NCBI RefSeq assembly: GCF_018977255.1
Contig: NW_024704749.1
Span: forward strand, 2,976,001 to 3,040,000
From: Callorhinchus milii
Lineage: Eukaryota
DNA length: 64,000 nt
Direction: 5' to 3'
Position numbers and translations under genes: made by a program. This document shows, piece by piece, positions 1 through 64,000 of this stretch. A model generated the notes under the pieces. That model was given only the letters and a program-made list of their open reading frames with translations. It was not told where the DNA came from and searched no databases. Within the stretch, counting starts at the first letter, position 1, and every line of letters starts with the position of its first letter.

Positions 1-1132
1 GGAGCAGCTGATTGACAGCGCAGTAAAACCTTCGGATTATTAATGATATCTCTGTCAAAACTCATTCACACGATAGAAAATTCCTCCCACCAAAATGCAG
101 TCAATTCACTTAACGGTATACTCTGTGAAGCGCTTTGAGACGTCTCGAATACGTGAAAAGGGTTATACCAAATTCAAGGCTTCATTCCGATGAATTCTCT
201 CGAAACATCCAACTGTCGCCTCTATTTCCAACACTGCCCAATTCTGGGAAGAAATGTGTGAACGCTTGAGTACTTTTTGGAGATTGAATAATCGCTATAC
301 AATGGCTGGGCACAACTTATACTTTCTCTGATGTCCTTTCCTGAGTCGAGGTGGAACGGGATTCAAGATTGACGGTTGTGCGGATAAACAATGACGGATT
401 TCAACAAACTGGAAGATGGTCCAGAATACAAATAACAATTCACACTTGTACAGAGCCTTTCACCTTGACCACTTACAACCAGATGATCATCATAATAATA
501 ATCCTTGCATTGCTTATAGCACCTTACCACATCTTCGAGACGTCTCAAAGCATTTCACAGAAGATACTGTGAAGTGAATTGACTGTACATTTTGCGAAAG
601 AACACGAAAAGCATCAGAATCCGAAACTGGTTTGTGTACAATCTCCTGGTTCAAAACATAACGAAATGAAACGAGCTATTTATAAATAAAAGCAGAACAT
701 TGACAGTTATAAGGATAACGAATCGGTTCCAATAGGTAGCCTTCGGAATTACAGCTGATCGGGATTATTGTAAACCCATAATTGTTTTATTGCACGCCCT
801 ATAAAAACAATCAGTCTTTCGACAAAAAAGTTTTAGAGACACGAACGGCAGTTATTGAAAACCTGGAAATCCGGTGGGAAAAGGAAAGGGGTTCGCTTTG
901 CTCAAATGCTGTATGAAGGAAAAGTCAAAACATTAAGCATTTGAGCAGCAAAATAAAGGAAAGATTCAGCAGCTGGAAAGAATGAATGCCAATTTCACAA
1001 AGTTTCATAGGGCGCTTGAAGTATATTGCATTGCATTTATAATAAATATGACTGCGCGGTAGACAGGAAATAATCAAGTTACATTTCCATAATTTAGATA
1101 ACATTTTTCTTTCATTTCTGCTTTGACCAGAT

Positions 1133-1375
1133 TGAGCCGCCGCTCAACAGTCTGTGCCTTCACTCAGCGCCGGTTCACATCTGAACAATTACAGCAACTT
1201 GTGGGGAAACACTTGTGACATTACTGAGTCTCTGCTGCTGATTACAGTGGTGCTCCCCTCAGCGACATCAAACACCGAATCGGGAGAAAATAAAACATGT
1301 TAAACAATCAAATATCCGAATACAACTCTGCGGAAAGAACATAATAGATATATCGACTAATGGGAAGAATAACAC
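1133..1375. promoter_or_regulatory. Conserved J-C intron block (candidate intronic enhancer)
   Basis: Homologues at about 14438-14675, 40893-41130, 52262-52505 and 61188-61410. E-box at the same position (CACTTG 1210, CACCTG 14516, CATGTG 40972). Function inferred. Confidence 0.5.
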
Positions 1376-1889
1376 AAAGGTTCTTTGCACAAGTCTAATT
1401 TCTGTCAAAATTCGCATTAATTCACTGAGCCGATCATAACATTGGAATTGTTCTCAAATAATGGATTAGTTGCTTATGTGAAATACTGGTCAGAGACACC
1501 TTTCTCAGAGTAATTCCCGGTCATCTGGGTTATAGTTGAAGACTGTTACTGGTTCTCTTGGATGTTTAACGTCTTGAAATATTCAAGTATTTACGAACGA
1601 GAAACATTTCTACGATGTTTTTTCATCTGAGATTGAACTCCTCACCAATCGGTTCAGCTATCCTTTGGAAAGCTGTTGGTTACCTTTTTGTGTTGGAGAT
1701 TCAAACCCGTGGGTGGGTTGGCGGTGATTGGAAGTAATCATATCAATGATAACAATAAAATGAATAAATCTGGTAACTGGAATTTGGTTGTCTAATGCAA
1801 ATCAAAATAATTATTGGAAAGTCGAAACAACAACAATATTTAGCTTGAACCCACCACGTGCAAAGTGTAGAATGCCAAAGATCACTTAC

Positions 1890-2240
1890 TTTTCAAACTC
1901 AGTTCACTCCCTTTACCGAAAAAGAAGTGATACGGACTGCTCTTATGCCCGGCACCACAGGAGTAATCGGCGGCGTCCTCAGCTTGCACACCGCTGATGG
2001 TTAAATGCACGGCGTTGTTCCCTGAGTCCGCAGAACCAGAGAATCGATCAGGAATCCCCTGAGGTTTGCCGTTGTTACTTGACCAGAGAAGCACAGGGGC
2101 GCCGTCAAGCTTCTGCTGGTACCAGCTGGTGTAGTAGCTGCCGATGCTGCCTCCGGACATGGTACAGGTGATCTTGACGGTGTTTCCCGGGGAGGATGAG
2201 ATGGACGATGGCTGAGTCAGGGTAACAGCTGCGGTTGTGC
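1890..2240 (-). CDS. IGLV: Ig lambda-like (type II) germline-joined VJ exon, cluster A
   Basis: 351-nt open exon between tttctccAG acceptor and GTAAGT donor. Encodes [26 protein letters not shown]...WYQQK...[27 protein letters not shown] and J contiguous with no RSS. Its C exon should lie about 320 bp before position 1, by analogy with the copy at 51070. Confidence 0.95.
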
Positions 2241-2326
2241 CTGGAGAAACAACAAGTCAATATGTACATTGTAAAACCGTACAAATTGAATGTAACTCAG
2301 ATCAGTGCGGATTCCATAGCGCTTAC

Positions 2327-2375
2327 CATGTAAACACAGGAGCAAAGCGGACAGGACTCGGAGCCAATCGCCCAT
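2327..2375 (-). CDS. IGLV: Leader (signal peptide) exon, cluster A
   Basis: ATG at 2375, MGDWLRVLSALLLCLH+G, phase-1 donor GTAAGC, 86-nt intron to the VJ exon. Confidence 0.93.
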
Positions 2376-2449
2376 CGTGAATAGTTTGATGAAGATCAGA
2401 GAGATGAGGGATTTTCCAGACCAAAGCCACTTTACTGCTTGTTCTCAAC

Positions 2450-2510
2450 TTCTCCTTAAGAACCATCAGGTGATGTAAGTCCAATTGAATTAATGAACTA
2501 TGCAAATCAC
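2450..2510 (-). promoter_or_regulatory. Ig light-chain promoter with octamer (2500-2507), E-box CAGGTG (2467-2472) and CCAAT (2481-2485)
   Basis: ATTTGCAT on the coding strand about 125 bp upstream of the ATG. The block cttctccttaagaaccatcaggtgatgtaagtccaatt is identical in four clusters. Confidence 0.85.
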
Positions 2511-4164
2511 CATCCGGGTTGCACCGCCCAATCGGAGTTTTGTTCTGAACAGGAGATTCAAGATCATGCAGATTGGAGACATTTTACCGCCGATACTTCA
2601 AAAGATATTTTATGATAATATTACATAACATTTCTCTGTGAAGGGTTTGAATTATTTAAGAATTTTTCTTTCCAGTACGAAACAGATTACTTGATTTAAA
2701 ATGAAGGTAGAATAAAATAATTCTCAATAATTTACAGAATGTTGGAAAAGTCTTATTCCATTAAATACAAATATATTTCTCAGTTTTGTAGCATACGAAA
2801 CCTGTAAGATTTTCCGCTGCTCCACGTGGAACTACATTTTTGTGGAGCTCGTTCCTATGTTGGATAATTTTGTTGGTAAGAAATTTTCATCGGTGTATGC
2901 AGTTACAATTTGCACGCTGTGAGATGCAGACCTGAACAGGAGGCTATATTTCATGTCAATGGTAAAGCTTTTATATCATTGAACTATACAGCGGGTATAT
3001 TATCACATTATAAATAGCATTTACATTGTATTCCATATAAATTGTCCAAGTCAGCACTGCGCAGGCAACAGCCCCATCCTGCCCGCACACTCAGATTCAC
3101 TTTGCTCCACTGGGCCTCGCTCCACACATAATCATCTGTTTAATAGCAGCATTAGAGTTGCATTCCCTTGTTGCGATGCTTAAAAAAGAAAGTTTCTCTC
3201 TAAACGTTATAAACGGGGAAGGGAGACTGGGCTCTTTTGAACCGCTTGACGGGAGGACATCTCCGCAGATAACCATAAGTGTTTGTGATCTTATTGATGC
3301 AGTTTTGCGCTGTTTCCAACTTCGAAGTGTGGAGAGGCGAAGATGGACAAGCAATGGGTTTACCATTAAAATACCCTCAATTACAAATTATATGGGTTTA
3401 ACTGTTTGAAACCCAGCAGCGTCTCAAATGATAATTTGGTGTCCGCAAAGTTGGTTATATTCAATCTAACTCTAATAATTTGCAGAATACCGTAAGCGTT
3501 GTTAAGGGAGAGAGGGATCATTCAATTCCCTTTCCAGTAAAATTGGCACAATAACAATAATCCTTGCGTTTGATTTAACGCCTTATCACATGTTAGAGAT
3601 GTATCAAAGGCATTTTTCATAGAATATCATGGATTTATTAAATCTCATCATTTTTGAAGAGGCTCAGAAGTGACTGTGATTTGCTATTCCTGCCCTCAAC
3701 CACCTGCCAACAACTAAAAGCAATGAACACTCAAATTGGGGTTTGGCTTGGCACTCTCGGAAACAAAGAATATGGTAGACTTTGAAAAGGAGTGGGTGGA
3801 AGTGTTGCTTCCTTAAGCATATTTTGCTAACAATTAAACAATGAACAATTTGCGAATCAGATGAAATATTGGGTAGAGGTTCTAACACTCTATTCTATTA
3901 TTTTTGTTCAATTGTGAACTAAATTATTAATTTCCAATTCAATTTTAGATAATACCGGACACTAATGTTCTCTTCTTGTCTGGCTGCTGTGTTTCGCCAG
4001 CAACATATACAGTCATTTCACTTCACAGTGTATCATGTGAAGCAGCTTCAGATATCTTGTCCATGTGATAAGGCGATATATCAAATGCAAGGATTATTAT
4101 TCATATTGGGCGCTAACGTTCTCTTCTTGACTTGGAAAGAGGCAGATCAATATGTTTGTAATGA

Positions 4165-4345
4165 ACAAAACACAAAATACAGCAGATGCTGGAAATCTGA
4201 AACAAAAACAGAGTCGCTGGGAACACTCCGCAGATCAGGCAGCATCTATGGAGAAAGGAAAGTGAGTCGAAAGTGACTTATTTTCCTTTATTACACAGAT
4301 GCTGCCTGAGCTGCTGAGTGTTCCCAACGCTTCTAATTTTTGTTC
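4165..4345. repeat. Palindromic interspersed repeat (probably Penelope-like-derived); copy at about 55188-55370
   Basis: Inverted arms 4216-4247 and 4297-4328; related fragments at about 27475-27570 and 60720-60775. Family assignment is from recall. Confidence 0.6.
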
Positions 4346-5394
4346 GTAATGAAGTTTGCCTCCACCATGTTTAAACAAACCAAAGTAAATTGCAATGCCT
4401 CTGACTGCATGATATGCTGTGAAGCACTTTGTGACATGTCAATGTATGGTAGGATGCTATATGAAAGAATTATCTCTTGTAATACTGGATCTTGTGTAAT
4501 AAAACATCAACAACTGTAAATCTGTATTTCCTTCCAGGAAACAGATGTGATGGCATCAACACAAAAACTGAATATCGCTGTTCTTGACATCTTCATGACA
4601 ACTATTATGTGTTGTTATATGGTACAGGAAATGTCTATGCAGATTTACGTAACTCACCATTAATGCATGCATTGAACTCTGCGCATGTGCCGATCTATTG
4701 GCACATTTGTGATACATCAACTCAAAGGACTTCCACTTAAGCAGAAAGATAGAACAACTTCATTTTACATATACTTACAGTATTTCTACAATACATGTAC
4801 CATACTATTATAAAATAAATATATAACAATACATTGGATGCAGCAATTTTCATATCAAGGGGACGTTTTTTGATGTTTCACTGGATTTAATGTACATTTT
4901 TACTTGGCAAACGTGGCAACCAACTTAAGCACAGCAACGTCTCACAAACAGCCATGAAGTAAAGGAAATTTTCCTCGGGGAAAATCTGTCCAGGAACTCA
5001 GGACACATTGTATTCTCACTTTGCAGAGTGACAAAGAATGTTAAACATCCACGATGAATGGAAAAAAGGTATGGTACCTCCAACCATGCAGGCATCCACA
5101 TTATTGTATTGGAGTGTCACTTCAGACCACTTCAATTCAAAGGCCTAATGTGGAAATCGCAATCTATTGCATTAGAGATCAGAAGGATACCAACTGTGGT
5201 CATGCTGAGACATTTAAGAATCTACCTGAAAAAGAGTTGGATACCTACCCAGTCCATTCTCCAATTTTGATTTGATCATTTCGGGATCAGTTCCAATTTC
5301 CACACATTGACAAGACATAGGCTCATGCCAGCACCTCAGCACCAGCACGTCGGCATCTCAGGCAGTGGGAGCATCAGCATCCCAGGATGCACAC

Positions 5395-5920
5395 ATACTT
5401 CAGCAAGCCAGTAAGCAATCTAGACATCTTGGTCACCCCTCAACTGTCCTTTCTATCCCAAAGGCATGTCCTGACCCGTTCTGCCTTGCCCCACCTTCTC
5501 AATATTACTGGACTCAGCTATTGTCGCAGCCCTCAGGCTGATGAAACCCTAATAAATGCTCTCATTACAACCAGACTCAACTATGCCAACGCCCTGCTTG
5601 TCGGCCTTTCCATCTCTTCCCTCCGCAATCTGCAGATCATGCAGATCTCTGCAGCTCGAGTTCTCTCCACGGCCCATCACAGCCTCGATTAACTGGCTCC
5701 ACTGGCTTCCCATACCTAGAGTATCAAGTTCAAAATTCTCGTCTTCACCTTCAAGGCCCTCCATGGCCTTGCCTCCTCCTACTTCACTTACCAGCTAACA
5801 AACTTATCAAACGGTCCGCTCGCTCGACTCAGTTGGCTCCGACAGCATGTCTGCCCACACACTTTGGAAAGCCATCCCACATTCCTTTCACCTCGATTCC
5901 TCCGATAGCAACACAAGGAA
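5395..5920 (+). mobile_element. Old L2 3' fragment (copy at about 56420-56950)
   Basis: Degenerate LITTRLNYANALL / LHWLP / FKILVFTFKALHGLA motifs. Confidence 0.75.
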
Positions 5921-6799
5921 AGCCTCAAGCCTCTCTGTGTCTATTCTACCTCTGTTGAATGAATCCATAGGCTCCAGCTGTTTCTCTATATTCGTCAATG
6001 TTTCATTTCCCTCTTCAGTGATTCAACCGCAGTTGTCCACTTGTAGTCCTGAATTGAACATTTTAATAACATTCATGTAATCAAAAGTACAATAACCTTA
6101 TTTGCTGTAACCATGCTCACCTCTCCATTTATTTTGGTTACTTGGGTGCCTCAAACATGCAGAAAACTGTCCGAATGCTGAAGTACATCCAAACTAAACT
6201 GAGAGAACTACATATGGAATACCAGCTACGTAAGCAAATTTCCTATATCTGGAAAGGAGTGCAATCTCTCCGGAGTCATGTATCCTGGTTATGTAATTCC
6301 AGAAATTATAAGATGAAGCTGACAAGAGCCAAATCGTGTTGACCAACTCTCAACTCTCTCTCTCCTTTGAAAGCATTCAAACCCACTTAAAAACAGTTAT
6401 CATCAGAAGAAAACTTCATTTCACACATCTCTGTTCTCGAACTGCTAACCCATCCCAAGTATCCTTTTATTTCCAAGATTCTACATTGAGACAGATTCAG
6501 CCTTACGTCTCCCACCACACCTTGTACGAAGGGCCATCACACGACTTTCCTCTTTGACCATATCTTCCGTCTTCCATTATTTTTTTCATTTGGTATCACA
6601 AGCGCGGTTTTAATCTTCATTGGGTAATCAGCAAGTTCCAGGAACTCCATGTGAGGCTTTTTATGACAATGTGAAGTGCTACTACTCTCCTGCCTACAAC
6701 TTGAGCACACAGCCATGTCTATTTTGACACTTCGCAATGGAGACCAAAAACAACAACTTGCAATTATGTACCGCCCTCCAATCGATGCCGTGTCTTGGA

Positions 6800-7140
6800 T
6801 TGCTTAATAGTGTGGGAGACTGATGCTGAGTAATGTGTGGTAGAGTAAGGAGATAACAGAACGTGAACTGCTTTATGGATGAGAAAGTGCAGGTTGAAAT
6901 TATTCAGTTCTGTGATGGCACTCAGTGGAACCTGGCGAGGGGTGGCATTGCTGCACTGAGGTGAGAGTGGGTGAGAATACAGAAGATGATGTTCTGGATC
7001 AGATGTAATTTGTGGATAGTTGAGTTGGGGAGACCGGTGAGGAGGGCATTGGAGTAGCCGCGGTGGAAGATGATGAAGGTGTGCACCAGGGATTTGGCTG
7101 CCTTGCAGGTCAGGTACATTGGGAGCCGGTCAATGTGATG
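6800..7140 (-). mobile_element. Old L2 fragment
   Basis: LVHTFIIFHRGYSNALLTGLP...KLHLIQN homology. Confidence 0.7.
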
Positions 7141-8239
7141 CAGCACACCAACCAGTAAAACTGACGTTGTAATATGCTAATTCCCAATGGAGGTAACAAA
7201 CCAGATAATCCACAATGAATATATGATAAAATGTAATAACGATTTGCATACCTGTCATTTCGAAACTCTGGAAAACAAAACTACAAAGTGTAGTCGTAAC
7301 ACTAGTGAAAAACAAAGACAACAACTTGTGCCTATATTGTGCCATTTCCAAGGTTAATCTCTCTGAATGCTTTACAGGGATGGGCTTGATCAAACAACAA
7401 AGGAAAGATGAAACAAATAGCAGAGATATCTTCAGGCATTTATATCAAGAACAAAGCACTACACTTTCAGCATGCAAGTGGTGGAATACATTATGCATTT
7501 GTATTTGTTTCATCATTTTTTGGAAAAAAACAAAATGAATAATACTAATCCTTGAATTTGATATCGTGGCTTATCATTACTTTGAGACATGGCAACGTGC
7601 ATGAAAAAATATACCACAAAGTGAATTGACTGTATGTTTTGGGGGCGAAACGTGACAGCCAGCTGCTCACAACATTGTCCTACAAACAGTCGTAGACTCA
7701 GTGACCATTATATTATTATTGTTATTAATATTTGTTGAACAGAATTATTACCCAAGGGAAAGTGATCCACCAATCGACTAACAACCAAGTTCCTACATCA
7801 TACATGGTGAACAGAAACGTGTGGATAACAGAAAGTTACCCAACGTTTCACCCCGATGGGAATCGAAGAATGAATCCAATAAACATTATAGCAAAAATTG
7901 AGAGGAATCTAAAGTGCAGCCATCAATGGAAGTACTTCCAGAAAATCGAACAAGAAATTCTTCAAGCCTCAAAAGAAAACCTGAATACACTGCTCTAATT
8001 TTACTAATATTTGTACGAACCGAAACAAACCATATATACTGTCCCACATCACAGGTATGCCTTCAGCTGAAGTCTTTTCAATAGAGCCGATTTCAAAGAA
8101 AAAACTGGGTAATGTCTAAAAATGTGTATTGATATTTTATGATCGATAAAGCGAGATTGTAAATGTCATAAGATAAAAAAAACAGTTTACGCTGCATCAA
8201 CAGGTGAACTATGATGATTCAGTAGCCACTAAAATAATT

Positions 8240-8560
8240 TATAAAAGGCAGTGACCAGGATCTTGAAATGTGTCCTCTGTGCGATGGGACGCCAATGGAG
8301 TCAGGCGAGGATGGGAGGTCATAGGATCAGAGAGTCTGGTGCGGGATAGGACACAGGCTGCAGCATGTTCTTCAACCTACAGAGGGAGGAGTTGTGGAGG
8401 CCAAGAAGCAGGGATTTTGCACAGTGAAAGGATGCTATGAACACATGTATGAGAGTTTCAGCTACCTACGGTTTGATGGAACCGGGCAATGTTGCGGAGG
8501 TGGGGGAAGGCAGAGCGGGTCATAGCTTGGATATGGGTTGAATAATATATTGGATATAGG
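8240..8560 (-). mobile_element. Old L2 fragment
   Basis: Degenerate L2 ORF2 C-terminal homology. Confidence 0.6.
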
Positions 8561-9885
8561 AGGTCGTTTCCTGATGATGCACTGCATTTAATGTATACAG
8601 TTTATTCCAAACAAATAGGCAGCCAATTTGGGCACAGCAGAGTCTCACAGCCATGAAGTGAATGATAATTATATTCAGCGAATTTCCAGCCAGGAGAACA
8701 GGAAAAGATCTCTCCTATTTTTGCAGTGATATGGGATCTTTACCATCCACAATGAATACGCAATCGGCATGCCACTGACAACAACGCAACATATCCCTAT
8801 CATTGCATTGCAGCATCACCTTAGACAATAGGAATTGAAAGGCCTAATGTTGGACTTCAACCCACAATCTGCTACATAACAGACTAGAATGCTGCCAACT
8901 GTGCAATGCTGACTTGTCACATTGACAAGTACGAAGAAGTGCGAGAATGCTTCATGTCAAAGATCGAAAATATCGTTTCAGTGCATCGCCCTCCCTTCCA
9001 TCTCATTCTGTATCCCCCATACCATCCATTCCACCTTTCCTGCCATCAAGGCCTCTTCTGGTCTTTCTTACATTCAATGTTCAGATCTTTATTAAACTTA
9101 GTGTGCTATTCTGCTGAATTATTTGCATATCAAAGTTTAATTGACATGGAAATAATTCAGCAGAATGGCCCAGCTGCAAAAATATTTTCTTATCAATTCC
9201 AAGTGATTATTTCCAAGAAAATGTACTGATTAAGATTAAAATTCTTGTTGATAATGTTTCATTGGTATCTGTTGGTAAATGTAATTGTTAAAATGTGTGA
9301 GTGTGGCCTTTGTAATGGGTTAGAGTAACACTAAAATATCTGTTTTTGGCAATCAGCCAAGGCGTGGGATTGGCCAAAATGGTATTTCATTGAGAGGCAT
9401 TCATTTGGGACTTCTCTCGAAATTTAATTAATAGCATTTTTCTAGTGGGTGTGTGTTTTCACAAATTAGACTAATAGTATGTAATTGGCATATTTTGATT
9501 TTTCCTTTGTCAAAGTTAAAGGAAGAGCTCTAAAATATGGATTGGTATCGACCAAATATACCTACAGATGTATTAGATGGGATTAATCAAGTGGAACATG
9601 GAGAAGAAGCCCAGGCTTCCGAGTTCGACTTTAATAATCTAATCTTTAACATCATATTGAATAAAGAACTTGATAATTACATGTATAATGTTTAACAATG
9701 TTGTAGTTTGTATTAAAAGGGGAAGAGATAAATGCGACACAAATACAACTTTGATGCGTTGATACAGCGACACCTACTGATGTTAATCAATCAGACAAGA
9801 CGTTGTCAGGCGGAGGTTGGAAGCAAACGTTTCTAAACAGTAGATTTACGGGACAAAATCCACCAGTTTCTCAATAATATTTAAA

Positions 9886-10616
9886 ATTGCGCAGATTTGC
9901 TGAAATGCTTCCATTTCAAACTGAATTCGGAAGCTTTTTTTTATGAACTACAAAATAGCGATTTACAAATTAATACCCAATTCAAGATCCCCCCCTCCTC
10001 CCTCCGAGTCCAGACAATATTGCAGTTTAAGATCAAACCATCTTACAGGCTGAGACGAGGTGGGATTTTGAACCTTCGAAGCCCCGGAGAGCACAACACA
10101 GAATGTCTCCGACTGTTGGGGAATGTTCTGCTCCTGTGCCATTGTTGCTATGATTGACAACTACTGTAATATTTCCTCCAGTAAGACAACAGTTTCCAGG
10201 AAGTTTCCAGGAAACCGTACAAACTGTGTATGGATTGTTATCTCTTTGCGAAATTTATAGCAAAATGAACATAATCGACAACATATGACAAAACAAAATT
10301 ATTATTATTAAAGGTAGATTGACAATAGTACATTCGATTATCGGTGCACATTCCTGGTTTAGGTACAACTGGATCTGGCGATGCTTTTTTCGAGCGGAGT
10401 GGCCAGAGTCTGGTGTTTGACCACACAGGAATACAGGTCGTGTGACTCCCACTCGGAGGTTGGCAGAGTCAGATAACTGCTCACACTGTACGTGTTGTCC
10501 GCCTGCTGTTTGATCGCACTCGTTTCAACACCTTGACTTCTGGCACTGCCATCCACAGTCCACTCGACCTCCACAGCTCCCGGGATAAAATCATTCACCA
10601 GACACACCAGGGTCGC
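9886..10616 (+). repeat. Duplicate of the A-type C exon and 3' flank
   Basis: Matches about 49950-50686. Confidence 0.9.
10359..10616 (-). CDS. IGLC: Ig lambda-like C exon, 5' end lost in an assembly gap
   Basis: ATLVCLVNDFIPGAVEVEW...YSCVVKHQTLATPLEKSIARSSCT* open up to the N run; 3' flank matches that of the C exon at 50426. Confidence 0.93.
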   Translation of the reverse strand, partial: ATLVCLVNDFIPGAVEVEWTVDGSARSQGVETSAIKQQADNTYSVSSYLTLPTSEWESHDLYSCVVKHQTLATPLEKSIARSSCT

Positions 10617-10646
10617 NNNNNNNNNNNNNNNNNNNNNNNNNNNNNN
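10617..10646. other. Assembly gap (30 N)
   Basis: Run of N interrupting a C exon. Confidence 1.
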
Positions 10647-11817
10647 ACAACAGCCCGTCTTTAGTTGTTAGCTGGATTATATAGGCACGAGGTCAGCGTC
10701 AACGTCCTGGATCCTCTCGCAATCAATGTCATTGCAAAAATTTAAACCGAGTCCAAGAATAGTGCAGCATTTGTGCTGTCGATGCAAGTACTTCCAGATA
10801 TTGCATAACGATGCTTAAAGCCGCAAAATGATACCTGAACATGTGGCTATTCTTTTAGAAATATTCATACAAGACGGTATCAAATCCCGAATAATTTTAT
10901 TAATTAGTAGGATTTATGTTTGATTTATACTGCTACATACTTTCCGCATTCAATTCGCAGATCGATATATTGCCCGATCTTCCCGAGTTCCTTGTTTGAT
11001 ATTCCTGGGGTCTTTACAATGATGCCGATTTAAAAGGAAAAAAATTATGAATACTTATATAAAAACGTGTATAGTTACATTGTGCTTGTTAAATCAATCA
11101 CTTTATGCCATATCGAAATGTATTCTCAGTAGGTTACATGCGTTGTGGCCATTAAAATAAAATATAAAATAATCCTGAAAGATGTTGTAAACTATTATAC
11201 TACAACATTACCTGCTGCTACTGGGACATTGCAGATACGCTGTGGTCTAGATATCCTCTGATCAGAGTTTAATTAAACAATGCAATGTTTTATATTTGTT
11301 TAACTATTGATCTACAAGGATACAAAATATAATGCCCACCGATTTAAAGATTGCGAGAAAGGAAAAGTATTCACATGAAATTATACAAACTGGAAATGTT
11401 GAAATAAACTGCAGTGACATCTGCAGATGTTAAAACGTCAATGAAATGCTACAAAGAGGAAATTGGTTGCTCAACAGCAGTTCGGGCACACTTGTGCCGC
11501 AAGGGGGCAGGGGGGGAGATGGGAAGGAGCAATAATCTTCCATGAGCTCTGGGGGGACGGTACATTTTCTCTTTAATTTGCATTGGATTGGCTGACGGGC
11601 ACAAAGCTTTTAAATATGTTGGCACTCCTTTAGCAATATAAAACTGAGGCTAAACATTGTATTAAGTAAATGGTTATGTATACACTTTGATTTAGTTCTG
11701 CAGACATTAAGGGCTGGAGAGGGAGGGGGCAAAATTGGTTCAGTGAAATAGCTTCTAAACCCTGGATGGGTATACGCCATTGTTGGGGCAAAACAATTCA
11801 CATGCGCTTAGCCTGTA

Positions 11818-12129
11818 ATAATAATAATCCTTGCATTTCATATAGCGCTTTTCACGTCTTCTAGACGTCTCAAAACGCTTCACATAATATGCTGTCAAAT
11901 TAATTGACCGTATATTTGTAGGCGAAACGCGGCAGCCAACAGTGCACAGCAGTGTCCCTCAAACAGTCGTGAATTGAAAATGACCAATTTATTGTTGTTT
12001 TTTTTGTTTTTGGAGAATTATTTTTAGGCGTGTGGTGTAAGGAAACTTGCCGAAGATTTCGCCCAACCTGGAATTCAACCCAGGTGTCTCACTTGCAAGG
12101 CGAGTGCTCTTAACCACTGAGCTACAGAG
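11818..12129 (-). mobile_element. Deu-domain SINE
   Basis: Tail, Deu body and tRNA head all recognisable. Confidence 0.85.
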
Positions 12130-12635
12130 CTTAACCACTCATGAATTAATATTTATAGTTGTGCAATATTTTAAATTCACTTCAATTTTAATAAATTCTC
12201 AATTTAATTTGAATGTCGGTTGTTTTCAGAACGACATGAAACTGCTTCCAGATACCGACCGAAATTAATATTTCCCCCAAATTCTGCGCAATACATTTTA
12301 AGTTTTAGGACGCAATAGTGTGGGGGCTACAATTAACTAAACTCAATTACAGCCGCTGACGCCTCAGTGCCAGATTCTGCAGAAGAAGTCTGAGGCAGGA
12401 CAGCAAGATGTTGAATGTGCTGTTCGTGCTCCCTTGTGTGTGTATAATTTCCTGGTGGAATATTTCTTCCGGTGTGACGGCATTCTGTGGTTTTACCAGT
12501 TTATTACATATTCAATGTTTATCTAAATATTCATAGAATAAGAAAAAAAACTATTGCTTTGGGAGAAAAATGATGAAATCAAGAAAAGAAATGGAAGAAA
12601 AAGAGCCAATGCACAGAGGACAATGGAAGAGATAT

Positions 12636-12641
12636 TTTATT
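12636..12641 (-). terminator. Polyadenylation signal AATAAA of the cluster B C exon
   Basis: About 300 nt after the stop and followed by a T-rich tract. Same position conserved at 26452-26457 and 38797-38802. Confidence 0.75.
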
Positions 12642-12942
12642 AAGCTGTGGTATATGGTATTTCTGTAAGTTTACACAATGGGTTTGATCATTGAAGCGTG
12701 ATCACATTGCAAGATACAACCATTCAATTCCAGCAAACTGACAAATATTATTCTTGCCGGTTTTAATGCAATACATCTAAATCCTATTTCCTTCGGTTGG
12801 GAAATTTATCGAAAGTGTTTACAAAGCGAATCTGTTTCTCAATTTGGACATTCCTGGCAAAATTAACTTCAATTTCAAAATACTACAATCACAAGTATTA
12901 TTATTAAAGGTAGATATTCGATTAGTGCTCCACATTCCTGGT

Positions 12943-13265
12943 TTAGTTACAACTGGATCTGGCGATGCTTTTTTCGAGCGGAGTGGCCAGAGTCTGGTGT
13001 TTGACCACACAGGAATACAGGTCGTGTGACTCCCACTCGGAGGTTGGCAGAGTCAGATAACTGCTCACACTGTACGTGTTGTCCGCCTGCTGTTTGATCG
13101 CACTCGTTTCAACACCTTGACTTCTGGCACTGCCATCCACAGTCCACTCGACCTCCACAGCTCCCGGAATAAAATCATTCACCAGACACACCAGGGTCGC
13201 CTTGCTCTTTGCTGTGATTTGATCTGGTGAAGGCGGAAGGACAGTCACCGAAGGGCCCTGTGGGT
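12943..13265 (-). CDS. IGLC: Ig lambda-like C exon, cluster B (intact)
   Basis: 323 nt after ttccttccAG. Encodes (N)PQGPSVTVLPPSPDQITAKSKATLVC...W...YSC...ARSSCN*, with both domain cysteines and the penultimate interchain Cys. Confidence 0.96.
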
Positions 13266-14991
13266 CTGGAAGGAAAAAAATAGTATTTCGATCATGTCCA
13301 TTATATGATTAATTAAAATGGTTGAAATTTTATTTCTTAACATTTTAAAATTACAATCGTCCTGTTCAATCGCACGACACAACTTCATGTTCGCTAATAA
13401 CTATTACAATACAGTAATTCACTTTCGCGTAAAAGGTAAAACATTTTCTTGTCTATTGACGTACCTTTCAATTGTGACAAGGTCTATCTATATCAAGAGA
13501 ACAATCAGTGTGGGGATCACGGCTGATAGACAAATGTCTGGGGGCTGCTCATCATACACCGCTCATTATTATACATACTATCATTAGTTGGCTGGTGAGC
13601 GGTTAAATGAGGACAACACGTTCAAATATTCCCGTATTGAAGAAATAAAAGACAACAATTATCAGAAATAACAACAGTCACTATATACATATATCCCGTC
13701 ACAGGGAATATGTGGTGGGAACACCTGATTGAAAGCGCAGTAAAACATTATTGTTAATTCTATCCATTGTTTCCCTTCACAGAGGAGAGAACGTGCAGCA
13801 AATGGATATAAATATCTCGCTGTGTTTGCAACTGAACACCCCTTTCCTATTAACTCTGTGTAAATGTAAATACGCATTATTCAGCTTTAAAACCAATTTT
13901 GCGCAAACTAACCTTCCTTGAGAAGGCAGATGTTAATCTTTGAACGATGTTGGGATGAGAAAAATCGCTATTCACGAATGTAGGTCGTTTGTTATTGATA
14001 CATCAAAATGTGATTATCAATAAATCAGAATATTAGAAATTCTCAAAATCAAATTGAATCTTTTTGGAGCGACTGTGACATACCGATAAACACAACAGTC
14101 AAATGCTTTCACCCCATCTATAAATAAACAATTCCATCATTGATGTTTCTTTACAGGCACCGACAGCAGATAATAACAACGTGAACATATCTTTTGACCG
14201 AACACTGTACACAGAAAATCAATTCAGGAGCACAATCAGATTCCAATATTTCAATCGCTGCGCAGAGTAACTTCACAAGTCTTCAATAATTCAGTTGGCA
14301 CCGTATTTACTGAATTTAGTCCTAATAATAGCGCACCCTTTAAAGTTAATACGTAGGTTGGGATCCCCTTAACCTCACAACTAATAGGAAACCATAAAGT
14401 TAATTTCCAAGGGAGAAAATATATTTTGTGTGTTGAGCGGATTGAGCCGTCTCTCGGGCTGTGTCTTCTCTCAGTGTTGATAATATCTGAAGAATTACAG
14501 CCACTTGTGATGGAACACCTGACATTACTGAGTTTTTGCTGTTCATTGCAATTGTGCTCACCTTGGTGACATGAAACACGGAATTGGCAGAAAATAAAAC
14601 ATTTTAAGAAATTCGAAAATATATCTGCGAAAAATGTTAAAATAGAAGCGTTTATTAACGGGAGGAATAATATTTCCACGTCATACTATTCCTCTAACAC
14701 TTTTTACCCATGTTGATTTTCTGCACTATCCGTCCTACTTCCTCACAGACTCTCAGTTAAACTCAGCATTCGCATGTTTGATTCTTCAAAATATCCGATT
14801 TCCAAATAAAACGTTTATCATTGCGAAGATTATGGCCACATGGAAATATTACCAGAACAGAGTGAAACAGAATCCAACACAAATAAAGATACATTTGTAC
14901 TGTGGAACCTTTGAAGGAGAACCAGATTAATATAATTATGGAAAAGTCGAAACAACCACATGCAAAGATTACAATGTCAAAGATCACTTAC

Positions 14992-15342
14992 TTTTCAAAC
15001 TCAGCTTCGTCCCTTTACCGAAAAAGTAGTGATATGGACTGTTGCTATCCCCGGCACCACAGTAGTAATCGGCGGCGTCCTCCGGTTGCACACCGCTGAT
15101 GGTTAAATGCATGGCGTTGCTCGATGAGTCCACAGAACCAGTGAATCGATCAGGAATTCCCGGACCTTTGTTGTCGTTCTCATCCCAAACAAACAGAGGG
15201 GCGCCGTCAGGCTTCTGCTGGAACCAACTCATGAAGTGGCTGCCGATGCTGCCTCCGGACATGGTACAGGTGATCTTGACGGTGTTTCCCGGGGAGGATG
15301 AGATGGACGATGGCTGAGTCAGGGTAACAGCTGCGGCTGTGC
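14992..15342 (-). CDS. IGLV: Germline-joined VJ exon, cluster B (intact)
   Basis: 351-nt open exon: ...[45 protein letters not shown]...DYYC-GAGDSNSPYHYF-FGKGTKLSLK; AG/GT signals intact. Confidence 0.95.
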
Positions 15343-15432
15343 CTGGAGAAACAACAAGTCATAAATAGGTCAAATTGTTAAACTGTACAGATTGGATGTA
15401 ATTCAGATCGGTGCGGATTCCGCAGCGCGTAC

Positions 15433-15481
15433 CATGTAGACACAGGAACAAAGCGGCCAAAACTCGGAGCCAATTGCCCAT
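15433..15481 (-). CDS. IGLV: Leader exon, cluster B
   Basis: MGNWLRVLAALFLCLH+G, donor GTACGC. Confidence 0.92.
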
Positions 15482-15556
15482 TGTGAGCAGTTTGATGAAG
15501 ATCAGAGAGATGAGGGATGTTCCTGACAAAATCCACTTTTCTGCTTCTTTCTGAAC

Positions 15557-15617
15557 TTCTCCTTAAGAACCATCAGGTGATGTAAGTCCAATTAAATTCT
15601 TAAATTATGCAAATCAC
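15557..15617 (-). promoter_or_regulatory. Octamer promoter, cluster B (octamer 15607-15614)
   Basis: Same conserved block as cluster A. Confidence 0.85.
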
Positions 15618-16066
15618 CATCCAGGTTGCATCGTCCAATACGAGTCCTGGTTTCAAACAGCATACTGAAGATCATGCAGATTTGAGCCATTTTATTGCCC
15701 ATTTTCGAAAAGATATTTCATGGTAATATTGCATAACATTTCACCCTGAAGACTTTGATTGTATGAAGCTCAGTTTCATTTCCATTATGAAATAAAGATT
15801 TTTTAAATGGCACAAACTTAATTTTTTTACAGAATCATGGAAACGTCTTCCATTACATATCTTATTCAGATATTTCATGGGTTTCTACCACGATCGCTTG
15901 CCATGTTTCACAGAGAATTATCTTGTTGAGGAGCTTGTTCTATGTTGGATAATTTGTTGGTGCAAATGTTTCATCATTTCTTTCAGTTACAGATCACACA
16001 TCTGACCCATTACAGACCTGCACAGAAAGTAACACTACAAAGCTGTTGCCAGCGTTACTCAAACTA

Positions 16067-16141
16067 CAACAACAACAACAACAACAACAAGATTCCATTT
16101 ATTGAGCGCCTTTCACGTCGGGAGGACGTCCCAAGGCGCTG
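16067..16141 (-). mobile_element. 75-bp extreme 3' fragment of the same L2 family
   Basis: L2 tail with 6-bp TSD aaacta (16061-16066 / 16142-16147); empty site present in the paralogous flank near 42499. Confidence 0.85.
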
Positions 16142-16296
16142 AAACTAAATATACGGATTATAGATTTTTGAAAATATAAATTCCCCAAGTCTTCCTTCGG
16201 CAGAATATCAGATTGATTCACAGTCCTTTGATGCTTGAAGAAAACTTCTATCACGAAACATTATCAATGATGAAAAGAGCCATAGCTCTGTTTATA

Positions 16297-16619
16297 AATA
16301 ATAATAATAAAAATAATCCTTGCATTTGAAATAGCGACTTTTCACGTCTTTTAGATGTCTGAAAGTGCTTCACAGAATACAATGTAAAGTGAATTGACTG
16401 TATATTTGTGGGCAAAGTGCAACAGCCAATGCTGTACACAACAGCGTCCCACAAAGAGTCGTGGGTTGAAGCGACCAATTTATTGTTGTTCTTTTCTTAA
16501 GGGATCATTATCAGGCGTGCGGATTAAGCAAACTTGCCCAAGGATTCGCCCTGCCGGGATTCGAACCCAGATCTCTCGCTTGCAAGGTAAGTGCTCTCAC
16601 CACTGAGCTTCAGGACTCC
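16297..16619 (-). mobile_element. Deu-domain SINE
   Basis: Full head-to-tail match; same insertion site as 42644-42944. Confidence 0.85.
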
Positions 16620-16936
16620 AGCCAGGAAGATATCTCCACATTTAGAGATAGGTGTTGATGATATAAAATTGACATAGTGTTTGGCCTGTTTGTAACATTG
16701 AAGAGCAATGTCACAGATGACATACAAAGTGCCCAGGCCTTGGCTGTAGCTAACCTGTACCAAATACTTTCCAGAATCAGGAAATTGGTTTGACACAAAG
16801 AGGCGCTATGGAATTCCATCCCAGTCACAAGGAAATTGCCGTGTAAATGTGGCACAAACACATCGCCGAGAGAATGTTACTGAGGCTGTAGTTTGTTATT
16901 CCCCCACCCTCCACACACACACAGATAGACATATGT

Positions 16937-17435
16937 GGAGTCCTGTAGCTCAGTGGTTGAGCACTCGCTTTGCAAGCTAGAGGCCTGAGTTCAATTCCAG
17001 GCAGAGGGCGAAACCTTGGGCAAGTTTCCTTACTCCACACAGAGCCTAATAATAATCCCTCCAAAACCAAAAACAATAATAAATTGGTCATTTTCAATCC
17101 ATGACTGTTTGTGGGACATTGCTGTGCGCAATTGGCTGCCGCGTTCGCCCACAAATATACAGTCAATTCACTTTACAGTGTGTTCTGTGAAGCACTTTGG
17201 GATGTCCTCCCGACATGAAAAGCGCTATATCAAATGCAAAGATTATTATTATTTATTATAAATTGGTCATTTTCAATCCATGACTGTTTGTGGGACATTG
17301 CTGTGCGCAATTGGCTGCCGCGTTCGCCCACAAATATACAGTCAATTCACTTTACAGTGTATTCTGTGAAGCGCTTTGGGACGTCCTCCCGACGTGAAAA
17401 GCACTATATCAAATGCAAGGATTATTATTATTATT
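16937..17435 (+). mobile_element. tRNA-Ala-headed Deu-domain SINE with tandemly duplicated 3' half
   Basis: Head ggagtcctgtagctcagtgg with TGC anticodon-like loop; body tgtttgtgggacattgctgtgcgcaattggctgccgcg (AmnSINE1/SacSINE1-type Deu domain); L2-like tail with (att)n; 17259-17435 repeats the 3' half. Confidence 0.88.
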
Positions 17436-17467
17436 AAATTTTAGTTTGTTTGGGCTATTTGATGCTT

Positions 17468-17778
17468 AATAATAATAATCCTTACATTTGATATATCGTT
17501 TTTCAGGTCTTCTAGACTTCTCAAAGCACTTCACAGAATAGACTGCAAAGTGAATTGACTTTATATTTGAGGGGAAATGTGGTAGCCAATTGCACGCAGC
17601 AATATCCCACAAACAGTCATGGTTTGAAGTGACTCATTCATTTTTGTTTTGTTTTCTTGAGGGATTATTACCAGGCATGTGGAGTAAGGAAACTTGTCAA
17701 TGTTTCACCCTGCCGGGAATCAAACCCAGGTCTTTCGCTTGCAAAAACAAGTTCTCTAATTACTGAGCTACAGGACTC
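17468..17778 (-). mobile_element. Deu-domain SINE (older)
   Basis: Match to the family; same position as 43300-43622. Confidence 0.8.
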
Positions 17779-19277
17779 GACTTATTTTATTTTCTGCCAA
17801 GAGGATTTTCCTGGAGACACTCATGGATGGAAAAAAATAGGTTTAAGTAGGCACTGCAAACGAGTGACCGGAAGTTTTGCTTCGATATCTTCACACAAAA
17901 ATCCAGTCAGCACTCCGATAACATTCCCCACCTGGTTTTACATTATATTTTGTTTATTTTAACCACCATACTGGCTAGAGGCTGTATTATGTGGAAAGGT
18001 GTACACTTTGGTATATTCATAAATTTCCAATCAAATCTTAGATAATATCAGATACCATTGTTCTCTTCTTACCTTGGAAAAAAACTCATACAAAATATAT
18101 TTCTAATGAAGGTTGGCATCCACATGTTTAAGTAAACCAGAATGAATTGCAGCACCTCTGTCTTATTTTGTTCTATAATACTTGAGATTTTTGACCCCAA
18201 CCTCTGGAACTCCATTCAGGAATCTCTTCCCCTTGCCCTGCCTTCCGTCCATGAAGCTTAATTTCAACTCCTTTCTCTTTGACTGTGCCTTGGTCATCCT
18301 TCCACCCATCCCCCTTGATTACAATCGCAGCTTGGGTGCAAATGCTTGACTGTCCAGCACATTGCTGCATCATCCCAACATGAAACACACTACACAAATG
18401 TATTTTTTTCATGCAGTTGTCTGTCATTATCAGTGCCTTATTGTATGGTGGAGTGCTTGCCATTATGCTTCACCTAATTTTGACAGTCAAAAGTATATCG
18501 TCTTGGAGCCATCTCATCTCAAAGGAGTCCCCACTAACTTCACTTCTATCCCACCCCTCCTCCCGCCGGAAGGATTGACATGAGATGGAGATTCAGCATC
18601 TAACAAGCGCCGTTTTCGACATTCATTGGGTGAACAGCTGATACCAGAAACTCCATGTGAGTCTCTGTATTACCGTGTGAAACTCTTGAAAGTATCACTA
18701 CCATCCTCCTGACACAGCCATGTTAACCGTCATAATTTAGTGTACACAACCTGATAAAATTAAAGTTCTAACATGCATATACCTGTGGGTGTCAACAAAC
18801 AGGATATCCTATAGTAAATAATTGATACGATCTTATATCAAATTGAACATCTGTCATGATTTATATCGAATAATCCAGGGCTGACATTGTTGAGGGCAGT
18901 GGTGCATAATCAGAGTTTTCATTGTTTGAATAAAATGTAAACCAAGTTCTTGTTTCTTCGGGTAGACATAAAGTCATTAATTGAAAAGCAAAAGAACTTA
19001 GTTCTACATCAGATCAATTAGTTTTTCAATTCTTGATTCAACAACAACCAAACTTCTACATATATAATGCCCTACAAGCAGGGTAGCATTTCGGTGAGCT
19101 TGAGTTCTTGTGCTGCCAAGTTGCTGCTGCTAATATCTACTGTATTTCGCTGCAAAAAACAGTCACTACACTTAGCAACAACGTGAGTTGCTTTTCTAAG
19201 AGCAATAGAAATGAAACACACTCATTCACAATTGTTGCCTCTGTGAGAGTGAGGAAACTGTTTTATTTATTGTGAGA

Positions 19278-19293
19278 CAGTGCCCTCTACGGA
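19278..19293 (-). promoter_or_regulatory. CTCF-like motif within a conserved inter-cluster block
   Basis: TCCGTAGAGGGCACTG resembles the CTCF core CCASYAGRKGGCRS; identical at 36775-36790 and 48659-48674. Confidence 0.5.
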
Positions 19294-19867
19294 TCGAGTG
19301 TTTGAGTTGAACATGATTCTCCTGCTCCTCACCCTAATCCTGTCCACATCTGGTCTGTCACAATGTACGAATACTTGGTTAGAAATACAAGACGGATCTC
19401 TGTTAATGTGAAAGTTTGCAGAGATTGTGAAATTCATATTTAACTTTCAGAACCGCTTTCTGTTGTTCAATCAGACCCAGGTGGAATTTCTACTCAATTA
19501 TTTACAAAGAATGAATTCAGAAATGTTCACAGAAGTGGATACCTTTATTTTGCATATAAACAGGATGAGGAGCAATATACTCCGAATAAAAAACAGAAAA
19601 ATGTGGTTATCACATTGATGAAAAGCAAAAACGACTTTCATCTAAATAGCGCACTTTATGCGGGCAATCTCTCGGATTCCTTTACATGGATGGCGTTGGA
19701 CACCGAATAAGGGAATTATGAAACGATTAGCAAGAAATATGTTTAATGCACATTCATCAAAACAAAGCACCGCAAATTTATCATTTAAGTGGCGAAATAA
19801 TTGATGCATTCTTTCTTGAGTTTCATATTTTTTCGAAAAAAAAGGCAATGAGCACAATCAACGTCAT

Positions 19868-22750
19868 CAGAAACCTGGCTCACCCCAGGCGACACCTTCC
19901 CCCTCACGGAGGCCACACCACCCGGCTACACCTCCACCACATCCCCCGCCCCAACCGCCATGGCGGTGGTGTTGCCTTATCTCAAGGACACCACTTGCCC
20001 TATCCCCTTACTCCACTGGCTCTTTCCCTTCTTTGAGCACCTCACCCTCTCCGACCACTCATTCCTCTCCTTTAAAATCCTCCTCCTCTACCGGCCCCCT
20101 AAACCTCTCCCACCTTCATCTCTGACATTTCAACACTCCTCACATCTCTTTGCCTCTGCTCTGATCGCCTCATCATCCTGGGTGACTTTAACCTGCACTT
20201 CACCCCTCCTGCTCCATCTCCACAGACTTCTCTTCCCTGCTCTCTTCACTCAACCTCTCCTTACACATAAACTCCCCCACTCACAGTCACGGCCACCCAC
20301 TCGATTTGGTGATCACCCGGGGCCTCGGATGTCACTATTACCGACAAGGCCATCTCTGACCACTACTTCATCTCCTTCACCACTCACCCCCTCCCACCTC
20401 CACCAGACCCACCACCATCTTCTACGCCCTTGGAAGAAGTTAACCCCACAATCCCTAACCTATGCCATGGAGTCCTCTGAACTCCTCTCCCTCTGGCCTT
20501 CAACCCTCACCGATCCCTCTTCTCCTCTCTCCCTCCTCCACAATACCCTCTCCTCCACACTCGATACTCTTGCCCCATCATTCCCGCACTGTCTCCTACT
20601 CCCGCTCCTCCCCCTGGTACACCACCCACCTCCGCTCACTGAAAAGCCAGTTGCGGGCTGCTGAACGCACCTGTGTCAAATCTGGGCTAACGGTCCACCG
20701 ACATATCTGGCTGGACCTCCTCAAAATTTACCGCTCCACTGTAGCCTTGACCAAGTCGTCCTTCTACTCCAGGATAATCTGGAGGCGAAGAACAACCCAG
20801 GCTACTGTTTTCCACCACAACCGACTCCTCCGTCCCCCCCGCCACCCCGCGCAGGTCATCTCCTCCAACCTTCACTGCGAGGAGATGCTGGATTTCCTTG
20901 AATCCAAGATCAAGGGAATTCGCTCCGCGGTCACTTCCCCTCAACATCCACCAACCCCTCACTCCTACACTCCGACTCCTACCATCCTCCCTACTCACTT
21001 TTGTACCCGTTTCCCACCTTCTGTCACCAAACTCATCCTATCCCTGAAACCAACCACCTGCTCCCTTGACCCATCCCCACTCCACTCCTTATCTCCCAGC
21101 TCCACTTTCTTGCCCCAATATCACCGACATTGTCAACCTGTCCTCTCCTCTGGCTCTGTCCCATTCCCTAAAAAACTGCCACCATCACGCCAACCCTGAA
21201 AATACCCTCCCTTCATGCGTAGCAGCGATCAAGCTACTGGCCCATCTCCAACCTCCCCTTTCTCTCCAAGGTCCTGGAAAGAGTTGTCGCCTCCAACTGC
21301 GCTCTTTCCTTTCCACCCATTCACTTTTCGAACCCCTTCAGTCAGGTTTCCGTGCTGCCATAGCACAGAAACTGCCCTGGTCAAGGTCACCAAAGATATC
21401 CTGACCATCTGTGACCAGGGCTCCCTCTGTCTCCTCGTCCTCCTCGACCTATCGGCAGCATTCGATATGGTTGACCACGCTATCCTACTCCACCGCTTGT
21501 CCTCCCACCTCAACCTTCAAGGCACTGTCCTTGAGTGGTTTAGGTCGTACCTTTCTCACAGTCTTCACTTTGTCTCGACAATGGCTTCTCCTCACCCCCC
21601 GCACTGTCTCATGTGGTGTCCCTCAGGGCTCTGTCCTCGGTCCCTCCTCTTCACCCTCTACATGCTCCCCTTGGTGACATCATCCGCAGACATGGAGTTA
21701 ACTTCCACATGTATGCGGATGACACCCACTCTACCTTTCCTCCTCTACTCTCAACTCCACGACCACCGATGTCCTGACAGCTGCCTGTCCGACATCGAGT
21801 CCTCGACGAGAGACAACTTTCTTCAGCTCAACGTGCGAAAAACCGAGGCCCTCCTGATTGGCTCATGTCAGCGCCTCCGCACCTCAGGCGCCGACACCAT
21901 CAGCATCCAAGGCTGCACTCTCCACCTCTCAAAGCCAGTCAGGAACCTCGGTGTTTTGTTCGACCCTGAGCTGTCCTTTCCCCTCACATCCGCACCACAA
22001 CTGGCACCACCTTCCATCACCTCCGGAACATCGCCAGACTACGGCACTACCTCATCCCTCACGCTGCTGAAACCCTGGTCCACGCCTTTGTCACCTCAAG
22101 GCTGGACTATGGGAACTCACTCCTCGCCGGCCTTCCCGCCACCTCCCTCCACAAGCTGCAGGTCATTCAGAACTCTGCAGCTCGTGTACTGTCCCGCACC
22201 AGGCTTCGGGACCACATCACTCCCACCTCGCTCGCCTCCACTGGTTCCCATCCCCAGAGGATTGATTTCAAGATCCTCATCCTCACCTACCAACGCCATT
22301 TACGGTCTTGCTCCCTCCTACCTCTCCAACCTACTATCCCCTACCTACCTGCCCGTATCCTCCGTTCCTCCGGCTCCGGGTCTGCTCCATGTCCCCCGCC
22401 CCAATCGCCCTACCATCGGTGGTCGGGCCTTCAGCCTCTCAGCCCCTAGGCTCTGGAACTCCATCCCCAGTGCCTTCGCCTTGCTTCCTCCCTCTCCTCC
22501 TTCAAGGCCGGTCTCAAAACCTTTCTCTTTGACCGAGCCTTCAGCTCCCCTCTCGACTCTCTTCCCCCTCCTCGCTCCCTCCCTTCCCTCCCCTCACCCT
22601 GACCATTTCCCCCTCCTCGCTCCCTCCCTTTCCTCCCCTCACCCTGACCATTTCCCCCTGCTCGGGTCGTGACCCAACTGTGCAGTGCCTTGGGACGTCC
22701 TCCTGACGTGAAAGGCGCTTTATAAATGGAATCTTGTTGTTGTTGTTGTT
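19868..22750 (+). mobile_element. L2-clade LINE, 5'-truncated (endonuclease plus RT, frameshifted)
   Basis: ETWLTPGD...PGY...HIPRPNRHGGGVAL, LLYRPPK, LVLLDLSAAFDMVDH and GVPQGSVLGP motifs; 3' end acgtgaaaggcgctttataaatggaatc(ttg)n; probable TSD gtcat (19863-19867 / 22751-22755). Confidence 0.92.
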
Positions 22751-22811
22751 GTCATTGCAAAAATTTAAACAGAGTCTAAGAATAATGCAACATTTGTGCT
22801 GTCGATGCAAG

Positions 22812-23247
22812 TGTTAGCATAAGGCTGCAGAATTAACATACTTACAATGGGTCAAAATGGGTGAGAGGTCATGGAACATAAGGAGTCAGTACAAAGAAAG
22901 AGGGTTGAAGGAAACATATGATTGGATATGTTAATAACGAATTGTAAATGACTGACAAGAGATTGGTGGAAAATATAGAGGGAGTGGAATGAGAGTATAA
23001 AGATAGGGAGAACAAAGAAGGAGAAGAAGGAAAAGATCGGAGGAGCACGAGGGAAGACTTGATGGAAGATCAAAAGCTTGAATACCCAGACAAGATAGAT
23101 TTGAACCTCGGCAGCTGAACGTCTCGTCCCGCGGTAGCATTGGTTTGTTATAATCCCTCCATGGTGTAACGTTATAGAACTAGTAAAGTTTGGCTTAACA
23201 GATTTTGCCTAAACGGAATGCTGGGTGACCTTTCTTGATATCTAACA
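22812..23247 (+). mobile_element. Solo LTR (436 bp, 4-bp TSD, Gypsy-like)
   Basis: TGTTAG...CTAACA termini, TSD caag on both sides, empty site atgcaagtacttcc near 10785; TATA-like tataaag inside. Confidence 0.85.
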
Positions 23248-24362
23248 CAAGTACTTCCAGATAATTGCACAAGGGATGCTTAAAGCCATAAAATAATACC
23301 TGAACATTTTCCTATTCTTTTAGAAATATTTATACTTGACTAAAACAAATCCTGAATGGTATTATTTATTGTAGGATTTATGTTTGATTTATTCTGCTAC
23401 ATATTTTCCACACTCAATTTGCAGATCGATGTATTTCCCGATCTTCCCGAGTTCCTTATTTGTTAACTTGCAATCACTTGGGATAGCCTCGCCACATCAA
23501 TTCTACTACATGTAGATCCCATTTTTGGTCCTTTATTATAATATCTGGTTTGTAACAGATGACTCTTCTATCTGTATGGTCTGATGAATACCACTATTAA
23601 CATTATGATTAATATAAATATATTGATGGGTTTCTGCAGTTATAAACCTGACTGACCCCCCAAAAATACTCCTCTACAATTCCAGTGACTGTTGGGCTCA
23701 GAGTTGAGGCATTCTCACGTCACAAGGTTGCCATCAGCTGAAATCTTTACAATGATGCTGATTTCGAAGGGAAAGCAATACTTAAACATATATTATTACA
23801 TTGCGATCGTTAAAGCGATTTCCTAAATATCCTTTTCTAAAAACGACACTTTATGCCGTATCAAAATGTATTCTCAGTGGGCTGCAGCTATTGTAGCCAC
23901 CAAAATTAAATATAAAATGTTTCCAAAAATGGCGAAAATAACCTTTTTGAATCCTCTTCATAAAGAAAAATCGACATTTGCAGTTTTGACTTACAATTAG
24001 CGCATGATTCAGAATGCGTAACCATGGATGTCGGAGCTGGTTGGTTCTGATAACCATTCATAACCATTAATAGATACAAATTCTCAGATTAAGAGAGTAG
24101 CATACAAAATCTTGTAAATCTAGTAAACACTCCGCTTACTGTCGGTTGTGTTAAGTGATACAATAGTCATTGGTTTCATTGGTTCCTTCAATTGGACTAT
24201 TCATATCTAATGAATCAATTCTCTTGATTCAAACAAAAACACCGATTATTATATTGAAAAATTGTTGTAAACTACTCTACTATATCATTACCTGCTGCGA
24301 ATGGGACATTGCAGATACGTTGTTCTCTAGTTATCCTCTTTTCATGATTCCAGTTAAATAAT

Positions 24363-25869
24363 ACAAAGGCATTCAATAAAGTGACACATAAAAGATTGAT
24401 CCACAAGATCAACCTTTTGTGGAGTCCTGTAGCTCAGTGGTTAGAGCATTCGCTTTGCAAGCGAGAGACCTGAGTTCAATTCCAGGCAGGTCAGGGCAAA
24501 ACCTTGGGCAAGTTTCCTTACTCCAACTGCCTAATAATAATCCCTCCAAAACCAAAAACAACAATAAATTGATCATTTTCAATCTACGACTGTTTGTGGG
24601 ACATTGCTGTGCGCAATTGGTTGCCGTGTTCACCCACAAAACAAATACAGTCAATTCACTTTACAGTGTGTTCTGTGAAGCGTTTTGGGAGTCCTCCCGA
24701 TGTGAAAAGCGCTATATCAAATGCAAGGATTATTATTATTATTATTAAGATTACGGCCCATGGAATTAAGTGGAATATATTAGCATGGATTGAAGAATGG
24801 CTAACGGGAAGAAAACAAAAACTAGGGATAAAAGGGTCCTTCGCAGATTGACGGGATGTGACCAATGGATGCCACAAGGATCAATGCTTGGCCTCAACTA
24901 TTTACAATCTACTTCAACGATCTAAATGAGGACATCAAACTTAATATATCTAAATTCGCAGATGACATTAAACTAGGAAGGAGAGTAAACACCAAGGATG
25001 ATATTTAAAAAATGCAATGAGGTATAGATAGGCTAGGTGAGTGGGCAAATAGGTGGCAGATGAAGTATAATGTAGGGAAGTGTGAGATCATCCACCTAGG
25101 TGGCAAACACAGTAGGGGGGATTATTTTTTAGAAGGGGAGAAACTAGATAGTGTTAGCATTCAGAGGGACTTGGGTGTCCTTGTACACCAGTCACAAAAA
25201 GTTAGTTTGCAGGTACAGCAAGCAGTTAGGAAGCTAACGGTATGTTGTCATTTGTTACAAAAGTGGTAGAATATAAGAGTAGGGATGTCTTGCTGCAACT
25301 GTACATGGCACTGGTGAGACCACAGCTAGAGTATTGTGTGCAGTGTTGGTCTCTTTATTTAAGAAAGGATGTACTCGCCTTGGAGGGGGTACCATGTAGT
25401 TTCACTAGGTTGGCACCAGGGATGAGAGGGATGAGTTATGAGGTAGGTTGAGCAATTTAGGCCTATATTCTCTAGAATATAGAAGAATGAGAGGTGATCT
25501 TATAGAAACCTATAAGATTATTAAGGGGCACGACAGAATGGATAGTGGAAGACTTTTTCCCCTGGTTGGAGAAACTATAACCAGTGGTCACAGTCTTATA
25601 ATTAGGGGTAAGCCCTTTCGCACTGAGTTGAGGAAAAACTTCACTCAGAGGGTAGTGAATGTATAGCATTCTCTACCCCAAAGGGCCGTAGATGCTCAGT
25701 CCTTGAACATATTCAAGACTGAGATTGATAGATTTCTCTGTGGATAAAGCAATTAAGGAATATGGGGATAAAGCGGGTAGATGAGTTAGAATGCATCAGC
25801 CACAATCTTATTGAATGGTGGGGCTGAATGGCCTACTCCTGCTCCTAATTCTTAGGTTCTTATGTTCTA
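24363..25869 (+). mobile_element. CR1 LINE 3' portion, interrupted by a SINE
   Basis: KAFNKVTHKRLIHKI / AHGIKWNILAWIEEWL, KFADDIKL and LYSLEYRRMRGDLIETYKI motifs; tail gcctactcctgctcct...ttcttatgttct. Confidence 0.9.
24421..24747 (+). mobile_element. Deu-domain SINE inserted into CR1
   Basis: CR1 coding sequence resumes after the (att)n tail; apparent duplicated aagat. Confidence 0.88.
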
Positions 25870-26766
25870 ACACCTTCTATTATATTTGTTTCAATATTGA
25901 TCTGCAAAAAACAATGTATAATACGTACCAATTTAATTGTTTGCGATAAAGGGAAAACTCCTTTTGGCAATATAAACGCTTGTTGTAAAGATTGTCTTAA
26001 GCATATGGTTACGTTGATTGAGATCTATCGACATTGGTGGGCTATGTAGTTGGGGAGGAGGGAGGTGGAGATCAACGTATGTCAGTTAATTAGCTTCCAA
26101 ATCCAGGATTGATGTACACCATTGTTGGGACAGAACATTTCATATGCACATAGTTTGTAAGAACGTTCATGACTTAATATTTAACATTGTGCAATACTTT
26201 GACTTCACTTTCACTTTAAGTTGTTTTCAGTTTAATTTGAAGATTGGTTCTTTTTAAGAACGACATGAAAAGGTTTCCAAATTACCATAGTGATTTTACT
26301 AATTCATCAAATATTTAATGTTTATCTAAAAAAATTCTAAATATTCATATAATTATAAAAATAAACCTTGTGGTATGGACAAAAATGAATGAAATCAAGA
26401 GAAGAACTGGAAGAAAAAGAGCCACAGTACAGAGAACAATGGACAAGTTATTTTATTAAGATGCGGGATCTGTTAATTCTGTAATGTTACACAAGGCTCT
26501 TCATCATTACAGTGCTAAAACACTGTAAAATACAACCATTCAATCCCAACAAACTGACAAAGGGTTTTAATATATTACTTCAAAGATCTAAAAGCTTCTT
26601 TCTACCTGTCGAGAAATTTACCGAAAGTGTTTACAAGGCAAATTTGTTCCTCAAATTGGACATTCCTGACAAAATGACCATCATTTAGAAAAGATTACGA
26701 ACACAATTACTATTATTTAATGTAGATTGCCAATGGTACATTCAGCTAGCACGGCACAATCCCAAT

Positions 26767-27089
26767 TTAGGTACAACTAAATCTGGCGATGCTTCTTTCG
26801 ATCGGAGTGGCCAGAGTCTGGTGTTTGACCACACAGGAATACAGGTCGTGTTACTCCCACTTGGAGGTTGGCAGAGTCAGATAACTGCTCACACTGTACG
26901 TGTTGTCCGCCTGCTGTTTGATCGCACTCGTTTCAACACTTTCACTTCTGGCACCGCCATCCACAATCCACTCGACCTCCACAGCTCCCGGGATAAAATC
27001 ATTCACCAGACACACCAGGGTCGCCTTGCTCTTTGCTGTGATTTGATCTGGTGAAGGCGGAAGGACAGTCACCGAAGGGCCCCGTGGGT
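26767..27089 (-). pseudogene. IGLC: Pseudo C exon without VJ
   Basis: Full 323-nt C homology, but the acceptor AG is mutated to AA (27090-27091) and TCA is changed to TAA at 26851-26853. Confidence 0.92.
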
Positions 27090-27387
27090 TTGGAAGGCAA
27101 ATATTTTATATTTTAAAGGTGGAAGTATCAAAACCGGGGCTCATTGCTCTGCTCCAAACTGTATCAAAATGCACTACCGCACTTGCTAAGTGAACTGACC
27201 ATAATGTTTCAATTGTTCTAAAAGTAATGGATCAGAAGGTAATGTGAATTGTCGGTGAAAGAAACCTATCCTTGAATTGTTGCTAGTCTTCTAGATACCA
27301 GTCAAAAAGTGTCTCTAGGATGGTTCAATTCTCATCATATTCAATTAGTTACTCACTGGCAACATTTCCACGTTATGACATTATTAT

Positions 27388-27460
27388 GGAGTCCTGTCGC
27401 TCAGTGGTTAGAGCACTCACCTCGCACGGGAGAGACCTTGGTTCGATTCCCCATAGGCCA
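27388..27460 (+). mobile_element. Isolated tRNA-Ala-like SINE head
   Basis: A and B boxes recognisable, mismatched acceptor and anticodon stems, same ggagtcctgt start as the SINE family. Confidence 0.65.
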
Positions 27461-28323
27461 AAATATTTGTCTTAAAAACAGAAGTTGCTGGGAACATGCA
27501 GCAGGTTAGGTCGTATCTATGGAGAGAGGAAAGTTAGTTAATGTTTCAGGTCAATAGCCTTTTGTCAGAACATTTGTATAGAGCCTTGGATAAAAGATAA
27601 AATAAAATAATCCTCAATTGGTTCCAGAATATTGGAAGCCTCTTAAACCACTGAATATAATATATTGTTCCCTTAAGGCCATATTTAAGTGCTCACCTGG
27701 ATTGTTAGCTCAAAGACCTGATGTGGAGCTTGAACCCACAGCCTTGTTGTCTTGTGACGTAAAAGTCATATGTCCAAAGAATTCTCTTCATGGGTCGGAG
27801 GTCCCAAGTATCAGCAGGTGGGGGGGGGTGGGGGGCTCCTATGGTCTATATCTGTAGTCCAGGATGAAGCAGCGAGGTGGAATTTTAGTGAAAAGGGAAA
27901 TGGCTGCAGTGAAGGAGGGTTCTGGCCTATGCTGAACTGTCACTGAGCAACAACAAAAACATGCATTTATGTAGCATTCCTCATGTACAATAGCACCTGG
28001 AAGTGCTTTACAATGAAAACAACAACAAATTCTATTTGTATAGGGCCTTTCACGTTGGGAGGACATCCCAAGTCACTGGATCATCAGAGATTTGGATCCC
28101 AACTTGGTTAGAGGGCAGGGAGCGTAGCAATATGAGAGTGACCAAAGATGCAGTCAAAGAGGATGGTCGTGAGATGGGCCTTGACGGAGGCAAGAGAGGG
28201 AGCAAGGCAAATGGACTGCAGGAGAATTACAAAGGACAGGGCAGAGAGGCTGAAGGCCCGATGTTGATGGTGGGGTGGACCTGGTGGGGAAATGGAGCAA
28301 GTGTACTAAGCGGAGGGAGTGGA

Positions 28324-29545
28324 CAACAACAACAACAACAACAAGATTCCATTTATAGAGCGCCTTTCACGTCAGGAGGACGTCCCAAGGCGCTGCACAG
28401 TTGGGTCATGACCCGAGCAGGGGGGAAATGGTCAGGGTGAGGGGAGGGAAGGGAGGGAGAGAGGAGGGGGAAATGGTCAGGGTGAGGGGAGGGAAGGGAG
28501 GGAGCGAGGAGGAAGAGAGTCGAGAGGGGAGCTGAAGGCACGGTCAAAGAGAAAGGTTTTGAGACCGGCCTTGAAGGAGGAAAGGGAGGAAGCAAGGCGA
28601 AGGCACTGGGGGATGGAGTTCCAGAGCCTCGGGGCTGAGAGGCTGAAGGCCCGACCACCGATAGTAGGGCGGTTGGGGCGGGGGACGTGGAGCAGACCGG
28701 AGCCAGAGGAACGGAGGGTACGGGCAGGTAGGTAGGGGGATAGTAGGTTGGAGAGGTAGGAGGGAGCAAGGCCGTGAATGGCCTTGTAGGTGAGGATGAG
28801 GATCTTGAAATCAATCCTCTGGGGGATGGGGAGCCAGTGGAGGCGAGCGAGGGTGGGAGTGATGTGGTCCCGAAGCCTGGTGCGGGACAGTACACGAGCT
28901 GCAGAGTTCTGAATGACCTGCAGCTTGTGGAGGGAGGTGCGGGAAGGCCGGCGAGGAGAGAGTTCCCATAGTCCAGCCTTGAGGTGACAAAGGCGTGAAC
29001 CAGGGTTTCAGCAGCGTGAGGGGTGAGGTAGTGCCGTAATCTGGCGATATTCCGGAGGTGATGGAAGGCGGTGCCAGTTGTGGTGCGGATGTGAGGGAGA
29101 AAGGACAGCTCAGGGTCGAACAAAACGCCGAGGTTCCTGACTGGCTTTGAGAGGTGGAGAGTGCAGCCTTGGATGCTGATGGTGTCAGAGCCTGAGGTGC
29201 GGAGGCGCTGACGTGAGCCAATCAGGAGGGCCTCGGTTTTTCGCACGTTGAGCTGAAGAAAGTTGTCTCTCGTCCAGGACTCGATGTCGGACAGGCAGGC
29301 TGTCAGGACATCGGTGGTCGTGGAGTTGAGAGTAGAGGAGGAAAGGTAGAGTTGGGTGTCATCCGCATACATGTGGAAGTTGACCTCATATCTGCAGATG
29401 ATGTCACCAAGGGGGAGATACTGAAGAGGAAAGGACCAAGGACAGAGCCCCAAGGAACAACACACCATGTGATGCGGGAGTTCATTGAAGATGGGAGGAG
29501 AAGCCAGCCATTCATGGAGACAAAGTGGAGACAGTGTGAAAGGTA
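28324..29545 (-). mobile_element. L2 LINE 3' portion, same young family as 19868-22750
   Basis: HMYADDTQLY motif, highly similar 3' ORF and UTR, (caa)n tail on the plus strand. Confidence 0.92.
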
Positions 29546-29862
29546 ATAATAATAATAATAATAATAATAATCCTTGCATTTGATATAGCGCTTTTCACGT
29601 CGGGAGGACGTCCCAAAGTGCTTCACAGAACACACTGTAAAGTGAATTGACTGTATATTTGTGGGCGAACGCGGCAGCCAATTGTGCACAGCAATGTCCC
29701 ACAAACAGTCATGGATTGAAAATGACCAATTTATTATTGTTTTTGGTTTTGGAGGGATTATTATTAGGCTCTGTGTGGAGTAAGGAAACTTGTCCAAGGT
29801 TTTGCCCTGACCTGCCGGGGATTGAACTCAGGTCTCTCGCTTGCAAAGCGAGTGCTCTAACC
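29546..29862 (-). mobile_element. Deu-domain SINE abutting the truncated L2
   Basis: Lacks the first ~18 nt of the head; tail joins the L2 5' truncation point. Confidence 0.88.
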
Positions 29863-29869
29863 TGGAGTT

Positions 29870-31330
29870 GAGGGAGCAGGCTTCATTTTAGTCTTGATGG
29901 AGGTGCTATGTAAATGTAATTTATTGTTGTTGTTGAAAGAAGAGGGGGAGACAAGTTCAAAAGTGTGGAGAGAGGGATGGGTATGGGCCCGAGCGTGAGG
30001 GAGAAGTGGGGGTGAAAGCGAGGTGGGAAAGGGTGGCAGTAAAGAAGGCAGAGGCAGCTGAGTGGATCTCGAGGAAGTCCACTCGAGGAAGTCCAGCATC
30101 TCCTCACAGTTGGAATTGGTGAAGAAGATGGGTTAGGCATGAGAGGGTGGGTGGAGAAGCCAGTGGGTGGTGGGCAGAGGGATGGTGGAATTAAGCGAGA
30201 TGAAGTAATGGTCTGAGATGGCTTTGTTGGTGATAGTGATGCCTAAGATGCTGAGGCATCAGGTAATCATCAGATCAAGCAGATGGCCATGGACATCAGT
30301 AGCAGAGTTGATGTGGAGGGAAAGGTTGTGACAGCAGGCAGTAGACGTCAGAGGAGGTAGGACAAAAAGGAGTGTAGTAGAGGTGGAAGTCGTTTAAGAC
30401 CAGGAGGCATTCAGAACAACAACAACAAAATTACATTTGTATAGTACCTTTTACATCAGGAAGATGTCCCAAGGTGCTGGACAATGAGTGTTTCAGACCC
30501 TGGGTCGGGAGCAGGGAGGGTTGAGGCAGGGGGGGAATGAGGGTGACTGAAGGCAAGGTTGAAGAAGAGGGTCTTGAGACCGGTCTTGAAGGAAGAATGG
30601 GAGGAGATGGAGGGCCTGCGGGATGGAGTTCCAGAGAGTGGGGGCGGAATGGCTGAAGGTCCAACCGCCAATTGTGGGGCGGGCAAGGCAGGGATCGTGA
30701 AGCAGGCTGAAGTCTGCTGAGTGGAGAGAGCGGGAAGGTTGGTAGGGGGTTAGGAGGTCGCAGAGGTAGGGAACAAGGCCATGGAGGGCATTGAAGGTGA
30801 GGACCAGGTTCTTAAACTGTATCCTCTGTGTGATGGGAAGGCAGTGGAGTTGGGCGGGGATGGGGGGGTGATAGGTTCACAGAGCTTGGTGTGGGAGAAG
30901 ATATGGGCTGTAGAGTTCTGGATGATATGCAACCTATGGAGGGAAGAGTTGGGGAGACCAAAAAGCAGGGAGTTTGTATAGTCAAGCCTGAATGTTATGA
31001 ATGGATGTATGAATATCTCAGCGGCCTGCGTTGTGAGGCAATGGCGGAGCTGGGTGATGTTGTGGAGGTGGGGGAAGGCAGAGCAGGTCATGACACAGAT
31101 GTGGGGTAGAAAGGATAGTTGAAGGTCAAATAAGACTCCAAGTTTCCAGAGTGGCTCAGTGAGGTGGAGTGTGCTTCCTTGGATGGTGATGCTGTCAGTG
31201 TCTGAGGTGTGGAGGCGCTGACTGGAGCAATCAGGAGGGCCTCAGTCTTGTTCAGGACAGAGAAAGGTGGGGATGTCACAGGGGAAAGTGGGAGAGGATG
31301 TTAGAGGTGCAATAAATGAGGAGAATTTAA
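29870..31330 (-). mobile_element. Nest of old L2 fragments
   Basis: AEIFIHPFITFRLDYTNSLLFGLP motif, L2 tails and an endonuclease-region fragment near 30140-30410. Confidence 0.7.
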
Positions 31331-31631
31331 GGGAAAGATTGGAGGGATAGCAAAGAGGTTCAAAGGAGGGGAAGGATCGATAGGAGCAATTAAAGAGATA
31401 GGCCAAGTGGGGACTTGAGAGCCACACCCCCACCACGGTGGTTAGGTCATTGGGTATGGTGGAAGCTACAGTTGGATGGGGTGGCCTAAGTCAGGGAGAA
31501 CAACAAAAACAACAAATTATGCTTGTGTAGCGTCCTTCAGGTCGGAAAAATATCATAGACTGCCAAAGGTGTTGCCTGGGGCAATCCAGGTTTTAGTGAG
31601 ACTGAGGATGTCAATGTTTCCGTCAATAATG

Positions 31632-31656
31632 NNNNNNNNNNNNNNNNNNNNNNNNN
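31632..31656. other. Assembly gap (25 N)
   Basis: Run of N. Confidence 1.
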
Positions 31657-32699
31657 GTTTATATTTTCTCGAGCAATTATTATCAGGCGTGTGGGCTAGG
31701 AAACGTGCCCAAGTTTCACCCTGCTGGGAATCAAACCCAGGTCTCTCACTTGCAAAGTGAGTACTCTAACCACTGACCTATAGGGCTCCACTTATTTCTT
31801 TTTCCACGGAGGGGATTTTTCTAGAGACACTTGTGGAAGGAAAAAGATAGGTTTGAGTAGACATTATGAACGCGTGACTTGAGCATATTTTGAATTAGAC
31901 AATGATAAACGAATAGCAATTTCTCACGTCAAATATTAAGTGAATTTATTATTGTAAATCTATATTTCCTTCCAGGGAACAGAGATCCAATGGCATCAAA
32001 ACACAAGCACTCAATTCCCATCTCCTGGACCTGTTGCCCGCGCTCTAATGTGATGCACTATGGAACGAGAATTGAAAAGGAGATTTGTGTTGCTCAAACC
32101 CGCTGATGGAAGAAAAGTGCTGATTCCACCAGTGTTCCCACTCGCTTGTATTGAATTCTGAGTATGCATTGCTCCCAATACATTTTTGTTACACGTAAAT
32201 GTTAAATGGCTTTTACATGCGTAGAAATTCACAACAGCCTTCATTTAAAAAAAATAATCCTGCAGTACATGTATTCTGTTAGAAATTAAATACATGGATA
32301 ATAATACTTTTGAGAAAACCTTTTCATAACAGGAGACATTCACGATGCTTCATTGAATATACTAGGTATAGGTTGCAGGCAAATGTGGCAGTCAATTTGA
32401 GCATAGTAATATCTCCCAAACAGCCTTGAAGTGAATGGTATAATATATATTAGGGAAGTTGGACAGGACACCAGATGTTTTCTTCTTCATTTGCATTGTG
32501 ACATGTGATCCTGAACGTTCACATGAATAAGAAAATGTGATTTTGTTCAGTCTCATCCAAAAATGGCACCTCCAACAATGCAGGGCGTCCACATCATGAT
32601 ATTGCAGCAGGTAATTTACTCAAAGCTTCAATTTTGTTATCGTTTTTAAATTACTTACATTAAATGCTTTTACATTATACTTTTTATCCTTTTAATATA

Positions 32700-35320
32700 T
32701 CTTCTATCTCTTTAATATCTCTGTCTCCACCCTCAACTCCAGGACAGCTTGTGTCCTCACCGACTGCATATCCGTCATCAAGTCTTGGTCAAGGGAGAAC
32801 CTTTCTGCAACTCAACTTCAGCAAGACTGCACCTCGGGCGTTGGCAGCATCAGCATTCATGGCTGCACATTCATCCTCACAAAGCCAGTCTGGAACCTGG
32901 GTGTCTTCTTTGACAAGCCACAGATCATTCAAATCTTTGGAGCTCGTGTACTCTCGTGCACCAGGCTGTGACCCCATCACTCCCACCCTCACCTGATTCC
33001 ACTGGCTCCCCATCCTCAGAGGATCGAATTCAAGATCGTCGCCCTCACTTTCAAGGCCATCCATGGCGTTATCCCCTCCTACGTAGCTGACCTGGTGATG
33101 CTCCCCAACCTGCCCGCTCCTCCATTCAGCAGCCTCCGGGCTGCTCCTGTCTCCCAGCCGGCCCACCCTACCATCAGTGGCCGGGCTTTCAGCCTCTCTG
33201 CCTCCACAGTTTGGAACTCCATCTCACGGTCCCTGAGCTCGCTCCTACCTTGCCTCCTTCAAGGTTGGTCTCAACACCCTTCTCTTCGATTGTGCCTTTA
33301 GTTGCCCTCCACCTCTTTGAATTCCCTCACTCCCCCATGCTCGGGTCCAACTCCTGTCTCTTCAGCATTTTGGGACGTTCTCCAGTCGTAAATAATTTTA
33401 TTGTTGCTGCTGAAGGAAGAAAAGTACTCAAGTGTAGTTTTCCATTAGCGTTCACAGTCGCTTGTATTGTATGTGCCGATCCAATGCACGTTTGTGATTG
33501 GTAAATATCAAATGGCTCGAAAATGCAGAGAATCATAGAGCAGACTTCATTTTAAAAAGGCCTCCTACACTGTATGTATTGTGCTAAAAATGAAATACAT
33601 AGATAATAATACTTATCAAGGCATCCCCATCATTGCATTGCAGCAGTTAATTTACTCAGGTCTTCAGTTTTGTTAGTATTATTTTGGGAACAGTTCAAAT
33701 TTCCACTTATTCATAGGATATAGAAACATGTCATTGTAGGTAAGAAGCATGCCATTCAACTCATCCTATATATACCCTCATTTTGAAGGGCGGTTTATTT
33801 ACAAATAATCATGCATTCCAGCTTTTCCTCTGTATTCCTCCATGTTTTTATTTTTCAGTGATCAAGTCCTGGATGAGAGCTGACTTACTCTATCAAAAGT
33901 TGAAAGGGTGGGACCCTCTTGCTTGACTTCAGTCAGCATATTCTCACTCAGGCTCTTACAACGTCGCTATTGGCATATGGACTTCATTCATCTATCGATT
34001 CTCATGTTTGACCCTCATCCCACCTTTATCCCCATATTGGTGCTACGAATCATTCTGCTTTTCCACACATTGGCTGCATTGTCCAACTCTGCCACTGCTC
34101 TCTCCCTCATTCTGCCAAACCCTAATTCATGCATTGATCACGTCCAGGCGGGTGGAATTTATGTTAACCCTCTGCTAACTGGATTTTCCAACTCTTCCCT
34201 CCATAGGTTAAAGATTATTCAGAACTCTGCAACTATCCCTCACCAAGCTCCATGAGGCAATCACCCCCAACCCAAAGAGGAACACGCTGAGGATCCTCAA
34301 CATTATTTTAAAAGCACTCAACTTTATTGGTCCTTAACACCTTACCAACATCTGCTCTATTCGCTTAATACTGGTCTGCATTACCTTCAACCGACCCACC
34401 ATCAGCAGGCAGGAATTCAGCCTTTTTTTCCCACCTTCTGGAACTCCATTCAGAAATCTCTACACCTTACCCTGCCTTCCTTCCTTCAAGGCTCATCTCA
34501 AGTCCTATTTCTTTGACAATACCTCGGTCATCATCCACCCCATCAACTTTGAGCCCAAATCCCTAGCAAACCCTTGAGTGTGCAACATTTTGTGATGTAA
34601 TCCAACATGAAAAAAACTATATAAACGCAATTTGTTGTTGCAGTTGTGTGTCAAGATCAATGGCTTGTAAGAAGCATGCCATTCAGTCCATCCTATATGT
34701 ACCTTCATTTTGAAGGGCAGATGATTTACAAATATTCATGCGTTCCAGCTTTTCCTCTGTATTCCTCAATGTTTTTATTTTTCAGTGATCAAGTCTTGGT
34801 TGAGGGATAACTTTCTCCAGTTAAAAGTTGAAAGGGTGCAGACCCTCTTGCTTGGCTCCAGTCAGCACATCCTCACCTCATACCTGATAACGTAACTATT
34901 GACAAATGCACTCTTCACCTCACAGAGTACCGATTCTTGCTGTCATGTTCGACCTTCATCCATCCTTTATCTCCATATCGATGGTACGAACCTCTCGGTG
35001 TTTCAGCACCTTTCACGACATTGTCCAATTCTGCCACTGACTCTCCCCTCATGCCGTCAAAACCCTCACTCATGCATTCATCACGTCCTGGCTCGTCTAG
35101 GTAACCCCCATCTCTTCCCAACTCTTTCCTCCATAGGCAAAAGATAATTCAGCACTTTGCAACTATCCTGCAACCAATCTCCATGAAATGATCAACCACA
35201 ACTCCACAGAGCTTTGCTGGCTCTCTGAACCCAGGAGGAACAAGTTCAAGATCCTCATCCTTACAATGAACACCCACTACTTTATACTTAGCAGCTTAGC
35301 GGGCACTGGTCTGCACCATG
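32700..35320 (+). mobile_element. Series of old L2 3' fragments (duplicated at about 44520-47180)
   Basis: Repeated degenerate FLQLNFSKT / WLRDNYLQL / LHWLP motifs. Confidence 0.7.
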
Positions 35321-36290
35321 TCGACCACCCACCAAAAGCAGAAAGCCATGTTATTCTCGGTAATGGAGAGTACGCAACCCAGTAAAATTAAACGGATAAA
35401 AATGTATAGTATCTTCCCTTTGGTGGCCAAACAGGATAATCTATAATGAATAAGTGATGCAATATACTATCAAATTGGATGTCTGTCATGATTTTTATCT
35501 GCTAATCTGGGCTGACACTGCAGTCCATTACGAAGGTAGTGGTGCATTTTTGCCCCTAAACTCTAGAACTCCATTCTGGAATCTATTCCCCTTCCCTGTC
35601 CTCCGTCGGTGAATGCTAACCTCAACTCCTTTCTCTTTGATTGTACCTTGGTCATCCTTCCATTTCATCCCCGTTGATTTAAATCGCAGCTCCGGTACAA
35701 AGTTTGATGGGCCATCTCTACGTCATCCCAATATGAAACACATTACATAAATGATTTTTTATTGCAGTTTTCAGTCATTATCAGTGACTTTTATTGCGGT
35801 GGAGCGCCTGCCATTACGACTAACCTAATTTGACAGTCTAAAATATACTGTTTGGAGGTATCTCATCACAAAGGAATCCCCACTAACCTCATTTCTCCCA
35901 CACCCTCCGCCTGCTGGAAGGGTTGACACGAGTTGGAGATTCAGTGTCCAACAAGCACAGTTTTCAACATTCATTGGGTAAACAGCTAATACCAGGAAGT
36001 CCATCTGAACCTGTGTATTACCATGTGAAACGCTTGAGAGCATCACTATCATCCTCCTGACCAAAGTGTTTCCAAACTTAACACTAACAACGGAGAATAC
36101 ACTACCTGGTATAATTAAACTTCTGATGTGCATATGTCCTCAGGTGGCACCAAACAGGATATTCTACAGTAAATAATTCATACAATCTAATACTAAATTG
36201 AACATCTGTCATGATTTCTATCGAATAACCAGGGCTGTCATCAATGAGGTTAGTGGTGCATTATCAGAAGTTGCATTTTATGAATCATGA

Positions 36291-36571
36291 ATAATAAATA
36301 ACAATAATCCTTGCATTCAATATAGCGCTTTTCACGCTTCTCGACATCCCAAAGCGCTTCACAGAATTTACTGTAAAGTGAATTGACTGTATTTGTGGGC
36401 GAATGCGGCAGTCAATTGTGCACAGCAGAGTCCCACAAACAGTCATGGATTGAAAATGACCAATTTATTTATTTTTTTTGTTTTTTGGAGGGATTATTAT
36501 TAGGCGTGTCGAGTAAGGAAACTTGCCCAAGGTTTCGCCCTGTCTGGAATTGAAATCAGGTCTCTCACTTG
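36291..36571 (-). mobile_element. Deu-domain SINE (duplicated at about 48165-48451)
   Basis: Family match, 5'-truncated. Confidence 0.85.
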
Positions 36572-36774
36572 CCCTCCACGCAGAGAAGCGTCTCAGGGCG
36601 CTTGATTTCTACTGCTACAAATTGCTGCTCTAATATCTACTGTGTTTGGATGCAAAAACAGTCACTACACGTAGGAACCAAGTGAGTTGCTTTCATAAGA
36701 GCAGAAAATGAAACTGTCACTCATTCACAATTGTTGTCTCTGGAGAGTGAGGAAACTGTTTATTTATTGTGAGA

Positions 36775-36790
36775 CAGTGCCCTCTACGGA
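36775..36790 (-). promoter_or_regulatory. CTCF-like motif, second copy
   Basis: Identical 16-mer about 2.3 kb 3' of the C exon at 39084. Confidence 0.5.
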
Positions 36791-39083
36791 TCGAGTGAGT
36801 GAGTTGAAATGATTCTCCTGCTCCTCGCTTTGTTCTGGTCTTTCAAAATACGAGTACTTGGGTAGAAATACAAGATGGGTCAAAAGGTACTCTATTAAAC
36901 TATTATATGAAAGTTGTCAACTGTTAATTCATATTTAACTTTGAGAACCGCTTTCTGTAGTTCAATAGACCCAGGGGTGGAATTTCTACTGACATATTAG
37001 CAAAGATCACGGAAGTTGATTTCTTTATTTCTCATGTGAACAGGAAGAGGGATAACACTCCTTGTTTGATGCTGCTGACATCTTTACAATTATGCCGATA
37101 CCAAAGAAAAAAAATGATAATACTTGAACATATATAGTTATATTATTATCGATAAAGCGATATCCCAAATATCTTTTTCTAAAAACAACACTTTATGCCG
37201 TATCGAAATGTATTCTCAGTGGGCTACAGATATTGCGACCACTAAAATCAAATGTAAAGTGTTCCTGAAAGTTGGCCAAAATAACCTGTTGAATTCTCCC
37301 CCCCCCCCCCCCCCTCACCTCAAAGAACAATAACATTTACAGTTTTCGACTCACAAATTACGCATGATTCAGAATGCATAAACATAGATGTCGGATCTGG
37401 TTGGTTCTCATAACCATTAATAAATGCAAATTTGCAGGTTAAGAGAATAGTAAACTGTATCTTGTGAATGTAGAAAGCACTCCGCTTACTGTCGGTTGTG
37501 TTGAGCGATGCAACAATCATGGGTCTTATTGGTTCCTTCAATTGTACTATTCAGTTCTAATGAATTAATTCTCCCGATTCAAACATAAATAGCGATTATT
37601 ACACTATCCACGTTTAGGGTTAATTTCATATGAGATTGATAAAGTTTACGATTATAGAAGATTATTGAAAAAATGTTGTAAGCTACTGTACTACAAATTA
37701 CCGGCTCATCCTGGAATATTGCAGATATGTTGTTGTCTAGTTATCCTCTATCATATTTTCAATTAAATAATCCAATTTTATACTTATTCAAATAATGATC
37801 TACAACGATACAGAGAATAATAACGATACAGCTTTGTAGGTACAACAAGGGGAAAACATGAAAGAATGCAAACTTGAGCTGTTGAAATAAACTGCAGTGA
37901 AAACTGCAGGTGTTAAACCGTCATCGAAATGCTGCAAAGAGGAAGTTGGTTTCTCGACAGCGGGATCGGGGCACGCTGGTACCCACAAGATGGTGGGGGG
38001 GGGGAGGGGTGGGAGCGTGTGGGAGGTGGGGTCGGGGGTGGAACATTCTCCGTTAAATCCTCCATGAGCTCCATGGGGGAGGGTACATTTTCTCGTTTCA
38101 TTTGCATCTGATTGCCTGATGGACAGCAGCTTTTAAATATGATGTTACTCCTTTTAGCAATATAAAAGTTTAGTTCTATAGACATTGGTGGGCTGCAGAG
38201 GGAGGGGGCAAAATTAGTTCAGTGAATGAGCTTCTAAACCATCGGTGGATGTTTGCCAATTTTGGCGCAGAATATTTCACACGTGTTTCGTCTGTAAGAC
38301 GGTTCATGATTTCATTTTTAACGTTGTGCAATATTTTAAATTCACATGACTTTTAATTCATTTGCAGTTAAATTTCAAAGTTGGTTGTTTTTCACGAACC
38401 TCATGAAACGGCTCTCAGATAACGACCGCAATTAACAATTTTCCCAATTTCTGCGCAATAAGTTTAAATTTTAGGACGCAATAGTTTGGGGGCTCCAATT
38501 AATTAAACGCAATTACAGTCGCTGACGCCTCTGTGCCACACTGGAGAAGATGTCAGAGGCAGGACAGCAAGATGCTGAATGTGTTATTCGTGTTCCTTTG
38601 TGTGTGTATAATTTTATGGTGGCATACTGCTTCCCGTCTTGACGGCATTCTGTAGATTTGCCATTTTATTGCATACTTAACGTTTATCTAATATTATAAC
38701 AATAATAATAAAAATAACTTATTGTTTGGGAAAAAGATGATATCAAAAAACAAAATGGAAGAAAAGAGACGATGCACAGGACAATGGAATAGACATTTTA
38801 TTAAGCTGTGGCATATGGTATTTCTGAATTTACACAATGGGTTTGATCATTGACGCGTGACACATTGCAAGATACAACCATTCAATTCCAGAAATTGTCA
38901 AATATTATTCTTTCCGGTTTTAAGGCAATATTGAAACATCTAAAGCTATTTACTTCGGTTGGGAAATTTATCGAAAGTGTTTACAAAGCGAATCTGTTAC
39001 TCATTTGGACATTCCTGGTAAAATGAACTTCAATTTCAAATACCACAAAAGTAGATATTCGATTAGCGCTCCACATTCTTGAT

Positions 39084-39404
39084 TTAGGTACAACTGGATC
39101 GGGCGATGCTTTTTTCGAGCGGAGTGGCCAGACTCTCGTGTTTGACACACAGGAATACAGGTCGTGTGACTCCCACTCGGAGGTTGGCAGAGTCAGATAA
39201 CTGCTCACACTGTACGTGTTGTCCGCCTGCTGTTTGATCGCACTCGTTTCACACCTTGACTTCTGGCACTGCCATCCACAGTCCACTCGACCTCCACAGC
39301 TCCCGGAATAAAATCATTCACCAGACACACCAGGGTCGCCTTGCTCTTTGCTGTGATTTGATCTGGTGAAGGCGGAAGGACAGTCACCGACGGGCCCTGT
39401 GGCT
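39084..39404 (-). pseudogene. IGLC: C exon of cluster B' with two 1-nt deletions (pseudogene or consensus error)
   Basis: 321 nt versus 323. Missing bases near 39251 (TT to T) and 39146 (GG to G). Acceptor, stop and AATAAA intact. Confidence 0.8.
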
Positions 39405-39626
39405 CTGGAAGGAAAGAATTAGTATTCAGATCATGTCTACTACATGATGAAGTAAAATGGTTGAAATTATTTTTCTTAGTATCTTAAGATTACAATCGTT
39501 CTGTTCAATCGCACGACACAACTTCAAGATCGTAATTAACTACAACAATACAGTAATTCACATTCGCGTAAATGTTAAAACATTTTCTTGTCTATTGACG
39601 GTACTGTTCAATTGTGACAAGGTCTA

Positions 39627-39960
39627 ACAATTATAATAATAATAATGATAATGATAATCCTTGCATTTAATATAGCGCTTTTCACGTCGGGAGGACCTCC
39701 CAAAGCGCTTCGCAGAACACACTGTAAAGTGAGTTGACTGTATATTTGTGGGCGAACGTGGCAGCCAATTGCGCACAGCAATGTCCCACAAACAGTCGTA
39801 GATTGAAAATGACCAATTTATTATTGTTTTTGGTTTTGGAGGTATTATTATTATGTGTGTGGAGTAAGGAAACTTGCCCAAGGTTTCGCCCTCTGCCTGG
39901 AATTGAACTCAGGTCTCTCGCTTGCAAAGCGAGTGCTCAACCACTGAGCTGCAGGACTCC
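39627..39960 (-). mobile_element. Deu-domain SINE in the J-C intron of cluster B'
   Basis: Absent from the paralogous intron of cluster B near 13485. Confidence 0.88.
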
Positions 39961-41431
39961 ACGGGTGACGACTGATAGACAAATGTCTGGGGGCTGCTCA
40001 TCATATACACTTCATTATTGTACATACTATCATGAGTTGGCGGATGAGTAGTTAAATGGGGACCACATGTTCAAATATTCCTGTACTGAAGAAATTAAAT
40101 CTTGCAATCGACAGAAATAACACCAGACACTAATATATCCCGTCACAGGGAGTATATGACGGGAACACCTGATTGAAAGCGCAGTAACACATTGTTGTTA
40201 TTTCAATCCATTGTTTCCTTTCACAGAAGAGAGAACGTGTAGCAAATGGATATAAATATCTGGCTGTGTTTTCAATTGAACACCCAATTGCGACTAATTC
40301 AATGTAAATATAAATATGCATTATTCGGCTTTAAATCCAATTATGCGCAATCTGACCTTCCTTGACAACGGAACTGTCTAATCTAATCTAATCTTTGAGT
40401 GATGTTTAGGATTTGAAAAATCGCCATTCACTAATGTAGGTCGGTTGTTACTGATACATCAAAATGTTATTAGTTATCAATACAATCAGAATATTAGTAA
40501 TTCTCAAGATCAAATTGAATCTTTTTGCAGCGACTATAACATATGGATAAAAATAACAGCCAAATGCTTTCACCCCAACTAACCAGTTCCACCAATGATT
40601 TTTTTTACAGGCACCGGCAGCAGATAGTAAGAAGGTGAAAATTTCTTTTCACCAAACACTGTACACAGAAAATCATTTTAGGAGCACAATCAGATTCCAA
40701 TATTTCAATCACTGAGGAGAGTAACTTCACAAGTTTTCAATAATTAATTGCTACCGTATTAACTGAATTTAGTTCCTAATTAATGGTGGTCTGGAGTTAC
40801 GGTTAATACATAGGTCGAGATCCCTTTAACATCACAACTAATAGGAAACAATGAGGTTAATTTCCAAAGGAGAAAATATATTTTGTGTGTTGAGCGGATT
40901 CAGCGTCTCTCGGACTGTGTCTTCTCTCAGCGATGATCATATCTGAACAATTACAACAACTTATGATGGAACATGTGACATTACTGAATCTTTGCTGTTC
41001 GTTGTAATTGTGCTCCCCTTAGTGACATGAAACACGGAATTGGAAGAAAATAAAACATTTTAATAAACCAGAAAATCTGCGGAAAATGTTCAAATAGAAG
41101 CGATTGTTAACGGGAGGAATAATATTTCCACGTCTGAGACTTTCTACATTTGCTGGTTTTCTGCACTATCCGTCCTAATTCTTCACAGATTCTCATTTAA
41201 ACTCAGGATTCGCGTGTTTGATTCTTCAAAATATCCGATTCCCAAATAAAACGTTTATCATTGCGATGATTACGGCCACATGCAAATATTACCAGAACCG
41301 AGTGAAACAGAATCCAACACAGATAAACATACAGTTATACCTTGGAAAATTTGAAGGAGAACCAGATCAAAATAATTATGGAAAAGTAGAAACAACCACA
41401 TGGAAAGTGTACAATGTCAAATGTAACTTAC

Positions 41432-41760
41432 TTTTCAAACTCAGCTTCGTCCCTTTACCGAAAGTAAGATCTGCTTTACAGTAATAATCGGCGGCTTCCT
41501 CCGGTTGCACACCCCTGATGGTTAAATACATGGCGTTGCTCGATGATCCACAGAACCAGTGAATCGATCAGGAATTTCCGGACCTCTGGTGGAGTCCTCA
41601 TACCAAACAAACAGAGGGGCGCCGTCAGGCTTCTGCTGGTACCAACTCGTGTAATAGCTGCCGATGCTGCCTCCGGACATGGTACAGGTGATCTTGACGG
41701 TGTTTCCCGGGGAGGATGAGATGGATGGTGGTTGAGTCAGGGTAAAAGCTCCGGCTGTGC
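41432..41760 (-). pseudogene. IGLV: Germline-joined VJ exon of cluster B', short CDR3, one 1-nt deletion in FR3
   Basis: 329 nt = 351 - 21 - 1. With the base near 41546 restored it reads [19 protein letters not shown]...[76 protein letters not shown]. Splice sites intact. Confidence 0.85.
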
Positions 41761-41850
41761 CTGGAGAGATAAAAATTGATAAATAGGTCAAATTGTTGAA
41801 CTGTACAAAGTGAGTTCAATTCAAATCAATGCGGATTCCGCAGCGCTTAC

Positions 41851-41899
41851 CATGGAGACACAGGAGCAAAGCGGCCAGAACTCGGAGCCAATTGCCCAT
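41851..41899 (-). CDS. IGLV: Leader exon, cluster B'
   Basis: MGNWLRVLAALLLCLH+G, donor GTAAGC. Confidence 0.9.
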
Positions 41900-41974
41900 C
41901 GTGAACAATTTGATGAAGATCAGAGAGATGAGGGATGTTCCTGACAAAATCCGCTTTTCTGCTTCTTTCTAAAC

Positions 41975-42035
41975 TTCTCCTTAAGAACCATCAGGTGATG
42001 TAAGTCCAATTAAATTCTTAAATTATGCAAATCAC
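41975..42035 (-). promoter_or_regulatory. Octamer promoter, cluster B' (octamer 42025-42032)
   Basis: Same conserved block as the other clusters. Confidence 0.85.
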
Positions 42036-42643
42036 ATCCAGGTTGCATCGTCCAATTAGGAGTCTTTTCCGAACAGTATATTGAAGATCATGCAGATTTG
42101 ATTCATTTTGCTGCCCATTTTCGAAAACATATTTCACGGTAATGTTGCATAACATTTCAGGCTGAAGACTTTGATTGAATGAAGCTCATTTACAGTTCTA
42201 GTAGGAAATAAAGATTTTTTAAACAGCACAAACTTCAAATTGTTTTGCAGAATCATGGAAAAGTCTTCTTCCATTATTCGGATATTTCATGGCTTTGTAC
42301 CAGATCAATCCTGCAAGATCTCTTCCTCTGATTCACAGAGAATTACATTTTTGCGGAGCTTGTTCCATGTTGGATAATTTGTAGTTGCGAGCGGTTCATC
42401 GATTCATTCCGTTGCAGATTACAGACTGACATGCCACACTTGGCCTGATGCAGACCTGCACAGAAAGGCACAGTTTACAGCTGTTGCCAGCCTTCCTCAA
42501 ACTATATATACGGATTATAGATTTTTGAAAATATAAATTCTCCAAGTCTCCCTTTGGCAGAATATCAGTTTCATTCACGGATCTAGAAAGCTTCTATCAC
42601 GAAACGTTATCAACGCTGAAGGGAGCCATAGCTCTGTTGATCA

Positions 42644-42944
42644 ATAATAATAATAATCCTTGCATTTGATAATCCTTGTATTTCACGTCTTCTATATATC
42701 TCAAAGCACATCGCAGAATATACTATCAAGTGAAATGACTGTATATTTGTGGGCCAAGTGCGGCAGCCAATGCTGCACAGCAATGTCCAATAAACAGTCG
42801 TGGATTGATGTGACCAATTTAATATTGTTTTTATCTTGATGGATTATTACCAGGCGTGTGGAGTAAGGATACTTGCCCAAGGTTTCGCGATGCCAGAAAT
42901 TGAACCCATGTCTCTCGCAAGCAAGGAGAGAGCTACAGGACTCC
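42644..42944 (-). mobile_element. Deu-domain SINE
   Basis: Family match; shared with the cluster B flank. Confidence 0.8.
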
Positions 42945-43299
42945 AGCCAGGAGGATAGCTGCGCATTTAGAGGTCGGTGTTTATGATATAAAATTGTCAT
43001 AAGTGTTGTTTCTATTCGTAACATGGAATGGCACATAATGACATTATATGACACACACAGTGCCCAGGCCTTGGCTGCAGCCCACCTGTACCAAATACTT
43101 CCCAGAATCAGGTAATTGATGTGACAAAGAGAGAGGGGCCATGGAATTCCATCCCAGTCACTGGGAAATTGCCGCTCTAATGTGACACAAGTGCATCGCC
43201 AATAGAATGTTACAGCGACTGTCGTATGTTATCCCCCCATCCTACTCACACACACACACAGACAGACATATCCGGATCTATTTGGCCTTTTTGTTACTT

Positions 43300-43622
43300 A
43301 ATAATGACAATCCTTGCATTTGTTATTGTACTTTTCACGTCTTCGAAACGTCTCAAAGCACTTCACAGAATAGACTATAAAGTGAATTGACTCTATATGT
43401 GAGGGTGAAATGCGACGGGCATTTCAGCAGTATCCCACACAGCAGGATCCCATAAACAGTCTTGGTATGCAGTGAATAATTTATTATTGTTTTATTTTCT
43501 CGAGCAATTATTATCAGGCGTGTGGGCTAAGGAAACGTGCCCAAAGTTTCACCCTGCTGGGAATCAAACCCAGGTCTCTCACTTGCAAAGTGAGTACTCT
43601 AACCACTGACCTATAGGGCTCC
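43300..43622 (-). mobile_element. Deu-domain SINE (older)
   Basis: Family match; its 5' part is duplicated at 31657-31790. Confidence 0.8.
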
Positions 43623-46600
43623 ACTTATTTCTTTTTCCACGGAGGGGATTTTTCTAGAGACACTTGTGGAAGGAAAAAGATAGGTTTGAGTAGACATTAT
43701 GAACGCGTGACTTGAGCATATTTTGAATTAGACAATGATAAACGAATAGCAATTTCTCACGTCAAATATTAAGTGAATTTATTATTGTAAATCTATATTT
43801 CCTTCCAGGGAACAGAGATCCAATGGCATCAAAACACAAGCACTCAATTCCCATCTCCTGGACCTGTTGCCCGCGGCTCTAATGTGATGCACTATGGAAC
43901 GAGAATTGAAAAGGAGATTTGTGTTGCTCAACCCGCTGATGGAAGAAAAGTGCTGATTCCACCAGTGTTCCCACTCGCTTGTATTGAATTCTGAGTATGC
44001 ATTGCTCCAATACATTTTTGTTACACGTAAATGTTAAATGGCTTTTACATGCGTAGAAATTCACAACAGCCTTCATTTAAAAAAAAATAATCCTGCAGTA
44101 CATGTATTCTGTTAGAAATTAAATACATGGATAATAATACTTTTGAGAAAACCTTTTCATAACAGGAGAACATTCACGATGCTTCATTGAATATACTAGG
44201 TATAGGTTGCAGGCAAATGTGGCAGTCAATTTGAGCATAGTAATATCTCCCAAACAGCCTTGAAGTGAATGGTAATTATATATTAGGGAATTGTTGGACA
44301 GGACACCAGATGTTTTCTTCTTCATTTGCATTGTGACATGTGATCCTGAACGTTCACATGAATAAGAAAATGTGATTTTGTTCAGTCTCATCCAAAAAAT
44401 GGCACCTCCAACAATGCAGGGCGTCCACATCATGATATTGCAGCAGGTAATTTACTCAAAGCTTCAATTTTGTTATCGTTTTTAAATTACTTACATTAAA
44501 ATGCTTTTACATTATACTTTTTTATCCTTTTAATATATCTTCTATCTCTTTAATATCTCTGTCTCCACCCTCAACTCCAGGACAGCTTGTGTCCTCACCG
44601 ACTGCATATCCGTCATCAAGTCTTGGTCAAGGGAGAACCTTTCTGCAACTCAACTTCAGCAAGACTGCACCTCGGGCGTTGGCAGCATCAGCATTCATGG
44701 CTGCACATTCATCCTCACAAAGCCAGTCTGGAACCTGGGTGTCTTCTTTGACAAGCCACAGATCATTCAAATCTTTGGAGCTCGTGTACTCTCGTGCACC
44801 AGGCTCTGTGACCCCATCACTCCCACCCTCACCTGATTCCACTGGCTCCCCATCCCTCAGAGGATCGAATTCAAGATCGTCGCCCTCACTTTCAAGGCCA
44901 TCCATGGCCTTATCCCCTCCTACGTAGCTGACCTGGTGATGCTCCCCAACCTGCCTGCTCCCTCCATTCAGCAGCCTCCGGGCTGCTCCTGATCTCCCAG
45001 CCGGCCCACCCTACCATCAGTGGCCGGGCTTTCAGCCTCTCTGCCTCCACAGTTTGGAACTCCATCTCACGGTCCCTGAGCCTCGCTTCCTCCCTTGCCT
45101 CCTTCAAGGTTGGTCTCAACACCCTTCTCTTCGATTGTGCCTTTAGTTGCCCTCACACCTCTTTGAATTCCCTCAATCTCCCCCATGCTCGGGTCCAACT
45201 CCTGTCTCTTCAGCATTTTGGGACGTTCTCCAGTCGTGAATGTAATTTTATTGTTGCTGCTGAAGGAAGAAAAGTACTCAAGTGTAGTTTTCCATTAGCG
45301 TTCCCAGTCGCTTGTATTGAATGTTGTGTATGTGCCGATCCAATGCACGTTTGTGATTGGTAAATATCAAATGGCTCGAAAATGCAGAGAATCATAGAGC
45401 AGACTTCATTTTAAAAAGGACTCCTACACTGTATGTATTGTGCTAGAAATGAAATACATAGATAATAATACTTATCAAGGCATCCCCATCATTGCACTGC
45501 AGCAGTTAATTTACTCAGGTCTTCAGTTTTGTTAGTATTATTTTGGGAACAGTTCAAGTTTCCACTTATTCATAGGATATAGAAACATGTCATTGTAGGT
45601 AAGAAGCATGCCATTCAACTCATCCTATATATACCCTCATTTTGAAGGGCGGTTTATTTACAAATAATCATGCATTCCAGCTTTTCCTCTGTATTCCTCC
45701 ATGTTTTTATTTTTCAGTGATCAAGTCCTGGATGAGAGCTGACTTACTCTAGTCAAAAGTTGAAAGAGTGGGGACCCTCTTGCTTGACTTCAGTCAGCAT
45801 ATTCTCACCTCAGGCTCTTACAACGTCGCTATTGGCATATGGACTTTTCATCTCACATCTCATGTTTGACCCTCATCCCACCTTTATCCCCATATTGGTG
45901 CTACGAATCATTCTGCTTTTCCACACATTGGCTGCATTGTCCAACTCTGCCACTGCCTCTCCCCTCATTCTGCCAAAACCCTAATTCATGCATTGATCAC
46001 GTCCAGGCGGGTGGAATTATGTTAACCCTCTGCTAACTGGATTTTCCAACTCTTCCCTCCATAGGTTAAAGATTATTCAGAACTCTGCAACTATCCCTCA
46101 CCAAGCTCCATGAGGCAATCACCCCCAACCCAAAGAGGAACACGCTGAGGATCCTCAACATTATTTTAAACGCCCTCAACTTTATTGGTCCTTAACACCT
46201 TACCAACAATCCTGCTCTGTTCGCTTAATACTGGTCTGCATTACTTCAACCGACCCACCATCAGCAGGCAGGAATTCAGCCTTTTTTTGCCACCTTCTGG
46301 AACTCCATTCAGAAATCTCTCCACCTTACCCTGCCTTCCTTCCTACAAAGCTCATCTCAAGTCCTATTTCATTGACAATGCCTCGGTCATCATTCCACCC
46401 CATCAACTTTGAGCCCAATCCCTAGCAAACCCTTGAGTGTGCAACATTTTGTGATGTATATCCAACATGAAAAACACTATATAAACGCAATTTGTTGTTG
46501 CAGTTGTGTGTCAAGATCAATGGCTTGTAAGAAGCATGCCATTCAGTCCATCCTATATGTACCCTCATTTTGAAGGGCAGATGATTTACAAATATTCATG

Positions 46601-49600
46601 CATTCCAGCTTTTCCTCTGTATTCCTCAATGTTTTTATTTTTCAGTGATCAAGTCTTGGTTGAGGGATAACTATCTCCAGTTAAAAGTTGAAAGGGTGCA
46701 GACCCTCTTGCTTGGCTCCAGTCAGCACATCCTCACCTCAGACCCTGATAACGTCACTATTGACAAATGCACTCTTCACCTCACAGAGCCAATACCGATT
46801 CTTGCTGTCATGTTCGACCTTCATCCATCCTTTATCTCCATATCGATGGTACGAACCGCTCGGTGTTTCAGCACCTTCACGACATTGTCCAATTCTGCCA
46901 CTGACTCTCCCCTCATGCCGTCAAAACCCTCACTCATGCATTCATCACGTCCTGGCTCGTCTAGGTAACCCCCATCTCTTCCCAACTCTTTCCTCCATAG
47001 GCAAAAGATAATTCAGCACTTTGCAACTATCCTGCAACCAATCTCCATGAAATGATCAACCACAACTCCACAGAGCTTTACTGGCTCTCTGAACCCAGGA
47101 GGAACAAGTTCAAGATCCTCATCCTTACAATGAACGCCCACTACTTTATACTTAGCAGCTTAGCGGGCACTGGTCTGCACCATGTCGACCACCCAACCAA
47201 AAGCAGAAAGCCATGTTATTCTCGGTAATGGAGAGTACGCAACCCAGTAAAATTAAACGGATTAAAATGTATAGTATCTTCCCTTTGGTGGCACCAAACA
47301 GGATAATCTATAATGAATAAGTGATGCAATATACTATCAAATTGGATGTCTGTCATGATTTTTATCTGCTAATCTGGGACTGACACTGCAGTCCATTACC
47401 GAAGGTAGTGGTGCCTTTTTGCCCCTAAACTCTAGAACTCCATTCTGGAATCTATTCCCCTATCCCTGTCCTCCGTCGGTGAATGCTAACCTCAACTCCT
47501 TTCTCTTTGATTGTACCTTGGTCATCCTTCCATTTCATCCCCGTTGATTTAAATCGCAGCTCCGGTGCAAAGATTGATGGGCCATCTCTACGTCATCCCA
47601 ACATGAAACACATTACATAAATGAATTTTTTATTGCAGTTTTCAGTCATTATCAGTGACTTTTATTGCGGTGGAGCGCCTGCCATTACGATTAACCTAAT
47701 TTTGACAGTCTCAAACATACTGTTTTGGAGGTATCTCATCACAAAGGAATCCCCACTAACCTCATTTCTCCCACACCCCTCCGCCTGCTGGAAGGGTTGA
47801 CACGAGTTGGAGATTCAGTGTCCAACAAGCACAGTTTTCAACATTCATTGGGTAAACAGCTAATACCAGGAAGTCCATCTGAACCTGTGTATTACCATGT
47901 GAAACGCTTGAGAGCATCACTATCATCCTCCTGACCAAAGTGTTTCCAAACTTAACACTAACAACGGAGAATACACAACCTGGTATAATTAAACTTCTGA
48001 TGTGCATATGTCCTCAGGTGGCACCAAACAGGATATTCTACAGTAAATAATTCATACAATCTAATACTAAATTGAACATCTGTCATGATTTCTATCGAAT
48101 AAACCAGGGCTGTCATCAATGAGGTTAGTGGTGCATTATCAGAAGTTGCATTTTATGAATCATGAATAATAAATAACAATAATCCTTGCATTCAATATAG
48201 CGCTTTTCACGGCTTCTCGACATCCCAAAGCGCTTCACAGAATTTACTGTAAAGTGAATTGACTGTATTTGTGGGCGAATGCGGCAGTCAATTGTGCACA
48301 GCAGAGTCCCACAAACAGTCATGGATTGGAAAATGACCCAATTTATATATTTTTTTTTTTGTTTTTGGAGGGATTATTATTAGGCGTGTCGAGTAAGGAA
48401 ACTTGCCCAAGGTTTCGCCCTGTCTGGAATTGAAATCAGGTCTCTCACTTGCCCTCCACGCAGAGAAGCGTCTCAGGGCGCTTGATTTCTACTGCTACAA
48501 ATTGCTGCTTCTAATATCTACTGTGTTTGGATGCAAAAACAGTCACTACACGTAGGAACCAAGTGAGTTGCTTTCATAAGAGCAGAAAAATGAAACTGTC
48601 ACTCATTCACAATTGTTGTCTCTGGGAGAGTGAGGAAACTGTTTTATTTATTGTGAGACAGTGCCCTCTACGGATCGAGTGAGTGAGTTGAAATGATTCT
48701 CCTGCTCCTCGCTTTGTTCTGGTCTTTCATAAAATACGAGTACTTGGGTAGAAATACAAGATGGGTCAAAAGGTACTCTATTAAACTATTATATGAAAGT
48801 TGTCAACCTGTTAATTCATATTTAACTTTGAGAACCGCTTTCTGTAGTTCAATAGACCCAGGGGTGGAATTTCTACTGACATATTAGCAAAGATCACGGA
48901 AGTTGATTTCTTTATTTCTCATGTGAACAGGAAGAGGGATAACACTCCTTGTTTGATGCTTGCTGAAGCCTTTACAAATATAGCCGATACCAAAGAAAAA
49001 AATGATAATACTTGAACATATATAGTTATATTATTATCGTTAAAGCGATATCCCAAATATCTTTTTCTAAACAACACTTTATGCCGTATCGAAATGTATT
49101 CTCAGTGGGCTACAGATTTGCGACCACTAAAATCAAATGTAAAGTGTTCCTGAAAGTTGGCCAAAATAACCTGTTGAATTCTCCCCCCCCCCCCCCCCCT
49201 CACCTCAAAGAACAAATAACATTTACAGTTTCGACTCACAAATTAACGCATGATTAAGAATGCATAAACATAGATGTCGGATCTGGTTGGTTCTCATAAC
49301 CATTAATAAATGCAAATTTGCAGGTTAAGAGAATAGTAAACTGTATCTTGTGAATGTAGAAAGCACTCCGCTTACTGTCGGTTGTGTTGAGCGATGCAAC
49401 AATCATGGGTCTTATTGGTTCCTTCAATTGTACTATTCAGTTCTAATGAATTAATTCTCCCGATTCAAACATAAATAGCGATTATTACACTATCCACGTT
49501 TAGGGTTAATTTCATATGAGATTGATAAGTTTACGATTATAGAAGATTATTGAAAAAATGTTGTAAGCTACTGTACTACAAATTACCGGCTCATCCTGGA

Positions 49601-49924
49601 ATATTGCAGATATGTTGTTGTCTAGTTATCCTCTTATCATATTTTCAATTAAATAATCCAATGTTTTATACTTATTCAAATAATGATCTACAACGATACA
49701 GAGAATAATAACGATACAGCTTTGTAGGTACAACAAGGGGAAAACATGAAAGAATGCAAACTTGAGCTGTTGAAATAACTGCAGTGAAAACTGCAGGTGT
49801 TAAACCGTCATCGAAAGCTGCAAAGAGGAAGTTGGTTTTCGACAGCGGGATCGGGGCACGCTGGTACCCACAAGATGGTGGGGGGGGAGGGGGGAGCGTG
49901 TGGGAGGTGGGTCGGGGGTGGAAC
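43489..49924 (+). repeat. 6.4-kb direct duplication, copy 2
   Basis: Matches 31657-38044 and ends at a gap. Confidence 0.95.
48659..48674 (-). promoter_or_regulatory. CTCF-like motif, third copy
   Basis: Identical 16-mer in the duplicated segment. Confidence 0.5.
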
Positions 49925-49949
49925 NNNNNNNNNNNNNNNNNNNNNNNNN
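49925..49949. other. Assembly gap (25 N)
   Basis: Run of N directly after a G-rich tract. Confidence 1.
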
Positions 49950-50425
49950 AAATTGCGCAGATTTGCTGAAATGCTTCCATTTCAACCTGAATTCGGAAGG
50001 TTTTTTTTAAGAACTACAAAAGAGCGATTTACAAATTAATACCCAATTCAAGTCCCCCCCCTCCTCCCTCCGAGTCCAGACAATATTACAGTTTAAGATC
50101 AAACCATCTTACAGGCTGAGACGAGGTGGGATTTTGAACCTTCGAAGCCCCGGAGAGCACAACACAGAATGACTCCGACTGTTGGGGAATGTTCTGCTCC
50201 TGTGCCATTGTTGCTATGATTGACAACTACTGTAATATTTCCTCCAGTAAGACAACAATGTCCAGAAAGTTTCCAGCAAACCGTACAAACTGTGTATGGA
50301 TTGTTATCTCTTTGCGAAATTTATAGCAAAATGAACATAATCGACAACATATGACAAAACAAAATTATTATTATTAAAGGTAGATTGACAATCAGTACAT
50401 TCGATTATCGGTGCACATTCCTGGT

Positions 50426-50748
50426 TTAGGTACAACTGGATCTGGCGATGCTTTTCTCGAGCGGAGTGGCCAGAGTCTGGTGTTTGACCACACAGGAATA
50501 CAGGTCGTGTGACTCCCACTCGGAGGTTGGCAGAGTCAGATAACTGCTCACACTGTACGTGTTGTCCGCCTGCTGTTTGATCGCACTCGTTTCAACACCT
50601 TGACTTCTGGCACTGCCATCCACAGTCCACTCGACCTCCACAGCTCCCGGGATAAAATCATTCACCAGACACACCAGGGTCGCCTTGCTCTTTGCTGTGA
50701 TTTGATCTGGTGAAGGCGGAAGGACAGTCACCGAAGGGCCCTGTGGCT
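50426..50748 (-). CDS. IGLC: Ig lambda-like C exon, cluster A' (intact)
   Basis: 323 nt, open, ends ARSSCT*; acceptor ttccttccAG. Confidence 0.96.
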
Positions 50749-52921
50749 CTGGAAGGAAAAGATTTTGTACTTAGATCATGTCCATTATTTGATAAGACGA
50801 AGGAAAGTTGAAAACTAAATATCAAATCTTTGTATCAAATACTGCAACGTGTTCTTGGTCTGTTGATAATGATCTTGAACAGTGACAATGTCCGTCTATA
50901 AAGATATTAAATCAGTGTGAAGCGGTTATTGTTGTTAAGGGTTGCTCACCAAACGCTCTGTAGTTTATTATACTATCTCCAGATTATCACGATCCCATTT
51001 ACGAAATGAAGGACTGCAATCACCAGAATCGACAACAGACACTAAAACCAGGTCACAGTGAATACTGCCGGAGCAGCTGATTGACAGCGCAGTAAAACTT
51101 TCGGATTATTAATGATATCTCTGTGAAAGCTCATTCACACGATAGAAAATTTCTCCCACCAAAATGCAGTCAATTCACTTCACGGTATACTCTGTGAAGC
51201 GCTTTGAGACGTCTCGAAGACGTGAAAAGCGTTATGCCAAATTCAAGGATAAAACTCAATGAAAATTAAAGTAAATATAAAATAAATGCTGCTAACTGAC
51301 AATGTTTGCAACTAAACGCTCCATTCCGATGAATTCTCTCCAAACATCCAACTGTCGCCTCTATTTCCAACACTGCCCAATTCTGGGAAGAAATGTGTTT
51401 GAGTACTTTTTGGAGATTGAATAATCGCTATACAATGGCTGGGCACAAACTATACTTTCTCTGATGTCCTTTCCTGAGTCGAGGTGGAACGGGATTCAAG
51501 ATTGACGGTTGTGCGGATAAACAATGACGGATTTCAACAAACTGGAAGATGGTCCAGAATACAAATAAAAATTCACACTTGTACAGAGCCTTTCACCGTG
51601 ACCACTTACAACCAGATGATCATCATAATAATAATCATTGCATTGCTTATAGCACCTTACCACATCTTCGAGACGTCTCAAAGCATTTCACAGAAGATAC
51701 TGTGAAATGAATTGACTGTATATTTGGCGAAAGAACACGAAAAGCATCAGAATCCGAAACTGGTTTGTGTACAATCTCCTGGTTCAAAACATAACGAAAT
51801 GAAACGAGCTATTTATAAATAAAAGCAGAACATTGACAGTTATAAGGATAACGAATCCGTTCCAATAGGTAGCCTTCGGAATTACAGCTGATCGGGATTA
51901 TTGTAAACCCATAATTGTTTTATTGCACGCCCTATAAAAACAATCAGTCTTTCGACAAAAAAGTTTTAGAGACACGAACGGCAGTTATTGAAAACCTGGA
52001 AATCCGGGGGAAAAGGAAAGGGGTTCGCTTTGCTCAAATGTTGTATGAAGGAAAAGTCAATAATTAAGCGTTTGAGCAGCAAAATAAAGCAAAGGTTCAG
52101 CAGCTGGAAAGAATGAATGCCAATTTCACAAAGTTTCATAGGGCGCTTGAAGTATATTCCATTGCATTTATCATAAATATCACTGCGCGGTAGACAGGAA
52201 ATAATCAAGTTACATTTCCATTATTGAGATAACATTTTTCTTTCATTTCTGCTTTGACCAGATTGAGCCGCCGCTCAACAGTCTGTGCCTTCACTCAGCG
52301 CCGATTCACATCTGAACAATTACAGCAACTTGTGGGGAAACACTTGTGACATTACTGAGTCTCTGCTGCTGATTACAGTGGTGCTCCCCTCAGCGACATC
52401 AAACACCGAATCCGGAGAAAATAAAACATGTTAAACAATCAAATATCCGAATACAACTCCGCCGAAAGAAGATAATAGATATATCGACTAATGGGAAGAA
52501 TAACACAGAGGTTCTTTGCACAAGTCTAATTTCTATCAAAATTCGCATTAATTCACTGAGACGATCATAACATTGGAATTGTTCTCAAATAATGGATTAG
52601 TTGCTTATGTGAAATACTGGTCAGAGAAACCTTTCTCAGAGTAATTCCCGGTCATATGGGTAATAGTTGAAGACTGTTTCTGGTTCCCTTGGAAGTTTAA
52701 CGTCTTGAAATATTCAAGTATTTCTACGATGTACTTCTACAAACATTTCTACGATGTTTTTTCATCTGAGATTGAACTCCTCACCAATCGGTTCAGCAAT
52801 CCTGAATAAATCTGGTACCAGGAATTTGGTTGTCTAATGCAAATCAAAATAATTATTGGAAACAACAATATTTAGCTTGAACCCACCACGTGCAAAGTGT
52901 AGAATGCGAAAGATCACTTAC

Positions 52922-53272
52922 TTTTCAAACTCAGTTCACTGCCTTTCCCGAAAAAGAAGTGATACGGACTGCTCTTATCCCTGGCACCACAGGAGTAATC
53001 GGCGGCGTCCTCAGCTTGCACACCGCTGATGGTTAAATGCACGGCGTTGTTCCCTGAGTCCGCAGAACCAGAGAATCGATCAGGAATCCCCTGAGGTTTG
53101 CCGTTGTAACTTGACCAGAGAAGCACAGGGGCGCCGTCAAGCTTCTGCTGGTACCAGCTGGTGTAGTAGCTGCCGATGCTGCCTCCGGACATGGTACAGG
53201 TGATCTTGACGGTGTTTCCCGGGGAGGATGAGATGGACGATGGCTGAGTCAGGGTAACAGCTGCGGTTGTGC
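52922..53272 (-). CDS. IGLV: Germline-joined VJ exon, cluster A' (intact)
   Basis: 351 nt, 5 substitutions versus cluster A; [26 protein letters not shown]. Confidence 0.95.
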
Positions 53273-53358
53273 CTGGAGAAACAACAAGTCAATATGTACA
53301 TTGTAAAACCGTACAAATTGAATGTAACTCAGATCAGTGCGGATTCCATAGCGCTTAC

Positions 53359-53407
53359 CATGTAAACACAGGAGCAAAGCGGACAGGACTCGGAGCCAAT
53401 CGCCCAT
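53359..53407 (-). CDS. IGLV: Leader exon, cluster A'
   Basis: MGDWLRVLSALLLCLH+G, donor GTAAGC. Confidence 0.93.
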
Positions 53408-53481
53408 CGTGAATAGTTTGATGAAGATCAGAGAGATGAAGGATTTTCCAGACCAAAGCCACTTTACTGCTTGTTCTCAAC

Positions 53482-53542
53482 TTCTCCTTAAGAACCATCA
53501 GGTGATGTAAGTCCAATTGAATTAATGAACTATGCAAATCAC
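53482..53542 (-). promoter_or_regulatory. Octamer promoter, cluster A' (octamer 53532-53539)
   Basis: Same conserved block as cluster A. Confidence 0.85.
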
Positions 53543-56500
53543 CATCCGGGTTGCACCGCCCAATCGGAGTTTTGTTCTGAACTGGAGATTCAAGATCATG
53601 CAGATTGGAGACATTTTACCGCCGATACTTCAAAAGATATTTCATGATAATATTACATAACGTTTCTCTGTGAAGTGTTTGAATTATTTAAGAATTTTTC
53701 TTTCCAGTATGAAACAGATTACTTGATTGAAAATGAAGGTAGAATAAAATAATTCTCAATAATTTACAGAATGTTGGAAAAGTCTTATTCCATTAAATAC
53801 AAATATATTTCTCAGTTTTGTAGCATATGAAACCTGCAAGATTTTCCGCTGCTCCACGTGGAACTACATTTTTGTGGAGCTCTTTCCTATGTTGGATAAT
53901 TTTGTTGGTAAGAAATTTTCATCAGTTACAATTTGCACGCTGTGAGATGCAGACCTGAACAGGAGGCTATATTTCATGTCAATGGTAAAGCTTTTATATC
54001 ATTGAACTATACAGCGGGTATATTATCACATTATAAATAGCATTTACATTGTATTCCATATAAATTGTCCAAGTCAGCACTGCGCAGGCAACAGCCCCAT
54101 CCTGCCCGCACTCTCAGATTCACTTTGCTCCACTGGGCCTCGCTCCACACATAATCATCTGTTTAATAGCAGCATTAGAGTTGCAATCCCTTGTTGCGAT
54201 GCTTAAAAAAGAAAGTTTCTCTCTAAACGTTATAAACGGGGAAGGGAGACTGGGCTCTTTTGAACCGCTTGACGGGAGGACATCTCCGCAGATAACCATA
54301 GGTGTTTGTCATCTTATTGATGCAGTTTTGCGCTGTTTCCAACTTCGAAGTGTGGAGAGGCGAAGATGGACAAGCAATGGGTTTACCATTAAAATACCCT
54401 CAATTACAAATTATATGGGTTTAACTGTTTCAAACCCAGCAGCGTCTCAAATGATAATTTGGTGTCCGCAAAGTTGGTTATATTCAATCTAACTCTAATA
54501 ATTTGCAGAATACCGTAAGCGTTGTTAAGGGAGAGAGGGATCATTCAATTCCCTTTCCAGTAAAATTGGCACAATAACAATAATCCTTGCGTTTGATTTA
54601 ACCCCTTATCACATGTTAGAGATGTATCAAAGGCATTTTTCATAGAATATCATGGATTTATTAAATCTCATCATTTTTGAAGAGGCTCAGAAGTGACTGT
54701 GATTTGCTATTCCTGCCCTCAACCACCTGCCAACAACTAAAAGCAATGAACACTCAAATTGGGGTTTGGCTTGGCACTCTCGGAAACAAAGAATATGGTA
54801 GACTTTGAAAAGGAGTGGGTGGAAGTGTTGCTTCCTTAAGCATATTTTGCTAACAATTAAACAATGAACAATTTGCGAATCAGATGAAATATTGGGCAGA
54901 GTTTCTAACACTCTATTCTATTATTTTTGTTCAATTGTGAACTAAATTATTAATTTCCAATTCAATTTTAGATAATACCGGACACTAATGTTCTCTTCTT
55001 GTCTGGCTGCTGTGTTTCGCCAGCAACATATACAGTCATTTCACTTCACAGTGTGTCATGTGAAGCAGCTTCAGATATCATGTCCATGTGATAAGGCGAT
55101 ATATCAAATGCAAGGATTATTATTAATATTGGGCGCTAACGTTCTCTTCTTGTCTTGGAAAGAGGCTGATCAATATATTTGTAATGAACAAAACACAAAA
55201 TACAGCAGATGCTGGAAATCTGAAACAAAAACAGAGATCGCTGGGAACACTCCGCAGATCAGGCAGCATCTATGGAGAAAGGAAAGTGAGTCGAAAGTGA
55301 CTTATTTTCCTTTATTACACAGATGCTGCCTGAGCTGCTGAGTGTTCCCAACGCTTCTAATTTTTGTTCGTAATGAAGTTTGCCTCCACCATGTTTAAAC
55401 AAACCAAAGTAAATTGCAATGCCTCTGACTGCATGATATGCTGTGAAGCACTTTGTGACATGTCAATGTATGGTAGGATGCTATATGAAAGAATTATCTC
55501 TTGTAATACTGGATCTTTTGTAATAAAACATCAACAACTGTAAATCTGTATTTCCTTCCAGGAAACAGATGTGATGGCATCAACACAAAAACTGAATATC
55601 GCTGTTCTTGACATCTTCATGACAACTATTATGTGTTGTTATATGGTACAGGAAATGTCTATGCAGATTTACGTAACTCACCATTAATGCATGCATTGAA
55701 CTCTGCGCATGTGCCGATCTATTGGCACATTTGTGATACATCAACTCAAAGGACTTCCACTTGAGCAGAAAGATAGAACAATCTTCATTTTACATATACT
55801 TACAGTATTTCTACAATACATGTACCATAGTATTATAAAATAAATGTATAATAATACATTGGATGCAGCAATTTTCATATCAAGGGGACGTTTTGTGATG
55901 CTTCACTGGATTTAATGTACATTTTTACTTGGCAAACGTGGCAACCAACTTAAGCACAGCAACGTCTCACAAACAGCCATGAAGTAAAGGAAATTTTCCT
56001 CGGGGAAAATCTGTCCAGGAACTCAGGACACATTGTATTCTCACTTTGCAGAGTGACAAAGAATGTTAAACATCCACCATGAATGGAAAAAAGGTATGGT
56101 ACCTCCAACCATGCAGGCATCCACATTATTGCATTGGAGTGTCACTTCAGACCACTTCAATTCAAAGGCCTAATGTGGAAATCGCAATCTATTGCATTAG
56201 AGATCAGAAGGATACCAACTGTGGTCATGCTGAGACATTTAAGAATCTACCTGAAAAAGAGTTGGATACCTACCCAGTCCATTCTCCAATTTTGATTTGA
56301 TCATTTCGGGATCAGTTCCAATTTCCACACATTGACAAGACATAGGCTCATGCCAGCACCTCAGCACCAGCACATCAGCATCTCAGGCAGTGGGAGCATC
56401 AGCATCCCAGGATGCACACATACTTCAGCAAGCCAGTAAGCAATCTAGACATCTTGGTCACCCCTCAACTGTCCTTTCTATCCCAAAGGCATGTCCTGAC

Positions 56501-57559
56501 CCGTTCTGCCTTGCCCCACCTTCTCAATATTACTGGACTCAGCTATTGTCGCAGCCCTCAGGCTGATGAAACCCTAATAAATGCTCTCATTAGAACCAAA
56601 CTAAATATGCCAACACCTTGCTTGTCGGCCTTTCCATCTCTTCCCTCCACAATCTGCAGATCATGCAGATCTCTGCAGCTCGAGTTCTCTCCACGGCCCC
56701 TCACAGCCTCAATTAACTGGCTCCACTGGCTTCCCATACCTAGAGTATCAAGTTCAAAATTCTCATCTTCACCTTCAAGGCCCTCCATGGCCTTGCCTCC
56801 TCCTACTTCACTTACCAGCTAACAACTTATCAAACGGTCCGCTCGCTCGACTCAGTCGGCTCCGGCAGTGGTTGGACCTACAGCATGTCTGCCCACACAC
56901 TTTGGAAAGCCATCCCACATTTCTTTCACCTCGATTCCTCCGATAGCAACACAAGGAAAGCATCAAGCCTCTCTGTGTCTATTCTACCTCTGTTGTTTTG
57001 TTAAATAAGATTCATTTTAATATTAATACATAGGCTCCAGCTGTTTCTCTATATTCGTCAATGTTTCATTTCCCTCTTCACTGATTCAACCGCAGTGTCC
57101 ACTTATAGTCCTGAATTGAACATTTTAATAACATTCATGTAATCAAAAGTACAATAACCTTATTTGTTGTAACCATGGATGGCTTATTCCACCAATTCCT
57201 AAAATCTTAGTGGTTTCTTTCTCCCCTGTTTCCTACCACCATGCATATATGGGTATTGATATACACACATACACATATATATACATTCACTATTAATTCT
57301 TCTTTTGCTCTTCTTACAAACCATATGAAAATCAACCTTTTCTAACAAGTTTGAAGGGAACTGAACATTTCGGAATGTTTTCACAAATAAGTTGAATATT
57401 ATGCTTCTATTCCTTTGGTCCTCTAAATTCCTTGTGGAATATGTCTTCCCATTGGATGGAATTCTGTGTATGTAATTTCATCAAATCATTAAATCTTTAC
57501 TGTTTATCTAAATGTGCACCTGAACATATCAAAAGAAACTCGTGGTTTGGACAGAACCG

Positions 57560-60545
57560 AATAACATAACATAACAAAACATGAGGAGCAGGAGTAGGTC
57601 ATTCGGTCCTTCAAGCCTGCCCCGCCATTCAATCATGGCTGATCTTCTAATCTAACTCCAGCTAATAACCTGACCCTGCCTTATCCCCAAATCCCTTAAT
57701 CCCTTTTGCAATAAGAAATCTATCTATCTCAGTCTTGAATATGTTCCAGGACTGAGCGTCAACAGCCCTTTGGGGTAGCGCGTTCCATACATTCACCACT
57801 CTTTGAGTGAAGAAGTTCTTCCTCAACTCAGTGCGAAAGAAGCCTGGCCTCTGATTTTAAGGTTGTGACCCCTGGTTTTAGTTTCTCCAACCAGGGAAAA
57901 CAATCTCCCACTATCTATTCTATCATGCCCTTTGACGATCTTATACGTTTCTATAAGAACCCCTCTAATTCTTCTATATTCGAGAGAATATAGGCACAAA
58001 TTGGTCAGCCTATCCTCGTATCCCATCCCCTTCATTCCTGGTACTAACCTAGTAAATCTTCGCTGTACCTCCTCCAAGGCAAGTACATCCTTCCTTAAAT
58101 AAGGAGAACAAAACTGCACACAGTATTCCAGGTGTGGTATGACCAGGGCCCGATACGGTTGCCGCAAGACTTCCCTGCTCTTATACTCTAATCCATTCAT
58201 AATGAATGCTAACATACCGTTCGGCTACCTAATTGCTTACGGCACCTGCAGACTAACATTCTGTGATTGGTGTACAAGGACACCCAAATCTCTCTGGACA
58301 CTAACACATTCCATTCTCTCCCCTTCTAAAAAATAACCCGCTGTACTGTTTTTGTTACCGAGGTGGATGACTTAATAATAATAATAATAATACTCGCACT
58401 TCCCTACATTATACTTCATCTGCCACCTACCTACCTGCCCAATCACTTAACCTATCTATGTCTCACTGCATTTTTTTAATGTCATCTTCTGTGTTGACAC
58501 TTCCCCCTAGTTTTGTGTCATCCGCGAATTTAGATATTTTAACTTTGATGTCCTCATCTAGATCGTTGATGTAGATTGTACATAGCTGAGGCCCAAGGAC
58601 TGATACTTGTGGCACTCCACTAGTCATATCTCGTCAATCTGAAAAGGACCCGTTTACCCCTTCTCTTTGTTTCCTACCCGTTAAACATCCCACAATCCAC
58701 GTTATTATGCTCCCCCCAAATCCATGGCCCTTATCTTTTGGACTAACCTTTTATGCGGCATCTTATCGAGCACCTTCTGGAAGTCCAAATAGACTACATC
58801 CACTGATTCACGCTTATCTAGTTTACTCAAAATAGCCTCAAAAAACTCTGTGAGATTTGTCAAACTTGACTTCCCATGTTGACTTGGCCTAATTATATTG
58901 TGCTCCGCTAAATACCGCACTACCACATCATTAATCAATGATAATAAATTTTTTCCGATCACTGATGAGAGACGAACTGGCCTAGAGTTCCCCATCTTCT
59001 TCCTTTCCACCTTTTTTAAATAGTGGTGTGACATTTGTGATCTTCCAATCATGGGGACTGTTCCAGAATCCAAGGAATTTTGGAAGATCAGACACAAGGC
59101 CTCCACTATCTCATAAGCTCCTCTTTTAAAACCCTGGGATGCAAGCCATCCGCACCAGGGCATTTGTCACTTTTTAGTGCTAACAGTTTCCCAATTCTCC
59201 ACCAATTCTGTTCTAATGAAAATTTCCCTAAGTTGCTCCCTGTCCTTACCCCCTTGGTGCATATCTATTGTTGGCAGACTTGTGTCTTCTAGGGTGATGA
59301 CAGATGCAAAGTACCCATTTAGGGTCTCTGCCATGTCCGTATCCCCCATTAAAGCTTCTCCCGTCTCTGACTGAAGTGGATCTACATTTACCCTCACTCG
59401 CCTATTCCTCTTAATGTATTTGTAAAAACTTTTACAATCAGACTTAATGTTCCTAGCCAACTTACCCTCGTACTCCTTTTTCTCACTCCTTATGAGTTTT
59501 TAGTTTTTTTTTGCTGGCTTCTAAAACTCTCCCAATCTTCAGATTTGCTGCCTTTCTTGGCAGTTTTATCAGCTTTTTCTTTCAATGTGATGCTTTCCCT
59601 AACTGCTCTAGTTAGCCACGGATGAATTGCTTTCCCTGTGGTAAGCTTATTCCGCAAGGGAATATGCGACCGCTGATTAATTTGCACTACATCCTTAAAT
59701 ATTTGCCACGGTTGGTCTACATTTTTACCCCTTAATCTCATTCTTCAGTCTATTTTACCTAATTCTTTCCTGATACCTACAAAATTAGCCCTATTTCAAT
59801 TCAGAGTACTTGCCTCGGATTTAACTATCTCTCTCTCTAACTTAATGCAGAATTCAATCATATTGTGATCACTCTGCCCTCGAGGAGTCTTAATAACTAC
59901 ACTGCCGACTCGCCCTGTTTCGTTGCACAAAACAAGGTCTAAGATGGCCTGTCCCCTAGTTGGTACCTCAGCATGCTGCTCTAGAACGTTATCTCTCATA
60001 CTCTCAATGAACTCTTTTTCTAACCTACTTTTACCGATTTGGTTTTCCCAATGTATGTGGAGATTGAAATCACCCACTATTATCACTTTACCTTTCCAAC
60101 ATGCTCCACTGATTTCTTGATTAATACCTTGTGATATATATATATATATACATATATGGAGCAATGTTCTCCCCTCAGTGATGTCAAACCCAGAACTGGG
60201 AGGAAAACCACTCCCATTTATATTTCCTGCCCCTTATTATTTTTTATTTCCACCCATATTGTCTCGACCTCCTGGTCATCGGATTTCAGTTCCTTCCTCT
60301 CCACTGCTTGTATTTCATCCCTGGTTAACAGGGCTTCCCCCCCCCCCCATCCCCCACCTCGATTCCCACAGCGCCTGTCTTTCCTGTAAACTGAGAACCC
60401 TGGAATATTTAACACCCATGCTCGATCTCCTTGTAACCATGTTTCAGTGATGGCTACCACAGCGTACCCATATGTATCTATCTGTGCTTTTAATTCATCA
60501 GTATTATTCCGAATGCTTCGCGCATTCTGATATAACATTATTAAC
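57560..60545 (-). mobile_element. CR1 LINE, near-complete but decayed ORF2
   Basis: LYQNARSIRN...AITETWL, IIVGDFN, VVYLDFQK and LEYCVQF motifs, with a CR1 3' tail at 57560-57660. Confidence 0.92.
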
Positions 60546-60993
60546 TGGAGGATAAAAGAGTCACAGCACAGAGGAAAATGACAGTCATTTTACTAAGCTG
60601 CAGTATTTGCTATTTCTGTAATGTTGAACAAGGGCTTGATCATTGCAACGTGAATGCACTGGAAGATACAAATATTCAATTCCAGCAAACTGTCTGCATA
60701 GTATTGTGTCTATGTTTTCCCAGCTCTCTCTGTTTTTGTTTCAGACTCCAGCATCTGCAGTATTTGTGTTTTGTACATAGTATTGATGACGGTTTCAATA
60801 CATTGTTGAAAAACATCTACGAGCTTGTTTCCTTCTCTCAGGATATTTATCGAAAGTGTCGACAAAATGAATTTTTTTGTCACTTTGGACATTTGTGACA
60901 AAATGAACACAATCTCAAAAAGACTGCAAAGCACAATTATTATCATGAAAGATAGATTGCCAATTGTACATTGTACAAAACGCTTTAATCCCC
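60546..60993 (-). other. Remnant 3' UTR and flank of a deleted C exon
   Basis: Aligns with 12600-12940 and 26420-26762; AATAAA changed to AGTAAA (60589-60594); joins directly to J-C intron sequence near 60993. Confidence 0.75.
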
Positions 60994-62280
60994 ACCATAA
61001 ATCAACCGCTCCTTCAATAGTGTTTCATCAGATAATAAGAACATGAAATCCGAAGAAATAAATGTTTTCATTTTTACCAAACACTGTAAACAAACCATTA
61101 CAGCAGTAAAATGCGATTCCAATATTGACATCGCTGCTGGGTCAACCTCCGATTTCACAATAATTTTGCTGGAAATAAATCTGTTTTGAGCAGATTGACC
61201 CGCTGCCCAGCCGGTATCTTCACTCAGTACTGAATCGCATCAGAACAATCACAACAACTTGTGGTGAAACACGAGACATCACTGAATCTCTGCTGTCAAT
61301 TGCAATGTTCTCCCCTCAGTGATGTCAAACCCAGAACTGGGAGGAGAGAAAGCCTTTTAAAAAGTCTGCAGAATGATGAATAAAATTGACACATCTATTA
61401 GTGGGAGGAATAACGCAATGGTTCATTGCACCAGTCTCAATTGTATGAAAAGGTGCTCACACTTTGACTGAACCGAATGCAACATTAGAATTATTCTAAA
61501 ATAATGGATTAGATACTAATGTGACATGATCATCACATAAAACTCTACTAGACTTATTCCCAGTCATCTGAGGATCAGGTGAAGGGGATTACTCACTCAA
61601 TTGGAAGTTAAATTCTTCAAATATTCAATTAGTTACAGACTGGAAACATTTGCATGGTATTCGGTTCCCTCTGAGTTTTGAATCGGTCCATTGGAGCCCA
61701 TTGTAAATCGGCTATTTGTCTTCTTGTGATGAAGATTCTTTTAAATATCACATGGTAATACCAAACTGGGTGAAAACACTGTAAAGCAAGGAGGCTGTTC
61801 TTCGATCCTAGGTATAACATTGATACCTCCTTTCACTGGTGTAGCTCATTATTTACCAGGATCTCCAGATGGTGGTCCAGTGAATCTCACTTCTTCAGTC
61901 CTTCCATATACAGACTGTTAAATAAAAAGGTTACCAGCATTTTACACCTCTTCACAAAACTAATTTCTTCCTCCACATTTTTGCTTTTGCTGTTTTTTTT
62001 CACTTTCCACCTTAACTGCTCAGAGATTCTCAAAGAAGCTTAGGGTTCTCGTGCTTCTTACTTCAGATTGTCCGAATTCCACATAAAGTGTTCACCATTG
62101 CAAAAATATAGGCCAGCTGCAAATATTACAGGAACAGTGTCAAACAGAATTGAACTGAGGGCAAGGCACGGACAGATACATATTTATACTGTAGAATCTT
62201 TAAAGTAGAATCAGATCAAAATAGTTATCGAAAAATCGAAACCCCCAGGTGCAAGTTATATAATGTCAAAAATCACTAAC

Positions 62281-62592
62281 TTCTCGAACTCAACTTGATT
62301 ACCGAACAAGAAGTTATATGCAATGCGGCCATACTGGTTACCACAGTAGTAATCGGTGGCATCCTCCGGTTGCACACCACTGATGGTTAAAGTGCATAGA
62401 GGATTCCACAGAACCAGTGAATCGAACAGGAATGCCTTCAGCTATGCTTATGTTCTCATGCCAAAGAAACACCTGGGAGCTGCCAGGCTTCTGCTGGCAC
62501 CAACATGTCCAATAATTGCCCGCCCTCCTGGCTCAAGACACGGACATGGTTGATCTTGATGGCATTTCCCGGGCCGGTTGAGTCAGGGTAAC
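62281..62592 (-). pseudogene. IGLV: Decayed germline-joined VJ exon with no leader and no C
   Basis: Fragments VTLTQP, PGNAIKI, WCQQKPGSSQVFLWHEN...GIPVRFTGSVES, TISGVQPEDATDYYC-GNQYGRIAYNFL-FGN. Several deletions including the first Cys; donor GTTAGT. Confidence 0.88.
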
Positions 62593-62599
62593 ATGTTAA

Positions 62600-62810
62600 C
62601 TGTTTCTTTTAAAAGCTGTTTTAAATCCGTGTCCTCAGGTTACCACCCGCCTGCCAGTGAATATACTTTCTCCTTGTTCACCCCATCAAATCCTCTCATG
62701 ACTTTGAAAACATCTATGAAGTCTCCTGTTCACCTTCTGTGCTCCAAAGGAAATAATCCTATCTTCTCCAGCCTCTCCTCATAACTGAGATTGATTCCTT
62801 GGCAATGCCA
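62600..62810 (-). mobile_element. Old CR1 3' fragment at the position of the lost leader
   Basis: tatgaggagaggctggagaagataggattatttcctttggagcacagaagg resembles CR1 YEERL...L(F)SLE.RR. Confidence 0.7.
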
Positions 62811-63169
62811 AACGTTGGACAAGTTTTCAAGATTTGGTCACTCAATCCACATCTTTCTGGAGGACACTGCAGTGTGCCATTGACTGCCAAGTTTCGCCCA
62901 CAAAATATACTGACAATTAACTTCACAGTATATTTTGTGTAGAGCTTTGAGACATCGTGAACGCATGCACTATAATAAATGCAAGGAACTTTTTNACTAA
63001 TATTAATCACAACCCTCAATTATTTACAGAACGTCTTATTCCATTAATTATAAATATTTGTCATTGCTTTGCAGCGTATGAATCCTGCAACACCTCTTGT
63101 CCAGGGTCACATGGAATTACATGGCTGTGGCGCTTGTTCCAATGTTGGATGATCATCCATAAGAACGTA

Positions 63170-63500
63170 ACAAAATGCTTACCCGGCTCCATTTGCTCGC
63201 CAAAATGCAAAATCCTCAAACTGGTCTTCAAAGCCCTTTGCGGTTATGCTCCTCCCTATATCTGTTTCCTTCTACGGGTCCGCATCTTCCGCTCAGCGGG
63301 CACTGGTCTACTCCATGTCTCCTTATCGACGCACAACATTATCGATCGTGAGGCCTTCAATTTCTCTGCCCCATCATTTGGAAATACATCACACATCCCT
63401 CACTTCCCTCCTTCGAGGCACGTCTGAATACCTTCCTCTTCAACCGCATTTTGGGTCAATCTCCTCTCCCATCCCTCACTGCTTCCTCCTCTACTGATTA
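63170..63500 (+). mobile_element. Old L2 3' fragment
   Basis: KILKLVFKALCGYAPPY...REAFNFSAP homology. Confidence 0.7.
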
Positions 63501-64000
63501 CATTCTGCGACTCTGGTCCAAATCCCTGACGGGCCTGCACCTTGGAACTTCCTCCCTGGATGAGAATTCTTAAACAAATGTCATCTGTTCTTGTTAGATC
63601 CAGAATACGAGCTCAATTCCCACTTCCTGAAGATAAAAGAACTCTAGAGACGATATAAAAGGTGAAAAGCTCAGTTGATCCTCAAGCAGGGAGGACAGCA
63701 ACACACTTAGAGACAGGTGCATGTGACACTATTGATGTAGTGTTTGCACTGTCTGTAATACAGAATGCCAGCGCTACAAGTGATTCATGCTCTGGTTAAT
63801 TTGTCATTTCTACCACCAAATATTTTGTGAATCAGTTCGATATCGTCACAGGAATAAGTACGGTGATCCGATCTCATCCTCCACCTACCTTTTACTTTGT
63901 CTTTTGTTTCTTCCAACCGAAATATCAGGTATAACCTGCAGTGTTTGGAAAGGTCTGCAATTTCGTAAATGTTTGTCTTTTAATCTTGGAAAAGAATCTC

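Follow-up and report, generated by a model that had tools for sequence, protein, structure and literature searches.

The lambda clusters of the window

The window analysed here, a stretch of 64,000 nucleotides from Callorhinchus milii (contig NW_024704749.1, positions 2,976,001 to 3,040,000), carries immunoglobulin lambda light chain clusters that are named below by their approximate position in kilobases. The clusters near the one at 41k are 90-100% identical to C. milii lambda proteins, and the spliced protein of the 15k cluster is identical to XP_042193085.1, whose locus (L004) corresponds to window positions 12443-15981 at 100% identity; this match places the window at MU249839.1:2,976,001-3,040,000 of assembly GCA_018977255.1. 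The 41k cluster has the layout of a germline-joined lambda (type II/NS3) cluster: its leader is split, about 2 kb of intron separate J from C, and one C1-set exon, frameshifted here, makes up the constant region. Its parts are listed with their identity to VJ15k, the VJ exon of the 15k cluster, and to L001, an intact paralogue described below:

42025-42032, minus strand: promoter octamer ATTTGCAT, about 126 nt upstream of the leader ATG
41851-41899, minus strand: leader exon, 49 nt, placed from alignments; MGNWLRVLAALLLCLH plus the first base of Gly, then a GT donor
41761-41850, minus strand: leader intron, 90 nt, 97.8% identical to L001 and 82% to VJ15k
41432-41760, minus strand: fused VJ exon (VJ41k), 329 nt, with AG acceptor and GT donor and without RSS
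41432-41462, minus strand: J-derived FR4, FGKGTKLSLK plus 1 nt, 31/31 identical to VJ15k and L001
39639-39962, minus strand: tRNA-derived SINE in the J-C intron (Rfam tRNA match 39892-39954)
39084-39404, minus strand: C-lambda exon, 321 nt against the normal 323; Pfam C1-set matches the pieces

V and J are contiguous in the one exon, FR3 runs through CDR3 into FR4, and neither the heptamers CACAGTG and CACTGTG nor a nonamer was found in 41300-41950; the description of VJ41k as a germline-joined lambda VJ, made in an earlier reading of the sequence only, is therefore borne out. The exon measures 329 nt, compared with 351 nt in the intact 12-residue paralogues and 330 nt in the intact short paralogue; it is 91% identical to the proteins P0004 and P0014 over the V region, and its Pfam V-set match corresponds to the piece 5' of a frameshift. 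The SINE in the J-C intron is private to 41k, being missing from L001 and from the 15k cluster. Equivalents of the promoter octamer lie at 2500-2507 (VJ2k), 15607-15614 (VJ15k), and 53532-53539 (VJ53k). The octamer is enriched in the window (16 observed vs 5.8 expected), and a second copy of ATTTGCAT sits about 150 nt inside the J-C intron of three clusters (41280-41287, 1795-1802, and 52837-52844, minus strand).

Where V-J clusters are joined in the germline, diversity comes from the presence of many clusters and from somatic mutation. Since V and J are already fused, the junction is inherited like any other coding sequence.

The window holds other pieces as well. An orphan C-lambda exon (26773-27072, minus strand) has an open frame and 90% protein identity to other C exons. 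It shows AA in place of AG at the splice acceptor and has no VJ exon upstream; the expected VJ position is taken up by LINE-like sequence (28.3-31 kb) and an N run. Another C-lambda exon (10365-10616, minus strand) is truncated 5' by the N run 10617-10646; over 84 residues its protein matches C13k/C50k at 100% identity, and no VJ exon can be assigned to it. LINE-type fragments at 20000-22700 (plus strand), 28300-29600 (minus strand), and 57800-60540 (minus strand) match reverse transcriptase and endonuclease/exonuclease/phosphatase just under the Pfam cut-offs, and 21612-22752 and 28326-29464 are inverted copies of each other (94.5% identical). The stretches between clusters also contain at least eight tRNA-derived SINE heads.

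A junction of five codons

The junction of VJ41k and the VJ exons with which it is compared are as follows:

41478-41480, minus strand: conserved Cys codon TGT, read from the sequence
41463-41477, minus strand: CDR3 AAAGCAGATCTTACT, 15 nt, KADLT in the local frame
41462-41451, minus strand: TTC GGT AAA GGG (TTCGGTAAAGGG), FGKG
1885-2160: VJ2k
14987-15262: VJ15k
52917-53192: VJ53k
62301-62520, minus strand: VJ62k

Read along the minus strand from 41480 to 41451, the sequence is TGT AAAGCAGATCTTACT TTCGGTAAAGGG, with exactly five codons between the FR3 Cys and FGxG, as in the five-residue CDR3 class. The spacing from Cys to FGKG is 15 nt in VJ41k and 36 nt in VJ2k, VJ15k, VJ53k, and VJ62k, and a MAFFT alignment of the five VJ exons has one 21-column gap in CDR3 of VJ41k. 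YYC-KADLT-FGKG is thus present as first described, 21 nt below the other four exons; their 12-residue CDR3s were also described correctly, as was the closeness of VJ41k to cluster B on both sides of the junction, where 41/42 positions of FR2 and 31/31 of FR4 are identical to VJ15k. The fourth of these exons, VJ62k, is a degenerate pseudogene: its reading frame switches, FR1, FR3, and FR4 have deletions, and no leader can be recognised. The CDR3 of VJ62k (GNQYGRIAYNFL) resembles that of an intact gene model on the same scaffold, P0011 (GAQYAHSPYNFL).

The short junction had also been called in frame, which holds locally, because 21 is 7 x 3. It does not hold for the exon as a whole: YYC-KADLT-FGKG lies in another frame than leader, FR1, CDR1, FR2, and CDR2, and that upstream frame ends at a TAA (41524-41522).

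Probable decay of the 41k cluster

Is VJ41k then part of a working gene? The exon had been taken as intact, a view that the following lesions contradict:

41546-41547, minus strand: site of a missing C in FR3, GGA^TCATCG where the paralogues have GGACTCATCG; frameshift
41522-41524, minus strand: premature TAA in the leader/FR1/FR2 reading frame, from the frame 1 translation
39252/39251: 1-nt deletion between these positions, C exon
39147/39146: 1-nt deletion between these positions, C exon

The FR3 frameshift is supported by tblastn with an intact paralogue, which splits VJ41k into two frames, and the two deletions in the C exon bring a further frameshift and premature stops, so the path from leader through VJ to the end of C is broken by one frameshift in FR3 and two in C. 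The exons of 41k hold three indels in about 700 nt and the other lambda exons none in about 2,400 nt (Fisher P = 0.011); none of the other seven lambda exons in the window has an indel. Between 41k and L001 there are 9 indels and 101 substitutions in 3,051 nt, a ratio of about 1:11; the FR3 deletion is the sole indel within the VJ exons, where the indel rate equals that of the flanking non-coding sequence. This excess of indels in exons, together with an ordinary ratio of indels to substitutions, is the reason for reading 41k as a real pseudogene. Furthermore, VJ41k has replacements at three otherwise conserved FR3 positions (H to Y, S to R, and D to E). Judged on its sequence, the 41k cluster is probably a pseudogene in this assembly, unable to make a light chain.

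It is improbable, by comparison, that 41k is functional and that its three single-base deletions are consensus errors. The frameshift calls rest on one assembly, in a stretch bracketed by repeats and flanked by gaps: a 6.4-kb direct repeat (31657-38044 and 43489-49924, 97.6-97.8% identical, period 11,832 bp) lies on both sides of the cluster, its left copy beginning directly after the N run 31632-31656 and its right copy stopping before the N run 49925-49949, and copy number and consensus quality between the repeats may be uncertain. The cluster also retains its promoter octamer, splice sites, and conserved Cys and Trp residues, and two of the three deletions fall in dinucleotide runs. Against this, the FR3 deletion is outside any homopolymer, the ratio of about 1:11 is that expected of real divergence, the seven other lambda exons of the same window are free of indels, and the copy also has the altered FR3 positions and the private SINE; nor is there a KADLT cDNA or gene model among the matches listed.

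An intact paralogue with a junction of the same length

If 41k is a pseudogene, did its junction arise in it or come with it? A gene with a junction of the same length is already annotated in C. milii: XP_042193580.1 (P0004), "immunoglobulin lambda-1 light chain-like", a protein of 233 residues with the junction YYC-KASDT-FGKG. Its locus, L001 (MU249839.1:3,075,486-3,087,251), is oriented like 41k and follows it on the scaffold at a distance of about 65 kb, and its junction reads TGT AAAGCAAGTGATACC TTCGGT, 15 nt as in VJ41k. The two genes share the cluster layout, identical FR1 and FR4, and the first two CDR3 codons (AAA GCA). They differ in the last codon (ACC in L001, ACT in 41k) and in the middle of CDR3, which is AGTGAT in L001 (KASDT) and GATCTT in 41k (KADLT); unlike 41k, L001 is intact from leader to C. 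Outside the exons they are 98% identical in the upstream flank, 97.8% in the leader intron, 95% in the J-C intron, and 96.7% over 3 kb, and each has transposon insertions that the other lacks. Differences between them are concentrated in the CDRs (10/81 positions vs 8/297 in the framework, P = 0.0012).

Near-identical flanks and one junction length in two loci argue that the 15-nt junction predates the duplication that gave rise to them; it was almost certainly inherited from their common ancestor. The claim of an independent V-J joining event in the VJ41k copy accordingly falls. The 41k cluster is an ordinary member of a known gene type, of which an intact copy is already annotated in the same genome. 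The probability that somatic rearrangement or chimeric assembly produced the short junction is practically negligible, and nothing specific speaks for it: the same junction length occurs at a second locus of the same assembly and in gene models from the genomes of seven other species, and in lambda clusters V and J are not separate segments that could rearrange (PMC5192425, PMC4279169).

CDR1 tells of smaller exchanges. At window positions 41650-41640, 41k has SYYT, like the distant 2k and 53k genes, and L001, which is 97% identical to 41k, has SHFT, like VJ15k; this mosaic, in which CDR1 of L001 resembles VJ15k and that of 41k VJ2k, suggests short conversion tracts between clusters.

The C. 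milii lambda cDNA entries listed include no short-junction cDNA, and the C. milii lambda cDNA proteins among the matches listed are all of 237-242 residues, none of 233; even the intact L001 may therefore be little used. Expression across C. milii lambda clusters appears very uneven among the deposited cDNAs listed, in which the 2k/53k type of chain dominates (a 90%-identity cluster with 108 members).

Origin of the fifteen nucleotides

The observation that the 15 nt are not a clean deletion product of the paralogous CDR3 stands. A single deletion with point mutations is rejected, as any placement of a single gap matches at most 7/15 positions in VJ41k or 8/15 in L001. Deletions-only affine alignment of the VJ41k 15-mer to the 36 nt does no better than shuffled 15-mers (P = 0.12-0.41), and a deletion-only origin of either 15-mer from 36-nt or 27-nt CDR3s, the latter from a neighbouring nine-residue cluster, gives P values from 0.04 to 0.76, uncorrected. 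A nearby donor, whether of templated filler or of a conversion tract, was likewise sought and rejected: no 9-mer or longer piece of the junction recurs elsewhere in the window or L001, and a 23-mer at the junction, with up to 3 mismatches allowed, matches itself alone. The palindrome AGATCT within KADLT was considered as a trace of P nucleotides and discarded, because L001 does not share it; it is therefore a later change and no signature of the original join. Where VJ41k departs from the 12-residue genes is sharply defined: divergence starts at the last base of TACTGTG, which is TACTGTA in VJ41k.

Could the junction nonetheless record a RAG-mediated joining of split V and J segments at 41k, independent of the 12-residue joins? 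Joining of this type in the germline is documented for the nurse shark kappa-type NS4 genes (Lee et al., 2000, PMC2193156), and the 36-, 27-, and 15-nt junctions found between identical FR3 and FR4 on one type of backbone, described in the next section, differ as independent joins would. Every other line of evidence makes such an event at 41k very improbable. All lambda (type II) genes are germline-joined in every species studied, and no split lambda gene is known in any of them (PMC5192425, PMC4279169); the papers found on classes of lambda CDR3 length, or on the lambda locus of C. milii, state only that all lambda genes are joined. The window contains no split lambda gene and no RSS, and 41k has no close split progenitor with RSS and is not nested among split genes. 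Its nearest flank relatives are all joined, and the junction is not private to 41k but shared with L001. Finally, the 36-nt CDR3 of VJ15k is colinear with, and 83% identical to, those of 2k and 53k, which makes the joined state ancestral. A break repaired at CDR3, the other event once proposed for VJ41k, did not take place in this copy; it may have taken place in the ancestor of both short copies, a possibility considered next.

One backbone, three junction lengths

Trees of non-coding sequence (650 nt upstream, the leader intron, and 300 nt of the J-C intron) place 41k among clusters with longer junctions. Two of these lie between the window and L001: L005, a nine-residue cluster (MU249839.1:3,053,915-3,059,332), and L006, a 12-residue cluster (MU249839.1:3,066,827-3,072,372). 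The tree is ((2k,53k),(15k,L005,L006,(41k,L001))); both main splits and the pair of 41k and L001 have 100% support. The nearest flank relatives of 41k (15k, L005, and L006) are thus already joined, so a fresh joining of split segments at 41k is unsupported; and because the 36-nt CDR3 is colinear, without gaps, and 83% identical between the B-type (15k, L006) and the distant A-type (2k, 53k) backbones, the ancestor of both backbones was itself already joined.

One backbone family (L005, L006, L001, 15k, and 41k; 82-92% identical in non-coding sequence) therefore carries CDR3s of three lengths: 36 nt (GARESGSPYNFF, GAGDSNSPYHYF), 27 nt (FAGVSGVYQ), and 15 nt (KASDT, KADLT). No simple indel relation connects them, and FR3 and FR4 are nearly identical across all three types.

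Does the backbone tell the history of the junction? The C exons compared are these:

12946-13248: C exon in the window
50432-50731: C exon in the window
39084-39404: C exon of 41k
L001:7444-7766: C exon of L001

They are about 99% identical (differing by about 1-2%) between clusters whose introns are 50-88% identical, and FR1 of VJ15k and VJ2k matches at 76/77 positions beside an intron that is 83% identical. C exons far more alike than the introns that adjoin them make exon homogenisation evident, and the pattern indicates concerted evolution of exons, presumably by gene conversion, within the lambda locus. Backbone trees can therefore not date CDR3.

This bears on a different origin of the short class, in which the CDR3 of a joined 12-residue cluster of the B type broke, in the Callorhinchus or holocephalan lineage, and was remodelled to 15 nt before the duplication into 41k and L001, the five-residue classes of other species being independent look-alikes. 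The break may have been repaired with a loss of about 30 nt and the addition of filler, or the remodelling may have begun with a cut at TACTGTG, a cryptic heptamer with which FR3 ends. Such remodelling is a serious alternative, if unlikely overall, and several observations are in its favour: (i) in the non-coding tree, the short pair nests among backbones that otherwise, the outgroup included, have the colinear 36-nt CDR3; (ii) the 15 nt cannot be derived by deletion alone; (iii) divergence from the 12-residue genes starts at the last base of TACTGTG; and (iv) five-residue genes occupy at least five positions in protein trees, described below, with no shared framework signature. On the other side, the nine-residue L005 nests in the same way, yet the motif that its class shares with elasmobranchs makes a recent origin unlikely; homogenisation of exons at the locus makes backbones a poor guide to CDR3 history; no donor of filler was found in the window or L001; and, among the matches listed, exactly five residues recur in 8 species and intermediate lengths are nearly absent.

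Five-residue CDR3s in sharks and rays

CDR3 could be parsed in 107/120 lambda proteins among the matches listed, and the lengths are discrete: 5 (10 sequences), 8 (16), 9 (42), 11 (27), and 12 (9), with 6 (one), 10 (two), and 7 (none) rare or empty in the same set. Five-residue CDR3s occur in seven elasmobranchs, which with C. milii makes 8 species among the matches listed:

Heterodontus: YAASI
Cetorhinus: FTAKT
Carcharhinus plumbeus: YAART
Heptranchias: LVSRT
Pristiophorus: FAGRT
Pristis: YVAKI, YAART
Narcine: FAART

The one elasmobranch gene examined at the DNA level, from the horn shark (L002), is germline-joined, with a 15-nt CDR3 (TGT TATGCAGCTAGTATC TTTGGTAAA). Its flanks cannot be aligned with those of an 11-residue cluster on the same chromosome, which argues that in the horn shark the short class is an old, separate lineage. 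The 15 nt of C. milii match the horn shark junction at 8/15 positions (P about 0.015, uncorrected for about 12 tests). At the protein level, the short CDR3s of C. milii share Ala at position 2 with most of the elasmobranch sequences and Thr at position 5 with several, and nothing else; the Thr that ends the short C. milii CDR3 is found in elasmobranch genes but not in other C. milii classes. A search for class-diagnostic framework residues of five-residue lambda chains found none.

A tree of frameworks with CDR3 lengths mapped onto it, of the kind proposed earlier, was built from proteins with CDR3 removed. Some short genes do pair, those of Heterodontus, Cetorhinus, and Pristiophorus together (85/91) and those of Narcine and Pristis (99/94); the trees are otherwise poorly resolved and group by taxon overall, so that the five-residue state requires at least five changes. 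As a means of dating the short class, the framework-only tree was set aside, since it cannot separate recurrent origin from concerted evolution.

The longer classes offer another comparison. The nine- and 12-residue classes have the junction motifs SSG[IV]Y and SSPY, which are common to C. milii and elasmobranchs, and are therefore unlikely to be young in C. milii. By analogy, the short class of C. milii may also be old; the match to the horn shark junction and the final Thr are weak evidence for this. Whether it is older than the split between holocephalans and elasmobranchs is evenly balanced: the class may be an old junction type or may have come about by remodelling in the Callorhinchus lineage.

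A proposed history of the junction, and its known counterparts

The account that we favour, and consider likely as a whole, is that 41k is a decayed tandem duplicate of a short-CDR3 lambda cluster, with an inherited and probably old class of junction. The ancestor of 41k and L001 would already have carried the 15-nt junction, and tandem duplication would have copied the cluster with its junction. Thereafter, 41k would have acquired the 1-nt deletion in FR3, the two deletions in the C exon, the three replacements in FR3, and the SINE in the J-C intron. The five-residue junction would be one of a few discrete, probably old lambda classes (5, 9, and 11/12 residues), each of them probably the product of an old junction-forming event in the germline, and the classes would have persisted as the remaining cluster sequence became homogenised within each lineage. 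This reasoning can be carried further, though more tentatively: it is possible, if somewhat doubtful, that lambda CDR3s are a few very old "junction cassettes" (5, 9, and 11/12 residues), fixed before holocephalans and elasmobranchs parted and since preserved by selection, or moved by short-tract conversion, amid homogenised frameworks, C exons, and flanks, with decaying clusters such as 41k as possible reservoirs or donors.

Taken alone, 41k alters the picture little, being a pseudogene copy of a gene type already annotated. The value of the locus lies in three unrelated-looking junctions (36, 27, and 15 nt) on one backbone and in length classes that recur in sharks and rays. If the classes are relics of separate ancient joins, they document germ-cell RAG activity much more ancient than that seen in the nurse shark, and would offer a natural test of how hard-wired CDR-L3 lengths are upheld under concerted evolution.

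How does 41k compare with joined genes known elsewhere? The nurse shark NS4 genes R4, R7, and others resemble it in being germline VJ fusions in a cluster-type locus, with junctions that vary between joined copies. Unlike 41k, they coexist with split progenitors that have RSS, and their joins can be reconstructed, with trimming and P nucleotides (PMC2193156); for 41k, there is no split lambda relative from which to reconstruct a join. Closer counterparts are the sandbar shark AAC59643 (YAART) and the horn shark L002 (YAASI), which, like 41k, consist of leader, fused VJ, and a single C exon, and have a five-residue CDR3 followed by FGKG, with Ala at position 2 and Thr or Ile at the last. Their protein identity to the C. 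milii short chain is only about 65%, and their settings differ: the flanks of the horn shark gene are deeply diverged from those of other classes, whereas the short class of C. milii shares its backbone with nine- and 12-residue clusters.
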